Of a DNA stretch of 64,000 nt, positions 1 to 64,000 are shown in pieces (the first letter of the stretch is position 1; every line of letters starts with the position of its first letter). The position numbers and the translations under genes were made by a program. The notes beneath the pieces are model-generated. The model was not told where the DNA came from. It saw only the letters and a list, made by a program, of their open reading frames with translations, and did no database searches. The stretch is from NCBI GenBank assembly GCA_039920665.1, contig JBDSDH010000042.1:2532-66531 (forward strand), read 5' to 3'. Origin of the DNA: Ilumatobacteraceae bacterium. Lineage in GTDB: Bacteria > Actinomycetota > Acidimicrobiia > Acidimicrobiales > Ilumatobacteraceae.

Positions 1-1095
1 CTCGGCATGCCCTCGGATATCGGCAAGCTCGCCCGCACCAAACTGCTGACCTGGCCCGGCAAGTTCCGTGCTGCCCTCGAACCGATCCTGCCCGCCACCG
101 GCGTTGCCCAGGATTCGGTCGGCAAGTTGATCCGCAAGCGGTTCGGCAGGCAGGTCCACGAGCGTCTCGTCGATCCCCTCGTGGGCAGTATCTACGCGGC
201 CGACACCGAGCACTTCAGCTTGTCCGGCGTCCCCCAGATCGAACAGCTGGCGATCAACAACCGCAGCTTGTTGATCGGCGCCCGCCGTACACGCGTCAAA
301 GCGGCCAAAACTGCGGGCACCACACCCGTCGGACCGATCTTCGCCACGCCGAATGCCGGTATGGCGACACTGACCAACGCCTTGGCAGACGTCCTCGCCG
401 AACGTGGCGTCGAGATCCGGCTCGGGACCACGGTCTCGCGACTGTACCGCGGCGACGTCGAGCGTGGACGATGGCTGATCGACGGAGAGCCTGCCGATGC
501 CGTTGTGTTGGCAACACCGGCCAAGCCGACCGGTCCGTTGCTGGCCGACGTCTCAGCCGAGGCTGCGGGGGCGCTCGCGTCGTACGTCCATGCCGGGGTC
601 GTGATGCTGACCCTGGCAATTCCGGCCTCCGACTGGCCAGAGTCGCTCCTGGGCTATTCGGGATATCTCGTCCCCAAACCGGTTCAGCAGTGGGTGACGG
701 CAGCGTCCTTCGCGACAGCGAAGTGGGATCACTGGCGCACCACCGCAGACGACACGTTCCTGTTGCGGATCTCGCTCGGCCGTGACGGTCGCGATCTCAC
801 CGGCGAGAGCGATGAAGCCCTGCTCGCTGCTGCAATCGCGGAAGTCGGTCACCATCTCGACATGACCCTGCATCCAACGGCGCACCGGATCACACGCTGG
901 CCGCTCGCGTTCCCCCAGTACCGACCGGGCCATGCCGCCAAGGTCGCCGCGATCGAAGCGGCGCTCGCTCGCGACGCAGCAGGGGTCTTCGTGGCTGGTG
1001 CGAGCTATCACGGGATCGGCATTCCGGCTTGTATCGCCCAGGCAAACGCCGTGGCCGACGCGGTGTCCGCTTTCCTGACAACTGTGGGAAACTGA
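1..1095 (+). CDS. hemY: Protoporphyrinogen / coproporphyrinogen III oxidase (HemY family), 5'-partial
   Basis: The frame is open to the window start. C-terminal motifs WPLAFPQYRPGH and GASYHGIGIPACI are typical of HemY-type oxidases. The N-terminal FAD-binding part lies outside the window. Confidence 0.8.
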   Translation, partial: LGMPSDIGKLARTKLLTWPGKFRAALEPILPATGVAQDSVGKLIRKRFGRQVHERLVDPLVGSIYAADTEHFSLSGVPQIEQLAINNRSLLIGARRTRVKAAKTAGTTPVGPIFATPNAGMATLTNALADVLAERGVEIRLGTTVSRLYRGDVERGRWLIDGEPADAVVLATPAKPTGPLLADVSAEAAGALASYVHAGVVMLTLAIPASDWPESLLGYSGYLVPKPVQQWVTAASFATAKWDHWRTTADDTFLLRISLGRDGRDLTGESDEALLAAAIAEVGHHLDMTLHPTAHRITRWPLAFPQYRPGHAAKVAAIEAALARDAAGVFVAGASYHGIGIPACIAQANAVADAVSAFLTTVGN

Positions 1096-1099
1096 CCCG

Positions 1100-1846
1100 A
1101 TGCGTGGTGTGCGGACCCGGCTGCTGGCAGTGACACTCGTCGGCGCGTCCCTGTTCGTGGCGTGCGGAGGCGACACCCAGGTGGCCACCGGCATCGTCGG
1201 CGTCCCGGTGATCACGGCGCCACCACCAGAGACCGACGCACCCACAACCACCGAGGCGGCCACCACCACGACCACCGCGACCACCGCGACCACCGAGGCT
1301 CCGACCACGACCCCCGAGACGGCCGCACCGACCACCGAGCCGGCGACCACCATCGCCGAGACGACAGTTCCGCCGACCACGATCCCGGAGACGGCGCCAG
1401 CCACGGCGCCGACTCCGATCGCTCCTCCGGCCGACACTCGCGGCCAGGAAGCGGTGATCGCACTCGGATCGATCGAGATCCCCAAGCTCGGCCTCAATGC
1501 CTCGATGTTCGAGGGCATCCGGCTGACCACGCTCGACCGCGGTCCCGGGCACTGGCCCGGCACGGCAATGCCCGGTTCAACCGGCAACGTCGTTGTCGCC
1601 GGCCACCGCACCAGCCACAGCAAGCCATTTCGGCACCTGGAGATGCTCGTACCCGGCGACGAAGTCATCTTCAACACTGCTGACGGCCGGTTCGTCTACG
1701 CCGTCACCAGTACCGAGATCGTCTACCCCGATGCCGTCCACATCATCGATCAGACCGCGGACCGCACGGCAACGCTGTTCGCCTGCCACCCCGTGGGCTC
1801 CACGAAGCAGCGGATCGTGATCCACCTCGCGATGGTCGGCGGCTGA
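1100..1846 (+). CDS. Sortase family transpeptidase (class E-like) with lipobox-type signal and Thr/Pro-rich linker
   Basis: The N-terminus LLAVTLVGASLFVACGG looks like a signal/lipobox and is followed by a long T/P/A/E linker. The catalytic core shows VVAGHRTSH and TLFACHP (TLxTC-type Cys), then a conserved Arg (KQRIVIHL). Confidence 0.85.
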   Translation: MRGVRTRLLAVTLVGASLFVACGGDTQVATGIVGVPVITAPPPETDAPTTTEAATTTTTATTATTEAPTTTPETAAPTTEPATTIAETTVPPTTIPETAPATAPTPIAPPADTRGQEAVIALGSIEIPKLGLNASMFEGIRLTTLDRGPGHWPGTAMPGSTGNVVVAGHRTSHSKPFRHLEMLVPGDEVIFNTADGRFVYAVTSTEIVYPDAVHIIDQTADRTATLFACHPVGSTKQRIVIHLAMVGG

Positions 1847-1935
1847 ACCGGCTCCAGCCCGCGGCTGCGCCACACCACTCAAACCGCCGGCGCGGCCCAC
1901 TGTCCACCGCCGCCGCACCGGTATCGTCAGCGTCC

Positions 1936-3543
1936 GTGCGCCGACCCCGACGACCTCGCAAGCAGGCGCTGTACGCATTCGGCGGCGGGCTGCTCGTCGC
2001 CCTCTCCCTGCCGCCGTGGGGTATCTGGCCGCTGGCGTTCGTCGGCATCATCCTGCTCGAACTGTCGCTCGGGTCGGCGCCGACGCGAGCCACCCGTTTC
2101 CGTTACGGCTGGTTGTTCGGTGCTGGCTGGTTGTACCCGGGCATGGTCTGGATGTGGTTCCTGACCGCACCGGGTTACGTGCTGGCGGCGGCGCTGTTCG
2201 CTGCGTTCCACGGGCTGGCGGCGATGATCGCACCGCCTGGCAACTGGCGGGTGATCGGGCGTCCGCTCGTGCACACCCTGGCCGAGGCACTGCGGTTCTG
2301 TTTCCCGTTCGGAGGCGTGCCGCTCGCCAGCCTGGCGATCAGTCAGAGCAGTGGTCCGTTCGTCGACGTGTCACGGGTCGGCGGGCCGGTGCTGCTCACC
2401 TGGCTGACGTTCCAGATCGGGTTCGCACTCGCCGGCCCATCCCCCGGCGTACCCCGCTTCGCTCGACGCCGCAGACCGGAAGCGCAAGGTGCCTCACACG
2501 GCATGCTCGGGCTGCTGGCCGTGGTCGCACTGCTCATCATCGCGGCCGTCGCGCCGTCAGGCGATGCGACCGACAAGAACCTGAAGGTCGCGATCGTCCA
2601 GGGTGGTGGGCCGCAGGGCACCCACGCCGTGAACGTCGTGCGCTGCGGCGCTGACGGCCAGATCGAGCCCGCCGGCGACGTGAGCGGATCGCGTTGCGTC
2701 ACCCTGCGCCAACTTGCGGCGACCAGCCAGTTGCAGCCGTCCGACGATCTCGACGTCGTCATCTGGCCAGAGAACGTGGTCGATGTCGAAGAGTTCAGCG
2801 CAAGCGTCGAGTTCGGCGAGATCGCAGCCGAGGCCGAGCGGTTGCACGCGACGTTTCTCGTCGGCGTCACCGAGGAGACCGGCGACAACCGGTTCACCAA
2901 TGCTCAGGTCGTCGTCACCCCGAACGGTGAGTACACCGGCCGCTACGACAAGGTGCGCCGGGTCCCCTTCGGCGAATACGTTCCGCTGCGGGGGTTGCTC
3001 GAAGCACTCGGCGCGCCAACCAACCTCGTGCCCCGCAACGCGGTGGCAGGCACGGATCCGGCCTACCTGTCGTTGCCCGATGGCACGCGGGTTGCGGTCG
3101 TGATCTCGTGGGAGGTGTTTTTCGGGGGTCGTGCTCGCGACGGCGTCAGCCACGGTGGCGAACTACTGATCAACCCGACCAACGGCAGCAGTTACACCTG
3201 GACGGTGCTCCAGACTCAACAGGTCGCGTCGTCGCGGCTGCGCGCGATCGAAACCGGTCGCTGGGTCGCCCAAGCTGCTCCGACCGGTTTCTCGGCATTC
3301 GTTTCGCCCAACGGCGATGTGTACGAACGCACCTCGGTGAGCGAGCAGGCCGTCATCACCCACACCGTCGAACTACGCACCGGCGACACCTGGTACGTGT
3401 CGCTCGGCGACAAGCCGTGGGTGGCGTTCGCTGCGGTGCTGTTGATCGTGGCGCTGTGGCGAAGCGGCTGGCGCCCGAAGTCGCGCCCTGTGAACCGCAC
3501 GGACGAGAGCGACTCGGCTACGACAGTTCCACCATCACTGTGA
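1936..3543 (+). CDS. lnt: Apolipoprotein N-acyltransferase
   Basis: A multi-TM N-terminal half is followed by a CN-hydrolase domain (KVAIVQGG, VIWPENV, VVISWEVFF) and a C-terminal TM helix. GTG start. Confidence 0.85.
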   Translation: MRRPRRPRKQALYAFGGGLLVALSLPPWGIWPLAFVGIILLELSLGSAPTRATRFRYGWLFGAGWLYPGMVWMWFLTAPGYVLAAALFAAFHGLAAMIAPPGNWRVIGRPLVHTLAEALRFCFPFGGVPLASLAISQSSGPFVDVSRVGGPVLLTWLTFQIGFALAGPSPGVPRFARRRRPEAQGASHGMLGLLAVVALLIIAAVAPSGDATDKNLKVAIVQGGGPQGTHAVNVVRCGADGQIEPAGDVSGSRCVTLRQLAATSQLQPSDDLDVVIWPENVVDVEEFSASVEFGEIAAEAERLHATFLVGVTEETGDNRFTNAQVVVTPNGEYTGRYDKVRRVPFGEYVPLRGLLEALGAPTNLVPRNAVAGTDPAYLSLPDGTRVAVVISWEVFFGGRARDGVSHGGELLINPTNGSSYTWTVLQTQQVASSRLRAIETGRWVAQAAPTGFSAFVSPNGDVYERTSVSEQAVITHTVELRTGDTWYVSLGDKPWVAFAAVLLIVALWRSGWRPKSRPVNRTDESDSATTVPPSL

Positions 3544-3958
3544 CGGGCCCGTCATTGGTGAGCGACACCAGCATGTCGGTCCGGAATCGGCCGGTCGCGA
3601 CCGTGGCACCGAGCCGCCGGAGTTCGGCGATCACGACTTCGACGAGCGGCTCGGCCACTTCGGGGCGGGCAGCGGCGATGTAGCTCGGACGGCGCCCTGC
3701 GGACGTGTCGGCATACAGCGTGAACTGGCTGACGATGAGCACTTCCTGGGTCGTGTCGGCGACCGAACGGTTCATCACGCCGTTGTCGTCGTCGAAGATC
3801 CGCACGTTCCAGATCTTGTCGGCCAGCTTGCGGGCGATGGCTTCGGTGTCACCGTGGGTGACGCCGACCAGCACGCAGAGTCCGCCACCGATCGCGCCAA
3901 CCACCTCGCCCGCGACCGTCACCGACGCCTCTCGAACCCGCTGCACCAAACCACGCAT
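3518..3958 (-). CDS. dtd: D-aminoacyl-tRNA deacylase
   Basis: Full-length match to Dtd hallmarks: MRGLVQRV..., SQFTLYADT, GRRPS, NDGPVT. The 3' end overlaps lnt convergently by 26 bp. Confidence 0.95.
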   Translation of the reverse strand: MRGLVQRVREASVTVAGEVVGAIGGGLCVLVGVTHGDTEAIARKLADKIWNVRIFDDDNGVMNRSVADTTQEVLIVSQFTLYADTSAGRRPSYIAAARPEVAEPLVEVVIAELRRLGATVATGRFRTDMLVSLTNDGPVTVMVELS

Positions 3959-3959
3959 C

Positions 3960-4516
3960 CGCCCATCTTGCCCGTTGCGATGAGCAGGGCAACGTCCAGG
4001 ATCTGCTGCAGCACCCAGGACGCAACGTGTCGTCCTCCGGCGCTCGGACGAGCCCCGCAGCCCACGTGACCATGACGGCGGTTGAAGTCATCGTCCAATC
4101 GGCGAAGAGCAATCCCGCCAACGACCCTCTCGCCGTCGACGATCCAACGGGATGCGCAGAACTCCTCCGACGCCCGCGACGCACGCTACAGAACGGCGAA
4201 TCCGCGCTCGTCCATCGGCAGAAGTGGTCAGGGTCAGTCGATCTCGACGGTGCGCCACCTGATGTTCTCCGCGTCGAGGATCTCTGGCAGGACACCTCGG
4301 GCAGCGAGAGCAGGCTCCGTATCGCCGTCGCCTGATGAGGGGCATCGAGACCAGGAAACGGCCCCGAGAGATGACCCCGGCTCCGCCGACGGCGGCCCGG
4401 CAGGCCCGGTAGTACCAAGACGTCGTGGTGTGGCGCCGGCCTTCCCCGACGAGGCCGACGAGGCCGTCTTCGATGAGGAGCCGGTCATCGAGGATGATCG
4501 TGGGGACGAGTGCCAC
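3960..4516 (-). pseudogene. Broken coding remnants: a toxin/PIN-like start, then frame changes, then a GNAT-like motif in another frame
   Basis: A GTG at 4516 opens a strongly GC3-biased frame (VALVPTIILDDRLLIEDGLVGLVGEG...). The bias collapses near 4340 and reappears in a second frame (...GVLPEILDAENIRWRTVEID, stop 4234). Further down that frame, after stops, reads WIVDGERVVGGIALRRLDDD...AGGRHVASWVLQQILDVA, which resembles GNAT motif A. No frame is intact across the interval. Confidence 0.3.
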
Positions 4517-4672
4517 TTACTGATCGGTCAGGGCTGGGTCCTCGATGCCGGCGAGGCCAGCCTCGTAGCGGTCTCGGAGCACGTGGCGGAGTTCGCGGCG
4601 TGCTGTCTGCATGTCGCCAGGGATGATCAGGGCGGCATCGCCGAGATCGAAACGTGCAGTGCCATCGGCCAT
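4517..4672 (-). CDS. Small ORF (51 aa), possible antitoxin-like partner of the broken downstream ORF
   Basis: ATG at 4672 gives MADGTARFDLGDAALIIPGDMQTARRELRHVLRDRYEAGLAGIEDPALTDQ. Its TAA stop (4517-4519) directly abuts the GTG at 4516. GC3 bias is moderate and I recognise no family. Confidence 0.25.
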   Translation of the reverse strand: MADGTARFDLGDAALIIPGDMQTARRELRHVLRDRYEAGLAGIEDPALTDQ

Positions 4673-4740
4673 GTCGGTCGCCAGAATCTCGCGCTGCAAG
4701 AACGGCTGCGTCGCCGTTCTTCGACCGCCAGAATGGTCGG

Positions 4741-5559
4741 GTGACGATCGAATTGCGGGCTGGCTCCGCGAGCTGCACCATCGCCCCACTCGACGGCGGA
4801 CGGATCTCGTCACTGCGCGTCGACGATCGCGAGATACTTGTGCCCCGGCTTGCCGAGCACCCGCCGATGTTCGGCGGGAGCTTCCCGATGGTGCCGTGGG
4901 CAGGCCGCATTCGCGACGGTCGGTTCAGCTTCGACGGCAATCACTACCAACTCGAACTCGGCCTGCCGCCGCATGCGATTCACGGCACCGTATACACCGC
5001 GCCGTGGCGGGTCGGCACGGTCGGCAACGATTTCGCCGAACTCTCGTGCCCCACCGGCAGCAGCTGGCCGTTTGGCGGGATGGTCCGTCAGCGTTTCGAA
5101 CTCACCTCGGACGAGATCCGGTGCACGTTGTCGATCACCGCTGACGAGCAGGCAATGCCCGCCCAGGTCGGCTGGCATCCGTGGTTTCCGAAGCCGCATT
5201 CGGCCGATGTCGCCTTCGCGTCGATGTTCGAGCGCGATGAGCACGGCATACCGAACGGGCTGATGATCGCGGTGCCGACAGGTCCGGTCGACGACTGTTT
5301 CATCGAGCCGCAGGGTCCGCTGCGGTTGCACTACGACGATCTGACGATTGAGATCGCGAGCGACTGTGACCACTGGGTCGTGTTCAGCGCCCTCGAAGAT
5401 GTGTTCTGCATCGAGCCCCAGAGTGGCGCGCCAAATGCCGTCAACGGGCCGGTATCGCAGCGCATCGAACCAGGTCAAACGCTGGAACGATGGATGACCA
5501 TCGGCTGGCAGCCGTTGTTACATGTTCACGAAACACTTGTGCCGGATACCGACCGGTAA
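4741..5559 (+). CDS. Aldose 1-epimerase family protein
   Basis: Motifs GGRISSLRVDDREILV, PWAGRIRDGRFSFDGNHYQL and HAIHGTVYTAPW are galactose-mutarotase-like. I chose the internal GTG at 4741 over the long upstream ORF extension. Confidence 0.8.
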   Translation: MTIELRAGSASCTIAPLDGGRISSLRVDDREILVPRLAEHPPMFGGSFPMVPWAGRIRDGRFSFDGNHYQLELGLPPHAIHGTVYTAPWRVGTVGNDFAELSCPTGSSWPFGGMVRQRFELTSDEIRCTLSITADEQAMPAQVGWHPWFPKPHSADVAFASMFERDEHGIPNGLMIAVPTGPVDDCFIEPQGPLRLHYDDLTIEIASDCDHWVVFSALEDVFCIEPQSGAPNAVNGPVSQRIEPGQTLERWMTIGWQPLLHVHETLVPDTDR

Positions 5560-5584
5560 TGGCCGCCAGATAGCGTTCTTTCTC

Positions 5585-6895
5585 ATGTCTTCAGCGATGG
5601 ACCCGGACGGGCCCCTCCGCATTGCCTATCTCACCTACCGGGGCAAGCCCAACGTAGGCGGACAGGGCGTGTACACCCGCCACCTCACCAGGGCCCTGGC
5701 CGATCTCGGTCATTCGATCGAGGTGTTCGCCGGCCAGCCCTACCCGATCCTCGACGACCGGGTACCGATGCACAAGCTGCCCAGCCTCGACATCTTCAAC
5801 GACCAGTATCCGGGCCGGCTGCCTGCGTACTGGGAGATGAAGAGCAAGGAAGACGTGCTCGAAACCGCGCAGTACCTGACCGGCACGTTCAGCGAGCCGC
5901 TCGCATTCAGCGCGCGGGCGTACAAGGAACTGAAGCAGCGCACGCGCGACTTCGACCTGGTTCACGACAATCAGTGCCTCGGGTACAGCATCTTGTCGAT
6001 CGAGAAGATCATCCCGACCATCGTCACCCTGCACCACCCGATCACCAAGGACCGCGAGCTCGAGATGAGCCATGCTGCCAACTGGCGCAAGCGTCGCAGC
6101 GTCGGCCGCTGGTATGGCTTCGTCAAGATGCAGGGTCGGGTCGCGAGCCGTCTCCCCCGCATCGTCGTGGTCAGCGAGAACAGCATCAAGGACATCAACG
6201 CCGACATGGGCGTCAGCCTCGATCGAATGCGGCTGGTGCCGGTCGGCGTCGACCCGGATCTGTTCAAGCCGCATCCCGAGGTCACCCGAATCCCGGGTCG
6301 AATGATCACCACTGCGTCTGCCGACGTCGCTCTCAAGGGACTGTCGTACCTGCTTGAGGCGATGGCCAAGTTGCGCACCGAGCGCGATGTCACGCTCACC
6401 ATCATCGGCAAGCCACGCACCGGACACAGCAGCGATCTCATCGATCGGCTCGGTCTGCGTCCGCACATCAACTTCGTCAGCGGCGTCACCGACGAACGCA
6501 TCGTCGAGCTCTATGCAGAGGCCGAACTGGCCGTTGTGCCGAGCCTCTACGAGGGTTTCAGCCTGCCTGCGATCGAGGCGATGTGCACCGGCACGCCACT
6601 CGTCGCGACCGACGGCGGTGCGCTGCCGGAGGTGACGGGCAAAGACGGCGAGACCGTGTTCCAGTGCAAGGCCGGTGATGCCGAAGGCCTCGCCGCGCAG
6701 ATCCGTCTTGCGCTCGACAACCCCGAGCTGCGGGCCAGGATCGGCGAAGCCGGCCGCCAGCGGGTGGTCGAGCGTTGGAGCTGGAAGCACTGCGCCAAGC
6801 TCACTGTCGATCAATACCGCGAGGTGCTGGCCATGCCGGCCAACATCGCCAAGCTGCGCAAGAACGGCCGGCTCAAGCCCGGCCAGGTGAACTGA
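5585..6895 (+). CDS. Glycosyltransferase family 4 (GT-B)
   Basis: N-terminal RIAYLTYRGKPNVGGQGVYTRHL and C-terminal EGFSLPAIEAMCTGTPLVATDGGALPEV (E-x7-E region). The start is the internal ATG at 5585. Confidence 0.9.
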   Translation: MSSAMDPDGPLRIAYLTYRGKPNVGGQGVYTRHLTRALADLGHSIEVFAGQPYPILDDRVPMHKLPSLDIFNDQYPGRLPAYWEMKSKEDVLETAQYLTGTFSEPLAFSARAYKELKQRTRDFDLVHDNQCLGYSILSIEKIIPTIVTLHHPITKDRELEMSHAANWRKRRSVGRWYGFVKMQGRVASRLPRIVVVSENSIKDINADMGVSLDRMRLVPVGVDPDLFKPHPEVTRIPGRMITTASADVALKGLSYLLEAMAKLRTERDVTLTIIGKPRTGHSSDLIDRLGLRPHINFVSGVTDERIVELYAEAELAVVPSLYEGFSLPAIEAMCTGTPLVATDGGALPEVTGKDGETVFQCKAGDAEGLAAQIRLALDNPELRARIGEAGRQRVVERWSWKHCAKLTVDQYREVLAMPANIAKLRKNGRLKPGQVN

Positions 6896-6897
6896 GC

Positions 6898-7671
6898 ATG
6901 CTCACCATTCGATTCGATCAACTGGGTCTCCGCGAAGGCGATCTCGTGCTCGACGTCGGTGCCGGTTTCGGCCGCCACTGCTTCGAGGTCGCGCGTCGCG
7001 GTGGCCGCGTCGTCGCGCTCGACTACGCCGCCGACGAAGTTCTCGGCACCCGAGCGACCCTCGGTGGGATGGTCGATGCCGGCGAGATCTCGATCGACAA
7101 CTACGTCGGGGTGCTCCGTGGCGATGCGACCCGTCTGCCGTTCGAGGACAACACCTTCGACCGTGTGATCACGAGCGAAGTGCTCGAACACATCCAGAAC
7201 GACGTCGGCGCGATCACCGAGATGGTGCGGGTCCTCAAGCCGGGCGGCACGTTCGCCGGCACCGTGCCGACCTGGTTCCCGGAGAAGATCAACTGGATGC
7301 TCAGCGATGACTATCACGCTCCGAAGTCGGTCGGCGGCCATGTCCGCATCTACAGCGAGACCGAACTCAAGGCCAAGCTGCGCTCGGCCGGCCTCGAGGT
7401 GACAGCCAGCCATCACGCCCACGCCCTCCACTCGCCGTACTGGTGGTTGAAGTGTGCAGTCGGGCCGCGTCGCGAGGACAGCAAGGCCGTCAACGCCTAC
7501 AAGAAGTTCCTCGAATGGGACATCATCAAGCAGCCCAAGATCACTCACTACGCCGACAAGGTCCTCAACCCGCTGCTCGGCAAGAGTCTCGCCGTGTATG
7601 CAACGAAGCCGCTCCTGATCACCGATGCAGCGGCAACCACCGAGCGAGCCGCTGCCGGAGCGACGGCGTGA
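6898..7671 (+). CDS. Class I SAM-dependent methyltransferase
   Basis: SAM motif I VLDVGAGFGRH, VVALDY and LKPGG. The ATG lies 3 nt after the GT4 stop. Confidence 0.9.
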   Translation: MLTIRFDQLGLREGDLVLDVGAGFGRHCFEVARRGGRVVALDYAADEVLGTRATLGGMVDAGEISIDNYVGVLRGDATRLPFEDNTFDRVITSEVLEHIQNDVGAITEMVRVLKPGGTFAGTVPTWFPEKINWMLSDDYHAPKSVGGHVRIYSETELKAKLRSAGLEVTASHHAHALHSPYWWLKCAVGPRREDSKAVNAYKKFLEWDIIKQPKITHYADKVLNPLLGKSLAVYATKPLLITDAAATTERAAAGATA

Positions 7672-8699
7672 GTCGTCTGCCCGATCTCGACGGCGTGATC
7701 TCCGCCGACGAAGTCGCGGAGACCGCCGAGTCGATCGCGTCGTTGCAGCTCGACACCGGCATGATCCCGTGGTTCCCCGATGGTCACTGTGACCCGTGGA
7801 ACCATGTCGAAACCGCGATGGCGCTCGACATCGCTGGAATGCACAACCACGCCGAGCGGGCGTACGAGTGGTTGGTCGGCATCCAGGGCGATGAGGGTTC
7901 GTGGAACAACTACTACCTACCCGATGGCAGCATCGAGGATGTCAAGCTCGACACCAATGTCTGCGCATATGTCGCCACCGGCGTGTGGCACCACTGGCTC
8001 TGCACCTGGGACCGAGGTTTCATCGATCATCTCTGGCCGACCGTTGAACGTGCGCTGGATTGGGTCATGTCGATGCGTCGGCCCGACGGCACGGTGTTGT
8101 GGGCCGTCGAACCCGATGCCAAGCCGTGGGACTACGCATTGCTCACCGGCAGCAGCAGCATCATGCATTCGCTGCAGTGCGGGACCAAGCTGGCCGAGCT
8201 GATCAACGAGCCCCGTCCGGAGTGGGTCGTTGCGGCGAACGTTCTGCGCGACGTCATCTCCAGTCAGTTCGACACCGCGTTCGAGCCCAAGACTCGCTGG
8301 GCGATGGACTGGTATTACCCGGTGCTCGCCGGGGCGATGACGGGCGAGCAGGCCAAGGCTCGGATGAACGACGGTTGGGACACGTTCGCGATGGAAGGTC
8401 GAGGCATCCGCTGCGTGAGCGACGAGCCGTGGGTCACCGCGTCCGAAACCGCCGAATGCTCGCTGTCGTTCACCGCGATCGGCGATGTCGCCACCGCCAC
8501 CGATCTGCTGGCCTGGACCCGAGCCCATCGCTGCGATGACGGGGCGTACAGCACCGGCATCGTCTATCCCTCGCTCGAACGATTCCCCACCGGAGAGCGC
8601 TCGGCCTACACCGGCGCCGCAGTCATCCTCGCCGCCGATGCGATCACCGGCGCATCGGCCGGCAGCAAGCTGTTCGTGCCCGCCGCCGTCGTCAGCTGA
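7668..8699 (+). CDS. Prenyltransferase / squalene-oxidase-repeat-like (alpha/alpha-toroid) protein
   Basis: The GTG at 7668 overlaps the methyltransferase stop (GTGA). The sequence is rich in Trp/aromatic repeats (GMIPWFPDGHCDPWNHVETAMAL, EGSWNNYY, DGTVLWAV, DGAYSTG), as in terpenoid-cyclase/prenyltransferase-fold proteins. Confidence 0.6.
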   Translation: MSRLPDLDGVISADEVAETAESIASLQLDTGMIPWFPDGHCDPWNHVETAMALDIAGMHNHAERAYEWLVGIQGDEGSWNNYYLPDGSIEDVKLDTNVCAYVATGVWHHWLCTWDRGFIDHLWPTVERALDWVMSMRRPDGTVLWAVEPDAKPWDYALLTGSSSIMHSLQCGTKLAELINEPRPEWVVAANVLRDVISSQFDTAFEPKTRWAMDWYYPVLAGAMTGEQAKARMNDGWDTFAMEGRGIRCVSDEPWVTASETAECSLSFTAIGDVATATDLLAWTRAHRCDDGAYSTGIVYPSLERFPTGERSAYTGAAVILAADAITGASAGSKLFVPAAVVS

Positions 8700-8742
8700 C
8701 GACGTGATCCAACGACGGCGGCGGGGCCGCTAGTCTCCGGCG

Positions 8743-9315
8743 ATGCTGCAATTCCGGGTCGCCGGTGAAGTGACTCGCCTGGCGATCGCCAACGCAACGC
8801 GAGTCTCGGCCGGTTCGACACGCCGTCTGCTGGGGGCGGGCGCGGGCATGCTCGGCGAGCTGGTTTCCGAGCTGACGTCCTCGCGACCTGGGGGCGAGGT
8901 GTACGACAACGACGTCCGCACCCCACGGTGGGTGACCGATCTCGGAGACGCCATCTGGAAGGGCTCGGTCAAGGTCGCGTTCGAGGACGTCGAAACGATC
9001 GCTGCTGTGAGCCACGCGAGTGTCGATGGATCCACCCCCGTTGCGATCGGCGGCGACCGCACCACCATCACCGGAAACCTGTCGCTGTACGAGCATGAGA
9101 TCGTGTTCAGCCCCCACGAATCGTGGCAGCGCCGCGGGATCGACGTGATCGCGGTCCACACCGATCAGCCGATCGAGGTGTCAGGGATGACCGAGGGTGA
9201 TGGTGGACGACGGGCGCTCGTCATCAACCTGCGCGGGGCGGGTACCAAGATCGTGTTCCGCCTCGGCGTCTTGAACGGCAAACTCGCGGAGATCATCGCC
9301 GATCGACTCGGCTGA
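8743..9315 (+). CDS. Hypothetical protein
   Basis: Intact 190-aa ORF with genome-typical GC3 bias. I recognise no motif. Confidence 0.5.
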   Translation: MLQFRVAGEVTRLAIANATRVSAGSTRRLLGAGAGMLGELVSELTSSRPGGEVYDNDVRTPRWVTDLGDAIWKGSVKVAFEDVETIAAVSHASVDGSTPVAIGGDRTTITGNLSLYEHEIVFSPHESWQRRGIDVIAVHTDQPIEVSGMTEGDGGRRALVINLRGAGTKIVFRLGVLNGKLAEIIADRLG

Positions 9316-9322
9316 ACGCACC

Positions 9323-9619
9323 TCAGGGCGTGGTCGGCGTGGCGTCGTAGATCTCGATCGTGGGCCGTTCCGTCGCCAGCCGGCCGAGCGCCTTCGACAG
9401 GTCGCGTGACGCCTGAACGGCGAAGTGCATCCGCAATGCGTCGAGATCCTGCCAGTGTTCGACGAAGACCAGGCGATGGTCGTTCTCGACGTCACGATGC
9501 ACAGAGTGGAGCAAACAGCCCGGCTCGAGACGTGACCGACGGACGTGTTCGAGACTGACCTGCAGTGCCTCGGCGAGCGTCTCGGGACTGGTCTGGACGC
9601 TGCCGGTGACGATGATCAT
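9323..9619 (-). CDS. Antibiotic-biosynthesis-monooxygenase (ABM) domain protein
   Basis: A 98-aa protein with MIIVTGSV..., LEPGCLLHSVHRD and LVFVEHWQDLDALRMH, typical of the ABM ferredoxin-like fold. Confidence 0.75.
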   Translation of the reverse strand: MIIVTGSVQTSPETLAEALQVSLEHVRRSRLEPGCLLHSVHRDVENDHRLVFVEHWQDLDALRMHFAVQASRDLSKALGRLATERPTIEIYDATPTTP

Positions 9620-9680
9620 GCCGACGTTCTACACCTCTGAACCCCAGCCAGAGAGAAGCGTCGACCCGTAGGATCGCGGG

Positions 9681-11213
9681 ATGACCGCTGCTCGCTCGTC
9701 GCTGCCCACAACCGGCTTCCTCACCGAGCTCGCCCAGGCAGCGCTCGACGGGTGTGGTGCAGCAGCACTTGGAGCCGATGGCGTGCATTCGGCCCGCTCC
9801 CCCATCACTGGTGGTTCGCTCGGCCGGATCGATGCTCCGAGCGATGTCGATGCAGCGGTCGAGCGAGCCACGACGGCATACGCGACGTGGCGCAACACGC
9901 CGGCGCCGAGACGGGCCGAACTCGTCCGCCATCTGGCTGCGCTGCTACGCGAGCACATCGGCGACCTGGCCACCATCGTCAGCCTCGAAGCCGGCAAGAT
10001 TCGCAGCGAGGCGCTCGGCGAGGTGCAGGAGATGATCGACATCTGTGACTTCGCGGTCGGGCTCAGCCGGTCGATGGGTGGCCGCACCTTGGCGTCGGAG
10101 CGGCCGGGCCACCGGCTGATGGAGACCTGGCATCCGATCGGGCCGATCGGCGTGATCAGTGCGTTCAACTTTCCGGTTGCGGTCTGGAGCTGGAACGCCG
10201 CGCTGTCACTGGTGTGCGGCAACCCGGTGATCTGGAAGCCGAGCGAACTGACACCGTTGACCGCTCTGGCGGCGCAGGCGCTGTTCGATCGAGCCGCCGA
10301 GCGCGCGGGTGCGCCGGCGCATCTCAACCAGATCATCGTCGGCGACGCGGCGGTCGGTGCGGCGCTGGTTGCCCATGCCGGACTTCCGTTGATCAGCGCG
10401 ACCGGCTCGACGGCAATGGGTGCCAAAGTCGGTCCAGTTGTCGCCGGGCGGTTCGGCCGGTCGATCCTCGAACTCGGCGGCAACAATGCCGCGATCGTCG
10501 CGCGTTCGGCTGACGCCGAACTCACGGTGCGTGGCATCACGTTCTCGGCGGCGGGCACGGCTGGCCAGCGCTGCACCACCCTGCGGCGGGTGATCGTGCA
10601 CAGCAGCCGTCATGACGAACTCGTCGATCGCCTCGCTGCCGCCTATTCGACACTGCCTGTCGGGAGCCCGCTCGAATCCCAGACGCTCGTCGGTCCGCTG
10701 ATCAACGTGCCCGCCTTCGAACGAATGTCTGCTGCGATCGCCACGGCAATCGCCGACAGCGGGACGCACGTCGTCGGCGGCGAACGGTTGCTGGAGGACG
10801 ACGCCAGCGACGCCGCATACACCCGGCCGGCGATCGTGGCCATGCCGCGCCAAACCGAGATCGTTGCAACGGAAACATTCGCTCCCCTGCTGTACGTCAT
10901 GCGCTACGACGATTTCGACGAGGCAGTCGCGATCCAGAACGGGGTTCCGCAGGGATTGGCGAGCAGTATCTTCACCACTGACGTCCGTGAGGCCGAGCGG
11001 TTCTGCGCCGCCGACGGCAGTGACTGCGGCATCGCCAACGTCAACATCGGTCCCTCCGGTGCCGAGATCGGTGGAGCGTTCGGCGGCGAGAAGGCCACTG
11101 GCGGCGGGCGCGAGAGCGGCAGCGACGCGTGGAAGGCGTACATGCGCCGAGCCACCAACACCGTCAACTATTCCAACGATCTCCCCCTCGCCCAAGGCGT
11201 CCAGTTCGTCTGA
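9681..11213 (+). CDS. Aldehyde dehydrogenase, ALDH7 / piperideine-6-carboxylate dehydrogenase-like
   Basis: WNAALSLVCGNPVIWKPSELTP, ELGGNNA and the catalytic Cys region GTAGQRCTT. Confidence 0.9.
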   Translation: MTAARSSLPTTGFLTELAQAALDGCGAAALGADGVHSARSPITGGSLGRIDAPSDVDAAVERATTAYATWRNTPAPRRAELVRHLAALLREHIGDLATIVSLEAGKIRSEALGEVQEMIDICDFAVGLSRSMGGRTLASERPGHRLMETWHPIGPIGVISAFNFPVAVWSWNAALSLVCGNPVIWKPSELTPLTALAAQALFDRAAERAGAPAHLNQIIVGDAAVGAALVAHAGLPLISATGSTAMGAKVGPVVAGRFGRSILELGGNNAAIVARSADAELTVRGITFSAAGTAGQRCTTLRRVIVHSSRHDELVDRLAAAYSTLPVGSPLESQTLVGPLINVPAFERMSAAIATAIADSGTHVVGGERLLEDDASDAAYTRPAIVAMPRQTEIVATETFAPLLYVMRYDDFDEAVAIQNGVPQGLASSIFTTDVREAERFCAADGSDCGIANVNIGPSGAEIGGAFGGEKATGGGRESGSDAWKAYMRRATNTVNYSNDLPLAQGVQFV

Positions 11214-11246
11214 ACGACGGGATCGGTCAGCCGACGTCCACCGGCG

Positions 11247-12101
11247 TCAACTTCCTGCGGGGTCCGCCTTCTCGGCGAGGTTGCTGGCCATTGTCGGCAA
11301 CACCGCCTTCAGTGCAGCGAACGCATCCTTGGTGGTGGCATCGGTTCCGTAGAGAAACACGTTCAGGGCGATGTCCTCGTCGGTGTTGACCCAGTCGGCG
11401 TCACATCCGGTGTACCCGTCGTCCTGGATGGGTTCGCCGCAGAACAGGAAGACCTCGCCACCGAGGTATTCCTGGGTGTCGTCGAAATCGAGGGTCGTCG
11501 TGTCACCATAGAGATCACCGACGTAGCCCTCGTAGTCGCGAGCCGGCTTGAGGATCGCCTGGAAATACAGGCCGTAAGGCCCGTCGACGTCCTTGTCGGT
11601 CGATACCTGACACGAGGCGAAGCCGGGAAAGTCGGGGTCCTTGTCGAACAAGGTGTTGACCTGCTCGCCATCGATGACGTCGTTGTCGATATCGATCTTG
11701 CCGGCGACGACGGCGCTGAGGTCATCGAGGTCGCCCAACGGGCAATCGTCGATCGTTTCGCTGCCATCGGTGTAGCTGCCGTCGCGCAGCACCGCTTTCA
11801 GTCCATTGTGGGCGCCGACGGCGTCGACGGATCCGCCACCCTTGTCATCGCCTCCACCGAGGACGACAATGCCGACCACGACCAAGATCGCGACCACCGC
11901 CACCACTGCGATGATCAGCGGCTTCCTCGATCTCGATGGCGTCTCGGGGCTCGGCTGCAATCCCGTCAGCGGGGATGATCCTCCGCTCTGCCAGGCGGGC
12001 GCACCAATGCCGCCAGCCGGAAAGGTACCCGGTTGGCCCAACCCGGGAGATCCGTAGTTCGGAGGCTGGTTCGGCTGAAACGGCGGTGGGGGTGAGCTCA
12101 C
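11247..12101 (-). CDS. Hypothetical single-pass membrane protein with Pro-rich N-terminus
   Basis: MSSPPPPFQPNQPPNYGSPG..., one TM helix (LIIAVVAVVAILVVVGIVVLGG), then an acidic Cys-containing ectodomain. GC3 bias is good. Confidence 0.6.
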   Translation of the reverse strand: MSSPPPPFQPNQPPNYGSPGLGQPGTFPAGGIGAPAWQSGGSSPLTGLQPSPETPSRSRKPLIIAVVAVVAILVVVGIVVLGGGDDKGGGSVDAVGAHNGLKAVLRDGSYTDGSETIDDCPLGDLDDLSAVVAGKIDIDNDVIDGEQVNTLFDKDPDFPGFASCQVSTDKDVDGPYGLYFQAILKPARDYEGYVGDLYGDTTTLDFDDTQEYLGGEVFLFCGEPIQDDGYTGCDADWVNTDEDIALNVFLYGTDATTKDAFAALKAVLPTMASNLAEKADPAGS

Positions 12102-12129
12102 CTTCCCGACTCTAGACGTGTCCCCCAGG

Positions 12130-12786
12130 TCAACCGAGGCACGTCAGGACGCGTAGCGAGCCAGTGGTCGAGCGCAGCTCGAACCGTCCGCTCTCGATCG
12201 CCGGCAGGTAGATCTGCTCGTATGGCGGTCGACCGCCGTCAGAGGGATCGGGGAAAACGTCGTGGATGGCCAGCGTGCCACCCGGCGCGACCAGCGGCGT
12301 CCATCCCTCGTAGTCGGCGTGAGCCGGCTCGACACCATGACCGCCGTCGATGAACAAAAACGCAAGCGGCATTGTCCATTGTCGAGCCACGGCCGGCGAC
12401 TGACCGACCACCGCGATCACTGAATCCTCGACCCCGGCGTCGTACACCGCGGCGCGGAACAGCGGCAGTGTGTCCATCCGCCCGATCCGCGCGTCGACGA
12501 CGGTTGGGTCGTGATGCTCCCAGCCGGCCTGGTTCTCCTCGGACCCGCGATGATGATCGACGGCGAACAACACCGTCCCGCACGCCTGTGCTGCTCCACC
12601 GAGCCAGATCGACGACCGGCCGCAGTACGAGCCGACCTCGAGGAATGCAAGACCCGGCTTGGCCGTACCCGCTTCCATCGCTGCGACGAACAGTGCATCA
12701 CCCTCGTCGGCCGGCATGAAGCCCTTCGCCGCGAGCGCGTGACGGCGCAGTTCTCCGGGCACGGACGACGCGGCAGCGATCACCAC
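12130..12786 (-). CDS. Class I SAM-dependent (O-)methyltransferase
   Basis: LEVGSYCGRSSIWL, FIDGGH and GGTLAIHDVF resemble the Methyltransf_24 / O-MT family 3. A GTG start region overlaps the nitroreductase stop. Confidence 0.75.
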   Translation of the reverse strand: MVIAAASSVPGELRRHALAAKGFMPADEGDALFVAAMEAGTAKPGLAFLEVGSYCGRSSIWLGGAAQACGTVLFAVDHHRGSEENQAGWEHHDPTVVDARIGRMDTLPLFRAAVYDAGVEDSVIAVVGQSPAVARQWTMPLAFLFIDGGHGVEPAHADYEGWTPLVAPGGTLAIHDVFPDPSDGGRPPYEQIYLPAIESGRFELRSTTGSLRVLTCLG

Positions 12787-13439
12787 TGATCCCAGTGGAT
12801 GATGCTGTCGGCGTCGGGGCGAGTGGCCGGCTTGAAATCGGTGCCGACGGTGTACGCGAGCGGGCTGAGGCACGTCTGTTGGACGGTCTCGAACGGGATT
12901 CCGAGGACGTCTGCGACCTGTTGCTCCATCACCAGGTGCATCGTCGTCCAGGCCGTGCCGAGGCCACGGGCGCGGGCGGCGAGCATAAAGCTCCACATCG
13001 CCGGCAGTACGTTGCCGAGCGTCGATGCGGAACCCATCGCCGGCATGCCGTCCAGACGGGAGCCGTTGTGGCAGGCGATGATCAACGCCGGCGCTTCGCC
13101 CATGTGATCGCCGAGGTAGTCGGCGCTGTCGGCCACTCGTTCTTGCTGAGCCTGACCGATCTCGTTCTCGCGCTGGATCGAGCGCACGTACACGCCGTCC
13201 CAGGTCTTGTACATCGAATAGCACTGACGGTAGATCTCGCCGATCGCGGCCCGCTTCGCCTCATCACGAATCACGACGAATTGCATCGTCATGTTGTTCG
13301 AGCCACTGGGTGACTGCATCGCCAGGGCGACGCATTCACGGATCACCTCGTCACCGACCGGTCGGGCGAAGTCGAGTCGCTTGCGCACGGCACGGGTGGT
13401 CGACAGCAGTTGATCCGGATCGAGAGGGAGGAGAGCCAT
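12780..13439 (-). CDS. Nitroreductase family protein
   Basis: ATG at 13439. Motifs TTRAVRKRLDF, AMQSPSGSNNM and ARARGLGTAWTT. The long upstream ORF extension is rejected. Confidence 0.8.
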   Translation of the reverse strand: MALLPLDPDQLLSTTRAVRKRLDFARPVGDEVIRECVALAMQSPSGSNNMTMQFVVIRDEAKRAAIGEIYRQCYSMYKTWDGVYVRSIQRENEIGQAQQERVADSADYLGDHMGEAPALIIACHNGSRLDGMPAMGSASTLGNVLPAMWSFMLAARARGLGTAWTTMHLVMEQQVADVLGIPFETVQQTCLSPLAYTVGTDFKPATRPDADSIIHWDQW

Positions 13440-13472
13440 GGGCGCACGATAACCGCTGTTACCTTGCGGGAC

Positions 13473-14984
13473 ATGAGTACGAAGTTCGACGCAATCGTCA
13501 TCGGAGGTGGGCACAACGGGCTTGTCGCCGCGAGCTATCTCGCCAGGGCGGGTCGATCGGTTCTCGTGCTCGAGCGGGCGGAAACGGTCGGTGGTGCCGT
13601 CTGCTCGGAAACGGTGTTTCCCGGATACGACGCTCGGCTGTCGAAGTACAGCTATCTCGTCAGCCTGCTGCCCCAGCAGATCATCGACGAACTCGGGCTC
13701 AGCGTCGAGCTGCTCCGGCGGCGGGTCTCGTCGTACACGCCGGTCGGAGACGGTGGTCTGTTGATCGACACCGCCGACCCGAGCGGCACCGACGCTCGCC
13801 TCGGTGCCGATGCCGCAGGTTGGCACGAGCTCTACGCGAGCACGACTCGACTCGCCGAGAAGATGTTCCCGACGATGCTCCAGCCATTGCGCAGCCGGGA
13901 TGTCATGCGCCGCCACGTCGCCGACGAGCCAACGTGGGACGCCGTGATGGAGCGCCCGATCGGTGGTTGGATCGAGCAACAGGTGGCTGACGACACGGTG
14001 CGCGGGGTCGTCCTGACCGACGCCCTGATCGGGACGTTCAGCCATGCGCACGCGCTCGACCTGGCCCAAAACCGGTGCTTCCTCTACCACGTGATCGGCG
14101 GTGGAACCGGCCACTGGGATGTCCCCGTCGGCGGGATGGGCACGGTCGCTGCATCGCTGTTCGACGTCGCGATCGGCCTTGGTGTCACGGTGATGACCGA
14201 CGCCGACGTGACCTCGATCGACAACGATGGTCAGAACGCGACGATCCACCTCGCCGATGGCCGAACATTCACGGCCACCCAGGTGCTCGGCAACGTCGCC
14301 CCGACGGTGCTCGATCGTCTGCTCGGCCAACGTTCGACCCGTCCGACTCCCGAAGGCGCGCAGCTGAAGGTGAACATGCTGCTCTCGCGCTTGCCGGCAT
14401 TACGCGATCGCACGGTGGATCCCCGCGATGCGTTCGCCGGAACGTTCCACATCAACGAGACGTACAGCCAACTGCAGGCGGCGTACGAGCAGGCTCTCGG
14501 TGGTGACATCCCCGACCTGCCGCCGTGCGAGGTGTATTGCCATTCGCTCACCGATCCGTCGATCCTCGGCCCCGATCTCGTCGCTACCGGTGCGCAGACA
14601 CTGACCCTGTTCGGTCTGCATCTTCCCGCCCGCCTGTTCGAGTCAGATCCGGCTGGGGCGCTCGAACGAGCGACGCACGCGGTGCGGGTGTCACTCGACA
14701 GCGTGCTCGCCGAGCCGATCGAAGATTGCCTGCTCGCACCCGAATGCATCGAGGTGATGGGTCCGCTCGAGGTGGAGGCCAACCTGGGTATGCCTGGTGG
14801 CAACATTTTCCACGGCGACCTGCAATGGCCGTTTGCCGACGACCCGAGCGACGAAGGTCGATGGGGCACCGAGACCTTGCATCCAAACGTGTTCGTCTGT
14901 GGCGCCGGCGCTCGCCGCGGTGGCGGCGTTTCAGGAGTCCCGGGCCACAATGCCGCAATGGCTGCGCTCGCCGCCCGCCCCTGA
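13473..14984 (+). CDS. NAD(P)/FAD-dependent oxidoreductase (phytoene-desaturase/CrtI-like family)
   Basis: Rossmann dinucleotide motif DAIVIGGGHNGLVAASYLARAGRSVLVLE and C-terminal FVCGAGARRGGGVSG. Confidence 0.85.
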   Translation: MSTKFDAIVIGGGHNGLVAASYLARAGRSVLVLERAETVGGAVCSETVFPGYDARLSKYSYLVSLLPQQIIDELGLSVELLRRRVSSYTPVGDGGLLIDTADPSGTDARLGADAAGWHELYASTTRLAEKMFPTMLQPLRSRDVMRRHVADEPTWDAVMERPIGGWIEQQVADDTVRGVVLTDALIGTFSHAHALDLAQNRCFLYHVIGGGTGHWDVPVGGMGTVAASLFDVAIGLGVTVMTDADVTSIDNDGQNATIHLADGRTFTATQVLGNVAPTVLDRLLGQRSTRPTPEGAQLKVNMLLSRLPALRDRTVDPRDAFAGTFHINETYSQLQAAYEQALGGDIPDLPPCEVYCHSLTDPSILGPDLVATGAQTLTLFGLHLPARLFESDPAGALERATHAVRVSLDSVLAEPIEDCLLAPECIEVMGPLEVEANLGMPGGNIFHGDLQWPFADDPSDEGRWGTETLHPNVFVCGAGARRGGGVSGVPGHNAAMAALAARP

Positions 14985-15009
14985 CCGTGCCCCTGACGGC
15001 CGGGCGCAA

Positions 15010-15840
15010 TCACCCACTGTCGTGGGTCAGCACCACCACGGCCCACTCGCCGTCGACACGATGCGAACGCTCGACCAGCGGACGAAGGAATCCCGCCACC
15101 TGCGTGCATTGCGGCGGGGAGATGCCGCTGACGGCCAGCCATCCGCCCGGTGCCAACAGCCGGACCATGTCGGGAGCCAGTTCGACGATCGCAGCACGGC
15201 CGACGTTGGCGACGATCACGTCGAACGGCGGCTCGATCTCGCTCAAGGGGCCAGCGGTGACGTCGACTCGTCCGGCCAGTGCGTTGAGGGCTGCGTTGCG
15301 GAGGGTGCTGACGAGTGCATCCGGGATGCGATCGACCCCGGTCATCGCTGCGGCTCCCAGTTCGAGCGCACACAAGCCGAGCACGCCGCTGCCGCAGCCG
15401 ATGTCGAGCACCCGCTCACCGCCACCGATCTGCTCGATCAACATCTCGATCAACAGTCGCGTCGTTGGGTGGTCGCCGTGTCCCCACCCGCCCGCGCCGA
15501 GTTCGATCGATCCGGGCAGACCACGTCGATCGTGCTCTGACCAGGCGAAGCTCACACTGAGCCGATCGCCGAATCGGAGTGGGCGGGAGTGTTCGATCCA
15601 CGCGTCGAGCCGTGGGCCGTCGTCGGGGCGGGTGACCACGAACTGGCCCTCCGCACGCAACGTCGCCGTGACCGCCTCGGCAATCCACGGATCTGCCACG
15701 GTCGCAACCAGCAGACGTCGACCGTCGCACGGCGTGACTTCGGCGATGTCGCTCACGTCGAGCTCGCGAAGTCGCCGGCGGACGACCGCTGCTTCGTCGT
15801 CGGTTGTTGCGATCACGATCACGGCTGCAGGTTGCCACAC
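15010..15840 (-). CDS. prmA: Ribosomal protein L11 methyltransferase-like (PrmA family) SAM methyltransferase
   Basis: HPTTRL, VLDIGCGSGVLGL and DVIVANV match PrmA. A GTG start at 15840 avoids overlap with tesB; the start is uncertain. Confidence 0.7.
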   Translation of the reverse strand: MWQPAAVIVIATTDDEAAVVRRRLRELDVSDIAEVTPCDGRRLLVATVADPWIAEAVTATLRAEGQFVVTRPDDGPRLDAWIEHSRPLRFGDRLSVSFAWSEHDRRGLPGSIELGAGGWGHGDHPTTRLLIEMLIEQIGGGERVLDIGCGSGVLGLCALELGAAAMTGVDRIPDALVSTLRNAALNALAGRVDVTAGPLSEIEPPFDVIVANVGRAAIVELAPDMVRLLAPGGWLAVSGISPPQCTQVAGFLRPLVERSHRVDGEWAVVVLTHDSG

Positions 15841-15883
15841 CGGCGGTGCAATCTCGCCAGCCCCGATCTCGTAGGTTGTCGGT

Positions 15884-16738
15884 ATGCAGCAAGCGCTCGA
15901 CGACCTGGTCAAACTGCTCGACCTCGAGTCGATCGAGGTCAACCTCTTCCGTGGACGTTCGCCCGACGAGAGCCGCCAGCGCGTGTTCGGCGGTCAGGTC
16001 GCAGGCCAGGCGCTGGTCGCCGCGACCCGCACGGTCGACGACCCGGGGCGAGCGGTGCACTCCCTGCACGCCTATTTCCTTCGCCCGGGTGATCCGACCG
16101 TGCCGATCCTGTACGAGGTCGACCGTATTCGCGATGGCCGCAGCTTCACCACTCGTCGAGTTGTCGGCATCCAACATGGGCGAGCGATCTTCAACCTGCA
16201 GGCCAGCTTCCACGTCGCCGAACCAGGCCCCGATCACCAGATCAGGATGCCGACCGATGTGCCCGACCCCGAGAGCCTTCCCGACTTCAAGACGCTGATG
16301 GCCCCGTACAAGGCGCAGATGGGCGAAATGTATGACCGGCCGCGGCCGATCGACATCCGCTACATCGATGCCGATCCGATCCGCCGCCGCGGTCGGCCTG
16401 CGCTCGGCCAACGGGTGTGGCTGCGCGCTGACGGTCGCCTGCCCGACGATCCGACGCTGCATGCCAACATCGTCACCTACGCCAGCGACATGACCCTGCT
16501 CGACACCACCGTCCTGCCATTCGGATGGGCGTGGGACAGTCCCGGTCTGCAGATGGCCAGCCTCGACCATGCGATGTGGTTTCACCGCCCGTTCCGTGCC
16601 GACGAATGGTTGCTGTACGACCAGGCCGCAATCTCTACCGGCGCCGCACGCGGACTGGCCGGCGGATCGATCTACCGCCAGGACGGCACGCTCGCGATCA
16701 CAGTGGTTCAGGAAGGACTGGCCCGGGTAGGTTCGTAA
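15884..16738 (+). CDS. tesB: Acyl-CoA thioesterase II
   Basis: LLDLESIEVNLFRG, VFGGQVAGQAL and SLHAYFLRPGD indicate the double hot-dog TesB family. Confidence 0.9.
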   Translation: MQQALDDLVKLLDLESIEVNLFRGRSPDESRQRVFGGQVAGQALVAATRTVDDPGRAVHSLHAYFLRPGDPTVPILYEVDRIRDGRSFTTRRVVGIQHGRAIFNLQASFHVAEPGPDHQIRMPTDVPDPESLPDFKTLMAPYKAQMGEMYDRPRPIDIRYIDADPIRRRGRPALGQRVWLRADGRLPDDPTLHANIVTYASDMTLLDTTVLPFGWAWDSPGLQMASLDHAMWFHRPFRADEWLLYDQAAISTGAARGLAGGSIYRQDGTLAITVVQEGLARVGS

Positions 16739-16784
16739 TTTCCGCGCCGGCTCACGTCCACGGTGCTGTTCGACGAGGAGTTCG

Positions 16785-18137
16785 ATGCGATCACGGCAGC
16801 CCTACGGTGTCCTTGCATGTGCAACAATCCTCGCTTTGGCTGGTTGCGCGAGCGGTGGCGGCACCAGTTCCAGCATTCCCCTCGGCACAGGACCAGTGGC
16901 ATCGTCGGTGCCCAGATCGCCGACGTCCGCTGAGAGTCAACCATCGACGCCACCCCCCGGCTCCGAGGATGGCACTACCCCGCCTGCCGCCTCCGATGGT
17001 GGCGCCACCACCGCGGTGCCGACCACCACCGCGCCGACCGCAGCATCCGTACAGCCGACCTCCACGACGCCACCAGATCCGGCAAGCATTGCGATGACCG
17101 ACATTGCATCGGTCGAGGGCGCGGTCGACCTCGCCTTTCGCGCTGACGATCCGACCCTGTTCGTCGTCAGCCGGTCCGGGTTCGTGGTCGCCCTGCGCAA
17201 TGGCGTCGTCGACGACACCCGGCTGCTCGACATCACCGGCGACATCTCGGCCGGCGGCGAGCAGGGCTTGCTCGGTCTGGCCTTCTCACTCGACGGCCGG
17301 CACGCCTACGTCGACTACTCCAACAAGGACGGCGATACCGAGATCGTCGAATACGCAGTCGGCGTCGATGGCGTGTTCGATCCGACCAGCAAACGACGGT
17401 TGCTCGAGATCGACCAACCGCACGCCAACCACAATGGCGGCCAGGTTCGGATCGGAACCGACGGATACCTCTACATCGGGATGGGCGACGGCGGATCGGC
17501 GAATGATCCCGATCGTCGCGCACTCGACCTCGGCCAACTGCTCGGCAAGATGCTCCGGATCGACCCCACCGCGAGCGGCGACTCGCCGTACAGCATCCCG
17601 CCAGACAATCCGTTTGTCGGCGTCGACGGAGCGCGCCCAGAAATCTGGTCGATCGGACTCCGCAACCCGTGGCGGTTCAGTTTCGACCGGATCACCAACG
17701 ACCTGTGGATCGCCGATGTCGGTCAGGGCGAGTGGGAAGAGATCGATGCCGCGTGGGCCGATGCCGGCAGCGGTAGGGGCGCCAACTTCGGTTGGAGCGC
17801 ATTCGAGGGCACCCACCGGTTCAACGACGACCAATCTGCAGACGGCTCCACACCTCCCATCTGGGAGTACGAACACGGAGACGCCGGCTGCTCGGTCAGT
17901 GGTGGTGTTCGATATCGCGGCTCGGCGTTGCCGACGCTGTACGGGTACTACGTCTACGGCGACTACTGCAGCGGCCAAGTGCGCGCGCTCGAGATACTCG
18001 ACACTCGCACGGCCGACGCTGAAGTCGTGCTCGCCACGTTGTCAGGTATCAGCGAAGTGGCCCAGGGGCCTGACGGCGAGTTGTACGTCTTGAGCGTCGA
18101 GGACGGCATTGTTTACGCCGTCCAAGCCGCGAACTGA
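16785..18137 (+). CDS. PQQ-dependent sugar dehydrogenase (soluble glucose/sorbosone dehydrogenase family), lipoprotein
   Basis: Lipobox LALAGCAS and a P/T-rich linker. Motifs QGLLGLAF, HNGGQ, GDGG and GLRNPWRFSFD. Confidence 0.85.
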   Translation: MRSRQPYGVLACATILALAGCASGGGTSSSIPLGTGPVASSVPRSPTSAESQPSTPPPGSEDGTTPPAASDGGATTAVPTTTAPTAASVQPTSTTPPDPASIAMTDIASVEGAVDLAFRADDPTLFVVSRSGFVVALRNGVVDDTRLLDITGDISAGGEQGLLGLAFSLDGRHAYVDYSNKDGDTEIVEYAVGVDGVFDPTSKRRLLEIDQPHANHNGGQVRIGTDGYLYIGMGDGGSANDPDRRALDLGQLLGKMLRIDPTASGDSPYSIPPDNPFVGVDGARPEIWSIGLRNPWRFSFDRITNDLWIADVGQGEWEEIDAAWADAGSGRGANFGWSAFEGTHRFNDDQSADGSTPPIWEYEHGDAGCSVSGGVRYRGSALPTLYGYYVYGDYCSGQVRALEILDTRTADAEVVLATLSGISEVAQGPDGELYVLSVEDGIVYAVQAAN

Positions 18138-18138
18138 T

Positions 18139-18172
18139 CGTTCGGCCGAGGGTCAGCTGACCCTCTCGAACG
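18139..18172. terminator. Palindrome/hairpin at the convergent junction of the PQQ-dehydrogenase and RNB genes
   Basis: cgttcg-gcc-GAGGGTCAG/CTGACCCTC-t-cgaacg forms a 9-bp core palindrome plus a 6-bp outer stem. It overlaps the last codons of the RNB gene. There is no U-tract. Confidence 0.4.
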
Positions 18173-19556
18173 TCACCTGCCGTTTGGCGACATCGGTGCT
18201 GACCAGCCGAACGGTCAGCTCGGTACCCGGCTCCACTCGGTGGGCGGAGACGCGCGCCACCACGGCCGGATCGACGATCTGAATCCGGGCGCCGCGGTCG
18301 TCGGTGTCGGTGACCACTGCGTCGAACACGACGCCCTCCTGGCCCGACAGCACCACCGCTTCGATCAGGTCGATCGCCGCTCGCTCGACGCGTGACGCCT
18401 TGCTGTCGGCCTGATCCATCACCTTCGGCAACGTCGTGAAGGCAGCCTCGACGGAGTCGGGGACCGGCTTGCCGGCACTGATCGCGAGCGTAGCCTCGAT
18501 CACGTAGCGGTCGGCGAGGCGCCGCAACGGCGCGGTGACGTGGCAGTACGTCGCAGCCATTGCGGCGTGCCACGGGGTGACGCCCTCGGTGTACGGCGCA
18601 TAGTCGGCGCCGCCGGTGGCGCGTCGAATCGCGAGCAGGAATGCCGCATGGCGAGGAAGGTTCGGGTCGAGCGTGCGCTCGAAGACGCGCAACTCGATGG
18701 CCGCTGACCAATCGAGGTGCAGTGCCTTGGCGGTGTAGCGAAGTCGCTTGATCGCTCGTTCGTCGGGCTCGGCCATCACTCGGAACAGACCTGTGTGATG
18801 GGCCAACAGCATGTCCGCAACGGCCAGGTTGGTGGCGAGCGACATGGCCGCGTTGCTGTCCTCGTTCGACAGACGGGGCCGGAAGACGAGGTTGTATTTG
18901 CCGTCGCCCGCTGGCTCGACCTCCTGCTCCGGGGTCTCGACCCGACTTGCGCCACGGCGATCTTCGGCCACGCCGATCCGCGCCGCGAACTCGTCGAAAC
19001 CCTTGGGCAGATCGGCGGCCGATGCTGTCTCGTAGGCGAGTTTGGCCCGGCTCCGGATGATCGCTCGTTCGACGCCATCGAGCACGGCATTGCCGTCTCC
19101 GTCGATACGGACGATGAACACGACCGCGGGGCGCGGGCCGTCGGGCAACAGACTGACCGCGCCCTCGGACATCGTCGGCGGATACAACGGTGCCCGACCG
19201 TCGGGCAGGTAGACCGTGACGCCACGCTTCCACGCCTCGATGTCGAGCGGGCTGTCGGGTCGCACGAACCAGGGCACATCGGCGATCGCGTAGCGCAACA
19301 CCATGTCGCCGCCCGAGCCGCGTTCGAGGCTGAACGCCTGGTCGAGATCGGTGCTCGACGCAGGGTCGAGTGTCACGAACGGCACGTCCGTACGATCGAC
19401 GTGTTCGTCGGTGAAGGCCTGATGCGTCGCTGCCTCAGCAGCGGCAAGGACCTCGATCGGGAAGTCGCCCGGAACGTCGTTCTCGTTGCGTATCTGTTCG
19501 AGACCGGCGGAGAACGCCGATCGTTGGTCGGCCGGAACTCGGACGATCTTACCCAT
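18153..19556 (-). CDS. RNB-domain ribonuclease (RNase II/R family)
   Basis: DLDQAFSLE, LFRVM, HAAMAATYCHVTAPLRRLADRY and a C-terminal S1-like tail. ATG at 19556. Confidence 0.85.
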   Translation of the reverse strand: MGKIVRVPADQRSAFSAGLEQIRNENDVPGDFPIEVLAAAEAATHQAFTDEHVDRTDVPFVTLDPASSTDLDQAFSLERGSGGDMVLRYAIADVPWFVRPDSPLDIEAWKRGVTVYLPDGRAPLYPPTMSEGAVSLLPDGPRPAVVFIVRIDGDGNAVLDGVERAIIRSRAKLAYETASAADLPKGFDEFAARIGVAEDRRGASRVETPEQEVEPAGDGKYNLVFRPRLSNEDSNAAMSLATNLAVADMLLAHHTGLFRVMAEPDERAIKRLRYTAKALHLDWSAAIELRVFERTLDPNLPRHAAFLLAIRRATGGADYAPYTEGVTPWHAAMAATYCHVTAPLRRLADRYVIEATLAISAGKPVPDSVEAAFTTLPKVMDQADSKASRVERAAIDLIEAVVLSGQEGVVFDAVVTDTDDRGARIQIVDPAVVARVSAHRVEPGTELTVRLVSTDVAKRQVTFERVS

Positions 19557-19569
19557 CAGTTGGCTCCCA

Positions 19570-20472
19570 TCAGTGACCCGTGAAGACTGCCGGGCGCTTC
19601 TCGAGGAACGCTCTGGCACCCTCGCGGTGATCGCTCGTCTCGAACAGTTCGCCCAGCGACTCCGAAACCCAGCGGCCGAGTTCGTGCCAGTCCGGATCGA
19701 GGGCCTCGCGCAAGCCGGCCTTCAACCGCTGCACAGCGAGCGGAGGGTTGGCCGCGATCCGGGCTGCGAGGGTCAGCGCCTGGGGCAACAGATCGTCGTG
19801 GCTGACGAGCCGTGACACCAACCCGATCCGCAGCGCTTCCGATGCATCGATCACGTCACGGGTGAACAACAGCTCAGCGGCCTGCTCGCGGCCGATGAGC
19901 CGGGCGAGCCGCCCAAGACCCGGCGCATCACTGATGAGGCCGCGCAGAACGAACAGCTCGCCGAACTTGGCTCGCTCGCTGGCGATCCGAATGTCGGCCA
20001 TGATCGCCAGTTCCATCCCCCACCCGACCGCTGCGCCGTTGACCGCTGCGATCACTGGAATGTCGGTATGCAGCAAGGCATCCGCCGCTGGTGTGAGCCG
20101 TGGCGTACGTGCGGTCGTGGACATCGTCGGGGCATTGCCCTGCTTGCCGGCGCCCATGACTTGGCGCACGTCATCGCCGCTGCAGAACGCCGGATCAGCC
20201 CCGGTGACCACGATGCACCGAACCCCCGCATCAGGCGCGCTGCGCACCGCATCCTCGAGCGCCGCATACATCCCGTGGGTCAGCGCGTTGCGAGCCTCCG
20301 GCCGATCGAGGGTGATCAAACGGACGTGATCGCCGACGAGTTCGACGCGAAGTTCGACAGCGGGTTCGACGGCGGATTCAACAGGCGGTGGTCCGGAATC
20401 TGCCGGTGGTGCGGAGTCGGTCACGACCCGACCGTAGCCCGGCGCCGGCGGTGCGCGATGGCCGTGCGTCAT
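19570..20472 (-). CDS. Enoyl-CoA hydratase/isomerase (crotonase) family
   Basis: LDRPEARNAL, VVTGADPAFCSGDD, AAVNGAAVGWG and FLEKRPAVF. The start (ATG 20472 versus GTG 20424) is uncertain. Confidence 0.85.
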   Translation of the reverse strand: MTHGHRAPPAPGYGRVVTDSAPPADSGPPPVESAVEPAVELRVELVGDHVRLITLDRPEARNALTHGMYAALEDAVRSAPDAGVRCIVVTGADPAFCSGDDVRQVMGAGKQGNAPTMSTTARTPRLTPAADALLHTDIPVIAAVNGAAVGWGMELAIMADIRIASERAKFGELFVLRGLISDAPGLGRLARLIGREQAAELLFTRDVIDASEALRIGLVSRLVSHDDLLPQALTLAARIAANPPLAVQRLKAGLREALDPDWHELGRWVSESLGELFETSDHREGARAFLEKRPAVFTGH

Positions 20473-20482
20473 CGGGATTGGG

Positions 20483-21050
20483 TCAGGGGCGCGGGTGGGC
20501 GAGCAGGAACGCAACGACCGCTGCCGTCGCGTCGTACCCGGCGTATCCGGGGCCGACCGATGGGGTGACCACTGGCGTGCCGCCCGGCCAGGGGTGATGA
20601 GCACCTTCGATCGTCACGAATTCCACGGCCGATCCATCGGCACAGGCACTGCTCGACTCGGTGGTGATGTCGCCGGCGGCCGATGTCATCGGCGCTGCGC
20701 ATCCATCGGCTGCGGCAAGCGCAGTCGCTGCATCGTGAGGCGGAGGGACGTCGATGCCGACCGTCGACTCCTGACCGACACCACCGGTGATCGGGATGTT
20801 GAGATCTGCCGTTCCATGGATCTGGATCACCGAGACCGGTCGGGGCATCGATGAACGCGACGTCGTCGACACCCTCACGCACGGCTCGAGCAAACGATCG
20901 CCGCGGGCGGGTGGTCACGAAACACCGGGCACCAGGTGCGCGGGGTGTTTGCTGCCCGGGCGGGCGGGCACGAGACATCCGGTACGTCCGCCGCAGCCGG
21001 CACGCTCGCGAAACTCGTGGGAACCGGCGGCGGGTGCGGCAACGTCCAAC
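20483..21050 (-). pseudogene. Decayed LpqC/PHB-depolymerase-family esterase remnant
   Basis: The C-terminal ~120 aa are intact in one frame (RPVSVIQIHGTADLNIPITGG...VEFVTIEGAHHPW...FLLAHPRP). The upstream GVDDVAFID motif lies in a different frame. The segment between them, which should carry the GxSxG nucleophile, is missing, and the N-terminal part survives only as fragments. Confidence 0.55.
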
Positions 21051-21054
21051 TCGT

Positions 21055-22842
21055 ATGTTCGTCGCTCCCACCGCACCTCGTTCCCGCCGTTTCGCTTTGG
21101 CCACGGCTGTGGTCATCGGCCTCTCGGCCTGTGGCTCATCGGCCGCAGTCACGTCACCGTCCACCGCCGGCACCACCGCCACGACCGGCAGCGCAGCACT
21201 CACCCCATCGGTGATCAAGTTCTCCGGCGCTGGCGCGGTCACCAACGCCGGGAGAGATTCGGCCGATACGGCGGTCTCGTCGGAATCATCGAAGATGATG
21301 GCGGCCGCGTTCTACAAGTTCGTGTACGGCGGCGATGCGATCGACCTCACCACGCCCGCAGCGTCGTGGTCGTTCGAGCCTGGAGCGACGCCGAGCCCTG
21401 ATCAAATCCTCCAGATTGCGAAGGCCCTCGGAATCGAGGGCGACGTCCGCGAACTGTCGCAGGACATGGGCGGAGGCTGGGCGGTCGGGTCCGACGACTA
21501 CTCGAAGCCGTCGCTCAACGTCGGCGCCGATGCAACGCTCGGCTGGTGGTACAACGCCGGCTATGACGACACCGTGGTCGCGCCGGTCTGTGTCGGAGTC
21601 GAGACCGCCGGTGACGACGCAGCCGCAACAACGGCGTCGGATTCAGTGTCCATTGACACCTCCAAAGCACCGGTCGAGGATCCCACCGGCACCGGGATCC
21701 AGTCGGTCGACACGATCGACCCGACGGTCGATGTTGCCCCGGTCACTTGTGACCAGGCGCCGCCGGTCAACGTGCCCACCACCGCCGAGGCCGAGGCCAA
21801 AGCGACCGACTTGCTGACGGCATTCGGGTTGGACTCCACCTCCTACGAATTCGAGACCCACGCCGACGAGTGGGGCGCAAGCGTCACGGCCTACCTGGTC
21901 CTCGACGGCTTGCGCACACCGATGTCGAACAGCTTCGGGTTCGGCGAGAACGGCGCGCTCACCTGGGCCGGCGGTTACCTGGCCACACCGATGCGCAGCG
22001 CCGACTATCCGCGAGTCGGCGTCGAGGCTGCGGTTGATCGACTCAACGAGCAGAACAACGGCTGGGGCTACGGCGGGTGGAGCGCAGACGGTGTCTCGCC
22101 AACCGTTCGCGCCGAGTCCGACACGGTCGAGCCCGCTCCGGAGCCCGTCACCGATGCCACGGTCGCGGTCGAAGACACCTCGGTCACCGAGGTCGATGTC
22201 GAACCAGCCAGCGAGCCCACGATCGCGATCGACAAGGACGTCGAGGCCGGTCCGGTCGAGACGATCACGCCACCGGAGTTCGGCGCCGAGACTTCGCCGG
22301 CAGTCGACGCGCCGTCGATCCAGGAGCCCGAGCCGATCGATCCGATCGAGATCGAGCCGACGACGGTCACCCTCGCCGATCCGCAGCCATCGTTGGAGAT
22401 GCTGTGGGCGTCGGACGGCACCGTCTGGCTGCTGCCGGGCTACCGCTTCGACGGCGGGGAGTACGGCATGTTCTCGGTGATCGCAATCGAGGATCAGTAC
22501 ATCGACATCGACGAAACGCCGATCGAAACGCCGATCGACGTGCCGGTCGAAACCGTTGTCGCTCCCCCGGTGGAGCCGGCCAATCCCGGCGTTGCAACCG
22601 ATTGCCCGGCCTTGTCCGTGCCGACCGGCAACACGGCCAGCCCGATCGAGAACGAGGACGGGGCCGAATGGATCGGGCTGTGCACCGACGATGCGGTTTC
22701 GGTCGCCGAGGGAATGGGCTACACCCTGCGGGTCGTGCGCCTCGATGGCGCTGATCTACCGGCGACGATGGACTACATCCCGACTCGATTCAACGTCGCC
22801 GTCGATCAGGGCATCGTCACCGCGATCATCTCGATCGGCTGA
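21055..22842 (+). CDS. Hypothetical secreted lipoprotein, highly acidic
   Basis: ATG at 21055, signal plus lipobox (FALATAVVIGLSACGSS), 595 aa, with Asp/Glu/Pro/Thr/Val-rich stretches. I recognise no domain. Confidence 0.65.
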   Translation: MFVAPTAPRSRRFALATAVVIGLSACGSSAAVTSPSTAGTTATTGSAALTPSVIKFSGAGAVTNAGRDSADTAVSSESSKMMAAAFYKFVYGGDAIDLTTPAASWSFEPGATPSPDQILQIAKALGIEGDVRELSQDMGGGWAVGSDDYSKPSLNVGADATLGWWYNAGYDDTVVAPVCVGVETAGDDAAATTASDSVSIDTSKAPVEDPTGTGIQSVDTIDPTVDVAPVTCDQAPPVNVPTTAEAEAKATDLLTAFGLDSTSYEFETHADEWGASVTAYLVLDGLRTPMSNSFGFGENGALTWAGGYLATPMRSADYPRVGVEAAVDRLNEQNNGWGYGGWSADGVSPTVRAESDTVEPAPEPVTDATVAVEDTSVTEVDVEPASEPTIAIDKDVEAGPVETITPPEFGAETSPAVDAPSIQEPEPIDPIEIEPTTVTLADPQPSLEMLWASDGTVWLLPGYRFDGGEYGMFSVIAIEDQYIDIDETPIETPIDVPVETVVAPPVEPANPGVATDCPALSVPTGNTASPIENEDGAEWIGLCTDDAVSVAEGMGYTLRVVRLDGADLPATMDYIPTRFNVAVDQGIVTAIISIG

Positions 22843-22855
22843 GGCCGCCACGCCA

Positions 22856-25033
22856 TCAGAGTGGGCTGAGGACCAGCGGTTTCTTCTCGGTCCAGGTCGA
22901 CAGCGTCTGGGTCAGAGCGACCCGGTCGCGTTCGCCTGGTTGCACGACGACAGTCGACCCTGCGCCACCGATCGAGATCCGGTTGTCGCCGGTGGACGAT
23001 TCTGGGGCGACGGTGACGCCGAGCGTCCGCAACTGCTTGGCAGCTCGGCCCTTTGCTCCTCCATCGGCGACCAGCGGCACATCGGCGTGCAGTGCAATGC
23101 GAGCAGCGAGTTCCATCGCCGCGAGATCGGCATTCGACCCGCCGGTGGGGGCGACAACGGCGTCGATGCCCTCGATGGGTCCTGACGGGATCAGCACATC
23201 CGATCCGGTGTGGCGGATTGCTGCCGACATCGCCGCATCAGCGGGGTCGAGCACGACCGCGCCCGGGGCGAGCCGAGCGACCTCGGCCACGGTGTCGGCG
23301 TCGCGGTCGTTGGACGCCCGGGACACCACCGACACCGTCAGCCCAGCGGCCTCGATGGTCTCGCGCAACGACTTCAACTCGCCGAGGTCGTCCGCGAATC
23401 CCGCGAGACCACCACTCGAATCGGTGAACCGCAACAGCGTGACCGACCCGGTCTTTCGACCGCCGCCATATGCAGCAGCAAGTTGCGCGAGCGCACCGGA
23501 TGTGGCGGGATCGCGAACGAGGACGACGACTCGGTCGGTGGCCGAACTGCTCCGAGCCCGATCGGCTTCGGCGATGTCACGGTTGAGCCAGCGGTCGGGA
23601 TAGACCAAGTTGAGCAGCGGTCCGGCCATCGTGGTGGTGACCACGGCCATGATGACCAACAGCGTGTACATCTTGTCGTCGATCACCCCCGCATCGCGGC
23701 CGATGGTGAGCACGACCAATTCGGTGAGACCTCGGGTGTTCATCAGTGCGCCGACGGCGAGCGACTGACGTTTCGGCACTCCCACCACCCGTGCAGCGAA
23801 CGCGCCACCCGCGAACTTGCCGAAACAGGCGACGGCGATGATCAGCAGAGCCGGCACGATGTCATCGGTCGTGAGTCCCTGCAGGTTCACACCTTGACCG
23901 GCGATCACGAAGAAGACCGGCAGCAGGAGTTGGATGCTGACACCTTCGATCCGGCCGGCGATCGCATGGAACAGGCCTGGCGCGTTCAAACGCGGCACGG
24001 CGACGCCGAACAGGAAGCCGCCGATCAGTTCGTGCACACCGATCCGGCTTGTGACGTATGACGATGCCATCAAGCCGACGAACAGGATCGTCATCTGCTC
24101 TGCAGCGAGCTTGTTGCCGTTCTGCCGGTACGGCCGCAGGACGAATCGTTCGAGTAGCGGCCTGACGACGATGAACAAGATCGCGACATACACCGCGAGT
24201 TCGCCGAGGATCACGAAGATCTGGCTCGCGCTGCCCTCACCTGCCAGCGCGGTCGCGAGCGCGAGCAGGGTGAACGCCATGATGTCGTCGATGGCTGCGC
24301 AGGCCACCATCAACAGCCCGAGCGGTATTCGGAACATGTTGCGCTCGGTGAGTATTCGGGCCAACACCGGGAATGCGGTGACACACATCGACACGGCGAT
24401 GAAGATTGCGAATGGAACGAAGTCGGAGTTCTTGCCGACGAGCGCCTTTGGCGGCTCCTTGTCGGCGGACGTCGCCTTCGTGATCTCGTCGTTGCGGACC
24501 TCGATCTTGTCGGCGACCTCGGGTGTCACGGTGCCGCATGGCGTGACCTGAACACCGATCTGTTGCTCGACCGCGACACAACTGTGATCGTCGTGCAGGT
24601 ACGTACCGAGCACCATGAAACCGAGCACGAACGGGACCGCGATGGACGTCAGCGAGATCGCAGCAGCCTTCTTGCCCGACTGACGGACGACATCGAGATC
24701 GACTTCCATCCCGACGATGAACATGAACAGCACCAGGCCGAGCGTCGCGACGAGTTTGAAGAACGGCAGGTCAATACTGCTGAAGAGGTACTCGCGAGCC
24801 TCCGGCCAGACGACGCCGAGCAAGCTCGGGCCGAGCGCGATGCCGACCAGAATTTCGCCGATCACGACCGGCTGACCGAGTTTGCGGAACAGGATTCCGA
24901 CCAGTCGTCCCAGGCCGAGGACCACGATCAGGCACAGCGCGAGCGCGAGATAGCGGTCCTCGGAGAAGTTCGACGCGACGATCACGATGGTGCCCCTGAC
25001 ATGCGGTTCGAACGATTGACGACGCACGACCAT
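22856..25033 (-). CDS. Cation:proton antiporter (CPA2 / Kef-type) with C-terminal soluble regulatory region
   Basis: About 12 TM helices with GEILVGIALGPS and AAIDDIMAF motifs. A ~280-aa C-terminal region resembles USP-like domains. Confidence 0.85.
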   Translation of the reverse strand: MVVRRQSFEPHVRGTIVIVASNFSEDRYLALALCLIVVLGLGRLVGILFRKLGQPVVIGEILVGIALGPSLLGVVWPEAREYLFSSIDLPFFKLVATLGLVLFMFIVGMEVDLDVVRQSGKKAAAISLTSIAVPFVLGFMVLGTYLHDDHSCVAVEQQIGVQVTPCGTVTPEVADKIEVRNDEITKATSADKEPPKALVGKNSDFVPFAIFIAVSMCVTAFPVLARILTERNMFRIPLGLLMVACAAIDDIMAFTLLALATALAGEGSASQIFVILGELAVYVAILFIVVRPLLERFVLRPYRQNGNKLAAEQMTILFVGLMASSYVTSRIGVHELIGGFLFGVAVPRLNAPGLFHAIAGRIEGVSIQLLLPVFFVIAGQGVNLQGLTTDDIVPALLIIAVACFGKFAGGAFAARVVGVPKRQSLAVGALMNTRGLTELVVLTIGRDAGVIDDKMYTLLVIMAVVTTTMAGPLLNLVYPDRWLNRDIAEADRARSSSATDRVVVLVRDPATSGALAQLAAAYGGGRKTGSVTLLRFTDSSGGLAGFADDLGELKSLRETIEAAGLTVSVVSRASNDRDADTVAEVARLAPGAVVLDPADAAMSAAIRHTGSDVLIPSGPIEGIDAVVAPTGGSNADLAAMELAARIALHADVPLVADGGAKGRAAKQLRTLGVTVAPESSTGDNRISIGGAGSTVVVQPGERDRVALTQTLSTWTEKKPLVLSPL

Positions 25034-25128
25034 AGCGCACGAGGTCTGGATTCATCTCGGCCCCGATGGTGACCGGATGCCGCTGTGACGCAGGCGTTAC
25101 CCGAGCGGACGATCAGCCTCGACTCGGG

Positions 25129-26133
25129 TCAGCGGCGGGCACCCATGAACATGCCCTTGAGTGCCTCGTAGTGTTCGATGCAGTGGCCGGCTCCGAGTAC
25201 GACGGCTTCGAGCGGCATCTGCGACATCCGCACAGGCACATGACACTCACGTTCGATCCGCTGAGCCAGGCCGCGCAACAATCCGCCGCCACCGACGAGA
25301 TACATACCACGCACGAGAAAGTCCTGGGCCAGTTCCGGTGGCGCCTTGGCGAGGCAGCGCACGACCGACGCGACGATGCTGGAGACGACATCGTCGATCG
25401 CGAAGCGGATCTCCTCCGGCGCCAGCAAGACAGTCTTGGGCAACCCGCTCATCAGATCGCGACCGCGCACCTCGGCTTCGTTCTCATCGCCGATCGGGTC
25501 AGCAGAGCCGATCGCAACCTTGATTTCCTCAGCCGTGCGTTCGCCGATCGCAATGCCGTGTTCACGGCGGACGTAGTTCTGGATCGCAGCGTCGATGTCG
25601 AAGCTGCCGACACGAACCGCTTCGAGTGCAACGACACCGCCGAGGCTGATCACCGCTGTCTCGCTGGTGCCGCCGCCGATGTCGATGACCATGTTGCCAA
25701 CCGGCTCGTCGATCGGCAGATCGGCACCGATGGCAGCGGCCATCGGCTGCTCGATCAACTGCGCATCGGCGGCACCTGCCCGACGGGCAGCGTCGGTGAC
25801 CGCCCGACGCTCGACCTCAGTGATCGCCGACGGCACGCAGATGACGACCTTGGGTCGGGTGAAGCGGCTGACGCCGACCCGCTGCAGCAGCAGCCGGATC
25901 ATCCGCTCGGTGATCTCGAAGTCGGTGATCGCTCCGCCGCGTAGTGGACGGACGGCGACGATGTACCCGGGCGTTCGCCCGATCATCTGCCACGCCTCAC
26001 GACCAGTCGCCAAGACCTCGCCCGTCTGCCGGTTGAGGGCGATGACCGAGGGTTCGTTGAGGACGATGCCTCGGCCCTTCATGTAGACGAGCGTGTTCGC
26101 CGTTCCGAGATCGATCGCGAGGTCGCGTGCCAC
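25129..26133 (-). CDS. mreB: Rod shape-determining protein MreB
   Basis: MARDLAIDLGTANTLVY, VICVPS..TEVERRAV, DIGGGTSE and LVGGGGLLRGL give a full-length match. Confidence 0.95.
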   Translation of the reverse strand: MARDLAIDLGTANTLVYMKGRGIVLNEPSVIALNRQTGEVLATGREAWQMIGRTPGYIVAVRPLRGGAITDFEITERMIRLLLQRVGVSRFTRPKVVICVPSAITEVERRAVTDAARRAGAADAQLIEQPMAAAIGADLPIDEPVGNMVIDIGGGTSETAVISLGGVVALEAVRVGSFDIDAAIQNYVRREHGIAIGERTAEEIKVAIGSADPIGDENEAEVRGRDLMSGLPKTVLLAPEEIRFAIDDVVSSIVASVVRCLAKAPPELAQDFLVRGMYLVGGGGLLRGLAQRIERECHVPVRMSQMPLEAVVLGAGHCIEHYEALKGMFMGARR

Positions 26134-26142
26134 GGTTGGTTC

Positions 26143-26337
26143 CTATTTCCCTTTGCCCGAATCGCGTGCGTTCTGCACCCGATCGATCACTTCGCGACGC
26201 GCCTCAGGAGAGAGCGCATCGATGTGCCGTCGAAACGATGCCACACCATCGACGGGTCGACGGCGACCACTGATCCGAATCGCGACCAACGCAGCCAACA
26301 ACAACAGAGCGACGATCACGATGATGAAGGTGGTCAT
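26143..26337 (-). CDS. Small (64 aa) single-TM protein
   Basis: MTTFIIVIVALLLLAALVAIRISGRRRP... Its ATG overlaps the moaE stop (ATGA), and its stop lies 9 nt before the mreB start. Confidence 0.5.
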   Translation of the reverse strand: MTTFIIVIVALLLLAALVAIRISGRRRPVDGVASFRRHIDALSPEARREVIDRVQNARDSGKGK

Positions 26338-26876
26338 CGAGCGTCCGCTCCGATCGGCGAAGCCTGAACACTGCTCGGCGCACGCGGGACATCGGCCGCG
26401 TCTGTGACGACGTGGGCGCCGGTTCCCCAATCGGAGCCACCGTCCCACACTTCGTGTTTCCAGATCGGAACGCTCGCCTTGAGCGCATCGATGCCATAGC
26501 GACCGGCTTCGAACGCCTCGGCTCGATGGGGCGACGACACGACGACGACAACCGTGCTCTCGCCGATCTCGATCCGACCAGTGCGGTGCAACATGGCAAC
26601 GGCACCGGTGGACGGCCAGCGGGTTCGGATCTCGTTGACGATGTCGGACATCTTGGCCACGGCCTGTTCGTCGTACGCCTCATAGGTCAGGTACTGGACG
26701 CCGTCGCGACCCTCGGCGTGATCGCGAACCGTGCCGGAGAAGAGCACCACCGCACCACAGCCGGGTCGAACAGCCCACTCGTATGCTGCCGCAACCGGAA
26801 GCTCGCCCGCGGCGATACCCAGCCACATGTCGCTGTCCGGTGGTGCAAGCATCGTGCGCATCGTAGCCGTGACCAC
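26334..26876 (-). CDS. moaE: Molybdopterin synthase catalytic subunit MoaE
   Basis: GAVVLFSGTVRDH, YEAYDEQA, VVVVVSSPHRAEAF and ALKASVPIWKHE. Confidence 0.9.
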   Translation of the reverse strand: MVTATMRTMLAPPDSDMWLGIAAGELPVAAAYEWAVRPGCGAVVLFSGTVRDHAEGRDGVQYLTYEAYDEQAVAKMSDIVNEIRTRWPSTGAVAMLHRTGRIEIGESTVVVVVSSPHRAEAFEAGRYGIDALKASVPIWKHEVWDGGSDWGTGAHVVTDAADVPRAPSSVQASPIGADAR

Positions 26877-26915
26877 CCGAATACGCCCACGACGGCGGCT
26901 CGCGCGGATACCACG

Positions 26916-28403
26916 ATGCGAAGGCGTCGATCAGGATGGACGCCGATTCGAATCGTTTCGGCCCGGCCGCGACCTCCACGCAGCGCTACGGATGACTACC
27001 ATCTCCCACTCGTGGAGCAGGGTGACTGGCAGAACGACGCGGACTACCCGCATGCTCCCCTGCCGGCGCACGAACGCACCTGGCGACACCCATCCGAGGT
27101 CGGCTCTGCCGACTGGGTGCAGTCCGAGCCGCCCCTGGTGGTAGGACGTGGCTTATCGGTCGCGACCGGCACTGTCGGGGCCGTGCTCGCCATTGGACTG
27201 CTCTGGCTGATCGTGCCGCACCCTGGCCGAGGGTCGGACGTGGCCCTCGAATCCAGCACCACGTCGGTGCGCACGGTTGCAATCGCCACGACCGCGTCCG
27301 CTGACACCGAGCCGATCACCGTCATCGATAGCCAGCCGTCGACTCGCGGCTCGGCGTTGAACCAGCCATTTGCCGCGACTGACTCGACCAATCCGGTCAT
27401 CATCCCGACCACCACCTCCGCATTGACGACCACACCGATGCCGACCATGGTGCTCGATGTCGATACGTCGGCGACGGAATCGATCCCGGCGATCGCCGTG
27501 GCGTTGATGCCCGGCCACTACGTCGTCACCACCGCGGCCGCCGTCCGCGGCCGTGAGGGCCTGGCGGTGTTGTTGCCGTCCGGCGTGACCGTCGTGGGCG
27601 CTGTGGTTTCGGTCGATGTCGCCCACGGCACGGCGGTGCTGTCGGTGGGCACGGACATCGACGACGCAATGATCGAGCCGAGCGATGCCGACATCGAATC
27701 GAGCACGTTCGTCGTGATGACCCCGCAGCCAACCACCGCCAGGATCTGGGTCGACCAGGACGGCACCCAGGTCGGCTACGAACGCGACGCCGCAACCCGC
27801 GCTGGCGAGGGCTCGGTCGTGCTCGACGACAGCGGCCGACTCGTCGGCCTGTGTACCAAGTCGACCAACGGCACCCGGTTGGTCACGGTCGCCGACCTGC
27901 TCGATGCGCTGGTGTCGGCATTCTCGATGGACACGCCGGCTTGGCTCGGCGTGGATTACGACGTCGACAGTGCCGGCAACGTGGTGGTCACCCGGGTCCT
28001 CTCCGACGGTCCCGGTCGGGCTGCCGGCATCCGCATCGGCGATGCGATCTCGGCGGTCGACGGAGTGCCGATCAGCGACCTCGAAACGCTGCGAGCGGCG
28101 CTCAATCGCCACGTCGCCGGCGACACGGTCATGCTCACGATCACCCCGGCTGCGAGTCAGCAGACTTCCACCACGTCGGCATCGAGCGATACGACGGTCG
28201 TGACACCCACCACCGTGGCGGCGTCGACTACATCGGAAGCGAATGGCACCGCCACGACCAGTAACACGACCAGTAACACGACCAGTAACACGAGCAGCGC
28301 CGCGACGACGACCAGCGTGACGGCGACGAGTGCGAGGACGACCGCGGCAGCGCCGTTGGTCGACGTCGCGGTCGTGCTCGCTCCCCCGCCCGGTACGTCC
28401 TGA
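26916..28403 (+). CDS. Membrane-anchored HtrA-like (apparently catalytically degenerate) PDZ-domain protein with Ser/Thr-rich tail
   Basis: ATG at 26916 and a TM helix (VGAVLAIGLLWLIV). The trypsin-like region lacks an obvious His/Ser triad (TTAAAV where TNAHV is expected, GEGSVVLDDSGRLVGL where GNSGGPL is expected). The PDZ domain reads VTRVLSDGPGRAAGIRIGDAISAVDGVPI. Confidence 0.7.
   Translation: MRRRRSGWTPIRIVSARPRPPRSATDDYHLPLVEQGDWQNDADYPHAPLPAHERTWRHPSEVGSADWVQSEPPLVVGRGLSVATGTVGAVLAIGLLWLIVPHPGRGSDVALESSTTSVRTVAIATTASADTEPITVIDSQPSTRGSALNQPFAATDSTNPVIIPTTTSALTTTPMPTMVLDVDTSATESIPAIAVALMPGHYVVTTAAAVRGREGLAVLLPSGVTVVGAVVSVDVAHGTAVLSVGTDIDDAMIEPSDADIESSTFVVMTPQPTTARIWVDQDGTQVGYERDAATRAGEGSVVLDDSGRLVGLCTKSTNGTRLVTVADLLDALVSAFSMDTPAWLGVDYDVDSAGNVVVTRVLSDGPGRAAGIRIGDAISAVDGVPISDLETLRAALNRHVAGDTVMLTITPAASQQTSTTSASSDTTVVTPTTVAASTTSEANGTATTSNTTSNTTSNTSSAATTTSVTATSARTTAAAPLVDVAVVLAPPPGTS
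28254..28289 (+). repeat. 12-bp tandem repeat x3 (acgaccagtaac) inside the PDZ-protein tail
   Basis: Three perfect copies read directly in the sequence. They encode TSNTTSNTTSNT. Confidence 0.9.
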
Positions 28404-28471
28404 TCACGAGGGGATCATCAGGGGACCTCGACTCCAGGCGAATGTGTGCGGACGAATGTGGGCGACGAGCG

Positions 28472-29545
28472 TCAGGCGTGCCGGCGGCGGCGGCTGCGAC
28501 GCACGAGGCTGACGACCAGGGCCACCAGCCCTGCGGCTGTCGCGATCATTCCGCCGAGAGCGAGTTCCTGTTTGCGCTTCGGTGTGATCATCGTCCACCA
28601 CTTCGCCTCGGTGCCCTCGACATAGGCCTGCTCGTTGGTGACCAACGGCCGCCAGCCCTGTTGCTTGAGCCGATCGTTGGCCACCAGCCACGGCGAATGG
28701 GTGTAGCTGCGCAGTCCGGGCGGAATCGGTCCGCGCTGGAACTGCCAGCGAATCCGCGTCACGACTTCGGCGACACGAGCGGGCAGCTTGACCTTTGGTG
28801 CCGAGCCGGCGAGCGCGCGCACCCGATCAGATGCGACCCAACCGTCAGGAGCCACGTTGAACACACCGTCGAGACGGCGTTCTGTGGCGATCAACACTGC
28901 CGCGGCGAGATCGTCGAGGTGCACGAACTGGGCGCCGGGATCGTCCTCCCCCGATCGTTGGCCGAGTCCCGCAGCGAGCGCCCGGGCCAAGCTCGATGTG
29001 CCGTCAGCCGCCATCGAGATCACCGGTCGCAGGACGGTCGCCGTGCGGCCCGGCGCGCTCGTTCGCCAGTCATCGACCATCTGCTCGACCGATGCCAACT
29101 GGCGGGCGAACACGAAGTCGAGGTCGGGTCGCAGCGCAGCGTCCTCGGTGAGCGGCACCGGATTGTTGGCCCACGCTCCGTAGACCATCGCCGACGACAG
29201 CAGCACGATGTGGCGCACATCGCGCGCCCGAGCAGCTTCGAGCAGCGATGCCGCTCCTTTGGTGACGCTCTCGCGGCGACGAGCGCGGGTGTCGTGGTCA
29301 CCGGCTGCCAGATGCACGGCGATGTCGATCCGCCCCGCGTCGAGCGGCGAGGCGACCTCGTCGCTGGTGGCCATCGCGACGGCGGCGGGAACGATGTCGA
29401 ACTCGGGCCGGTTACCGAGCAGTGTCACCACCCGAACGCCGAGCCCGCTCTCGGTTCCGGTGACCAACACAGTGGTGCGATGGTCGATGATCCCCGGCCC
29501 GCCGGGTATGACCGCAGGTTCTGATTCGACCGGTGCACTCGTCAC
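28472..29545 (-). CDS. NAD-dependent epimerase/dehydratase (extended SDR) with C-terminal TM anchor
   Basis: VLVTGTESGLGVRV (Rossmann), SSAMVYG and a C-terminal TM helix (GGMIATAAGLVALVVSLV). The GTG at 29545 is chosen as start and is uncertain. Confidence 0.75.
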   Translation of the reverse strand: MTSAPVESEPAVIPGGPGIIDHRTTVLVTGTESGLGVRVVTLLGNRPEFDIVPAAVAMATSDEVASPLDAGRIDIAVHLAAGDHDTRARRRESVTKGAASLLEAARARDVRHIVLLSSAMVYGAWANNPVPLTEDAALRPDLDFVFARQLASVEQMVDDWRTSAPGRTATVLRPVISMAADGTSSLARALAAGLGQRSGEDDPGAQFVHLDDLAAAVLIATERRLDGVFNVAPDGWVASDRVRALAGSAPKVKLPARVAEVVTRIRWQFQRGPIPPGLRSYTHSPWLVANDRLKQQGWRPLVTNEQAYVEGTEAKWWTMITPKRKQELALGGMIATAAGLVALVVSLVRRSRRRRHA

Positions 29546-29709
29546 CCGGCCGACGTTAACCGGCCGACACCGCCGGCCGCTGTCGTCATCCTCGCGGATC
29601 GCCTCCTCGCGGATCGTGCTCCATGCAGGTCGTCGTCCTCCTCGCGGTTGATGACGTTCCACCGCTGGTCGTCACGACAACCCGCAGGGTCAGCGTTAGC
29701 ATTCGAGCC

Positions 29710-31020
29710 ATGGCAGCTGGCTCTTCCGGCGACAACCCGCTCGGCGACAACCCATTCGGCAATCTCCCGATGTTCGGAGATCTGGCCAAGGCCCTCTCCG
29801 GCCAGGGCCCGCTCAACTGGGATGCTGCTCGGCAGTTCGCTCAGCTGGCGGCGACCGAGGGTGGACACGAGACCAACGTCGATCCGGCGGTGCGGTTCGC
29901 GCTCGCCGAACTCGCCCGCATCGCCGAGCCGCACGTCCTCGACGTCACCGCCCAAGACGTCAGCGGCTACGAAGTCACCACCACCACTCCGGGTGCGTGG
30001 GCGCAGCAGACACTCGACGCGTATCGGCCGTTGTTCACCGAACTCGCAGTGTCACTCGCGAAACGCCCCGCTGCGTCGGACGAGGACGACAGTGACGACA
30101 CCACGGATCCGATGATGGCGATGATGGCAGGACTCAGCCAGATGATGGCCCCGGCGATGCTCGGGATGGCGATCGGCTCGATGGTCGGCCGCCTCGGCAA
30201 GCGGGCGTTCGGTCAATACGACCTGCCCATCCCACGAGCCGCTGCTGCGGGGGGTCGCCCGGCCAATCAGGTGTCGCTCGTGCCCAGCACCGTCGATGCG
30301 TTCGCCCAGGATTGGAGCCTGCCCCGCGACTCGATGCGGTTGTGGGTGCTGGCCCACGAGCTCACCACCCACGCCGTGTTCTCCGTCGAACACATCCGCG
30401 AAGGACTGAGCCAGCTCGTTCGGGCGCACGTTGCCGCGTTCCAGCCGGACCCGTCAGCGGTTGCCGAAAAGTTGGGCTCGCTCGACATGGAGGGTGGCGA
30501 TCCAATGGCGGCGCTGCAAAAGACACTCGGCGATCCGGAGATCCTGCTCGGCGCGGTCGAGAGTCCAGCCCAGGCAGCGCTGAAGCCGCAACTCGACGCG
30601 TCGTTGGCCGCTGTCATCGGCTATGTCGACTTTGTCGTCGACGCCGTCACCAATCGGCTCATCGGTGGGGACGCCCAGCGGATCAGCGAAGCCGTGCGCC
30701 GCCGCCGAGTGGAAACGTCGCCCGACGATGTGTTCGTCGAGCGCCTGCTCGGCCTGCACCTCACCCGTCAACAGGTCGAGCGTGGCCGCAGTTTCGTCAA
30801 CGGCGTGTTCGAGCGGGGCGGCCAGGTCGCCGTCAATCAATTGCTCGAACGCCCTGGCTCGTTGCCGACCCCGGCCGAGGTCGATGCGCCGGGTCTGTGG
30901 ATGGCCCGCCTCGACATTGCCATCGCCAGTGGTGCCGACGCCGAGATCGACAACGAGTCCGAGGTCGAGTTCAATGTCGACGACCTCAACCCGGACGACT
31001 TCGGCTCCACCGACAACTGA
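29710..31020 (+). CDS. Zinc-dependent metalloprotease, DUF2342 family
   Basis: N-terminal GNLPMFGDLAKAL and LWVLAHELTTHAVF (HExxH-like), typical of the actinobacterial DUF2342 family. The C-terminus is acidic. Confidence 0.8.
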   Translation: MAAGSSGDNPLGDNPFGNLPMFGDLAKALSGQGPLNWDAARQFAQLAATEGGHETNVDPAVRFALAELARIAEPHVLDVTAQDVSGYEVTTTTPGAWAQQTLDAYRPLFTELAVSLAKRPAASDEDDSDDTTDPMMAMMAGLSQMMAPAMLGMAIGSMVGRLGKRAFGQYDLPIPRAAAAGGRPANQVSLVPSTVDAFAQDWSLPRDSMRLWVLAHELTTHAVFSVEHIREGLSQLVRAHVAAFQPDPSAVAEKLGSLDMEGGDPMAALQKTLGDPEILLGAVESPAQAALKPQLDASLAAVIGYVDFVVDAVTNRLIGGDAQRISEAVRRRRVETSPDDVFVERLLGLHLTRQQVERGRSFVNGVFERGGQVAVNQLLERPGSLPTPAEVDAPGLWMARLDIAIASGADAEIDNESEVEFNVDDLNPDDFGSTDN

Positions 31021-31137
31021 CGCAGCAATCTCGCGTCGTTCGAGTTGCCGCTCCAATCTGGTGGTCTACCGGACTGATCGAGTGCCCGGATCGAGACGGA
31101 GTCCAGCGCCGCACCGTCGTCGTGGGGCTGCGCAGAG

Positions 31138-32724
31138 CTAGCGGGATCTGCCGGTCTTCGGGGCATGCAGCGGGGCACCACGCAGGGCGCGGCGCACAGC
31201 ATCCGGCGGCGGTGGCGGAGGTGGCACAGCACCTGGTCGATCACCGGCTCTGGGCGGCGGCAAGGTCTTGTCGAGCGGACGAGTGGTGCCGCGAGTCGGT
31301 GTCGAGCCTTCACGCTTGAACTTGCGCCGTTCGAGTTCGGCAGCGAGATTGCGCCGCGCTCGTTTGCCGAACGGTTCGGGAATCGGCTTGCCGGCCGCAA
31401 CCCGTCGGGTACCGAGGATGTACGACACCGAGGCGAACAGCGCGATCAGACCAACGATCGCGAACCCGAGCGGACCTTCGCCGTCGGTGTCGGGTCCGTA
31501 CAGCACCGGGATCACGCCACCGATGACCCACGCCAGTTGGAACTTGGTTTCGAACTGGGCGAACGCGCGGCCCTGGTTCGCGTCGGGAGCATCTCGTTGG
31601 ACGAGCGAGTCGAACGCGAGCCGGCACAGCGCAGCGGAGAAGTTCGCGACGAGTGCGAGCAGAATCCCCGAGACGACGCCGCCGAACAACGCCGCACTGA
31701 TGCCGCCAATCGCAGTGATACTGAGTCCGCCGATGAACATCCGCTCCTCGTGGGCGCTCTTGCGGATCATCGGGGCAACGGCGTTGCCGATCATCACACC
31801 GACGGTGACCATCGCGATCGCTGCGCCGACAAGCACCGTGCCGGCTTCCTTGGTGCGCAACCAGAATGCGAGCAGGAAGAAACAAAATCCGACCGACGCT
31901 CGTAGCAACGCCATCGCGCTCGCCGCAAGGGTGATGCCGGCGGCCGTCAGTTCGACCTTCTCCTCCAACGAAGCCTTCTTCGATGCCACGACTTCGCTCG
32001 GCAGACGCGATGCAAAGAAGAACGCACCGACGAAGAGCGCCCCACCCACCAGCAGCGCGCCCTCCGGTCCGGCGATCACCTTGGCCAGCCCAGCGATCGC
32101 CGCGCCGACGAAGCCGAACACGCCCGAGACCAAGCCGAGCTTGGAGTTGGCCTCGACGAGATCTGCTTCGTTGCGGACCACCGAAGGCACGAGCGCCGAC
32201 TTGGAAATGTTCTGGGTCTTCTGCAGGACGAGCGCCGCGAACGCAATCGGGTAGAGCAACACATCGTCGAGGTGGAACGCCATCAGCACCAGTACGAGCG
32301 CCCGACTCAGGGCAACGACCTGCATCAGCAACCGACGGCCGCCGGCCATTCGGTCGATGAACGGCCCGATCAGTGGGGCGACCACGAGGAACGGCACGAA
32401 GCTGATCACCAGGAACAGCAGCACCTTGGGCCGAGCAGCGGTTGGGTTCAGCCCGAGGAACAGCGACGTCGCCAACGCCAGCGCCAGACAACCGTCGCCC
32501 GCCGCGCTGATCGCCTGCACACGCGCCAGGCGAGTGAAGGGTGAGATCCGCGGAGGGCGAGGACCCCTGGGGGAATCACCTGGCCGACGACGCGGAGCCG
32601 GGTCGTCGACCGGTCGACGCAGATCGGCGCGTTGAGCGCGAGCCCCTTGGGCTGCCCTTGCAGCCACCGATGAACGTGGGGTCCGGAGCGGATCTCGGGT
32701 TCCACGCGACGGATCGGAGCTCAC
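31138..32724 (-). CDS. MFS transporter
   Basis: About 12 TM helices with an MFS-like loop (PFIDRMAGGRR) and a basic/Pro-rich C-terminal tail. The GTG at 32724 overlaps the regX3 stop (GTGA); the true start may be further in. Confidence 0.75.
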   Translation of the reverse strand: MSSDPSRGTRDPLRTPRSSVAARAAQGARAQRADLRRPVDDPAPRRRPGDSPRGPRPPRISPFTRLARVQAISAAGDGCLALALATSLFLGLNPTAARPKVLLFLVISFVPFLVVAPLIGPFIDRMAGGRRLLMQVVALSRALVLVLMAFHLDDVLLYPIAFAALVLQKTQNISKSALVPSVVRNEADLVEANSKLGLVSGVFGFVGAAIAGLAKVIAGPEGALLVGGALFVGAFFFASRLPSEVVASKKASLEEKVELTAAGITLAASAMALLRASVGFCFFLLAFWLRTKEAGTVLVGAAIAMVTVGVMIGNAVAPMIRKSAHEERMFIGGLSITAIGGISAALFGGVVSGILLALVANFSAALCRLAFDSLVQRDAPDANQGRAFAQFETKFQLAWVIGGVIPVLYGPDTDGEGPLGFAIVGLIALFASVSYILGTRRVAAGKPIPEPFGKRARRNLAAELERRKFKREGSTPTRGTTRPLDKTLPPPRAGDRPGAVPPPPPPPDAVRRALRGAPLHAPKTGRSR

Positions 32725-33461
32725 GCACGCATGTTAGGTGTCGGCCGTTCGTACTTGTAGCCAAGCCCGCGGATCGTCACGATTCGCTCCGGCTTGGCAG
32801 GGTCCGGCTCGATCTTGGCCCGGATCCGTTTGATGTGCACGTCGAGCGTCTTGGTGTCGCCGACGTAGTCAGCACCCCACACGCGATCGATCAGCAACTC
32901 GCGAGGGAGCACCCGACCGACGTTGCTGAGCAACAGATGCAGCAGTTCGAACTCTTTGAGCGGCATGGCCACCGGATCGCCGGACACGGTGACGAGATGC
33001 TCGTCGGCATCGAGCGACACGTCGCCGACGACCAACGAATGGGCGCCGGCGGGCCGGTCGACGGAGGAGTCGCCATTGGCACCGGTCGCCTCCATCGATG
33101 CTCGCCGCAACAGCGCCCGGAGTCGAGCCACGAGTTCGCGAATCCGGTACGGCTTGGTGATGTAGTCGTCGGCACCGACCTCGAGTCCGACCACCATGTC
33201 GATCTCGGAACTCTTGGCAGTCACCATGATGATCGGCACTGCAGAGGTCTTGCGGATCTCGCGGCAGACGTCGATTCCCGAGATTCGGGGCAGCATCAGA
33301 TCGAGCAGGATCACATCCGGTTTGACCGACTCGAACTGTTGCAGCGCGCTTGCTCCATCGACGGCGACGACGACTCGAAAACCCTCGCGGTTGAGGCCGA
33401 CGGTGAGTGCCTCGACGAAGCTGTCCTCGTCCTCGACGAGCAAGACAGTGGGGGTGCTCAT
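32721..33461 (-). CDS. regX3: OmpR-family response regulator RegX3
   Basis: VLLVEDEDSF, DVILLDLMLP and a winged-helix C-terminus (IVTIRGLGYKY). It sits immediately downstream of and overlaps senX3, next to phoU/pst. Confidence 0.9.
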   Translation of the reverse strand: MSTPTVLLVEDEDSFVEALTVGLNREGFRVVVAVDGASALQQFESVKPDVILLDLMLPRISGIDVCREIRKTSAVPIIMVTAKSSEIDMVVGLEVGADDYITKPYRIRELVARLRALLRRASMEATGANGDSSVDRPAGAHSLVVGDVSLDADEHLVTVSGDPVAMPLKEFELLHLLLSNVGRVLPRELLIDRVWGADYVGDTKTLDVHIKRIRAKIEPDPAKPERIVTIRGLGYKYERPTPNMRA

Positions 33462-34624
33462 GGGCGCGTTCTCATTCTGCTGGGATGGTCGGCTGCGGCG
33501 AGCGGCCGATCTGGAATGTGCAGGCGAAACGTCGATCCTTCACCCTCGCGCGAATCGACGGTGACCGCTCCCCCGTGATTGCTGGCGACGTGGCGAACGA
33601 TCGAGAGCCCGAGTCCCGTGCCACCGGTGCCTCGGCTTCGTGCCCTGTCGACGCGGTAAAAACGTTCGAAAATTCGATCGAGGTCGTGTGTCGGGATACC
33701 GATGCCGCTGTCGGTGACAGTGAACGTCACCCCGTTCGATTCAGGGAATGCTGTCAACGTGACGCTGCCGCCGGCCTCGCTGTACTTGACGGCATTGTCG
33801 ACCAGATTGCCCAGTGCCGAAGCGATCTGGGCCTGATCAGCATGAAGCGTGAGGTCCTGCGGGATTTCGCAGACACGCAAGATCACTTCGCGTTGCTTGG
33901 CGGCATAGCTGTTGCGCGACGAGGCTTCGCGTACCAGCGAACCAACGTCGCATTGACTGACGACGAGGTCACCACTCAGTTCGATCCGTGACAACTCGAG
34001 CAGATCGTCGATGATGCCGGCGACGCGGTGCGCTTCGTTGACGGTCTTGCCGGCGAGACGGCTGATCAACACCGGGTCGTCCTCGTCGATCAAGGTCTCG
34101 GCGAGGACTGCGAGTGCACCGATCGGCGTCTTCAGCTCGTGGCTGATGTTGGCAACGAAATCGGTACGCACCGAATCAAGCCGAGACCGTTCGGTGACGT
34201 CTTCGATCGTCGCCACGGCTCCATCGGTACCGAGCGGCTGGGCATGCACGATGACGACCCGACGCGGCGGTCCGTAGAGCTCGACCGTCTGCGATCGCTG
34301 ACCACCGCGCAGTGCGCCGCGGAGGTGATGTTGCACAGCGGCCTGGACGAGCACTTCGCTGTGGGTGTCGCCGCCCGCTTGATCGGATGCCTTGTTGCGG
34401 ACGATGACCCTGCCATCGCCGTCGGCGACGATCACGCCGACCGGCATTGCATCGAGTGCCGATTGCAATCGGTCAGCGACAACGCGTAGTTGACGGAGCG
34501 CCTGTTCGGTCGCCGGATCCGGCCGCGTCACCGGTTCAGCAGCGCGATGCGAGTGACGCGAGACGATCAGCGCTGCAAGGGCGGCTCCAATCACCGCGCC
34601 GGTCAACAACCACACGACCACCAT
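33458..34624 (-). CDS. senX3: Sensor histidine kinase SenX3
   Basis: N-terminal TM helix, PAS-like segment, H-box SHELKTPIGAL, N-box LVDNAVKYS and G-boxes DSGIGIP / GTGLGLSIV. Confidence 0.9.
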   Translation of the reverse strand: MVVVWLLTGAVIGAALAALIVSRHSHRAAEPVTRPDPATEQALRQLRVVADRLQSALDAMPVGVIVADGDGRVIVRNKASDQAGGDTHSEVLVQAAVQHHLRGALRGGQRSQTVELYGPPRRVVIVHAQPLGTDGAVATIEDVTERSRLDSVRTDFVANISHELKTPIGALAVLAETLIDEDDPVLISRLAGKTVNEAHRVAGIIDDLLELSRIELSGDLVVSQCDVGSLVREASSRNSYAAKQREVILRVCEIPQDLTLHADQAQIASALGNLVDNAVKYSEAGGSVTLTAFPESNGVTFTVTDSGIGIPTHDLDRIFERFYRVDRARSRGTGGTGLGLSIVRHVASNHGGAVTVDSREGEGSTFRLHIPDRPLAAADHPSRMRTRP

Positions 34625-34627
34625 TGG

Positions 34628-35386
34628 TCAAGCACCCGTTTCGTTGGTCGCAGGCGGCTGCGTGGTGACATCGTCCAACTCGGAGCCCAAGGGACGCGAA
34701 CGGTAGCGGGCTGCACCGCGATGTTCGGGAAGCCAGCCGGTGATCACGTAACGAACCCGCTCGCCGATGTTGACCGCATGGTCGCCGATCCGCTCGTAGA
34801 ACCGGGCAACGACTGCGAGTTGCACAGCGACCTGGAGGTCGATGTTGCCGGCGGCGTGGCTCTCGAAGATGGCCTGCACGAACTGCTTTTGGAGCGCATC
34901 GAGGTAGTTGTCCATGTCATCGATCGCAGCGGCCTTGGCTGCGTCATTCTCGACAAAGGATTCGATCGCGGCGATGTAGAGCTGTTGGGCCTGCTCGCCC
35001 ATCCGAGTGATGATTCCCCGTAATGACGGATCGAGCTGGTGGCCGTAGATCCGCCGGGCCGCCTTGCAGATGTTGCAAACCAGGTCGGCAGAACGCTCGA
35101 CCTCGGCGATCATTCGCAGCGCAGCAAGAATCTGGCGAAGGTCGACCGCGACGGGCGATTGCAGCGCAAGGATCTGGACGCACCGCTCTTCGAGGTCGAG
35201 GGCACGGGCATCGATCTCGTCGTCGCTGCTGATCACGTAGTCGGCACCTTCGAGGTCGCCCGACAACAAGATGTTGGTAGCTCGTGGAATCGACTCGGTG
35301 ACAAATGCAGCGAGGTGTACCAACTCGCTCCGTACCTCGTCCAGATCCTGGTGGAAGCTCTTGCGCAGTTCGTTCATCATCATCAT
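34628..35386 (-). CDS. phoU: Phosphate signalling complex protein PhoU
   Basis: SFHQDLDEV, two PhoU repeats (ERSADL..., [10 protein letters not shown]). Four consecutive ATG codons sit at the start, and the first overlaps the pstB stop. Confidence 0.9.
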
Positions 35387-36255
35387 CCGAACCTTCCTGT
35401 CACATACTGCTCGGTCCGCTCGTCGGCGGGAGTGGAAAACATCGTCTTGGTTCGGCCGAACTCGACCAGCAGTCCAGTGCGACGGTCGCTGTCGGGATTG
35501 ACCTCGGTGGTGAAGAAGGCGGTGCGGTCACTGACGCGAGCCGCCTGCTGCATGTTGTGGGTCACGATCACGATCGTGTACTCCCGCTTCATCTCCTGCA
35601 TCAGGTCCTCGATCCGAGCGGTTGCGATCGGGTCGAGCGCCGAACATGGCTCGTCCATCAACACGACTTCGGGCTCGACAGCGACTGCGCGAGCGATGCA
35701 GAGCCGCTGCTGCTGGCCGCCGGACAGCCCCAGGGCAGATGACTTCAAGCGATCCTTGACCTCGTCCCACAAGGCTGCACCGCGCAGCGACTTCTCGACG
35801 ATGTCGTCGAGCAGGCTCCGCTTCTTGATTCCGCCGAGGCGAGGCCCGTAGGCGACGTTGTCGTAAATGTTCTTGGGGAATGGGTTCGGCTTCTGGAACA
35901 CCATCCCGATCCGACGCCGCACTTCGACTGCGTTCACCTGTGGGTCGTAGAGATCGACGCCGTGGTACTCGACGGTTCCCTCGACGCGGGCGATGTCGAT
36001 CAAATCGTTCATCCGGTTGAAGCAGCGCAGGACGGTGCTCTTACCGCAGCCAGACGGTCCGATGAACGCAGTGATCTCGTGCTTGCGGATGATGAGGTCG
36101 ACATCCCGGACAGCTTGGTGAGCACCGTAGAAAACTTGCAACCCTTTCGTCTCGAACACCGTCGTCGAGCCATCAGTTGCCGATGACGGGTCGGAGGCGA
36201 AGAGAGGTGCACGGGCGGACTCGATGGATTCCTGATGTCGATCGTCGAGTTCCAT
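35383..36255 (-). CDS. pstB: Phosphate ABC transporter ATP-binding protein PstB (second, divergent copy)
   Basis: [36 protein letters not shown] and [14 protein letters not shown] at 36255. Confidence 0.9.
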
Positions 36256-36347
36256 CCGATTCCTCCCTGCAGATTTTCCGGCGCGGCCAGCGTGATCCAC
36301 CAACCGATGACCGCACCGTAAAGCGCCAAGATGGCCGTCACCCTGAG

Positions 36348-36369
36348 TTCAGGTGAACGAGAGGTGAAC
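36348..36369 (-). promoter_or_regulatory. PHO-box-like pair of 11-nt direct repeats facing the pstB-phoU-senX3-regX3 operon
   Basis: The minus strand reads GTTCACCTCTC GTTCACCTGAA, with exact 11-nt spacing, about 90 nt upstream of the ATG at 36255. Confidence 0.5.
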
Positions 36370-36445
36370 AACACCGGAAGTGCGGTTGGCCGGTCAGGGA
36401 GATCTGTGCCAACGGGCGCGACCACCCCCCGACGATTCGCCAGTC

Positions 36446-36467
36446 GTTCATCTCTGGTTCATCCAGT
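36446..36467 (+). promoter_or_regulatory. PHO-box-like pair of 11-nt direct repeats upstream of pstS
   Basis: The plus strand reads GTTCATCTCTG GTTCATCCAGT, with 11-nt spacing, about 70 nt upstream of the pstS GTG. An AAGGAG RBS lies at 36526-36531. Confidence 0.5.
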
Positions 36468-36538
36468 CTCAGGGTTGTGTACACCTTGCTTGCTTACGGT
36501 TCTCCAATGTTGAACACACCCCTTCAAGGAGAACCAAC

Positions 36539-37762
36539 GTGAACAGAACAAAGAAGAGCTCAGCGATCGTCGCTGGCATGCTCACCCTGTCGCTTCTCGC
36601 CGCAGCCTGCGGCAGCGACGACAACACGACAGCCACCACCCAAGCTGCGGCCGCAACGACAATTGCGCCCGCTGGTGAGGTCCCCACAACGGCCGCGTCG
36701 GTCGAGACCACCGAGGCCGCCGGCGAGACCACTGTCGACACGACCGACAGCACGACAGCGGTCTCGACCAACGCCGGCGAGGCCGTCGACTACGCAGCCC
36801 TCCAAGGCGATCTCGTCGCCTCGGGCGCAACGTTCCCCAAGTCGTTCTACGACGAGTCGATCGCAACGCTCGCCGACGTCGCCCCCGACCTCGTCGTCGA
36901 ATATGGCGGTGGCGGTTCCGGCAAGGGCCGTTCAGACCTGCAGGAAAAGGTCGTGGACTTCGCCGGGACGGATTCCACGGTCAAGGACGAGGACATCGCC
37001 AAGTTCACCGGCGGCGAGTTCGTCTACGTCCCCACCGTTCTCGCCCCGATCACCATGTCGTACAACCTCCCCGGCGTCGACGAACTGCGTCTTGCTCCAG
37101 CCACGATCTCGGCCATCTTCCAACTCGAAATCACCAACTGGAACGATCCGCTGATCGCCGCCGACAACCCCGATGCGACGCTCCCCGACACGACCATCGT
37201 CGTCGCCCGCCGCGCCGACGGTTCGGGCACCACCGACAACTTCAGCAAGTTCCTCAATGCTGCCGCCGGCACCGACGCGGGCGGCACGTGGGCACTCGGC
37301 ACCGGTTCGGAGTTGGAGTGGCCCGAAGGCACCCAGGCCGGCGATGGCAACAGTGGGGTGGCTCAGATCGTGACCAGCACCGAAGGTGCGATCGGTTACG
37401 TCGACCTCAGTGACGCCAACGCCAACGGCCTCACCGTGGCGGCTGTCCAGAACAAGGCCGGCAACTTCGTCCTGCCGACCCTCGAGGCCACCACTGCTGC
37501 GGCCGAGGGTGTCGAGATCAAGGACGACCTGACGTTCTTCGTTGGTTGGGCCGACGGCGACGAGGCATACCCGATCGCCGCTCAGACCTGGATCATTGCG
37601 TACACGACCCAGGACGATCCGGCCAAGGCCGAGAACATCCGCGGCTTCCTGACCTACCTCTTGACCGAGGGCCAGGACATGGCTGCGTCGGTCGATTACG
37701 CGGCGCTGCCTGACTCGCTCCGTGAGAAAGCGTTGGCAAACGTCGCCAAGATCGGCGCCTGA
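36539..37762 (+). CDS. pstS: Phosphate ABC transporter substrate-binding lipoprotein PstS
   Basis: GTG at 36539 preceded by AAGGAG. Lipobox LLAAACGS. Motifs SGATFPKSFY, GGGGSGKG and GAIGYVDL. Confidence 0.9.
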   Translation: MNRTKKSSAIVAGMLTLSLLAAACGSDDNTTATTQAAAATTIAPAGEVPTTAASVETTEAAGETTVDTTDSTTAVSTNAGEAVDYAALQGDLVASGATFPKSFYDESIATLADVAPDLVVEYGGGGSGKGRSDLQEKVVDFAGTDSTVKDEDIAKFTGGEFVYVPTVLAPITMSYNLPGVDELRLAPATISAIFQLEITNWNDPLIAADNPDATLPDTTIVVARRADGSGTTDNFSKFLNAAAGTDAGGTWALGTGSELEWPEGTQAGDGNSGVAQIVTSTEGAIGYVDLSDANANGLTVAAVQNKAGNFVLPTLEATTAAAEGVEIKDDLTFFVGWADGDEAYPIAAQTWIIAYTTQDDPAKAENIRGFLTYLLTEGQDMAASVDYAALPDSLREKALANVAKIGA

Positions 37763-37886
37763 GCCACGACGGATCCCCCCGGTGGACCGGGCCTTCGGGC
37801 CCGGTCCGCTGTTGTCTGCCCACTTGAACCCGCCTGCCCACCTGAACCCTCCCGCCACGAACCCCAGCCGGCCCTCGAAGGATCGC

Positions 37887-38849
37887 ATGACACTCACACT
37901 CTCTGATCTCCGGACCAAGAAGCAGGTCGGCGACAGGATTTTCCGCTACTCCACGGTCGCCGGTGGCGCAGTCATTCTGATCACTCTCGGTCTGATCGCC
38001 TACACGGTGACCAACAAGTCAGCGCTCATCTTCCGCACCGAGGGCCTCAACTTCTTCACCGAACGCCGTTGGGCACCAAGCGCCGACAAGCCGGTCTTCG
38101 GCGCCTTGTCGTTCATCTACGGCACTGCCATCACCGCTGTGATCGCGGTGCTGCTGGCGGTTCCGGTCAGCCTCGGGTTGGCCCTGTTCACCACGCAGGT
38201 CGCGCCGAAGTGGCTGAAGCGACCGCTCGTCACGCTGACCGACATCGTCGCTGTGGTTCCCTCGGTGGTGTTCGGCTTGTGGGGCATCATCTATCTCGCT
38301 CCCAAGCTGGTCGGGTTCTTCAAGAACATGAACGGTTGGTTCGATGGCGTGCCCGTGCTGTCGAGCATTTTCGGCAAGGTCTCTGCCGGTCGCTCGTTCC
38401 TGACGGCAGGGTTGATTCTGGCCGTGATGATCACGCCGATCATCACCTCGCTCGCTCGTGAGGTCATCGAGACCTGCCCTCAAACCGATCGTGATGGCGC
38501 CTTGGCGCTCGGTGCGACACGGTGGGAGATGATCACCGGCGCTGTCTTGCCACACTCGGCCGGCGGCATCGTCGGTGCCGTGATGCTCGGCCTCGGCCGA
38601 GCGATGGGCGAGACCATCGCCGCCGCTCTGGTCATTGGTTCCTCGCCAACCATCACGGCCAACATCTTTTCTTCCGGCGACTCGTTGCCATCGGTGATTG
38701 CGTTCCAGTGGGGTGAAGCAACGAGCGACGAGAAACGCAGCGCCTTGATTGCGATGGGCCTGACGCTGTTCGTCCTCACCTTGGTCGTCAACTTCGCAGC
38801 GACGGCAGTGGTCAACCGAGCCATGAAGCGGATGCAGGGAGCTTCGTGA
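37887..38849 (+). CDS. pstC: Phosphate ABC transporter permease PstC
   Basis: Six-TM permease with an EAA-like loop (ALGATRWEMI). ATG at 37887. Confidence 0.9.
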   Translation: MTLTLSDLRTKKQVGDRIFRYSTVAGGAVILITLGLIAYTVTNKSALIFRTEGLNFFTERRWAPSADKPVFGALSFIYGTAITAVIAVLLAVPVSLGLALFTTQVAPKWLKRPLVTLTDIVAVVPSVVFGLWGIIYLAPKLVGFFKNMNGWFDGVPVLSSIFGKVSAGRSFLTAGLILAVMITPIITSLAREVIETCPQTDRDGALALGATRWEMITGAVLPHSAGGIVGAVMLGLGRAMGETIAAALVIGSSPTITANIFSSGDSLPSVIAFQWGEATSDEKRSALIAMGLTLFVLTLVVNFAATAVVNRAMKRMQGAS

Positions 38850-39772
38850 TGCCGACAGCCATGCTCGAACGTCGAGAAACCCATCCCGTTTCAGTCGAAG
38901 ACCTTGCGGGGGTCGGTGGCCGCCGCAAGTTGAAGAACGCCGTAATGACTTCGCTGATGGGCGTGTCCGTCCTCATCATCCTGGTCGCGCTGATCCTGGT
39001 GCTCTGGACAGTAGTCACCAAGGGCTGGTCGATTGTGACCGGCATGTTCCCGGATTGGTTCACCGAAGACATCCAGTTGTCGCCTCGTCGCCCGGGGCCC
39101 GGCGTGAAGGCAGCGATCGTCGGCACCGTGATCACGACCGCCATGGCGTCAGTGATTGCGATCCCGCTCGGCATCGCCGGTGCGGTGTATCTCAACGAGT
39201 ACGGCAAGCGTGGATTGTTCGCTCGGATCCTGCGCTTTTTCACAAGTGTGATGGCCGGCGTGCCGTCGATCGTGATGGGCCTCTTCATCTACGTCTTCTG
39301 GGTCGTACCCCGCGGCACCGATGGACTCAACGGCTTCAGCGGCGCGCTGGCGCTCGCATGCCTGATGTTGCCGATCGTCGTCCGCTCGACGGAAGAAATG
39401 CTCAAGCTGGTCCCACAGAACCTGCGCGACGCGAGCTACGCACTCGGCGCGACCGGGAGCAGGACCACGCTCGGCATCGTGATCCCGAAGGCTTCGCCCG
39501 GCATCATCAGCGGCTGCCTGCTTGCCATCGCCCGTGCGGCCGGTGAGACGGCCCCGCTGATCTTCACGATCGGTGCCGCCAAACGAACGAACTGGAACGT
39601 GTTCGACGGCACGAACACCTCGCTCAGTCTGCAGATCTACAACAACGCCAAGGAGAGCTTCGCGACCGCCCAGGAACGGGCATGGGGAGCTGCGCTGACC
39701 CTCATCGTGCTCGCCGTCCTGTTCACCGCCGCGGCGCGGATCCTGTCCGCCCGCATCTCCAACAAGTCATAG
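38846..39772 (+). CDS. pstA: Phosphate ABC transporter permease PstA
   Basis: The start overlaps the pstC stop. Permease motifs [11 protein letters not shown] and [10 protein letters not shown]. Confidence 0.9.
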
Positions 39773-39777
39773 GCACC

Positions 39778-40698
39778 ATGAACTCCACCGACACGACTCA
39801 CGCCACCGACACAACCGATCTCGTCGACGACGTCGATATCTCGATCTTCGCGGCGGTGGGCACGACTCCTGTCGTCGTGCAGTCCGCGGCGTCTGACATA
39901 CCCGATCCGGGTCGCGAGTTGGTGTTCGACGTCGAGGACCTCGCCGTGTGCTACGGCGCGTTCACAGCCGTGCGCGAGGTGAACCTGAAGATTCGCCCGA
40001 ACGAGATCACTGCGTTCATCGGACCCTCCGGCTGCGGCAAGAGCACCGTGCTGCGCTGCTTCAACCGGATGAACGACACGATCGCAGGCGCACGAGTCGA
40101 CGGCAAGGTCGAGTATCGCGGCATCGACCTGTATGCCCCCGACGTGTCGGCGAACCAGGTCCGGCGTTACATCGGGATGGTGTTCCAGAAGCCGAACCCG
40201 TTCCCCAAGAGCATCTACGACAACGTCGCCTATGGCCCGCGTCTGATCGGCATCAGCAAGAAGTCCGAACTCGACGACATCGTCGAGCACTCACTCAAGG
40301 GCGCTGCATTGTGGGACGAGGTCGGCAACCGGCTCAAGTCGTCAGCACTCGGCCTGTCGGGAGGTCAGCAGCAGCGGCTGTGCATCGGCCGAGCGCTCGC
40401 GATCAAGCCCGACGTGATCCTGATGGACGAGCCCTGCTCGGCCCTCGACCCGATCGCGACGGCCCGGATCGAAGACCTGATGCAGGAGATCAAGAAGGAC
40501 CACACGATCCTGATCGTCACCCACAGCATGCAGCAGGCCGCTCGAGTCAGCGATCGCACGGCGTTCTTCACCACCGAGGTCAACGAGACCAACGATCGCC
40601 GCACCGGCATACTGGTCGAGTGCGACCGCACCGACCGGGTCTTTTCGAACCCGGCCGACGAGCGCACCGAGGCCTACGTCACGGGCCGCTTCGGCTGA
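39778..40698 (+). CDS. pstB: Phosphate ABC transporter ATP-binding protein PstB
   Basis: [35 protein letters not shown] and [14 protein letters not shown] at 39778. Confidence 0.95.
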
Positions 40699-40712
40699 CA
40701 ATCACAGGTCGA

Positions 40713-42830
40713 TCAGGGGTCGAGTCGGCTTTGGGAAACCGTCGTGGGGTCGGCGCTGGGTGTGCGGCCGCGCTTCTGCTTGGCGCTGACCCAGTGATAC
40801 ATTCGCTCTTGGCTGTGCGGCTCGAATGCGTCGGCAGGCCCAACTCGCAGCCAGGTGTTGTCCGGCTGGAGATCGTAAGCAACGATGTCATCGGCGAGTT
40901 GAAAGGCGAGCACTTGGTCGATCCACGGCTGATGCTTGGGATGGGTGACCGGTACGAGCGTCTCGACCCGACGGTCGAGGTTGCGCGGCATCAGGTCCGC
41001 TGAACCGATCAGGAACAATGGCTTGGCCTCGTCAGCGGTGGACGAGGTCCCGTGGGCGAAGCGGTAGATCCGTGAGTGCTCGAGATAGCGACCGAGCACG
41101 CAGCGGACGCGGATGTTCTCCGACAGCCCCGGCACCCCCGCCCGCAGGCAACAGATACCGCGGACGAGCAGGTCGATCTGGGCACCGGCCGCGCTCGCTG
41201 CGTACAGGGCCTCGATCATCTCCGGATCACCGATCGAGTTGGTTTTGATCGCGATCCTGCCCGCCGCCCCATGGGACGCTTCGTTGGCGATCAGTTGCAG
41301 CAGCCGTGGCCGCAACGTGTGCGGCGCAACGACCAGCGCCTTGTAATCCTCGCCTCGGCTGTACCCGGTGAGGTGGTTGAACAGTTGCGTGGCATCCTCG
41401 CCGATCGCTGGATCACACGTGATGAAACCGATGTCTTCGTACAGACGAGCGGTCTTGGAGTTGTAGTTGCCGGTGCCCAGATGGACGTACCGACGCAGGC
41501 CGTCGGCGTCGTTGCGCACGACCAGCACGCACTTCGCATGGGTCTTGAGCCCGACCACGCCGTACACAACGTGCACACCGGCTCGCTCAAGCGTCTTGGC
41601 CCACGTGACGTTGGTGGCCTCGTCGAACCGGGCCTGCAGTTCGACCAACACGGCGACCTGCACGCCTCGTTCGGCAGCTCTCATCAGACTCCGAGCGATC
41701 GGGCTGTCGCCCGATGTCCGATACAGGGTCATCTTGATCGTCTGAACCCGCGGATCGTCGGCGGCCTCGGCGATGAACGCTTCGACCGAACTGGCGAAGG
41801 ACTCGTAGGGATGGTGCACCAGCAGGGCTCGCTCACGAACGACCGAGAACAGGCTGCGATCGGCTTCCTCGGCCGTGGCGATCCGGCCGGCGGTGACCGG
41901 CGGCCAGGGCACGTCCTTGAGCGTGGGCTTGTCGATGCCCTGCAGCGCGAAGAGGCAGGTGAGATCGAGCAACAGTCGGTGGTGGGTGACGCCATCCGGT
42001 TCGAGCTCGAGTTCGCGGAGCAGCAGTTCGAGCATTTCTGGGCTCATCGTCGCCTCGACCTCGAGCCGCACCGCACGTCCGAACCGGCGCCGACGGAGTT
42101 CGAGTTCGACCGCCACGAGGAGATCGTCAGCGTCTTCGTCCTCGAGCGTCAGGTCGGCATTGCGGGTGATCCTGAACGCTGCGACCTCTTCGATCTCCAT
42201 CCCGATGAACAGTGTGTGCAGGTGGGCAGCAATCACCTGCTCGAGCGGCACGAACCGCAGCCCGTCGGGCAACGCAACCAGGCGCGGCAGAATCGACGGC
42301 ACCTTCAAGCGGGCGAAGCGCCGTTCGCCGGTCTCCGGGTCACGAACGGTGGCCGCAAGGCTCAACGCCAGGTTGGAAATGTATGGAAACGGGTGGGCAG
42401 GATCGACGGCGAGCGGCGTGAGCACCGGGAAAATCCGCTGGCTGAAGATGTCGACCACGAAGCTGCGCTCGACCGGCGACAGTTCGGCCCAGGCAAGGAT
42501 CTCGATGCCTTCGTCCTGCAGCGCTGGCCGCAGTTCGTTGGCGAGCAGATCTTCTTGGATCGCGATCAGCTCGCGCACGATCTCACCGATCTCGTCGAGC
42601 TGTTGTTGGGGCTGTCGCCCGTCCGGGCCAGGCGTGACGATGCCGGCGGCAACCTGGTCGTGCAGCGCGGCGACACGAACCTGGAAGAACTCGTCGAGGT
42701 TGGCCGAGAAGATGGCCGCGAACTTGACCCGTTCGAGCAGAGGAATGCCGCGCTCACCAGCCAGCGACAGGACCCGTCGGTTGAACGCCAGCCAACTCAG
42801 TTCGCGGTTGAGATGTCGCTCGTCAAGCAC
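40713..42830 (-). CDS. ppk1: Polyphosphate kinase 1
   Basis: NRELSWLAFNRRVL, NLDEFFQVR, two PLD-like HKD regions (LKTHAKCVLVVR, YLEHSRI) and NLDRRVE. Confidence 0.95.
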   Translation of the reverse strand: MLDERHLNRELSWLAFNRRVLSLAGERGIPLLERVKFAAIFSANLDEFFQVRVAALHDQVAAGIVTPGPDGRQPQQQLDEIGEIVRELIAIQEDLLANELRPALQDEGIEILAWAELSPVERSFVVDIFSQRIFPVLTPLAVDPAHPFPYISNLALSLAATVRDPETGERRFARLKVPSILPRLVALPDGLRFVPLEQVIAAHLHTLFIGMEIEEVAAFRITRNADLTLEDEDADDLLVAVELELRRRRFGRAVRLEVEATMSPEMLELLLRELELEPDGVTHHRLLLDLTCLFALQGIDKPTLKDVPWPPVTAGRIATAEEADRSLFSVVRERALLVHHPYESFASSVEAFIAEAADDPRVQTIKMTLYRTSGDSPIARSLMRAAERGVQVAVLVELQARFDEATNVTWAKTLERAGVHVVYGVVGLKTHAKCVLVVRNDADGLRRYVHLGTGNYNSKTARLYEDIGFITCDPAIGEDATQLFNHLTGYSRGEDYKALVVAPHTLRPRLLQLIANEASHGAAGRIAIKTNSIGDPEMIEALYAASAAGAQIDLLVRGICCLRAGVPGLSENIRVRCVLGRYLEHSRIYRFAHGTSSTADEAKPLFLIGSADLMPRNLDRRVETLVPVTHPKHQPWIDQVLAFQLADDIVAYDLQPDNTWLRVGPADAFEPHSQERMYHWVSAKQKRGRTPSADPTTVSQSRLDP

Positions 42831-42883
42831 GAGCCAAGGATACTCCGACCCGGTTCGGCGAACGGGTGTTGGTCAGGTCGGGC

Positions 42884-43144
42884 TTATTCGTCCTCGTCGA
42901 GCAGGCCGAGATCCCATTCGAGGGAAATCGCTTCACGCTCGGCGTCGCGGATGATGCGCTCGCGGTTGCGACGGAATTGCGGATCGTCGCGAGGCAGCAG
43001 CACCAAACGGGCAAGGACCCGCGCCCGGAATTCGTCGATGACGGCCCGGTCGCCGTAGGCCCCGTAGACCTCCCAGTGCGGTGAGACGGGTCCGAGGTAG
43101 ACGATCTTGGCGTGGGCTCGAGGCTGAACGTTGATGTCGGTCAT
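42884..43144 (-). CDS. Hypothetical small protein (86 aa)
   Basis: ATG at 43144 gives MTDINVQPRAHAKIVYLGPVSPHWEVYGAYGDR..., with an acidic C-terminus. I recognise no family. Confidence 0.5.
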   Translation of the reverse strand: MTDINVQPRAHAKIVYLGPVSPHWEVYGAYGDRAVIDEFRARVLARLVLLPRDDPQFRRNRERIIRDAEREAISLEWDLGLLDEDE

Positions 43145-43397
43145 GGCAAAACTCCTGGCAGACGAGGCTCTAGACACTGCCCCTCGACAGTGCAGGGAGT
43201 GTATCGGCCGAAAGACTGATTGTCGGCTACGGCTGTTGGCAGGATGGACGAGTTGTGTTTGACTGACCTGCAACCGGGAACCGGACGGCTCCGTAGAACG
43301 TCTGAGGAGAGACGTGCTCTTTGGTCAGGAACCTGGGTCCCATCGGGGCTGGTGCGGGTGGACTACGCAGGCGTGGAATCTAGCGAAAGGCTCGTTC

Positions 43398-43694
43398 ATG
43401 CAGGATCAATCAAGGTCACAATCAGGACACGACTTCACGTCGGAAGACGCGGCGACCATCTGGATGTCGGAAGGCAACTGTCGAAACTATCCGCCGGCTG
43501 CATTCTTCCCCAGCGACGGCGTCGGCGTGGATCGGGCTCGCAAGATCTGTGCGACATGTCCCGTCGCCGACACATGTCTGGAGTACGCCTTGCACAACCG
43601 GATCGAACACGGTGTGTGGGGTGGATGCAGCGAGCGTGAGCGTCGTCGGATCCTCAAGCGTCGCCGCGGGCTGGCCCTCACCGCGGTGAGCTGA
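43398..43694 (+). CDS. WhiB-family transcriptional regulator
   Basis: Four Cys (C-x22-C-x2-C-x5-C: GNCRNY...ICATCPVADTC), a GVWGG turn and a basic tail (ERERRRILKRRR). Confidence 0.9.
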   Translation: MQDQSRSQSGHDFTSEDAATIWMSEGNCRNYPPAAFFPSDGVGVDRARKICATCPVADTCLEYALHNRIEHGVWGGCSERERRRILKRRRGLALTAVS

Positions 43695-43732
43695 CAGACA
43701 CGACAACGGCACCCACAACGAGAATCACAGAG

Positions 43733-43784
43733 AAAACCACAACGCCGGTGCCGCTTCTCGGAGCGGCACCGGCGTTGTGGTTTT
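43733..43784. terminator. Bidirectional intrinsic terminator between convergent whiB and tatA
   Basis: A perfect 23-bp stem (aaaaccacaacgccggtgccgct / agcggcaccggcgttgtggtttt) with a 6-nt loop. The A-run on the left and T-run on the right give a U-tract on both strands. Confidence 0.8.
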
Positions 43785-43883
43785 CAGACTTCAGATGAGT
43801 TCCCGTGTGCGACGAAGTCCCAAGCCCTGCCGCTCCAACAATGGTGCTGGGTCGATCCAAGGACCGGACCCGATCAGGTCAGA

Positions 43884-44123
43884 TCACGAGGGGTTGTCGG
43901 AGGCCTTGTCGATCTTGTCGAGACGAGCGAGCTTCTCTTCGATTGTCTCCTCGGTCGAGGCTGCGCCTTCGACCTTGCCCTGATCCAGCCCACGCTTGAA
44001 CTCGGTTTGGGCCTTGCCGAGGTTCTTGGCCAGTTTGGGGATCTGCGATCCGCCGAACAGGACGACCATGACGACGACCAGGATGATGATCTCTTGCGGT
44101 GAGTCGAGGAATGCTGGGAACAT
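43884..44123 (-). CDS. tatA: Twin-arginine translocase subunit TatA/E
   Basis: 79 aa with a TM helix (IIILVVVMVVLFGGSQIPKLAKNLGKA) followed by an amphipathic helix and an acidic tail. Confidence 0.9.
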   Translation of the reverse strand: MFPAFLDSPQEIIILVVVMVVLFGGSQIPKLAKNLGKAQTEFKRGLDQGKVEGAASTEETIEEKLARLDKIDKASDNPS

Positions 44124-44210
44124 GCGTTGAACCTTACCAGTGGGTCTGTTCGGAGCGGTAGGCGCTCACAGCGGTTTCTTTCGGTGCAGACCCCGAGGGA
44201 CCAGCGTTGA

Positions 44211-44531
44211 TCAGGCCGTCGCGGTACGACGGGTCGACTGTGCCCGCTGGCGGCGCAAGCGGCGACGTTCGCGCTCGCTGAGACCGCCCCAGATGCCGAA
44301 CTTCTCACCGTTGACCAACGCGAACTCGAGGCAGTCGAGGCGAACCACACAACCGCGGCACACCTCCTTGGCCTCACGAGTGCTCGCACCGCGTTCGGGG
44401 AAGAACAGGTCGGGGTCGACACCGAGGCAGTTGGCCTGGTCCTGCCAGCTCCGATCGTCTTCGGTGCCTGCGCCGCTGTGTGTTCCGCCATGTGTGTTCG
44501 GCGAGTGGATGTTGGAGAAGTTATTGGTCAT
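44211..44531 (-). CDS. WhiB-family transcriptional regulator
   Basis: ANCLGVDPDLFFP, EVCRGCVVRLDCLEFAL, GIWGG and ERERRRLRR. An AGGAGG RBS precedes the ATG at 44531. Confidence 0.9.
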   Translation of the reverse strand: MTNNFSNIHSPNTHGGTHSGAGTEDDRSWQDQANCLGVDPDLFFPERGASTREAKEVCRGCVVRLDCLEFALVNGEKFGIWGGLSERERRRLRRQRAQSTRRTATA

Positions 44532-44770
44532 CGTGTGGCCTCCTGCCTTTGTAGGCCGGGGTGCAATTGGCTCCGACGAGGTCGTCGGGGTGTGATCGCA
44601 CCCGTGTAATTACAATGGTGTCATTGTCCCCTATCACATCCCACCTTTGCAAGGGGGGATTTCACATTTGTCGGATTTCTCGCGCGATGAGCGCGAATCA
44701 CTGAACGCCGAGCACGTGCAGTCGCGCGCTTCGTGAGATCCAGCGACCCTCGAGCCAAACGGAAACCGGA

Positions 44771-46246
44771 TCAGCTGGCTTGGCGACCGCCGCGAGCCAT
44801 CCGCTTCTTGTTCTCGATGAAGTCGACCAGCACGAAATCACCCAGGTTTTCCGGTGTCGTGAAGAACGCCCGGCCGCGGTTGATCGAGGTCAACTTCTCG
44901 ATGAAGCTCTTCAGCGAACGGTCTGCGTCGAGCATGAACGTGTTGATCCGGATGTTGTCCTTGGTGCATCGGAGCACCTCGCGCAAGGTGGCCTCGACGG
45001 TCTCCTGGGTCGGCGGGTAGTTGAAGTACGGCTCACCGTTGGCACGGATATGAGCGGTTGGTTCGCCGTCGGTGATCATGATGATCTGCTTGGTTCCGGT
45101 CTGGCGCGACAGCAACTTGCGAGCAAGCATCAACGCGTGTTGCATGTTGGTGCCGTATGCAAAGTCCCAACTCACCTCGGGCAATTGCTCGGCTGTCAGG
45201 ATCCGGGCCACTTCGCCGAAGCCGACGAGGCCCATGTAGTCGCGCGGGAACTGCGAGGTGATCAAGGAGTGCAGGGCCATCGCGACTTTTTTTGCCGGGA
45301 GGAAGTTGTCGCGCATCGGCATGCTCATCGACAGGTCGAGCAACAGCACCGTCGCCGACTTGGTGACGTGCTCGGTGCGCTCGATTTCGAAGTCCTCCGG
45401 CGACAGGTGCACGGGCGTGCCGCCACCGCTGCGCCGCAGTGCGTTGCGGATCGTTCGTTGGAGGTCGAGGTTGAACGGATCGCCGTACTCGTACTGCTTG
45501 GTCTCGTAGGTGCGCTCGTGGCCCTGGCCGTGCAGATCCATCTGGTGCTGGCCGGTCTTGTCCTTGGCGAGCTTGCTGAACAGCTCGCGCAGTGCGTTGG
45601 AGCCGATCTTGCGCATCCCCTTCGGCGTGAGTTCGAGACGACCTTCCTTGTTCTGGATCAGGCCGGCCTCTTCGAGCATCTTGGCCATCTCGGCCAGCCG
45701 CTCGAGTGACCGAGCGGCGTCGTCACCCATCAGGTCGCGGACGCGATCCATGTCGGCTTCGGCCAGCGCGCTCGGGTTGGTGGCGTTGCGGAGCAGGTTC
45801 TCGAGCTGATCGAGCTCGCCGAGTTCCTGCATCATCTGCATCGCCTGACCCATGCCCATCGGGTCCTGGCCCTCGAACTCGTAGCTCTGGTTCCAGTTCA
45901 TCTGGGGGAACATGCTGCGCAGGTTCTGGCCGAGCTGATCCATCTGCCAGCGGAGGTCCATGTCTTCCATCAACTGATCGCTGAGCTGCTGCATCTGGGC
46001 CCGCTGCTCGGGCGTCATCGAGTTCATCATCGCCTGCATCGCAGCCATCCGCTTGGCCATGATCTCGAGCAGTTCGTCGAGCGACTCTGGGTTCTCCGGG
46101 AAGAAGTCGCCGAAGTTCTCCATGAACTGCTCGAACTGTGGATCCTCACCGCGCTGCTGCTTGTCGAGCATCTCGTTGAGACTGGCCAGCATGTCCTTCA
46201 TCCGGGCCATGTCTTTGGGCGACATGTTCTGCATCTCGCCGCTCAT
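44771..46246 (-). CDS. VWA (von Willebrand A / CoxE-like) domain protein, apparently lacking its N-terminal ~200 aa
   Basis: A Met/Gln/Glu-rich helical region (MQNMSPKDMARMKDML..., MTPEQRAQMQQL) is followed by a C-terminal VWA domain with MIDAS residues (LLLDLSMSMP, GTNMQHAL, ITDGEPTA). There is an in-frame stop 5 codons upstream of the ATG and no MoxR-type ATPase partner upstream. Confidence 0.75.
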   Translation of the reverse strand: MSGEMQNMSPKDMARMKDMLASLNEMLDKQQRGEDPQFEQFMENFGDFFPENPESLDELLEIMAKRMAAMQAMMNSMTPEQRAQMQQLSDQLMEDMDLRWQMDQLGQNLRSMFPQMNWNQSYEFEGQDPMGMGQAMQMMQELGELDQLENLLRNATNPSALAEADMDRVRDLMGDDAARSLERLAEMAKMLEEAGLIQNKEGRLELTPKGMRKIGSNALRELFSKLAKDKTGQHQMDLHGQGHERTYETKQYEYGDPFNLDLQRTIRNALRRSGGGTPVHLSPEDFEIERTEHVTKSATVLLLDLSMSMPMRDNFLPAKKVAMALHSLITSQFPRDYMGLVGFGEVARILTAEQLPEVSWDFAYGTNMQHALMLARKLLSRQTGTKQIIMITDGEPTAHIRANGEPYFNYPPTQETVEATLREVLRCTKDNIRINTFMLDADRSLKSFIEKLTSINRGRAFFTTPENLGDFVLVDFIENKKRMARGGRQAS

Positions 46247-47549
46247 CTTGTCGACGCTCGATCATGTTGAACAGACGACGCACGTTGATGTACGTCCAGT
46301 CGGTGTTTGACGACAGGGTGCGAGCACCCCAGACGCGAATGCCGCGGGTACCGAAGGGACGAATGCAGTTGATCCCCATCGGGTTGAGCAGACCCTGCTC
46401 GGCCATCGTGATGTTCATCTCGACATCGAGCGCGCCGCGAACGACCTCGTTGGCCGGGGCCTTCCAGACACCACGGGTGTCGTCGGTGCGAGCCCAGATG
46501 CCGGCCATGTGGCCGGACGGGGGAACCATGACCTCGGTGTCTCCGTTGTCGACCGACGCCGGGTTGCTGACCTTGATCCACGGGTAGTAGAACGCCGCGA
46601 ACTGGCTGTCGTACATCGCCACGCCTTCGCGCCACTCCTTGACTTGCTGGGGCGACATACCGGGAGGTGCATCGAGCACGGCCATCCGGTTTGCCTGGCC
46701 CTCACAATGGTTGATCAGCGCGAGCTGCACCGACTTCCACATGTTGAGGTCGACGGTGCCGTCATCCTTGGTGGCCGCGGTGATCAGGTCGGGGATCATG
46801 ACCATCGTGACGTCGTCGGCGATGACCAGACCGTTGATCCCGGTGCGAGCGGTCTCGGAACCCGTGAAGGCACGGCCGGAGACCGGCGTCGGGTTGGCCG
46901 GGGCCGGCTCGATGCTGTACAAACCGGCCGGGATCGAAGCGAGGTCGTTGACGAGCTTCTCGGTGTCGATCTTGGTGGCCACCTTGACCTTGGTGGACTC
47001 CTTGTTGATGATCGTCTCAGCCTGACGCTTGCCGGTGGCGAGTGTGAGGTTCGGGTACGACTCGACGACCTTGCCACCCTCGACCACATCGATCGTGAAC
47101 GTCGGCGGATCCGTTTCCTTGGCATCGTCGGCTGGCGCCTCGGGCGTCACCGACAGGGCAATGGCAGCGTTGGGCTCGACGGTCGTGACCTCGAGCGCCG
47201 GCCCGAGGCTGCGGTCTGCCGATGGCAGGGCACGGGTGCCGCTCTCGGTGGCCGGGGTGCTGTTGGGGATGCGCACGATGTAGGCCAGGCTGCCACCGTT
47301 GTTGAAGTAGCCGTAGACCGAGTGAGGCAGCATGATGCCGGGGGCGAAGCCGCCGAACAGCTTCTCGAATTGGGTCCAATTGGTGACCAGCCGGGGCTTG
47401 ACGCCATCCGGATCGGTCAGGTCATCGGTTGGTGCCTTCGCGGTGAAGCCGACAAAGGCGGCAACTGCGGTTGCCCCTGCCGACAGCGTCGCTGAACTGG
47501 ACGCCACCTCTTCTACATAGACGCCAGGCGTGAGATAAGTTGCGGCCAC
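46146..47549 (-). CDS. Phage tail sheath family protein (contractile injection system sheath), C-terminal end replaced by out-of-frame tail
   Basis: N-terminal AATYLTPGVYVEEV and C-terminal-domain motifs GVWKAPAN, LNPMGINCIRPFGTRGIRVWGARTLS and DWTYINVRRLFNMIE. The GTG at 47549 lies 8 nt after a GGAGGGG RBS. After NMIE the ORF reads 37 Arg/Gln/Asp-rich codons that overlap the VWA ORF. Confidence 0.8.
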   Translation of the reverse strand: MAATYLTPGVYVEEVASSSATLSAGATAVAAFVGFTAKAPTDDLTDPDGVKPRLVTNWTQFEKLFGGFAPGIMLPHSVYGYFNNGGSLAYIVRIPNSTPATESGTRALPSADRSLGPALEVTTVEPNAAIALSVTPEAPADDAKETDPPTFTIDVVEGGKVVESYPNLTLATGKRQAETIINKESTKVKVATKIDTEKLVNDLASIPAGLYSIEPAPANPTPVSGRAFTGSETARTGINGLVIADDVTMVMIPDLITAATKDDGTVDLNMWKSVQLALINHCEGQANRMAVLDAPPGMSPQQVKEWREGVAMYDSQFAAFYYPWIKVSNPASVDNGDTEVMVPPSGHMAGIWARTDDTRGVWKAPANEVVRGALDVEMNITMAEQGLLNPMGINCIRPFGTRGIRVWGARTLSSNTDWTYINVRRLFNMIERRQDERRDAEHVAQRHGPDEGHAGQSQRDARQAAAR

Positions 47550-47801
47550 GATCAATTCCCCTCCGTTGAGCTCATTGTGTACTAAACCTTCGCATCAGAT
47601 GCGTTACTCGACAAATTCGCTGCTGAGGCGGGCTCAGCAACCAATCAGTGGATTTCGGTGCCCCTTCAACGATCTGCCCGGTGAAGATTCCTACGTCGAC
47701 CCGCGGCAACAATAACAAGACTGCGTCCACAATGCGAGAAGTTCTTGCTCCTCTCCGTGAGGTTCTTTTGCAGAGGCCACTGATCGCGCCGCGATCCGAT
47801 T
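47550..47801 (-). promoter_or_regulatory. About 250-nt non-coding, lower-GC leader between the DUF4280 gene and the sheath gene
   Basis: The only open frame here has roughly 55% GC3 by eye, versus much higher in neighbouring genes. A small hairpin (gctgag-gcggg-ctcagc) lies at about 47621-47637. Confidence 0.3.
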
Positions 47802-48191
47802 TCAGGGGACGGTGATGGTGACCGCCGGCGACATGGTCACCGAGATCACGCCGCCCCAGTTGCACATGCATTTCGACGTGTTGTTGAGTGCCGGCATCTT
47901 GCCGATCAGCACTGTCGGCGCGCCCGGAGCCCACGGAGCGGCAACGGCCGGAATGCACGGCATCGGGGTCAACACACCCAATGCCGCCGCAGTGGCAGCA
48001 GCAACGATGGGGTTGGAGAGCGTCGTGCACATGCCGAACGGCAGGATGTTCAACAGCGGCTTGTTGTCCATGATGGTCGCGACCGGCTGATTCAGACCCA
48101 TCGTCTGGTTGGTCGGCACGACCATCATCGTCGACGGTGCAAGACCGAACGAACACATCAGGACGCTTCCGTTGACGACAGGCTGGGCCAT
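47802..48191 (-). CDS. DUF4280 (PAAR-like) domain protein
   Basis: MAQPVVNGSVLMCSFGLAPSTMMVVPTN..., PFGMCTT, PMPCIP, WAPGAPTVLIGKMPALNNTSKCMCNWGGVISV. The conserved Cys pattern and length match DUF4280. ATG at 48191. Confidence 0.8.
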   Translation of the reverse strand: MAQPVVNGSVLMCSFGLAPSTMMVVPTNQTMGLNQPVATIMDNKPLLNILPFGMCTTLSNPIVAAATAAALGVLTPMPCIPAVAAPWAPGAPTVLIGKMPALNNTSKCMCNWGGVISVTMSPAVTITVP

Positions 48192-48271
48192 GCCTCGGAC
48201 TGTATCGCAGCCGCCACGCCACAACATGGGGCAGGTGACGCCGTAGCCGCTGTCCATGATTGACTGAGCGG

Positions 48272-50149
48272 ATGTCTCCGAAGGCGGTCGCCAACCCTCG
48301 TTCCGCTGACGCTGCTTCAGGGGTGCCCGATGCGTGGCGCGAGTTCGGTCGATTGTCGATCGAACATCTCACCGCTCCAGTTGACGCGGCACCGCAAGCG
48401 CGAGTGGCGCTCGAGCATCAGCTCGATGTCGCACGCGCCGCGTTCATCGAATCGCTCGACCTGGCGTATCCGTTCTCCTCCATTGTCGCCAACGCGCGTC
48501 TGTCCCCCGCCGCGTCGGCGTTGCTCGCAATCGCGGTGTCGTGTGAACTCGACGGCCGGCTGGCCCGGCTCGTCGCCCACCTCAACGACGATCTCGCCCG
48601 GCCACGGCTCACCCTGCAGACCATCGACCAATTGATGCGCAACAACGGTTCGTCGGTGGCGGAGGTGCTCGGCCTGGATGCCCCGCTGCGTCGCTGCGCA
48701 TTCGTCGAGGTGATCGAGGACGGACCGTGGGCCAACCATGCCCTGGTCGTCGCCGCAGGTGTCGTCTGGGCGCTCGTCGGCGATGGCGCGATCGATCCGC
48801 TCGTGCCGTCCAATGTGCTCGTCGTCGCGGATGACGGCACGGGTGGCGGCGAGGTGGGTGACGATCTCGTGGTGGTCACCGGTGACGACCGCATCCTGCG
48901 ACGCCGCGAAGCGGCGCGGCGGGCGTCGGCGACACGGTTCCTCGTCGTCGACCAGCCGACCGAGACCAACGTCTGGAATGCGATCGTGCGCGAGGCGACG
49001 TTGTCCGGGATGGGCATCATCATCGAACTCGAAGAACCGCTGTCTGCGCAAGGGCAACGCGTGATCGGTCGCAGCGACCACCTCGCCTGGGCACTCAGCT
49101 CGCGCAAGGAACTGGCCATCGCCGACATGCCCAATCGCCGCTGGCGCGAAATTCGCGCCGAACATCGCGATCCCACGTCGCAGGATTGGAACGACGCGGT
49201 CGGCACGGTGGACGCACATCGCCACCACCTGTCCGCCGAGCAGCTCGATCTCGTCGGTCGGGCGTTCGAAGCCCACGATCGTGACCTCGACAGTGCAGTC
49301 CGCCGGTTGATGGCCGGCCCGCTCGAACAATTGGCCCAGCGGATCCGGCCGACGCGTACATGGGACGACATCGTCCTCAGCCCCGAGCGGTTGCGCCATT
49401 TGCACGGCATCGTCGATCGCTACCGGTATGCGTCGACGGTGTTCGACGACTGGGGATTTTCGGACAAGCCATCGCGGGGTCTGGTCGCGATGTTCTCCGG
49501 GCCGTCCGGCACCGGCAAGACCCTGGCCGCCGAGATTGTCGCCGGTGAGCTCGGACTCGATGTGTTCAAACTGAATCTGTCGGCCGTCGTCAGCAAGTAC
49601 ATCGGCGAGACCGAGAAGAACCTCGAACAGATCTTCGACGCCGCCGGCAGCGGCAATGTGGTGTTGTTCTTCGACGAGGCCGACTCGCTGTTCGGCAAGC
49701 GCAGCGAGGTCAAAGATGCTCGCGACCGTTACGCCAACATCGAGGTGTCGTACCTGCTGCAGCGTCTCGAGCGCTACGACGGTGTGGTTCTACTCGCGAC
49801 CAACTTCGAGAAAAACGTCGACGATGCGTTCCTGCGCCGGATCCACGCCCGGATCGAGTTCCCGGTGCCAGGTTCCAACGAGCGCGAACAGATCTGGATC
49901 CGAAACTTCCCGGCGGGCGCTCCCGTCGACGACGTCGATTTCGGGTTCTTGGCCGAACAGTTCGAGATGCCGGGCGGCGCGATCCGCAACGCCGTCATCC
50001 ACGCTGCGTTCCTCGCTGCAGCGGAGGGCCAACGGATCTCGATGGGCCACGCCGTACAAGCCGTGGCTCGCGAATACCGCAAAATGGGCAGGTTGCTCAA
50101 GCCAGATCATTTCGGCCCGTACTTCAACCTCGCCAAATCTGCCGAGTGA
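48272..50149 (+). CDS. AAA+ ATPase with long N-terminal domain (eCIS Afp15/Pvc15-like architecture)
   Basis: Walker A GPSGTGKT (49499-49522), Walker B VLFFDEAD (49661-49684), SKYIGETEKNL, LLATN and DDAFLRR. The AAA module is preceded by ~400 aa of uncharacterised sequence. The start is ATG 48272 or TTG 48260. Confidence 0.9.
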   Translation: MSPKAVANPRSADAASGVPDAWREFGRLSIEHLTAPVDAAPQARVALEHQLDVARAAFIESLDLAYPFSSIVANARLSPAASALLAIAVSCELDGRLARLVAHLNDDLARPRLTLQTIDQLMRNNGSSVAEVLGLDAPLRRCAFVEVIEDGPWANHALVVAAGVVWALVGDGAIDPLVPSNVLVVADDGTGGGEVGDDLVVVTGDDRILRRREAARRASATRFLVVDQPTETNVWNAIVREATLSGMGIIIELEEPLSAQGQRVIGRSDHLAWALSSRKELAIADMPNRRWREIRAEHRDPTSQDWNDAVGTVDAHRHHLSAEQLDLVGRAFEAHDRDLDSAVRRLMAGPLEQLAQRIRPTRTWDDIVLSPERLRHLHGIVDRYRYASTVFDDWGFSDKPSRGLVAMFSGPSGTGKTLAAEIVAGELGLDVFKLNLSAVVSKYIGETEKNLEQIFDAAGSGNVVLFFDEADSLFGKRSEVKDARDRYANIEVSYLLQRLERYDGVVLLATNFEKNVDDAFLRRIHARIEFPVPGSNEREQIWIRNFPAGAPVDDVDFGFLAEQFEMPGGAIRNAVIHAAFLAAAEGQRISMGHAVQAVAREYRKMGRLLKPDHFGPYFNLAKSAE

Positions 50150-50200
50150 GCAAGCTGTCGGGTCAGAACAACCTGCCGACACAGACCGAGAGGACGCACG

Positions 50201-51346
50201 ATGGCGTGGAACTTCCTGCAGGTGGTCGAGATCGGGGCGACCTCGTACGGCATCTATCCGGTGCCGACCGGCGCGCACGGCAACGATCTCGGCATTGCAT
50301 CAACCGATCGTGACACCAACCCGACCGTCGTGCCGATCGCGGGTCTGAAGGTACTGCGGGCCACCAACGACGGGACGTGGGTGCCATCGCTGAACGTGCT
50401 GCGCACCAAGGGCCGACTGGTGATCACCGACGACCGACTGGCGGTGACGTTCGACAAGTTCGTGCCCAAGGACCTCGGTTCGTTCGATCCAGTAGCGGTC
50501 GAACGGCCCGACGGCGGCCGATCGAAACGCCCCAAGCAGATGTTGGTCGGTCACGTCGCACTCGGCCAGATCCGCCAGATCGGTGTCCGCCAGGGTCACG
50601 GTCACGGTCACGGTCACGGTTCGAACGACAAGGGCTCCCGAGACGCGATCAACGACGGGCTCGGCAGCGTGATCATCGCGGCCGTCGATGCCACCGACAC
50701 GATCGTGATCGACCAGCACGCCGGTGTGGTGGTCGCGATCGAGATCATCATCGGCGCATCGGTCGACCCGGTCCCGGTGGTCAACGATGTCCTGGCGCGG
50801 TTGATGACCGAGCGGCTCCGGACGTCGGCCCTCGAGGTCGACCAACCAACTCGCGACGCCTGGGCCGAGATGGCACGCATCGGCTTCACACCGCCTGCGG
50901 GCGAGGTCCAGACCTACGACTTCGATCGCAGCCAACCGGTTCGGCGCGTCGCTGCCCACATCACGACCCACCATCTGATCCCGCCGACCGACACGTCCCC
51001 GGTGCCGACGATGTTGCCGACGCCGGCGCTGGCAATGCCGGCGCTGGCTGGGCCATCCCCGGCTGATCCGGCCTCCGCTGATCCGGCCTCCGCTGATCTG
51101 GCCTCCGCTGATCCGGCCTCCGCACCGACCGGGCATCGGCCCCTGCCGGCGCCGGTGCTGTCGCGACCATCGGGTCCCGAGCCATCACGCCCGGGCGTGT
51201 TCCTGCCGGCGCCGCCTCCGCCCGGATCGACGGCGGAGTGGCGAACAGACCCGTTCGCCCGTCACGAATTGCGATTCTGGGACGGATTCGGCTGGACCGA
51301 GCACGTCCACAGCAACGGTCAGCAGAGCGCCGACCCGCCCCGCTGA
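50201..51346 (+). CDS. Hypothetical protein with C-terminal DUF2510 motif, HG and PASAD repeats
   Basis: The C-terminus WRTDPFARHELRFWDGFGWTEHV matches the DUF2510 signature. Internal repeats are (HG)4 and (PASAD)4. The N-terminal ~230 aa are unrecognised. Confidence 0.7.
   Translation: MAWNFLQVVEIGATSYGIYPVPTGAHGNDLGIASTDRDTNPTVVPIAGLKVLRATNDGTWVPSLNVLRTKGRLVITDDRLAVTFDKFVPKDLGSFDPVAVERPDGGRSKRPKQMLVGHVALGQIRQIGVRQGHGHGHGHGSNDKGSRDAINDGLGSVIIAAVDATDTIVIDQHAGVVVAIEIIIGASVDPVPVVNDVLARLMTERLRTSALEVDQPTRDAWAEMARIGFTPPAGEVQTYDFDRSQPVRRVAAHITTHHLIPPTDTSPVPTMLPTPALAMPALAGPSPADPASADPASADLASADPASAPTGHRPLPAPVLSRPSGPEPSRPGVFLPAPPPPGSTAEWRTDPFARHELRFWDGFGWTEHVHSNGQQSADPPR
50594..50620 (+). repeat. Hexanucleotide repeat (ggtcac)x4.5 encoding HGHGHGHG
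   Basis: Read directly in the sequence. Confidence 0.9.
51062..51121 (+). repeat. 15-bp tandem repeat x4 (gctgatccggcctcc; one C>T variant)
   Basis: Read directly in the sequence. It encodes ADPAS ADPAS ADLAS ADPAS. Confidence 0.9.
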
Positions 51347-52302
51347 ACGCGCTGGCCCCGCAAACCCGGCAGACACCTGGGAACGAATCGGGCCCGTTGC
51401 CACAAGAGAGGGCCGGCAATTGCGGCAGCGGCGAGTGCCGCCGTCGCCTGATTCATCAGGGTGATCGCCGCCGCAACATCGCCGGCGGCTGCACGACGAC
51501 CGTCTCCGAGCACGCCCCGGTCCTCGATGACATCGCCATAGCGGTTCGCGCCACCGAGGCGAATGCCGAGAGCTGCCGCGAACGCGGACTCGATCACACC
51601 GCCATTCGGCGAAGGATGCTGGGCGGCATCGCGGCGAACAACTCGCTGGATCGCGTTCGCCCGGCCGGGACGCACCCCGGCAACGGTGATCGCTGCAAGT
51701 CGCGCCGGGAGCCAGTTGGCCACGTCGTCGAGGCGCGCGCTCGCCCAACCGAAGCGTTCGTAGCGCGGCGAATGGTGACCCACCATGGCGTCGAGGGTGT
51801 TGACAGCTCGGTGAGCGAGCACGAGTGGCGCGCCACCGATGACGGCCCACATGATCGGAGCGATCACCGCATCGACCGAGTTCTCCGCAACCGATTCGAT
51901 GACCGCTCGGGCCACCTCTGTCTCGGACAGATGGGTCGCCGTCCGCCCGACGAGCGACGGCAGACGGGCCCGGGCGCTCGCCAGGTCCCCGGCCGCGAGC
52001 AAGTCGCCGATCGCCGCTGCTTCTCGGCCGAGCATCCGCCCGGCGACCGCGATCGAGACCGCTGCAGCGGTCGCAGCTGGTCGACCGAGCAGGCGCTGCA
52101 ACCCGACTCCGATCAGTGTTGCGCCACCGACACCGATGGCGCAGAACACCACACCAGCAGTCTTCGAGTTGCGGTACCACTGCGTCTCCAGGGCAGTCAT
52201 CGCCTGCCCGAACCGGGCCACTGGATGGACGGCGACTGGTGGTTCGCCGACGAAGCGATCGATGGCGAGACCGAGCGCGATCGCAGCTCCGGTTGCACGC
52301 AT
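51319..52302 (-). CDS. cbiB: Adenosylcobinamide-phosphate synthase CbiB/CobD
   Basis: LAIDRFVGEPP..HPVARFG, AENSVDAVIAP, HHSPRYERFGWASARLDD and ANWLPARL. Confidence 0.9.
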   Translation of the reverse strand: MRATGAAIALGLAIDRFVGEPPVAVHPVARFGQAMTALETQWYRNSKTAGVVFCAIGVGGATLIGVGLQRLLGRPAATAAAVSIAVAGRMLGREAAAIGDLLAAGDLASARARLPSLVGRTATHLSETEVARAVIESVAENSVDAVIAPIMWAVIGGAPLVLAHRAVNTLDAMVGHHSPRYERFGWASARLDDVANWLPARLAAITVAGVRPGRANAIQRVVRRDAAQHPSPNGGVIESAFAAALGIRLGGANRYGDVIEDRGVLGDGRRAAAGDVAAAITLMNQATAALAAAAIAGPLLWQRARFVPRCLPGLRGQRVQRGGSALC

Positions 52303-52340
52303 CGGCGTACCCTACGGGCGGCGGCTACTCTGCACGTGTC

Positions 52341-54242
52341 ATGCCGAATCTGCGAGAACGCGTCGAGCAGAGGGACCGGGCTGCGTTCGTCGGGCGCGTC
52401 GACGAGCTGGCGTGTTTCGATGCGATCCTGTCCGGCGCTGACCCGCGCAGCATCGTCCATGTGAGCGGCCCGGCTGGGATCGGCAAGAGTACGCTGCTGC
52501 GAGAGGTGGCCCGGCGGGCGCGATCCGCCGGCTATTCGGTGCGGTCGCTCGAGGGTCGCGATCTGCCGCCGTTCCCCGAGGCATTGGAGTCCGCGATCGG
52601 CCCGGTGACCACCGACGGTCCGCCACTCCTCATCATCATTGACTCCTACGAGTTGGTCGGGTCGCTCGACGGCCATCTGCGTTCGGTCATCGTTCCGATG
52701 CTGCCGGACTCGTCGATCATCGTCCTGGCCGGACGAACGAGGCCAGGGCCGGCGTGGTTCGAAGGTGGATGGGACGCCGTCTCGCGAACGATCGAGGTTC
52801 TCGGCATCGGCCACAGCGATGCGGTCGCGCTCGTTCGCCATCACGGACTCGGAATCGACCGGGTCGACGAGATCGTGCGTCGCAGCGGCGGGTCGCCACT
52901 GGCACTCGTGATCGCGGCCCAAGCCGGCGGCGATGGATCGATGGCCGATCTGCTCGACCGGCTGCTCGGCGCCGAAGCCGAGCCCCAGCGAGCGCGCGTG
53001 CTCGGTGTGGCTGCACTGGCGCGGGTGACCACACCCGAGTTGCTCGAAGCGGTGCTGCCGTCGGATGATCCGCACGAGAGTTACAAGTGGCTGGCCGATC
53101 GATCATTCGTCGAACCACTGGCCGACGGGGTCGCCCTCCACTCGCTCGTCGCCCAGTCGATCCGCGACTCGTTGCGCGATCGTGATCCATCCGGAGAGGC
53201 ATCGCTGCGCCGACGTGTCGCGGATTACCTCTATCAACGAGCCCTCGCCGGCCAGTTCTCGTTGTCCACCGATCTCCAGCACCTCGTCATCGACCAGACC
53301 GTCCGCTGGGGGTACTCGCTCGATGTCGGCAGCCGCTACCACATCGATTCGGTGCGGCCAGGCGACGCCGACGTCGTCGGTGGGATTCTGCGGTCGGTCG
53401 GAGTCGGGGCTTGGTGGGACCTGACCGAGGTGTTCTTCACCGATCATCCCGAGTGCACCGGTGTCGTCCGCGATCGCAATGGCCGTTTAGGCGGGTATTA
53501 CGTCGCTGTTTCACCGGCCGCACCGCCCCAGGCTGCCCTCGACGACGTGCTTCTCGGCCCGTGGTTGCGTCATGCCCGCGACGTGTTGCGAACCAACTCC
53601 GCAGTGTTGTGGCGTGAGGCAGTCGATCTGACCGGCCAGATGGGCGAGGTCACATCGCTGCTCGGCTCGGCCGGGATCATCGGCAGCGGCGTGGTCAACC
53701 CGCGCTACGGCTACCTGCCCATCTCGCCGACGCTGCCGGCCGCGCTCGCGTTTGCCGAAGCACTGGGCGCGGCCCACATCTCGGAACTCGACGTCGCCAC
53801 CGGCGGGATGGATCTGCAGTGCTACCTCATCGATTTCGGACCCCAGGGCGTGCTCGCGTTCCAGCGCGACTGGGTGTATCGCGAGTCCGGGGCCAACCCA
53901 CCGCGACCGGTCGCCGGTGACGATGATGCCGGCCAACTGATCCGGATGCTTCGCGATCCAGCGGCGCTCGCTCACGGGCCGTCGTGGCTCGGTTCCGTAC
54001 CGTCGGTCCGGATCGAACGGTTGCGCGAGCTGGTCCGCGAGTCGCTCGGCGTGTTCGGCTCATCGGCCGACGATCGCCTCGCCCACACCATCATCACCGC
54101 TGCCTACATCGACGAGCCGGCCGCCCACGAGTCGATCGCTCGTCGGCTCCATCTCAGCCGCTCGGCGTACTTCCGTCGACTGCAATCAGCCACGACCCGG
54201 CTCGGTGACGAGCTTGCTGCCCGCCGTCGACAATCGTTCTGA
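52341..54242 (+). CDS. STAND/AAA16-type P-loop NTPase with C-terminal helix-turn-helix
   Basis: FVGRVDELACF...VHVSGPAGIGKSTLL (Walker A), LLIIIDSYE (Walker B-like), GGSPLAL, and a C-terminal HTH-like segment IARRLHLSRSAYFRRL. Confidence 0.7.
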   Translation: MPNLRERVEQRDRAAFVGRVDELACFDAILSGADPRSIVHVSGPAGIGKSTLLREVARRARSAGYSVRSLEGRDLPPFPEALESAIGPVTTDGPPLLIIIDSYELVGSLDGHLRSVIVPMLPDSSIIVLAGRTRPGPAWFEGGWDAVSRTIEVLGIGHSDAVALVRHHGLGIDRVDEIVRRSGGSPLALVIAAQAGGDGSMADLLDRLLGAEAEPQRARVLGVAALARVTTPELLEAVLPSDDPHESYKWLADRSFVEPLADGVALHSLVAQSIRDSLRDRDPSGEASLRRRVADYLYQRALAGQFSLSTDLQHLVIDQTVRWGYSLDVGSRYHIDSVRPGDADVVGGILRSVGVGAWWDLTEVFFTDHPECTGVVRDRNGRLGGYYVAVSPAAPPQAALDDVLLGPWLRHARDVLRTNSAVLWREAVDLTGQMGEVTSLLGSAGIIGSGVVNPRYGYLPISPTLPAALAFAEALGAAHISELDVATGGMDLQCYLIDFGPQGVLAFQRDWVYRESGANPPRPVAGDDDAGQLIRMLRDPAALAHGPSWLGSVPSVRIERLRELVRESLGVFGSSADDRLAHTIITAAYIDEPAAHESIARRLHLSRSAYFRRLQSATTRLGDELAARRRQSF

Positions 54243-55157
54243 ATTCGCTGTTTTCGCCGTTTTCGCTGCTTTTGCTGTTGTTGCTGCTCGGTCGCCGGGC
54301 TCGGGACGGGTGGCCAGCCAACATCCGGCGAGCACCAGCCCGAAGCCGATCACCGTTGCAACCGTGATGACCTCGTCGAGGAACACCGAGCCGAGTGCGA
54401 TCGCGACGACCGGATTGGCGAATGTGATCAGCCCGGCGCGTGCAGGACCGATCTCGTCGATCAATCGGAAGAAGACGATGAATGCCAGTCCGGTGCAGAT
54501 GACCGCCAGTCCGAGCACCGACAGCACGACGTTGACCCGCGGCGAGTGGTCGGGCAGTGCAGTGAGCGCGATCGGCGCATAGATCACCGACACCACGGCG
54601 AGCGAAACGGCGATCACCCCGATGGATGGCACATCTGCCAATCGGTGGGCGGCGATGAACGGCGCAATCGCATAACCGATGCACACGAGCAGGACCGCGG
54701 CGATACTCCACCACGGTGGCGGCTGATCGCTGCTCAGATCATTACCGACGAGCAACGTGACCCCACCGAGCCCGGCCGCAATACCGACGATGCGGACCAC
54801 CCGTAACACGGACCGGTCACCGAGGGCGAGGGCGACGAGCGTGCCGACGATCGGCACCGAGGCAATGATCAGAGCGGCAAGTCCCGACGCGAGGTGCTGC
54901 TCGGCTGTCGTGAGCAGGATCCACGGCACGGCCATTTCGATCAGCGCGAACGCGAGCACCGGTTTCCACCGGCGCAGAGCGGGTCGCAGCGCGCCCGAAC
55001 GCGCAGCGAGCGGCACGAGGATTGCTGCCGCGATCACCGTCCGACCGAACACCACAACCGACGGCTGCAACTGATCGACGGCGACGCGAATCAGAAAATA
55101 TGGAATCCCCCAGATCCCGGCCATTGCCGCGAACAACAGCCATCCCCGTTTTGTCAC
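54186..55157 (-). CDS. DMT-superfamily (EamA) transporter
   Basis: Ten TM helices, IWGIPYFLI at the N-terminus, and two EamA-like halves. The start is GTG 55157 or ATG 55124. The tail overlaps the convergent NTPase gene by 57 bp. Confidence 0.8.
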   Translation of the reverse strand: MTKRGWLLFAAMAGIWGIPYFLIRVAVDQLQPSVVVFGRTVIAAAILVPLAARSGALRPALRRWKPVLAFALIEMAVPWILLTTAEQHLASGLAALIIASVPIVGTLVALALGDRSVLRVVRIVGIAAGLGGVTLLVGNDLSSDQPPPWWSIAAVLLVCIGYAIAPFIAAHRLADVPSIGVIAVSLAVVSVIYAPIALTALPDHSPRVNVVLSVLGLAVICTGLAFIVFFRLIDEIGPARAGLITFANPVVAIALGSVFLDEVITVATVIGFGLVLAGCWLATRPEPGDRAATTAKAAKTAKTANSERLSTAGSKLVTEPGRG

Positions 55158-55324
55158 GCGCTCGATCCTGCGCCACGATGGCGTCTGACACAACGTCAGT
55201 TGGTCATTGTGTCCATCTTGTGACCCGATCAACCACGACCCGAACGAGCGGACCGAGAGAAGCAGCGATTGTCCGATTGTCCGATAGCTGGTCTGCGACC
55301 GCTGCGGGCTGCGAGGATCGGCAG

Positions 55325-55774
55325 ATGAAACCGGTCGATCTCGATGCCGAACTTGCTGCCGCGCTCGGGATCGCCCGTACCGCTCGGCCGAAGCAGGTGA
55401 TCCGGGCCGTGTTCGAACTGGTCGGGCACGATGATCTCGACGACGACCCGGTGCCACCGGCGGGCGCTGCGTGGATCCGTCATGTGGTCGAGTTGATCGG
55501 CGAGCACGACTGGCGTGCGGTGGACCTCGATTGGCTCGCCGAACGCGTTGCCGCGGACTCCGTGTCCGATCTGGATCCGGCCGAGGTCCCGGCGGCGTTG
55601 AAAATCGTCGCCCCGTCCAACCGGGCGACGGGTGAGGCCGCTACGACGGCGCTCAAGCGATTCCTGCCGCGGTATTGCCAGCGGCTGATCACCCTGCTGC
55701 GGATTGAGGGGCTGCCGCCCGAGGGGCTGCCGCCCGAGAGGCTGCCGCCCGAGGGATTGCCGGCGCGAGGCTGA
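55325..55774 (+). CDS. Hypothetical protein with C-terminal (EGLPP)n repeat
   Basis: ATG at 55325 and strong GC3 bias throughout. It ends in EGLPPEGLPPERLPPEGLPARG. Confidence 0.6.
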   Translation: MKPVDLDAELAAALGIARTARPKQVIRAVFELVGHDDLDDDPVPPAGAAWIRHVVELIGEHDWRAVDLDWLAERVAADSVSDLDPAEVPAALKIVAPSNRATGEAATTALKRFLPRYCQRLITLLRIEGLPPEGLPPERLPPEGLPARG

Positions 55775-56345
55775 GCCTCGGTCCGAATTCCTCGCCGGAC
55801 AAGCCGCCCGCCAATCCGCCGACCCAATCGCTCGAAAGGTCGTCGCGCAGTTTGGCCAGGCCGGAGCGAATCCGGCTCTTGGCCGTCCCTTCGGCGACGC
55901 CGAGCCGAATCGCGACTTCGCGGTAACTCATCTCACCGAAGAAGGCCATCACGATCGCGCGTCGCTCACCGGTGTGCAGTTGCGCCAGCGCCTGTTGAAC
56001 CCTTCCGGCGGCCTCCGCATCGATCAACCGCGCCGCCAAATTCGGATCGATCCCGACGTGGGCGGTCGTGGTCGCATGGCGCGTGTCTCGACCCTGCTGG
56101 GACGACTTGCGGCGAAGGTGATCGATCGCAGTACCTCGTGCAATCGTGCACAGATACTGGCGAATGTTGCCGCGGGCCTCGTCGAATCCGACCCGGTTGT
56201 TCCAGACGCGGAGGAAGACTTCCTGGGTGACATCGGCGGCGGCCTCGTCATCGCAGTATCGGCGGGCAACGCCATAGACAGCGCCACGGTGCTCACGGAA
56301 TGCTTCGATGATCCTGTCGCGCCAGTTCGACTCGGCGGTGTTCAC
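55689..56345 (-). CDS. ECF-type sigma-70 family RNA polymerase sigma factor
   Basis: Region 2 (DVTQEVFLRVW) and region 4 (MSYREVAIRLGVAEGTAKSRIRSGLAKL). GTG at 56345. An unusual ~45-aa low-complexity tail follows region 4. Confidence 0.85.
   Translation of the reverse strand: MNTAESNWRDRIIEAFREHRGAVYGVARRYCDDEAAADVTQEVFLRVWNNRVGFDEARGNIRQYLCTIARGTAIDHLRRKSSQQGRDTRHATTTAHVGIDPNLAARLIDAEAAGRVQQALAQLHTGERRAIVMAFFGEMSYREVAIRLGVAEGTAKSRIRSGLAKLRDDLSSDWVGGLAGGLSGEEFGPRLSLAPAIPRAAASRAAAPRAAAPQSAAG
55706..55765. repeat. 15-bp tandem repeat x4 (gaggggctgccgccc) lying in the overlap of two convergent ORFs
   Basis: Two perfect units and two degenerate units read directly. The plus frame gives EGLPP and the minus frame gives AAPRA/AASRA. 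Confidence 0.9.
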
Positions 56346-56475
56346 AACAGGTACTACGGACCCCGACCCCCGACCAGATGGCGCGACCGACACTTTCGTC
56401 CGGCCACATGCCCCCACCTCGGACGCCGTTACAGTCACGACATGGTCGAACGGCGGACATCGTGGTGATGCTGCT

Positions 56476-58308
56476 GTGCCGTTCGTGACGCCGCCATCAG
56501 CCGTCGCGTTCGGACCCGACGATGCGATCCGGCCCGTTCTGCGTCCGACGCGACTCGCTGCCGTCCGCGCGACCGGTCTGCTCGACACGAACGCAGAGCC
56601 GGCCTTCGATCGGATCACCGACCTCGCGCGCACTCTGCTGACGACACCATTTGCATTCGTGACGATCGTCGACGACACCCGGTCGTTCTGGAAGAGCTGT
56701 GTCGGGGTTGTTGCAACCGACCCCGCCGATCGCCAGAACTCGGTCGGCGACTCCTTTTGTCAGTACGTCGTCGACAGCGACGAGCCGTTGTTCGTCGGGG
56801 ACGCTCGGCTCGACGCGGTCACCTGCAACAACCCATCCATCGTCACGATGGGCGTCCGGGCGTGGGCCGGCTACCCGCTGCGGAGCATCGCCGGTGAGGT
56901 GCTCGGAACCTTCTGCGTCGTCGACACGGCAACTCGGGTCTGGACCGACGGTGAGCTCGAAACGCTCGGCGCGTTGGCGGTCGCAGCCGAGAGCGAGATC
57001 CGGTTGCGCACGCTGCTCGACGAGAGCATCGCCCACGCCGAGGCGACCCGCCACGAGATGGTGTTGCGTGAGCGGTTGGCGACGCTCGCGGAGCACCTGA
57101 CCGCGGCTGACACGGTCGACGCTGTCGCCGCAACGATCACCCACCTCGGCCACGGTCTGCTCGGCTCGAGCCTGGTGACGCTCGGGATACTCGACGCCAA
57201 TCGGCGTCAACTCGGCATCCGTGGACGGATCAGCGAGCACGAAGCACTGCGTAACCGCGACGCGACAATCTTGCTCACCGAGGATCTGCCGATAATCGAT
57301 GCGATCCGCAGGGCCGAGCCGATCTACCTGTCGAGCATCGTCGAGATCGAGGATCGATACCCCCATGTGGTGGGCGACGCGCGAGCCTTGGAATTGGAGG
57401 CCATTGCCAGCGTTCCATTGCAACACTCCGATGGCACGATGCTCGGTGCGTTGTCGATCGGCTGGTCGGGGCCGGTCGATTTCTCGGCCAATGATCGGTC
57501 TCTGTTGCGCACCGTCTCGCTGATGTGCGCGCAGTCGTTGCAACGGGCACAACTCGGTGACCTCCGCCGCCAGTTCGTCGAATCGTTGCAACGCGAACTG
57601 CTCCCCGAACTCCCACCCGTGCTGGGCTGGGACATCGCCGCCCGATATCTGCCCGCGACCGCCGGTATCGGCTTCGGCGGCGACTGGTACGACCTCGTCG
57701 AACTCGACGGAGGACTCGCGGTGATCGTCGTCGGTGACATCGCAGGTCATGGGATCGAGGCCGCGGCGCGCATGTCGCAGGTGCGGGGCGCGATCAACGC
57801 TCTCACGCGAATTCACGGCGGCGATCTGGCAACCGTGCTCGATGAAGCGGAGCGTATCCTGAGCCATCTGGACGACAGCTACATCGCGACCGTGATGCTG
57901 GTACTCCTCGACCCGTCGAGCGACACGATCTCGTATGTGTCGGCCGGACATCCGCCGGCGGTGTTGGCCCATGCCGACGGCACGATCTCGTTGCTCGAAG
58001 ATGGCCGCCGACCGTTGCTCGGCAGCGGTCGCGGTCGTTGTGCAGTCGGCACTGCATCCGCTGCGCCGGGCTCGATGGTGATCGCCTTCACCGATGGACT
58101 CGTCGAACGACGCGACCAGTCACCCGATGTCGGCACAGCACGCGTCGCCGACCGGACACGGAGAGAGATCGCCCGGTCCAACGCCGCTGGTCCGAGCGTC
58201 GAACATCTGGCCGACCGGATCATCGAGGACCTGGTCGGCGCCCGGTTCGCCACCGACGACGTCGCCCTCGTGGTGATCAAACACCGATCGACCGCTCGGC
58301 CGACCTGA
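56476..58308 (+). CDS. GAF-GAF-PP2C (SpoIIE-family) protein phosphatase
   Basis: The first GAF shows AFDRITDLARTLL..FAFVTIVDD. The PP2C/SpoIIE domain shows ARYLPATAGIGFGGDWYDLV, GDIAGHG and SAGHPP. The start is uncertain (GTG 56476 versus ATG 56308, which would overlap the sigma gene start). Confidence 0.85.
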   Translation: MPFVTPPSAVAFGPDDAIRPVLRPTRLAAVRATGLLDTNAEPAFDRITDLARTLLTTPFAFVTIVDDTRSFWKSCVGVVATDPADRQNSVGDSFCQYVVDSDEPLFVGDARLDAVTCNNPSIVTMGVRAWAGYPLRSIAGEVLGTFCVVDTATRVWTDGELETLGALAVAAESEIRLRTLLDESIAHAEATRHEMVLRERLATLAEHLTAADTVDAVAATITHLGHGLLGSSLVTLGILDANRRQLGIRGRISEHEALRNRDATILLTEDLPIIDAIRRAEPIYLSSIVEIEDRYPHVVGDARALELEAIASVPLQHSDGTMLGALSIGWSGPVDFSANDRSLLRTVSLMCAQSLQRAQLGDLRRQFVESLQRELLPELPPVLGWDIAARYLPATAGIGFGGDWYDLVELDGGLAVIVVGDIAGHGIEAAARMSQVRGAINALTRIHGGDLATVLDEAERILSHLDDSYIATVMLVLLDPSSDTISYVSAGHPPAVLAHADGTISLLEDGRRPLLGSGRGRCAVGTASAAPGSMVIAFTDGLVERRDQSPDVGTARVADRTRREIARSNAAGPSVEHLADRIIEDLVGARFATDDVALVVIKHRSTARPT

Positions 58309-58323
58309 CCGCGGAAGCGCCGA

Positions 58324-60147
58324 TCAGATGCTGCCGAGGCTCCGAAGAGCGAGCCCTGCGCCGACGATGACTACCAGCCCGGCCGTGCAGTACGGAGCGA
58401 CGGTCCCCCACTTGCGCGCGAACGATCGGACCCGGCCCGACGAACTCTTCATGCGGCCCTGGTAACGATCACGAACCTTCACCAGTAACACCCCGGCGAG
58501 CGTCAGCGTGCCGGCCATTCCGACGCCGTAGCCAACGACGAGCAGGATGCCGAACCATGTACGACCGAGCGCAATCGCCGAGAGCAGGATGATCAACGCA
58601 GATGGGCTCGGCACCAACCCGCCGGCGATTCCCATCCCGATCAGACCCCGACGCGAGACATGCTTCGGCGCCTCGTCGTGGTCGTGGTCGCGGTCGTGGT
58701 CGCGGTCGTGATCGTGGTCGTGGTCATGGTCGTGGTCGCGGTCGCGGTCGCGGTCGTGGTCGTGATGGCCGACCTCCTCCCACGCAGGTGGTGCCGGCGC
58801 GGTCAGGAGTGCCGTGAAGTCGATGACGCCGACGCTGCCCGAGCCCGAGCCCGAGCCGGAGCCGGGGCCGGGGCCGGGGCCGACCGAGATACTGCGTACG
58901 AGCGCAGCTCGGTCGGGCATCACCGATTCGACGGTCTTGGCACGCTCGGCTCGCAACGGCCCATGGCTGTGCGACTGGCCGCCGTGGCTGTGGGCGCGAC
59001 CGCCGTGGGTGTGCGAGTGGCCATCACCGAGATCGTAGGAGTGGGTGTGACCGTGGCCGAACGGACCGGCTCCATGATGGCGGATGGCCGAGATCAGCAG
59101 TCCGATTCCGAGTCCGGCGACCAGCACCCCGCTGGTCACTCCGAGCCAGCCGAGCACGGTCTCACCGGCCAACGAGGTCGACAGCGTCAGGGCCAAGCCG
59201 AGCAACAGCACGCCGCCGGTGTGGGTTCCGGTCACGGTCGCTCCGACGATGACCGCGTCGCGGACCGAGCCCTGACGGCCGGCGATGTAGGCGGCCATCA
59301 CGGTCTTGCCGTGCCCGGGGAGCAGCGCGTGCGAGGCGCCCAGCACCAACGCCAAGCTCACCGCCAACATCCCGATTCCGAGTGTCAATTCACGGCGCCC
59401 GATCAGGTCGTCGAAGGTGCGTTGGACGTTGTCGACGATGCCCGAGAAGAACCCGACATTGGCCGAGTCCAATCCATCTCGGGCGTCCGCGGCGACCGTC
59501 GACGGTCCCGCGCCGAGCTGCACATCGAACGTTGCCGAGCGAACGTCGAGCGGCGAGGCCAGCAGGTCGACCGGATACTTGGTCAGTCCTTCCGTGACGC
59601 TTTTCTGCGGCACAGGGGAGTCGATCAGGCGCACGCCATCCGCTACCGCGTTGATCTCGTGCCAACCGACGCGATCGGGCAAGAACCCATCGGTGAACTC
59701 GACGGTGGTGTTCGACGTGATCGCAGCGGCTCCTTCCAAAGTGCATTCCAGACGACTCGTCGTCAGCCCGGCTTGGCCCGGGTTGTAGGCGAAGGTCGAC
59801 GAGGTGACGACCAGAGCGACCGCGTCACCGTCGATTGAGAGGATCAGGTCGGCCTCGAAGGCTGCGCACTGCTGCTCGCCGTACGCGATCAGCTCGGACG
59901 GTGACGCATCGCCATTGCCGTCGGCGTCGACCAACGACTCGGCTTGGGCGGTCGGGATCTCGGCGGTGTCGACTACCGCGTGGTCGGTGACCCCACCCGG
60001 CGAGAACGACAGTTGGTTGAGGTGGTTGACACTGAAATTGCCGAGTGGGTGGGCAGACGCTGCGGTGACTGCGAGACCCGACACGAAGCCGATGGTGGTC
60101 AACGCAAGCGCAACCTTGGCAACTGTGCGAAGTCGACGTGATGTCAT
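58324..60147 (-). CDS. Membrane protein: N-terminal HPLGNFS-type periplasmic domain fused to a NicO/RcnA-like nickel/cobalt transporter with His/Asp-rich loop
   Basis: Signal peptide plus AHPLGNFSVNHLNQL. The transporter core reads LLPGHGKTVMAAYIAG...GTHTGGVLLLGLAL. The loop contains GHGHTHSYDLGDGHSHTHGGRAHSHGGQSHSHG and (HD/RD)15. The ATG overlaps the TPR gene stop (ATGA). Confidence 0.75.
   Translation of the reverse strand: MTSRRLRTVAKVALALTTIGFVSGLAVTAASAHPLGNFSVNHLNQLSFSPGGVTDHAVVDTAEIPTAQAESLVDADGNGDASPSELIAYGEQQCAAFEADLILSIDGDAVALVVTSSTFAYNPGQAGLTTSRLECTLEGAAAITSNTTVEFTDGFLPDRVGWHEINAVADGVRLIDSPVPQKSVTEGLTKYPVDLLASPLDVRSATFDVQLGAGPSTVAADARDGLDSANVGFFSGIVDNVQRTFDDLIGRRELTLGIGMLAVSLALVLGASHALLPGHGKTVMAAYIAGRQGSVRDAVIVGATVTGTHTGGVLLLGLALTLSTSLAGETVLGWLGVTSGVLVAGLGIGLLISAIRHHGAGPFGHGHTHSYDLGDGHSHTHGGRAHSHGGQSHSHGPLRAERAKTVESVMPDRAALVRSISVGPGPGPGSGSGSGSGSVGVIDFTALLTAPAPPAWEEVGHHDHDRDRDRDHDHDHDHDHDRDHDRDHDHDEAPKHVSRRGLIGMGIAGGLVPSPSALIILLSAIALGRTWFGILLVVGYGVGMAGTLTLAGVLLVKVRDRYQGRMKSSSGRVRSFARKWGTVAPYCTAGLVVIVGAGLALRSLGSI
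58675..58764 (-). repeat. Hexanucleotide microsatellite (gtcgyg)x15 encoding the (His/Arg-Asp)n loop
   Basis: 15 consecutive hexamers read directly, with minor variants atcgtg and gtcatg. A second GC-rich repeat at 58836-58884 encodes GPGPGPGSGSGSGSGS. Confidence 0.9.
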
Positions 60148-61520
60148 GCCGCCGGCCCCCCGACAGACGCGAGCGCCGCTGCAGCGAGCGGGGCAGCGAG
60201 CGGATTGAACGCCGGGTTGAGTTGCAGCGCCTCGGCGAGATCAGCGCGAGCACCCTCGTCGTCACCCAGCGACAGCTTGATCATGCCCGAATGGTAGAGG
60301 TACAGCGGGTTGCGCACGCCGAGCTCCATCGCCGTGGCGCTGGCTGCCAACGCTTCTGCGTCTCGACCGTTCACATGCAGCGCCCAGGCATACGCGTCGT
60401 ACATGGCGAGGAAGGGTCGGGTCGCGATGCCGGTCTCGGCATCCGCCATTGCCTTGGCCGGATCGCCGTGGTCGGCGTCATAGAGCGTCGCGACTGAGTC
60501 CGCCTCGACGCCATTGGCCGCGAAGAGCTGCTGGGTCGCAAGAAACACGTCGTACTGCTGTCGGGCCTCGGTGGTCCGCCCGATCGACTCGAGCAGCTCG
60601 CCATATTCGAGCACGTAACTCGGCTCAGGCGCACGTCCGACCAGTTCTGCGTAGTGGTCGAGCGCCGTCTCGGTCTGACCGAGCGCTGCTTCAGCCTTGG
60701 CCTTGCCGGCGAGCGCAGCCGGGTCGGTCGGGGACTCGGCCTGGGCCCGATTGTAGTAGTCGAGCGCCGCCGCGACGTCGCCATTGTTGAACGACAGTTC
60801 GCCCAGATAGAAGAGGGTGAACGCCCTGTCGCCTGCATTCGGGGCAACGTCGAATGCGCGCTGCATCAACGCGGTCGCTTGCTCGATGTCGCCACGAAGT
60901 TCCCACGTGTAGGACTGGCGGGCGAACGACGTGGTGTCGGGCCGGAGGCTGACCATCTTGTCGACGGCTGCGAATGCGGCGTCGTAGTTGCCGAGTTGTA
61001 GCTCGGCATCGCTCAGCGCGCCGAACAGGATCGAGCTATAGCCGTTGATCGCAATGCCCTGCTCGGCGTATGTCTTGGCGGCGGCGAAGTCGTGGCGGGC
61101 CGAAGCCAGCGCCGAAAGTCCGGCATAGGCCAGGAAGTTGTCGTCGTCGTTGAGCTCGAGCGACTTGGCCAGCACCCCGTCGGCACGCGGATAGAAGTCG
61201 GAGTTGACGGTCACCTTGGCCTGCTGCACGTAGGCGATGCCGAGCGTCGCCCAGCCGACAGAGTCTCCGGGGATTGCTTCGAGCCGGGTTTGGAGATTGG
61301 TGATCAATTGATCGAGCGACTGGCCGGAGGGGTTCGTCGCTCGGGCGATGTCGTCAGGCACCACGATTTCGCTCTTCGCCGAGGTGCTGATATCGGGAAT
61401 CTTCGTTCCGGACCGAGCGATTCCGAACGCGCTCGCAGCGATCAGGATTGCACCGAGCCCGAGGCCGGACAGCACCAGCTTGGTTCGCCGTTTGGCGCGG
61501 GGCTTCACATTGGTCTTCAT
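60144..61520 (-). CDS. Tetratricopeptide-repeat protein, membrane-anchored
   Basis: ATG at 61520, an N-terminal TM helix (LVLSGLGLGAILIAASAF), then multiple TPR units (recurrent A..Y...A...P......G pattern). Confidence 0.8.
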   Translation of the reverse strand: MKTNVKPRAKRRTKLVLSGLGLGAILIAASAFGIARSGTKIPDISTSAKSEIVVPDDIARATNPSGQSLDQLITNLQTRLEAIPGDSVGWATLGIAYVQQAKVTVNSDFYPRADGVLAKSLELNDDDNFLAYAGLSALASARHDFAAAKTYAEQGIAINGYSSILFGALSDAELQLGNYDAAFAAVDKMVSLRPDTTSFARQSYTWELRGDIEQATALMQRAFDVAPNAGDRAFTLFYLGELSFNNGDVAAALDYYNRAQAESPTDPAALAGKAKAEAALGQTETALDHYAELVGRAPEPSYVLEYGELLESIGRTTEARQQYDVFLATQQLFAANGVEADSVATLYDADHGDPAKAMADAETGIATRPFLAMYDAYAWALHVNGRDAEALAASATAMELGVRNPLYLYHSGMIKLSLGDDEGARADLAEALQLNPAFNPLAAPLAAAALASVGGPAA

Positions 61521-61632
61521 CGGATGCACTTCATCAGGATGCCCTCGCGCGGCTTCGGAGTTCTGGACGGGGTGGGAAAACCGGCAGTGCGCCGGCGACT
61601 CGAAGAATCGCCGGCGCACAGCACAGTGGGAA

Positions 61633-64000
61633 TCAACCGGCGAGAACCGTGCCGGGGAAGTAGCCGAGGATGTCGGCGATCAGATCGGTCGATCCGGAGG
61701 TGAACAGACACACCCGGCCGCCGTCACCGACCTTGACCGCCACCATGTTCGGGGTGGTCACACCGCTGCTGAGGTCGATGTTCGCAGCCAACGGACGGGG
61801 CGAACCACACGGGAAGGCCGTGACGTATCCGCCGGCTGCCGGGTCGACAGCCGTCACGTTGAGGAACACCGTTCCGGTACCAGTCGGCATGTTGGTGGTG
61901 CCGAATCCAATGACCTTGAATTCGGTCGTCTGACCAACCTTCGGGCGTGATGCCGAGTAGTTGATCTGGCCACCGGGCTGGTCGGTCCGGGTCTCGAGCA
62001 CTCGCTCGGGAACCGTTGCGACGAACGTCGAGCTGAACGGCGCAGCGCCTTCCAGATCGGCGACGACGTCGGTCGTATTGCTGACGAACAAGCAGACGTT
62101 GCCGTCGGCTCCCACCTTCGCAGCAACCAGGTTGGCACGGACCAGGCCGGGCAGCAGGTTGATGTTGGAGGTGTTGACCGGCCGGGGGCTGCCACACGGG
62201 TACACCGTGATCCAACCGGGGCCGGCGCTGTTGACCGACGTCACGTTGAGCAACACTGCCTTGGTGTCGGCCGGCAAGTTGGCTGTGCCGGTGCCGGTGA
62301 CCTTCAGCATGATCGTGCTGCCGCCTGCCGGCCGGGCGCCGGCGTAGCCCTTTTGGCCACCAGCCTGATCGCTACGGGTCTCAAGCAGGCGCTCGGGTAC
62401 GAGCGGCTTGTACTCGGAACTGAACGGGTGGTAGGCGTTCACGTCAGCGACCAAATCGGTGCTGTTGCTGGTGAAGATGCAGACATTGCCGTCCGTGCCG
62501 ACCTTGGCCGCCACCAGGTTCTGGGTGACGATCCCGGCGATCGGGTTGAAGTTCGACGCCAGAGGCCGTTGCGAGCCGCAGGGGTACACCGTGACGAAAC
62601 CGTTCACGCTGGTGTTGGTCGCCGTGACGTTGAGGAACACCGTCGTTGCATCGGCGGGAACCTGAGCTGCGCCGCCCGTCACCTTGAGGACCGTCGTGGA
62701 ACCGCCAGCAGGCCTGGTTCCGCTGCGGGTGTCGAGAATTCGGCTCGGGTTGACCGAGATGATCTCGGGAGCCCGCGGGGTGCGCTCGGTGCCGTTGTTG
62801 ACGCTGTCCACATGCGGCAGGGCCAGGTACGGGAACGTCGTACCGAACGCGCGGTCGTTGCGATCGACCGAGTCGACAGCGGCGAGGCCGGCGACGAGCT
62901 TGCCCGACTGGGCTGCACCCTCGACTGCCTGAATCGCGATGTCGACGACATCATCGGTGAGCCGGCGTCCGTTCGGGAAGCCCTGAATGTCACCAGCGAG
63001 CACGCCGTAGCGGTTCGGGTTGGCGGCCGATGGGATCGACATGTTCAACCGCAGCATCTCCGACGGCGTCGCCGCAGCGCCACCACGTGACGCCGATGCA
63101 TCGCCGTTGAGGTCGGGCGCATTGAGGTCGACGTTGAGCACGACCATCGGGTCACCACTGAGGCCGGCGTTGGCCTTGCTGATGCCCTGCAGGAAGATCT
63201 CGGTCAAGTCGTTGCGAGGGGTCGCCGGAGCCGGAACGCCGTAGATCGCCTGGATCAACTTCGGCAGGATCGGGTCCTCGACCTTGGCAACCACTGGGTT
63301 CGGTCCGGGGGCTCCGACCTGGGAGTCGATGTCCGGCGAGATCGCATTGAACGCATCCTTCAGCGACAGCGGGATCACGACTTCGTTGACGAGCGGGTTG
63401 CCCAAGCGAGACACCTGCTTGAAGTTTGCAGGGTTCAGATCGCCGGGCGTGCCGTTGATGCTCGTCTCCGTCGTGCTCCAGATGCCGATCACCGGGTTGG
63501 TGGTGGCATTTCCGTTCAATGCGAGCGCGCTCTTGGGCAACTGCAACGCAACCGTGTTGACGTTGTAGCCGGCGAGGGTGTCCTCGCCGAGTTCTGAAGC
63601 ATCACCGCCGTAGAGCAGGTCGAAGACCCTCAGGTCGAGGAAGAACGGATCGTCGGCTTGACCGGCGAAGGTCTTGCCTCCGCCGACGGCGTAGATGGCC
63701 TGATCACGCAACGGGGTGTAGTCCGGCATCGAGGCCGCACCGGCAATCGACGGAGCGGAGATCGGATCGCCGGGGCTGGCGACACCGTCGCCGTTGCCGA
63801 GCAAGGTGGTGGTGACGCCGGCCTTGTTGGTGACTGTCAGGTCGTAGGTCTGGTACACGTTCAGATCCGGATCCGTCAGCGACGTGACCTGGCCGGTGTT
63901 CGACAGGAACTGGCCGTTGGCGTCGCGGATCGTGGTGTCGAAGATCCAGGTGTAGGTCAGATCGGGCTTGGCATCGCCGTCGCTGTCGATCTTGATGGTG
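61633..64000 (-). CDS. DUF4331 domain protein with three extra C-terminal tandem domains, 5'-partial
   Basis: The frame stays open upstream of the track's start to the window end (...TIKIDSDGDAKPDLTYTWIFDT...). DUF4331 hallmarks are FAGQADDPFFLDLRVFDL, QVSRLGNPLVNEVVIP, MLRLNMSIP, GFPNGRRLTDDVVD and FPYLALPH. Confidence 0.8.
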   Translation of the reverse strand, partial: TIKIDSDGDAKPDLTYTWIFDTTIRDANGQFLSNTGQVTSLTDPDLNVYQTYDLTVTNKAGVTTTLLGNGDGVASPGDPISAPSIAGAASMPDYTPLRDQAIYAVGGGKTFAGQADDPFFLDLRVFDLLYGGDASELGEDTLAGYNVNTVALQLPKSALALNGNATTNPVIGIWSTTETSINGTPGDLNPANFKQVSRLGNPLVNEVVIPLSLKDAFNAISPDIDSQVGAPGPNPVVAKVEDPILPKLIQAIYGVPAPATPRNDLTEIFLQGISKANAGLSGDPMVVLNVDLNAPDLNGDASASRGGAAATPSEMLRLNMSIPSAANPNRYGVLAGDIQGFPNGRRLTDDVVDIAIQAVEGAAQSGKLVAGLAAVDSVDRNDRAFGTTFPYLALPHVDSVNNGTERTPRAPEIISVNPSRILDTRSGTRPAGGSTTVLKVTGGAAQVPADATTVFLNVTATNTSVNGFVTVYPCGSQRPLASNFNPIAGIVTQNLVAAKVGTDGNVCIFTSNSTDLVADVNAYHPFSSEYKPLVPERLLETRSDQAGGQKGYAGARPAGGSTIMLKVTGTGTANLPADTKAVLLNVTSVNSAGPGWITVYPCGSPRPVNTSNINLLPGLVRANLVAAKVGADGNVCLFVSNTTDVVADLEGAAPFSSTFVATVPERVLETRTDQPGGQINYSASRPKVGQTTEFKVIGFGTTNMPTGTGTVFLNVTAVDPAAGGYVTAFPCGSPRPLAANIDLSSGVTTPNMVAVKVGDGGRVCLFTSGSTDLIADILGYFPGTVLAG

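Follow-up and report, generated by a model that had tools for sequence, protein, structure and literature searches.

The join of a CIS sheath gene and a VWA gene on the minus strand of a 64,000-nucleotide window (the whole stretch of Ilumatobacteraceae DNA that was analysed, to which all positions refer) raises two questions: whether both genes are cut at one and the same point, and whether the join was made in the cell or during assembly. To the first the answer is plain. Both genes are truncated at a single junction, the sheath gene being without its 3' end and the VWA gene without its 5' end. This is a deterministic fact of the sequence, and chance therefore does not enter into it. The features of the locus are as follows.

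40713..44459, left-flank anchors collinear with relatives: WhiB (44211-44459), TatA, second WhiB, an 87-aa gene and polyphosphate kinase (40713-42830)
44771..46255, minus strand, 3' part of a VWA gene of the Rv0959/Mb0984 type; homology from Val-Asp 46255-46250, annotated ORF from ATG 46246
46146..46256, minus strand, out-of-frame tail of the sheath ORF; by translation, 36 unrelated codons (RRQDERRDAEHV...) and a stop at 46148-46146
46256..46259, breakpoint, where sheath homology stops and VWA homology starts (blastn end points and base comparison)
46257..47549, minus strand, CIS/phage-tail sheath gene, 5' part; Glu 46259-46257 is codon 431 counted from the probable GTG start 47549 and codon 433 from TTG 47555
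46262..46264, minus strand, TGA stop in the VWA frame, in sheath-derived sequence just upstream of the join (translation)
47802..48191, minus strand, intact DUF4280 (PAAR-like) gene; Pfam E = 3.2e-33, 70% identity to the counterpart at the related locus L001; MEO6126455.1
48260..50149, plus strand, intact, divergently transcribed CIS-associated AAA+ ATPase gene; Pfam AAA E = 5e-27, 81% identity over 631 aa to L001
50201..55702, right-flank anchors collinear with the related loci L001 and L095: DUF2510, CobD, nSTAND/AAA_16 NTPase, EamA and a 134-aa gene

Truncation of the sheath gene

A Pfam scan of the sheath ORF (47555..46146, minus strand) detected the subtilisin-like Phage_sheath_1 domain (PF04984, E = 1.7e-22, residues 259-414) and no Phage_sheath_1C (PF17482). 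The real start is probably the GTG at 47549, which stands behind GGAGGGG; the alternative is the TTG at 47555. Over residues 1-433 the fragment shares 95-96% amino acid identity with the intact proteins P0002 and P0001, and its likeness to intact relatives stops at ...RRLFNMIE, the final Glu being codon 46259-46257. Exactly 95 residues follow FNMIE in P0001, P0002, P0007 and P0026 (TAIMNGTQYAVFEPN...PAEFVIFRIAQIKETSA), and it is exactly these C-terminal residues, the Phage_sheath_1C domain (...VFEPN...PAEF...), that the fragment lacks. Both sheath domains are present in all 120 best homologues, which are 499-557 aa in length and each cover at most 92% of the query. The 36-codon tail is an alternative frame of the VWA gene, and no homologue among the 120 best matches covers it.

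An earlier reading of the sequence alone (hereafter the sequence-only reading) held that the sheath gene was 3'-truncated after ...NMIE by some 90-100 residues, and proposed HMM and pairwise comparisons. These bore the claim out, with Phage_sheath_1 present, Phage_sheath_1C missing and the protein 95 residues short. Translation agreed with its further statement that the end of the sheath ORF is the VWA gene in another frame, stopping at 46146. The 467-aa product corresponds to MEO6126454.1/MEO6491802.1, annotated as 'phage tail sheath subtilisin-like domain-containing protein'.

Truncation of the VWA gene

The VWA ORF (46246..44771, minus strand) encodes 491 aa compared with 670-674 aa in relatives, to which it shows 88-92% amino acid identity across its entire length. 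The alignment begins at about residue 176-184 of the relatives and the first Met corresponds to their M180/M184, so that the gene is 5'-truncated as had been claimed, some 180 residues in where about 200 had been estimated. The missing N-terminal part contains the PF27532 helical domain, and tblastn with the genes of relatives gave no match to it anywhere in the window. Upstream extension of the ORF is precluded by the in-frame TGA at 46264-46262, a stop that the sequence-only reading had also placed correctly; the ATG, supplied by a conserved in-frame Met, lies 10 nt past the join. The Pfam scan recovered the MIDAS-type VWA_2 domain in the C-terminal part (E = 1e-7, residues 299-395) and listed neither PF27098 nor PF27532, although its library copy may predate both models; precomputed hits place PF27098 (Rv0959_3rd, the middle domain) in relatives that align over the full window ORF. 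The fragment is identical to MEO6126453.1/MEO6491801.1, annotated as 'VWA domain-containing protein'.

In relatives the VWA protein always reaches the N-terminus except where the contig stops short or a frameshift divides the gene. Among the best 120 matches only P0172 (529 aa) is short, its contig ending within the gene; contig ends also cut five of the species-representative loci, and a further two are split into two frames.

Structure of the junction

Homology at the DNA level to sheath loci ends at 46257 or 46258, and that to VWA loci at 46254-46259, as determined by blastn. Base-by-base comparison with five relatives indicates that the parent genes share 0-3 bp at the join, at most GAG (46259-46257). 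The proposal of one breakpoint for both genes thus holds; the interval originally given for it, 46250-46256, does not, and is narrowed to 46256-46259. No runs of N or leftover sequence occur at the join, nor do an integrase, transposase, tRNA or terminal repeat, and a search of 44000-48500 for repeats, traces of mobile elements, promoters and terminators yielded nothing above chance.

The junction is internal to an 85-kb MAG contig and does not fall at a contig end. A codon-degenerate 40-nt pattern representing it had no match in JGI metagenome contigs, and the fusion tail was found in a protein collection of 5.8 billion clusters only as the source's own entry. The two GenBank accession series appear to lie on one identical contig. 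Tblastn with all CIS and VWA-upstream genes of relatives revealed neither the missing halves nor a reciprocal junction within the window, which excludes an inversion with both ends inside it. The literature on CIS and on Rv0958/Rv0959 provided context and nothing specific to the junction.

Gene content of the flanks

The CIS cluster of relatives begins with DUF4280. At L001 and L095 an intact CIS operon continues past the sheath gene, while tblastn of all L001 CIS proteins matched the window only at the AAA ATPase, DUF4280 and residues 22-462 of the sheath; genes for the tube, spike (VgrG-like), gp25 and baseplate-J proteins are absent from the window. This is in keeping with the earlier claim that the rest of the CIS structural operon is missing here.

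On the other side of the junction, the order WhiB-TatA-WhiB-PPK downstream of the VWA gene is conserved in relatives. An Rv0958-like ATPase gene is situated 1.5-8 kb upstream of their VWA gene, in nearly all of the 80 species-representative loci whose contig extends that far, and had no match in the window by tblastn. The absence of this partner, described earlier as MoxR-type, is therefore confirmed for the window, but its supposed direct adjacency to the VWA gene is not: in relatives two genes of the opposite strand, for GH1 and a cyclase, separate them. These divergent genes are likewise absent from the window. A sigma/anti-sigma pair missing downstream of the VWA gene was considered as a second deletion and rejected; the closest relatives also lack the pair, and its absence is thus unrelated to the junction.

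Arrangement in related genomes

The survey took in 80 species-representative genomes, along with over 120 clusters each for sheath and VWA. Apart from contig-end cuts and frameshift splits, the sheath and VWA genes are whole in the relatives surveyed. None of the 80 species-representative loci has a CIS gene within 10 kb of the VWA gene, and a search for CIS-VWA neighbours at 80 VWA loci and 5 sheath loci found none. Three genomes allowed both to be placed: in one they stand 496 kb apart on a single chromosome, and in the other two, where they are on different contigs, the separation is no less than 104 kb in one case and 67 kb in the other. On the closed chromosome OZ257157.1, the sheath gene (2,488,559-2,490,124, plus strand) is upstream of, and co-oriented with, the VWA gene (approximately 2,986,120-2,988,153, plus strand). 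The genomic context of the CIS cluster differs between relatives; in two of them, giant CarboxypepD_reg-repeat genes and not the VWA neighbourhood lie beyond the end of the operon.

These distances make a small local deletion unlikely. Of the features of such a deletion, the low-homology junction free of mobile elements was found, and neighbouring flanks were not. The simplest explanation advanced in the sequence-only reading, a deletion removing the rest of the CIS operon and the start of the VWA module, implies that the two were adjacent, which they are not in relatives. If real, the event would be a very large deletion, or an inversion or translocation, as opposed to a local loss.

Composition and divergence of the fragments

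Tetranucleotide composition correlates across the join with r = 0.991, compared with 0.978-0.990 for splits within the left flank. Relative to the MAG GCA_031410915.1, dS is 0.65 for the sheath gene and 0.61 for the VWA gene. The shared composition and similar divergence indicate that both flanks derive from a single genome or population. GC skew was too noisy over the window to show an inversion.

Neither fragment is decayed. On the window branch dN/dS is about 0.04 for the sheath gene (derived from pairwise values) and 0.04-0.10 for the VWA gene, no higher than between intact orthologues. The long genes of the window align to relatives without frameshifts, which suggests that the assembly is accurate; it is probably a short-read assembly, in which case k-mers spanning the junction must derive from reads.

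Origin of the junction

On the second question we lean, with moderate assurance, towards a real and very recent non-homologous rearrangement, a large deletion or inversion, in the sampled Ilumatobacteraceae population. We infer the existence of the join in cells, and likewise the type of event, from several observations. The two homologies meet within 4 bp, and the join is clean of repeats, IS elements, Ns and leftover sequence. De Bruijn-graph misjoins depend on a k-mer of some 20 bp at least that both sides share, and the window and the five relatives contain none. Both flanks belong to one genome or population by composition and dS, the long genes free of frameshifts speak for an accurate assembly, the junction lies within the 85-kb contig and not at its end, and the topology of OZ257157.1 is that which a deletion requires. 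Set against this, the source is a MAG and the junction occurs in no independent assembly; relatives keep both genes, and loss of the ATPase-VWA pair would be unusual; the distances in relatives call for a deletion of 496 kb, or of no less than 67 kb or 104 kb, depending on the genome; and the lack of decay is equally expected of an artefact.

An assembly error, the alternative already named in the sequence-only reading, is accordingly a serious possibility, if not the one we incline to. It would be an intragenomic misjoin (a relocation, chimeric read or merging step) of two distant loci, the genes being intact in the cells. The MAG origin of the contig and the want of a second assembly with the junction fit such an error, as do fragments that by dN/dS look like parts of working genes, loci far apart in every relative where they can be placed, a VWA-ATPase module otherwise intact across relatives, and flanks of equal composition, as expected for a misjoin within one genome. 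The usual signs of a chimera (a repeat or k-mer common to both sides of the join, a gap of Ns, a compositional break) were not found, however. The parents share only 0-3 bp, not the repeat or k-mer that graph-based short-read assemblers need; the window has no Ns and the join is deep within a long contig. Assemblers, moreover, normally discard chimeric reads where the true paths are better covered, which also counts against a misassembly.

Two further explanations fare worse. Insertion or translocation of an island, whereby a segment ending in the sheath 5' fragment and its upstream genes landed in the VWA gene and left the VWA 5' part at its far end beyond the window, is very improbable. The varied contexts of the CIS cluster among relatives imply that it moves over evolutionary time, and the 17.7 kb rightward of the junction do not contain the VWA 5' part, as this explanation allows; but L001 and L095 share the right-flank genes CobD, nSTAND and EamA, which form an ordinary chromosomal context, the join has no integrase, transposase, tRNA or terminal repeat, and the same event must also truncate the sheath gene. 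A natural origin of the two short forms, with NMIE as the normal end of the sheath and MSGEMQNM as the normal start of the VWA protein in this lineage, is effectively refuted. GenBank treats both as ordinary proteins and a conserved in-frame Met provides the VWA start, yet Phage_sheath_1C occurs in all 120 best sheath homologues, with no short sheath among them, short VWA proteins are explained by contig ends and frames, those of relatives being otherwise full to the N-terminus, and the 36-codon sheath tail is merely out-of-frame VWA sequence. Homologues naturally ending at ...NMIE or starting at MSGEMQNM, which the sequence-only reading had named as contrary evidence, were looked for and none was found.

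Under the rearrangement that we favour, the sheath gene would have been broken after codon Glu-433 and the VWA gene near codon 181, and end joining or illegitimate recombination would have united the ends over 0-3 bp of microhomology. A large deletion is the single event that would best match the one closed relative with co-oriented genes, and would have taken the sheath 3' end, the remaining 11 kb or so of the CIS operon, the intervening DNA, the Rv0958-like ATPase, GH1 and cyclase genes and the VWA 5' end. An inversion would produce the same junction if the sheath and VWA genes were oppositely oriented in this lineage. In either event no CIS could presumably be built from the locus, and a VWA protein made from ATG 46246 would be without its N-terminal domain and its ATPase partner. 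A narrower version is unlikely, though not negligibly so: that the join exists in most cells of a free-living freshwater population, and that it arose by a single deletion of approximately 70-500 kb with near-zero microhomology, which removed a complete CIS and the ATPase-VWA module, a module otherwise whole in all species of the family that were sampled. If true, the population would represent a natural knock-out in which CIS and the ATPase-VWA module are both dispensable in situ, and the VWA remnant might be transcribed from the strong sheath promoter.

For curation, MEO6126454.1/MEO6491802.1 and MEO6126453.1/MEO6491801.1 are fragments joined at a breakpoint and should be treated as pseudogenes or a possible misassembly, and the MAG should not be counted as CIS-positive from its sheath match. 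Should the join be real, it would record a recent large non-homologous rearrangement in an uncultured acidimicrobial lineage with loss of a family-wide module, a modest point for studies of genome dynamics.

Comparison with known systems

The reference for actinobacterial CIS is the Streptomyces CIS-Sc type of the eCIS superfamily (PMC10020575, PMC12237407, PMC6899500). The canonical set in relatives comprises an AAA+ ATPase, DUF4280/PAAR-like protein, sheath, Phage_T4_gp19 tube proteins, DUF6760, a large eCIS_core protein, LysM/CIS_tube, VgrG-like (Phage_GPD/Phage_base_V), gp25 and baseplate-J-like proteins and Tail_P2_I. The window has the first three genes in the same order, but only the ATPase, DUF4280 and the first 433 sheath codons, the sheath C-terminal domain, tube, spike and baseplate being missing; its CIS genes are a remnant and not a system. 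The second parent is the Rv0958/Rv0959-type module of Actinobacteria, in which an AAA+ (Mg-chelatase/MoxR-like) ATPase accompanies a VWA protein with PF27532 (Mb0984_helical), PF27098 (Rv0959_3rd) and PF13519 (VWA_2). Here the window keeps the VWA domain and the downstream WhiB-TatA-WhiB-PPK synteny and is without the N-terminal 180 or so residues, the cyclase, GH1 and the ATPase partner.

The junction itself resembles the scars of end-joining deletions and inversions in that it links unrelated coding sequences over 0-3 bp of microhomology, involves no mobile element and destroys both frames; unlike typical scars, it unites loci that are neighbours in no relative, which would make the event unusually large. 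It also resembles relocation-type misassemblies of MAGs, with distant loci joined, flanks of equal composition and a join present in no other assembly, but differs from these by the absence of the usual repeat or shared k-mer. The junction is an ordinary rearrangement scar or an assembly error, and not a new biological system or mechanism.

Truncation of the sheath and VWA genes

On the minus strand, the 5' part of a contractile injection system (CIS) sheath gene meets the 3' part of a VWA gene of the Rv0959/Mb0984 type, giving two successive ORFs:

47555..46146, minus: tail-sheath-like ORF, from translation
46246..44771, minus: VWA ORF of 491 aa with a VWA_2 domain (Pfam), the next ORF after the sheath

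The sheath gene probably starts at GTG 47549, just after GGAGGGG. Its ORF matched Pfam Phage_sheath_1 (E=1.7e-22, residues 259-414) and yielded no Pfam match to Phage_sheath_1C. The best 120 matches among 5.8 billion protein clusters were considered; both sheath domains were present in 120/120 of these homologues, which ranged from 499 to 557 aa and each gave a query coverage of at most 92%. The closest, P0001 (96%) and P0002 (95%), run ...DWTYINVRRLFNMIE, then TAIMNGTQYAVFEPN...KPAEFVIFRIAQIKETSA. After the last shared Glu, the sheaths of four relatives have exactly 95 more residues; the window sheath has 36 unrelated codons, then a stop. The fusion tail was found in no other protein of the cluster collection among the best 120 matches. 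Judged against its homologues, the sheath gene is 3'-truncated, as the sequence-only reading had proposed.

The VWA ORF is preceded by an in-frame TGA (46264-46262), and its first Met aligns with M180/M184 of homologues that are 88-92% identical across all 491 residues. These have a full size of 670-674 aa and an N-terminal PF27532 (Mb0984_helical) domain, absent from the window. By this alignment the VWA gene has lost its 5' part, in line with the same reading. When the VWA N-terminus was inspected in 80 GTDB species-representative loci, the alignment extended to residue 1-9 in all bar seven: five run off the end of a contig, and two, from long-read MAGs, are split into two frames. The splits (L043, 9436-11452, and L047, 9475-11440, both MFD MAGs) break near residues 104-193 and probably reflect frameshift errors, not a biological split. 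P0172 (529 aa), the sole short VWA protein in the match list, was also cut by a contig end. Since VWA N-termini are intact in relatives, the short loci being due to contig ends or two-frame splits, natural short forms were ruled out and carry a negligible probability.

Exact-sequence matching identified the 467-aa sheath fusion ORF as MEO6126454.1/MEO6491802.1 and the 491-aa VWA fragment as MEO6126453.1/MEO6491801.1. GenBank lists both (44771-47549) as ordinary, complete proteins and not as pseudogenes or partial genes. Each protein found bears both accession series (MEO6126/MEO6491) with identical offsets, and one contig was counted; the two records are therefore probably the same contig and not independent. 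The GTDB species representatives do not include the source genome, and the junction pattern had no match in JGI metagenome contigs.

Position of the join

Using blastn, matching to the window ended at 46257 or 46258 for five sheath loci and at 46254-46259 for the VWA loci. Compared base by base, the window reads ...AACATGATCGAG up to the join and CGTCGACAAGATGAGC... beyond it, sheath relatives continue past this point as ...GAGACCGCGATC... and VWA relatives read ...CAGACCGTCGATCAGATGAGC... there. These end points and this comparison place the join within 46256-46259, with GAG at most common to both genes. The joint breakpoint first read from the sequence was thus right to within a few bases. 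The GTCGAC palindrome is part of the VWA gene. No repeats or traces of mobile elements were found around the join, and there is no N in the whole window.

Synteny of the flanks

Genes of the right flank (46257-55700) run collinear with those of the relatives' loci L001 and L095, in the order nSTAND NTPase, CobD, DUF2510, AAA+ ATPase, DUF4280 and sheath; the DUF4280 and AAA+ ATPase genes of the window are intact. Beyond the sheath, both loci continue into a complete CIS operon encoding tube proteins, DUF6760, a large eCIS_core protein, LysM/CIS_tube, VgrG-like, gp25, baseplate-J-like and Tail_P2_I proteins. In two relatives, where the operon occupies about 12.9 kb counted from the start of the sheath, giant CarboxypepD_reg-repeat genes come directly after it on the other strand. 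These CarboxypepD_reg/SpaA-like proteins (L091, 12980-21935; L093, 12930-21935), of 2349-2606 aa and >819 aa, may be a conserved CIS neighbour in the clade.

In the left flank the genes match, in collinear order, those that relatives have downstream of VWA (WhiB, TatA, WhiB, an 87-aa gene and polyphosphate kinase, PPK). The order ATPase, GH1, cyclase, VWA, WhiB, TatA, PPK is kept in nearly all 80 species-representative loci, with GH1 and cyclase on the opposite strand. None of the missing CIS, ATPase, GH1, cyclase or VWA 5' pieces was found anywhere in the window.

Several other features lie away from the join. The DUF2510 protein (50201-51346, plus), with PASAD-type proline/alanine repeats, is 52% identical to its L001 counterpart, as against 67-84% for adjoining genes, and is therefore fast-evolving. 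Many relatives have a sigma-70-family factor and a ~330-aa gene between VWA and WhiB (L005, 6079-7556; L007, 12111-13621). This pair is absent from 44459-44771 of the window and from the closest VWA relatives (L009, L010, L014, L015 and L026), a subclade-level indel unconnected with the junction. A phosphate-uptake-like set (36380-40698; PBP_like_2 binding protein and ABC ATPase at 39682-40698, plus) sits between PPK and a PstB/PhoU/HisK/response-regulator block that directly follows PPK in L007, relative to which the set is an insertion or rearrangement. A DUF4331 protein (61633-63858, minus) has three tandem repeats of ~125 aa in its C-terminal half (61654-62769); in L003, a 989-aa protein encoded upstream of VWA (2895-5864) has a C-terminus with 40-46% identity to them. 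MEO6126464.1 (58324-60147, minus), annotated 'nickel transporter', has a central low-complexity segment of long Gly-Ser and His-Asp/Asp-Arg dipeptide runs.

Divergence and composition

Divergence of the sheath fragment
Window vs L002: dN 0.021, dS 0.55
Window vs L001: dN 0.0235, dS 0.45
L001 vs L002, both intact: dN 0.021, dS 0.41

The three sheath fragments are roughly equidistant. Three-taxon branches from these pairwise values gave a sheath dN/dS of ~0.04 on the window branch, the two intact genes having 0.04 and 0.08. In the VWA fragment, dN/dS was 0.04-0.10 in window pairs against 0.035-0.135 in intact pairs, with 9 singleton changes in the window against 2-8 in others. Neither fragment shows decay; the join is therefore very recent or else not biological.

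Origin of the join

The sequence-only reading had offered a deletion or rearrangement and an assembly chimera as alternatives, and these are the right ones. Its simplest version, a local deletion of adjoining modules, finds no support in synteny: no CIS genes lay within 10 kb of VWA in the 80 loci, and no VWA-upstream genes in the sheath loci.

Location of the sheath and VWA genes in relatives
OZ257157.1 (closed MAG chromosome, 5.26 Mb): sheath 2,488,559-2,490,124, plus; VWA about 2,986,120-2,988,153, plus; co-oriented, 496 kb apart
GCA_031410915.1: different contigs, separation at least 67 kb
GCA_038227995.1: different contigs, separation at least 104 kb

A deletion, if responsible, would be large; it needs co-orientation as in OZ257157.1, yet co-orientation would in any case be expected half the time by chance.

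A real, recent rearrangement is given slightly better than an even chance, and if real, a deletion is favoured somewhat over an inversion or a translocation. That a large segment was inserted or translocated into VWA is very improbable. An intragenomic misjoin during assembly is a substantial possibility, falling short of even: the join is without independent support, both genes are intact in all other cases, their loci are far apart in relatives, and decay is completely absent. Against it, a misjoin by a graph-based short-read assembler arises where k-mers are shared, and none is shared at the join, which lies far inside a long contig (85,190 bp); the window's long genes are also free of frameshifts, suggesting accurate data. 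A cross-species chimera is unsupported, as tetranucleotides correlate at 0.991 between the flanks (0.978-0.990 for splits inside the left flank) and divergence from one reference MAG is about equal for both.

Were the rearrangement real, a CIS could not be formed from the window locus, the sheath C-terminal part and the tube, spike and baseplate genes being absent. The C-terminal part of contractile sheaths takes part in the inter-subunit mesh. The VWA remnant would retain its VWA domain but neither the N-terminal domain nor its ATPase partner, and could be read from ATG 46246, for which no ribosome-binding site is evident, on a transcript from the sheath promoter. Little follows beyond annotation hygiene: the join is an ordinary breakpoint, of the kind left by a pseudogene-forming rearrangement or a misassembly.

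Follow-up and report, generated by a model that had tools for sequence, protein, structure and literature searches.

The contractile injection system (CIS) genes of this Ilumatobacteraceae genome are probably the upstream stump of a Streptomyces-type CIS locus, left by one recent, near-blunt deletion, and the intact genes among them fresh leftovers. A single junction truncates both the sheath gene and a VWA gene, relatives hold the full operon, and the broken genes show no decay. Orthology and synteny with complete CIS loci make the locus a CIS remnant by descent. It is not a functional CIS: a two-domain sheath, tube genes and spike/baseplate genes are all missing from the window (the whole 64-kb stretch of DNA analysed), and the remaining genes cannot make a particle.

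Layout of the locus

The remnant occupies 46146–51346 and is listed here with its flanks, in window coordinates.

35204–44609: left-flank block of the VWA gene, with pst genes (Pfam)
40713–42830, minus strand: ppk, native left flank of VWA (Pfam)
43884–44123, minus strand: TatA, native left flank of VWA (Pfam)
44214–44609, minus strand: WhiB, native left flank of VWA (Pfam)
44771–46246, minus strand: 3′ remnant of a VWA gene (Rv0959/Mb0984-like), with 491 codons starting at an internal ATG
46256/46257: probable deletion junction; blunt join between co-oriented genes
46146–47549, minus strand: truncated CIS sheath gene; Phage_sheath_1 only (80.5 bits), no Phage_sheath_1C; ORF 46146–47555
47802–48191, minus strand: intact DUF4280 PAAR-like spike-tip gene (Pfam DUF4280, 114 bits); ORF 47802–48257
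48192–48271: 80-bp divergent intergenic region separating the DUF4280–sheath operon from the ATPase gene; a presumed site of promoters, by position only
48272–50149, plus strand: intact CIS-linked classic-clade AAA+ ATPase gene (Pfam AAA, residues 411–535, 95 bits); ORF 48260–50149
50201–51346, plus strand: DUF2510-domain protein gene (C-terminal DUF2510, 35 bits, residues 347–377 only)
51319–52302, minus strand: CobD/CbiB gene, native right flank (Pfam)
about 52326–54242, plus strand: STAND/AAA_16 regulator-like gene, native right flank (Pfam)

Exact matches to GenBank proteins set the start codons of the sheath (GTG 47549; 467-aa product, MEO6126454.1), DUF4280 (ATG 48191; 129 aa) and ATPase (ATG 48272; 625 aa) genes. 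The sheath, PAAR-like DUF4280 and CIS-linked AAA+ ATPase identities given in the original prediction agree with the Pfam matches, and the uninterrupted ORFs and strong GC3 bias that it described were recovered (ORFs intact, GC3 0.79–0.83).

One junction truncates the sheath and VWA genes

Frame analysis places the true sheath coding sequence at 47549–46257 (about 431 codons), followed by a 37-codon out-of-frame tail derived from the VWA gene, with its stop at 46146. Sheath homologues are 499–557 aa long and all carry PF04984 and PF17482 (among 120 listed). In P0002, a relative's full-length sheath, the 1C domain spans residues 444–550, and homology to the window ends at residue 462. The sheath thus retains PF04984 only, with the 1C domain broken, in line with the earlier claim that it lacked C-terminal strands. 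The best PDB match is the Streptomyces coelicolor CIS sheath (8BKY/8BL4; query 6–431 on chain 3–433 of 534), leaving about 99 residues of the 8BKY chain without a counterpart.

Sheath homology stops at 46257 and VWA homology starts at 46256–46259, with nucleotide homology on the VWA side ending at 46256 in L085 and L086 and at 46254 in L167; the microhomology is 0–1 nt. Read on the minus strand (^ marks the join), the window has ...AACATGATCGAG^CGTCGACAAGATGAGC..., the sheath parents L001/L002 have ...AACATGATCGAG^ACCGC(G/A)ATCATGAAC and the VWA parents L085/L086 have ...CAGCAGGC^CGTCGACAAGATGAGC. The breaks fall at codon ~462 of ~525–557 in the sheath and codon ~180 of ~670 in the VWA gene.

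Homologues of the VWA protein are 670–674 aa (PF27532, PF27098 and VWA_2), and residues 180–674 of a full-length example (P0121, from L003) align to window 46258–44774. The exact 491-aa product of the remnant is MEO6126453.1, 96% identical to the C-terminal part of full-length Rv0959/Mb0984-like orthologues carrying Rv0959_3rd and VWA_2. Such proteins are paired with an Rv0958-like AAA5 (MoxR-type) ATPase, whereas the window lacks both the N-terminal residues 1–179 (the Mb0984_helical domain) and the upstream partner genes. In relatives, full-length VWA has a conserved upstream cluster (guanylate-cyclase-like, GH1-like and Rv0958-like AAA5 genes), the cyclase-like gene adjoining VWA in 76 of ~82 loci; no GuanCyc, GH1 or AAA5 gene is present in the window. 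On its other side, VWA–WhiB–TatA–ppk–pst is colinear with the same genes in L086 and L167, and about 40 other loci conserve this order. We regard the VWA gene as a bystander hit by the deletion, not as a CIS part. Its fusion to the sheath gene had gone unnoticed in the original prediction.

Close relatives carry the complete operon

The window sheath shares 95–96% amino-acid identity with the full-length sheaths of L001 (95%) and L002. The L001 gene order, STAND–CobD–DUF2510–AAA–DUF4280–sheath, is that of the window, and the right flank (51319–54242) is colinear with L001 and L005, both of which have a complete CIS. Downstream of its sheath, L001 continues with two tube genes, DUF6760, gp19, a 1,380-aa tape measure, LysM-tube, VgrG, gp25 and baseplate genes; the L002 operon is similar (a complete, Streptomyces-type CIS). 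The CobD–DUF2510–(AAA)–DUF4280–sheath neighbourhood of the closest relatives thus runs on into a complete Streptomyces-type operon, which ends, judging from L165 and L166, after a Tail_P2_I-like gene. VgrG, gp25 and baseplate J are present in L001, and all three plus the Tail_P2_I-like gene in L165 and L166.

None of this downstream part is found in the window. Searching with the CIS proteins of L001 (tblastn) gave no tube, tape measure, LysM-tube, VgrG, gp25 or baseplate gene in the 64 kb. Core-gene profile HMMs, built from 37–82 homologues each and run with --max on six-frame ORFs, detect the sheath fragment alone (E 1.7e-229); the tape measure had too few homologues for a profile. Both approaches agree on the absence from the window of the inner tube (T4 gp19/Cis1) and the tube initiator (LysM-CIS_tube; profiles from 47–81 homologues), and of VgrG, gp25 and baseplate J; the queries, confined to the part of L001 that was retrieved, stop short of the P2 gpI-like gene. 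The predicted lack of tube, tape measure, spike and baseplate genes therefore stands (for the tape measure, by tblastn only), and the proposed comparison with relatives places a complete operon at the same position in close relatives and points to a very recent deletion.

Origin of the junction

A single illegitimate, near-blunt recombination would account for this arrangement, joining the sheath after ...LFNMIE (about residue 435 of 8BKY) to VWA codon ~180. The loss would take in the C-terminal domain of the sheath, the two tube genes, the tape measure, LysM-tube, the VgrG spike, gp25, baseplate J/I and the rest of the operon, together with everything between the operon and VWA, including the guanylate-cyclase-like, GH1-like and Rv0958-like AAA5 genes. 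DUF4280, ATPase and DUF2510, upstream of the breakpoint, would have been missed, and would be intact because almost no time has passed since. We infer a chromosomal deletion of at least ~16 kb, possibly through end-joining repair. Counting against a deletion, no relative gives the ancestral CIS–VWA distance: in those examined, there is no VWA gene within 10 kb of a sheath and there are no CIS genes within 10 kb of a VWA gene. A simple deletion may thus have been large and have taken with it a gene cluster that is conserved class-wide.

The 85-kb contig comes from a MAG and could be a chimera of CIS and VWA–ppk loci from the same or a close population, both genes being intact in cells. Such an assembly or binning artefact would also leave both broken genes otherwise pristine; moreover, the join would delete a cluster conserved in almost all relatives, and no JGI metagenome contig contains the junction. 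GTDB representatives do not include the source genome, which leaves the junction with a single assembly; the two GenBank accession series may be one contig deposited twice. We nevertheless consider an artefact unlikely. At the join the parents have no more than 1 nt in common, and without a shared k-mer the blunt junction is unlike a de Bruijn-graph misjoin; composition is indistinguishable on the two sides (tetranucleotide correlation 0.986–0.989, as high as within the left part), which are about equally far (82–88% nucleotide identity) from their nearest database relatives. A co-oriented sheath-5′ to VWA-3′ join would fit the joint of a tandem duplication or an excised circle (ancestral order VWA...sheath) as well as it fits a deletion, with intact VWA and sheath genes and a whole CIS elsewhere in the genome. 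However, the unit would exceed the 64 kb of unique window sequence, collapsed repeats normally break contigs and neither flank is repeated in the window, making this origin highly improbable.

Genes upstream of the breakpoint

The DUF4280 gene is the first of the sheath operon; its product matches PF14107 over profile positions 1–106 of 109 (114.3 bits versus a cut-off of 26.3) and weakly resembles SalCis10 in 9RCE. In 43 of 77 evaluable related loci, the sheath gene is immediately preceded by a co-oriented DUF4280 gene. As with IglG-type PAAR-like spike-tip proteins (PAAR_H type, PMC8651086), there is a partial match to the IglG model, although below the family cut-off (49 bits versus 200), and no VgrG spike is left in the window for DUF4280 to cap.

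The ATPase has one C-terminal AAA domain (PF00004) behind a ~400-aa uncharacterised N-terminal region, with Walker A (GPSGTGKT), Walker B (VLFFDE) and sensor-1 (LLATN) all present. Its nearest solved structures are VAT/p97/Cdc48; no Afp15/Pvc15 structure is found among the best 60 of 233 PDB matches. Of 59 evaluable loci, 33 have a homologue no more than 10 kb upstream of the sheath (divergent in 22), whereas L002, L005, L006 and L009 lack one in that flank. The predicted role is Cis15/Afp15-like. An identity as the Iet ATPase (IetA) or another anti-phage defence ATPase was rejected: the match to NCBIfam IteA reaches 92 bits, where the cut-off is 510, and the PADLOC IetA matches cover the generic AAA core only. 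No neighbouring gene has a PADLOC match, to the partner IetS or otherwise.

The DUF2510 protein, which has no PADLOC or NCBIfam match, had been counted as a CIS part. Among 82 sheath loci, orthologues adjoin the CIS only in four of the closest (L001, L002, L005 and L008; 52–61% identity), and in L006 the gene is absent and CobD abuts DUF4280. It is thus not a conserved component; we treat it as a lineage-specific neighbour gene and an unproven candidate for CIS membership.

The broken genes have not decayed

Private changes were counted at alignment columns that at least 95% of homologues conserve. There are none in the sheath (117 columns), ATPase (95) or DUF4280 (33), one in the VWA fragment (239; median of homologues 1) and one in the ppk control (238). 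The two broken genes together have 1 change in 356 conserved codons, which caps neutral divergence since the break at about 0.006 per site; the nearest relatives lie at a dS of 0.45–0.55. Sheath dN/dS is 0.04–0.055, and three-taxon dN for the window branch (0.013, versus 0.012 for L001 and 0.009 for L002) reveals no acceleration. With no decay in two genes that are certainly broken, the event is too recent for intact ORFs to indicate selection.

The original prediction had weighed a very recent loss against retention of the intact genes for a particle-independent function. The former is favoured by the single junction truncating sheath and VWA, the relatives with a full operon and the lack of excess substitutions in the broken genes. 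The latter supposes a real deletion after which DUF4280, ATPase and perhaps DUF2510 work as a stand-alone module, for example an AAA+ unfoldase with a PAAR-like adaptor acting on another substrate. Intact ORFs and a full set of ATPase motifs would suit such a module. The ATPase (81% identical to its L001 orthologue, with no rate excess against outgroups) has a dN/dS of 0.149, like neighbouring housekeeping genes, and in relatives is not always beside the CIS operon, which hints at some independence. Yet ORF integrity and GC3 bias are no sign of selection here, being the same in the certainly non-functional sheath and VWA fragments. The dN/dS comparison that had been proposed as a check gives 0.149 for the ATPase, 0.30–0.37 for DUF2510 and 0.3–0.45 for DUF4280 (fast-evolving in all pairs), values that mostly integrate time before the deletion. 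No defence-system or other family matches above threshold, and no sheath-less AAA–DUF4280 module was observed among loci selected by their sheath. Recent loss is supported and a particle-independent use of CIS parts, which we rate as very improbable, is not; the leftover genes are presumably without function.

Relation to known systems and significance

The best-described counterpart is CIS-Sc of S. coelicolor (Casu et al. 2023, PMC10066040; 8BKY, 8BL4), to whose sheath P0002 aligns end to end (8BKY residues 3–526 of 534, E 5e-144). The relatives' operons have a cis1a/1b-like tube pair, LysM-tube, VgrG, gp25 and baseplate genes, whereas in the window some 80% of the sheath gene, the tip gene and the ATPase gene are all that is left. 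According to published descriptions, CIS-Sc has no typical tape measure; the relatives carry a 1,143- to 1,380-aa gene at that position, without a Pfam match and called a tape measure from its position and size only. CIS-Sc is cytoplasmic and has a role in cell death, features that this lineage may or may not share. The Afp/PVC systems likewise link an AAA+ ATPase gene (Afp15/Pvc15) to the CIS operon, and the window sheath is distantly homologous to Pvc2–4 and Afp2–4. Pvc15 is reported to load effectors into the tube (PMC9054023, PMC11495950), but no tube is left in the window to load. The title of a preprint on Pvc15 names a D2 domain, whereas the window ATPase has a single C-terminal AAA domain, a possible difference in layout.

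In the Acidimicrobiia CIS family to which these loci belong, the DUF4280–sheath start is conserved, the ATPase is often divergent and the tip protein evolves fast; our literature searches turned up no paper on this family, and it appears experimentally uncharacterised. On its own, the finding is of little importance. For genome scans, the lesson is that uninterrupted ORFs beside a deletion scar do not argue for retained function if the broken genes themselves are free of decay. On the preferred reading of a recent deletion, the locus would be a Streptomyces-type CIS that was knocked out naturally and very recently in an uncultured actinobacterial lineage of freshwater or soil (Ilumatobacteraceae), showing that one-step loss of such loci is possible. 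If reads confirm the junction, this population would allow CIS-plus and CIS-minus variants to be compared.

A CIS gene fragment fused to a second broken gene

High in GC (about 65%), the window comes from an uncultured member of the Ilumatobacteraceae (Acidimicrobiia). Exact protein matches, from which start codons were set, equate its products with GenBank entries MEO6126448.1 (ppk) to MEO6126458.1 (CbiB) of an 85,190-nt MAG contig, and a second accession series (MEO6491796-806) holds identical products. The contractile injection system (CIS) feature is real and accurately described by the original prediction, with all four of its genes confirmed by Pfam:

46146–47549, minus strand: sheath, Phage_sheath_1 domain only
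47802–48191, minus strand: DUF4280 gene
48272–50149, plus strand: AAA+ ATPase, single domain
50201–51346, plus strand: DUF2510 protein, whose C-terminal DUF2510 motif is its sole recognisable part

The predicted absence of other CIS core genes from the 64 kb is upheld. Searches of the window with a close relative's proteins (tblastn) return no tube, gp19-like, LysM-tube, VgrG, gp25 or baseplate gene, and neither do profile HMMs (37–82 homologues each, unfiltered) run over all six-frame ORFs; a tape measure, sought by tblastn only, is likewise missing. Judged by sequence, the sheath is of the Streptomyces CIS type, with best PDB matches to the S. coelicolor CIS sheath structures 8BKY and 8BL4 (Casu et al. 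2023, PMC10066040). Among GTDB representatives, which do not include the source genome, the sheath fragment has a best match of 90%, and its 80 loci fall in 80 different assemblies, giving no sign of several CIS loci per genome at that similarity. The complete Ilumatobacteraceae chromosome OZ257157.1 carries a sheath locus at 2,478,556–2,499,833.

The sheath ORF does not merely end early but is fused to a second broken gene, a feature absent from the original prediction. Homology to the nearest sheath relatives, L001 and L002 (95–96% at amino acid level, 82–85% in nucleotides), ends at 46257, after ...YINVRRLFNMIE, and from 46256 downwards the sequence belongs to an Rv0959/Mb0984-like VWA gene, of which the 3′ three quarters are present (homologues have 670–674 aa, with the window aligning to residues 180–674 only). 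Marked here by a slash, the join is blunt. It reads ...ATGATCGAG/CGTCGACAAG... in the window; beyond it the sheath parents run on as ...GAG/ACCGCGATC, and before it the VWA parents carry ...CAGCAGGC/. After the join the sheath frame runs through 37 out-of-frame codons to a stop at 46146; the annotated start of the VWA remnant is an internal ATG at 46246. A degenerate junction pattern found 0 matches in JGI metagenome contigs.

In the full-length sheath protein of a close relative (P0002), the Phage_sheath_1C domain spans residues 444–550, and the break falls at 462. Since P0002 aligns end to end with 8BKY (3–526 of 534), the window is short of the final ~99 residues of the sheath fold and so of almost the whole C-terminal domain, in agreement with the predicted loss of the sheath's C-terminal part.

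Long-read metagenome contigs also have CIS genes called in pieces. At 1071–1433 of locus L166 the sheath is a 120-aa product with Phage_sheath_1C only, and baseplate J is split in such contigs (the baseplate region of locus L165 is also affected). These fragmented L165 and L166 calls look like frameshift artefacts, so truncated CIS genes in databases are not all real; the window junction, by contrast, joins foreign sequence.

Gene order on either side of the junction

On the right side, gene order (STAND regulator–CobD–DUF2510–AAA–DUF4280–sheath) is that of L001, and the same neighbourhood recurs in L002, L005, L007 and L008. Past its sheath, L001 proceeds through two tube genes, a 170-aa gene, DUF6760, a gp19-like gene and a 1380-aa tape measure to LysM-tube, VgrG, gp25 and baseplate J. 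The operon in L165 and L166 ends with a Tail_P2_I-like gene about 3.3 kb past the baseplate J start, and the ~8 kb past the CIS end hold unrelated genes.

On the left side, the VWA–WhiB–TatA–ppk–pst block matches the gene order of the VWA-centred loci L086 and L167 colinearly over 11 kb, an order kept in about 40 loci. Two pstB-like ABC ATPase genes (35204–36135 and 39922–40698; 78–84% nucleotide identity to two L167 copies) point in opposite directions here, on either side of the pst permease genes and near a PhoU-like gene, a layout shared with L167. Across VWA-centred loci (L003, L085–L164 and L167), compared with window positions 35204–46256, the neighbourhood is class-wide in Acidimicrobiia: Rv0958-like AAA5, GH1-like, 183-aa guanylate-cyclase-like, Rv0959-like VWA, WhiB, TatA, ppk and pst. 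The three genes that precede VWA in relatives, of which the cyclase-like gene adjoins it in 76 of ~82 loci, have no counterpart in the window, which is also without the VWA N terminus.

The AAA5-to-VWA stretch itself differs between relatives: L003 has MalT-like and 989-aa genes there, and L085 has one DUF222 and one transglutaminase-like gene upstream of its GH1-like gene. The C terminus of the L003 989-aa protein resembles (40–46% identity) three repeats, each of about 125 aa, that stand in tandem at the C terminus of a window DUF4331 protein (315 bits; 61633–63858, minus strand). Two 663-aa ORFs elsewhere in the window (20851–22842 and 26412–28403) were considered as a repeat or mobile element and rejected, being unrelated to each other.

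No relative places CIS and VWA within 10 kb of each other, whether among sheath loci, VWA loci or L165 and L166. The 82 VWA loci with 10-kb flanks contain no homologues of L001 queries that begin with the sheath and reach into the initial portion of baseplate J (a set stopping short of the Tail_P2_I-like and more distal genes), and none of the 82 sheath loci has a VWA, ppk or cyclase-like gene. As both flanks are native and the genes between them are missing, a single event probably removed the middle. It would have taken the sheath 3′ end and the remaining CIS operon, the VWA 5′ end, and all sequence lying between the two genes, at minimum about 10 kb of CIS (as in L001) and about 5.5 kb upstream of VWA (as in L085).

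A chimeric MAG contig would account for the pristine look of both fragments and for the missing class-wide cluster, but is unlikely: no more than 1 nt at the join is common to both parents, the two sides are similarly distant from database relatives, and their tetranucleotide signatures are equal (r = 0.986–0.989, in a test that discriminates weakly between related genomes). The junction of a duplication or an excised circle is geometrically possible but highly improbable, needing a repeat unit of >64 kb.

Age of the break

With deletion as the preferred reading, the two certainly disabled genes serve as a clock, private changes being counted only where a column is conserved in at least 95% of homologues. 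The sheath fragment has 0/117 such changes and the VWA fragment 1/239, against a median of 1 in intact homologues and 1/238 in the ppk control. Sheath dN/dS is 0.055 versus L001 and 0.040 versus L002; in a three-taxon comparison the window branch has a dN of 0.013, the two relatives 0.012 and 0.009. With a single change across 356 conserved codons, neutral divergence since the break is at most roughly 0.006 substitutions per site. As synonymous divergence from the nearest relatives amounts to 0.45–0.55, the break dates to the final few percent of that branch. The very recent loss envisaged originally is thus supported.

The intact CIS-linked genes

Retention of the intact genes for a particle-independent function had been proposed, as the alternative to recent loss, from their uninterrupted ORFs and GC3 bias. 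The ATPase has 0/95 private changes, is as distant from outgroups as L001 and has a dN/dS of 0.149 (STAND 0.114, CobD 0.23). DUF4280 has 0/33 private changes; like DUF2510, it evolves rapidly whichever pair is compared (dN/dS 0.3–0.45), not specially in the window. All three genes are as undecayed as the dead sheath and VWA fragments, so intact ORFs and GC3 bias are equally expected of brand-new leftovers and carry no information on retained function, a very unlikely explanation for which we find no positive evidence.

DUF4280, a PAAR-like tip protein belonging to class PAAR_H (PMC8651086), is encoded by the operon's first gene in 43 of 77 evaluable relatives. Between the window gene and its L001–L010 orthologues identity is 58–70%, compared with 95% (dN/dS 0.05) for the adjacent sheath, and the window stands further from both L001 and L002 than they do from one another. 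Such fast evolution is compatible with tip diversification or allele exchange. An apparent 5-fold acceleration on the window branch (dN 0.23 versus 0.05) was rejected, because the window is no further from outgroups L005, L006 and L008 than L001 and L002 are, and because the CobD control has an identical topology effect.

No catalytic motif of the ATPase is missing. Of 59 evaluable loci, 33 have it linked to the CIS, mostly in the divergent orientation seen in the window. Several of the closest complete-looking CIS loci (L002, L005, L006, L009) have no ATPase between CobD/DUF2510 and DUF4280 in their upstream flanks, whereas their sisters L001, L007 and L008 have a divergent one there, so the gene has been gained, lost or moved independently of the structural operon. 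Assignment to defence-system ATPases (IetA, TRIP13) was rejected, the matches covering the generic AAA core only, with scores far under family cut-offs. Pvc15 is described as loading cargo into the tube (PMC9054023, PMC11495950); by analogy, the window ATPase would have no substrate structure left.

The DUF2510 gene adjoins CIS in four close loci only and is thus a lineage-specific neighbour, not the CIS part originally supposed. Its product has a (GH)n run at about residues 133–141 and a PASAD-type tandem low-complexity stretch ahead of the DUF2510 motif, and the N-terminal ~240 residues are without a family match.

We conclude that the feature is probably the scar of a very recent deletion in a system of a known type, for which no new biology is needed.
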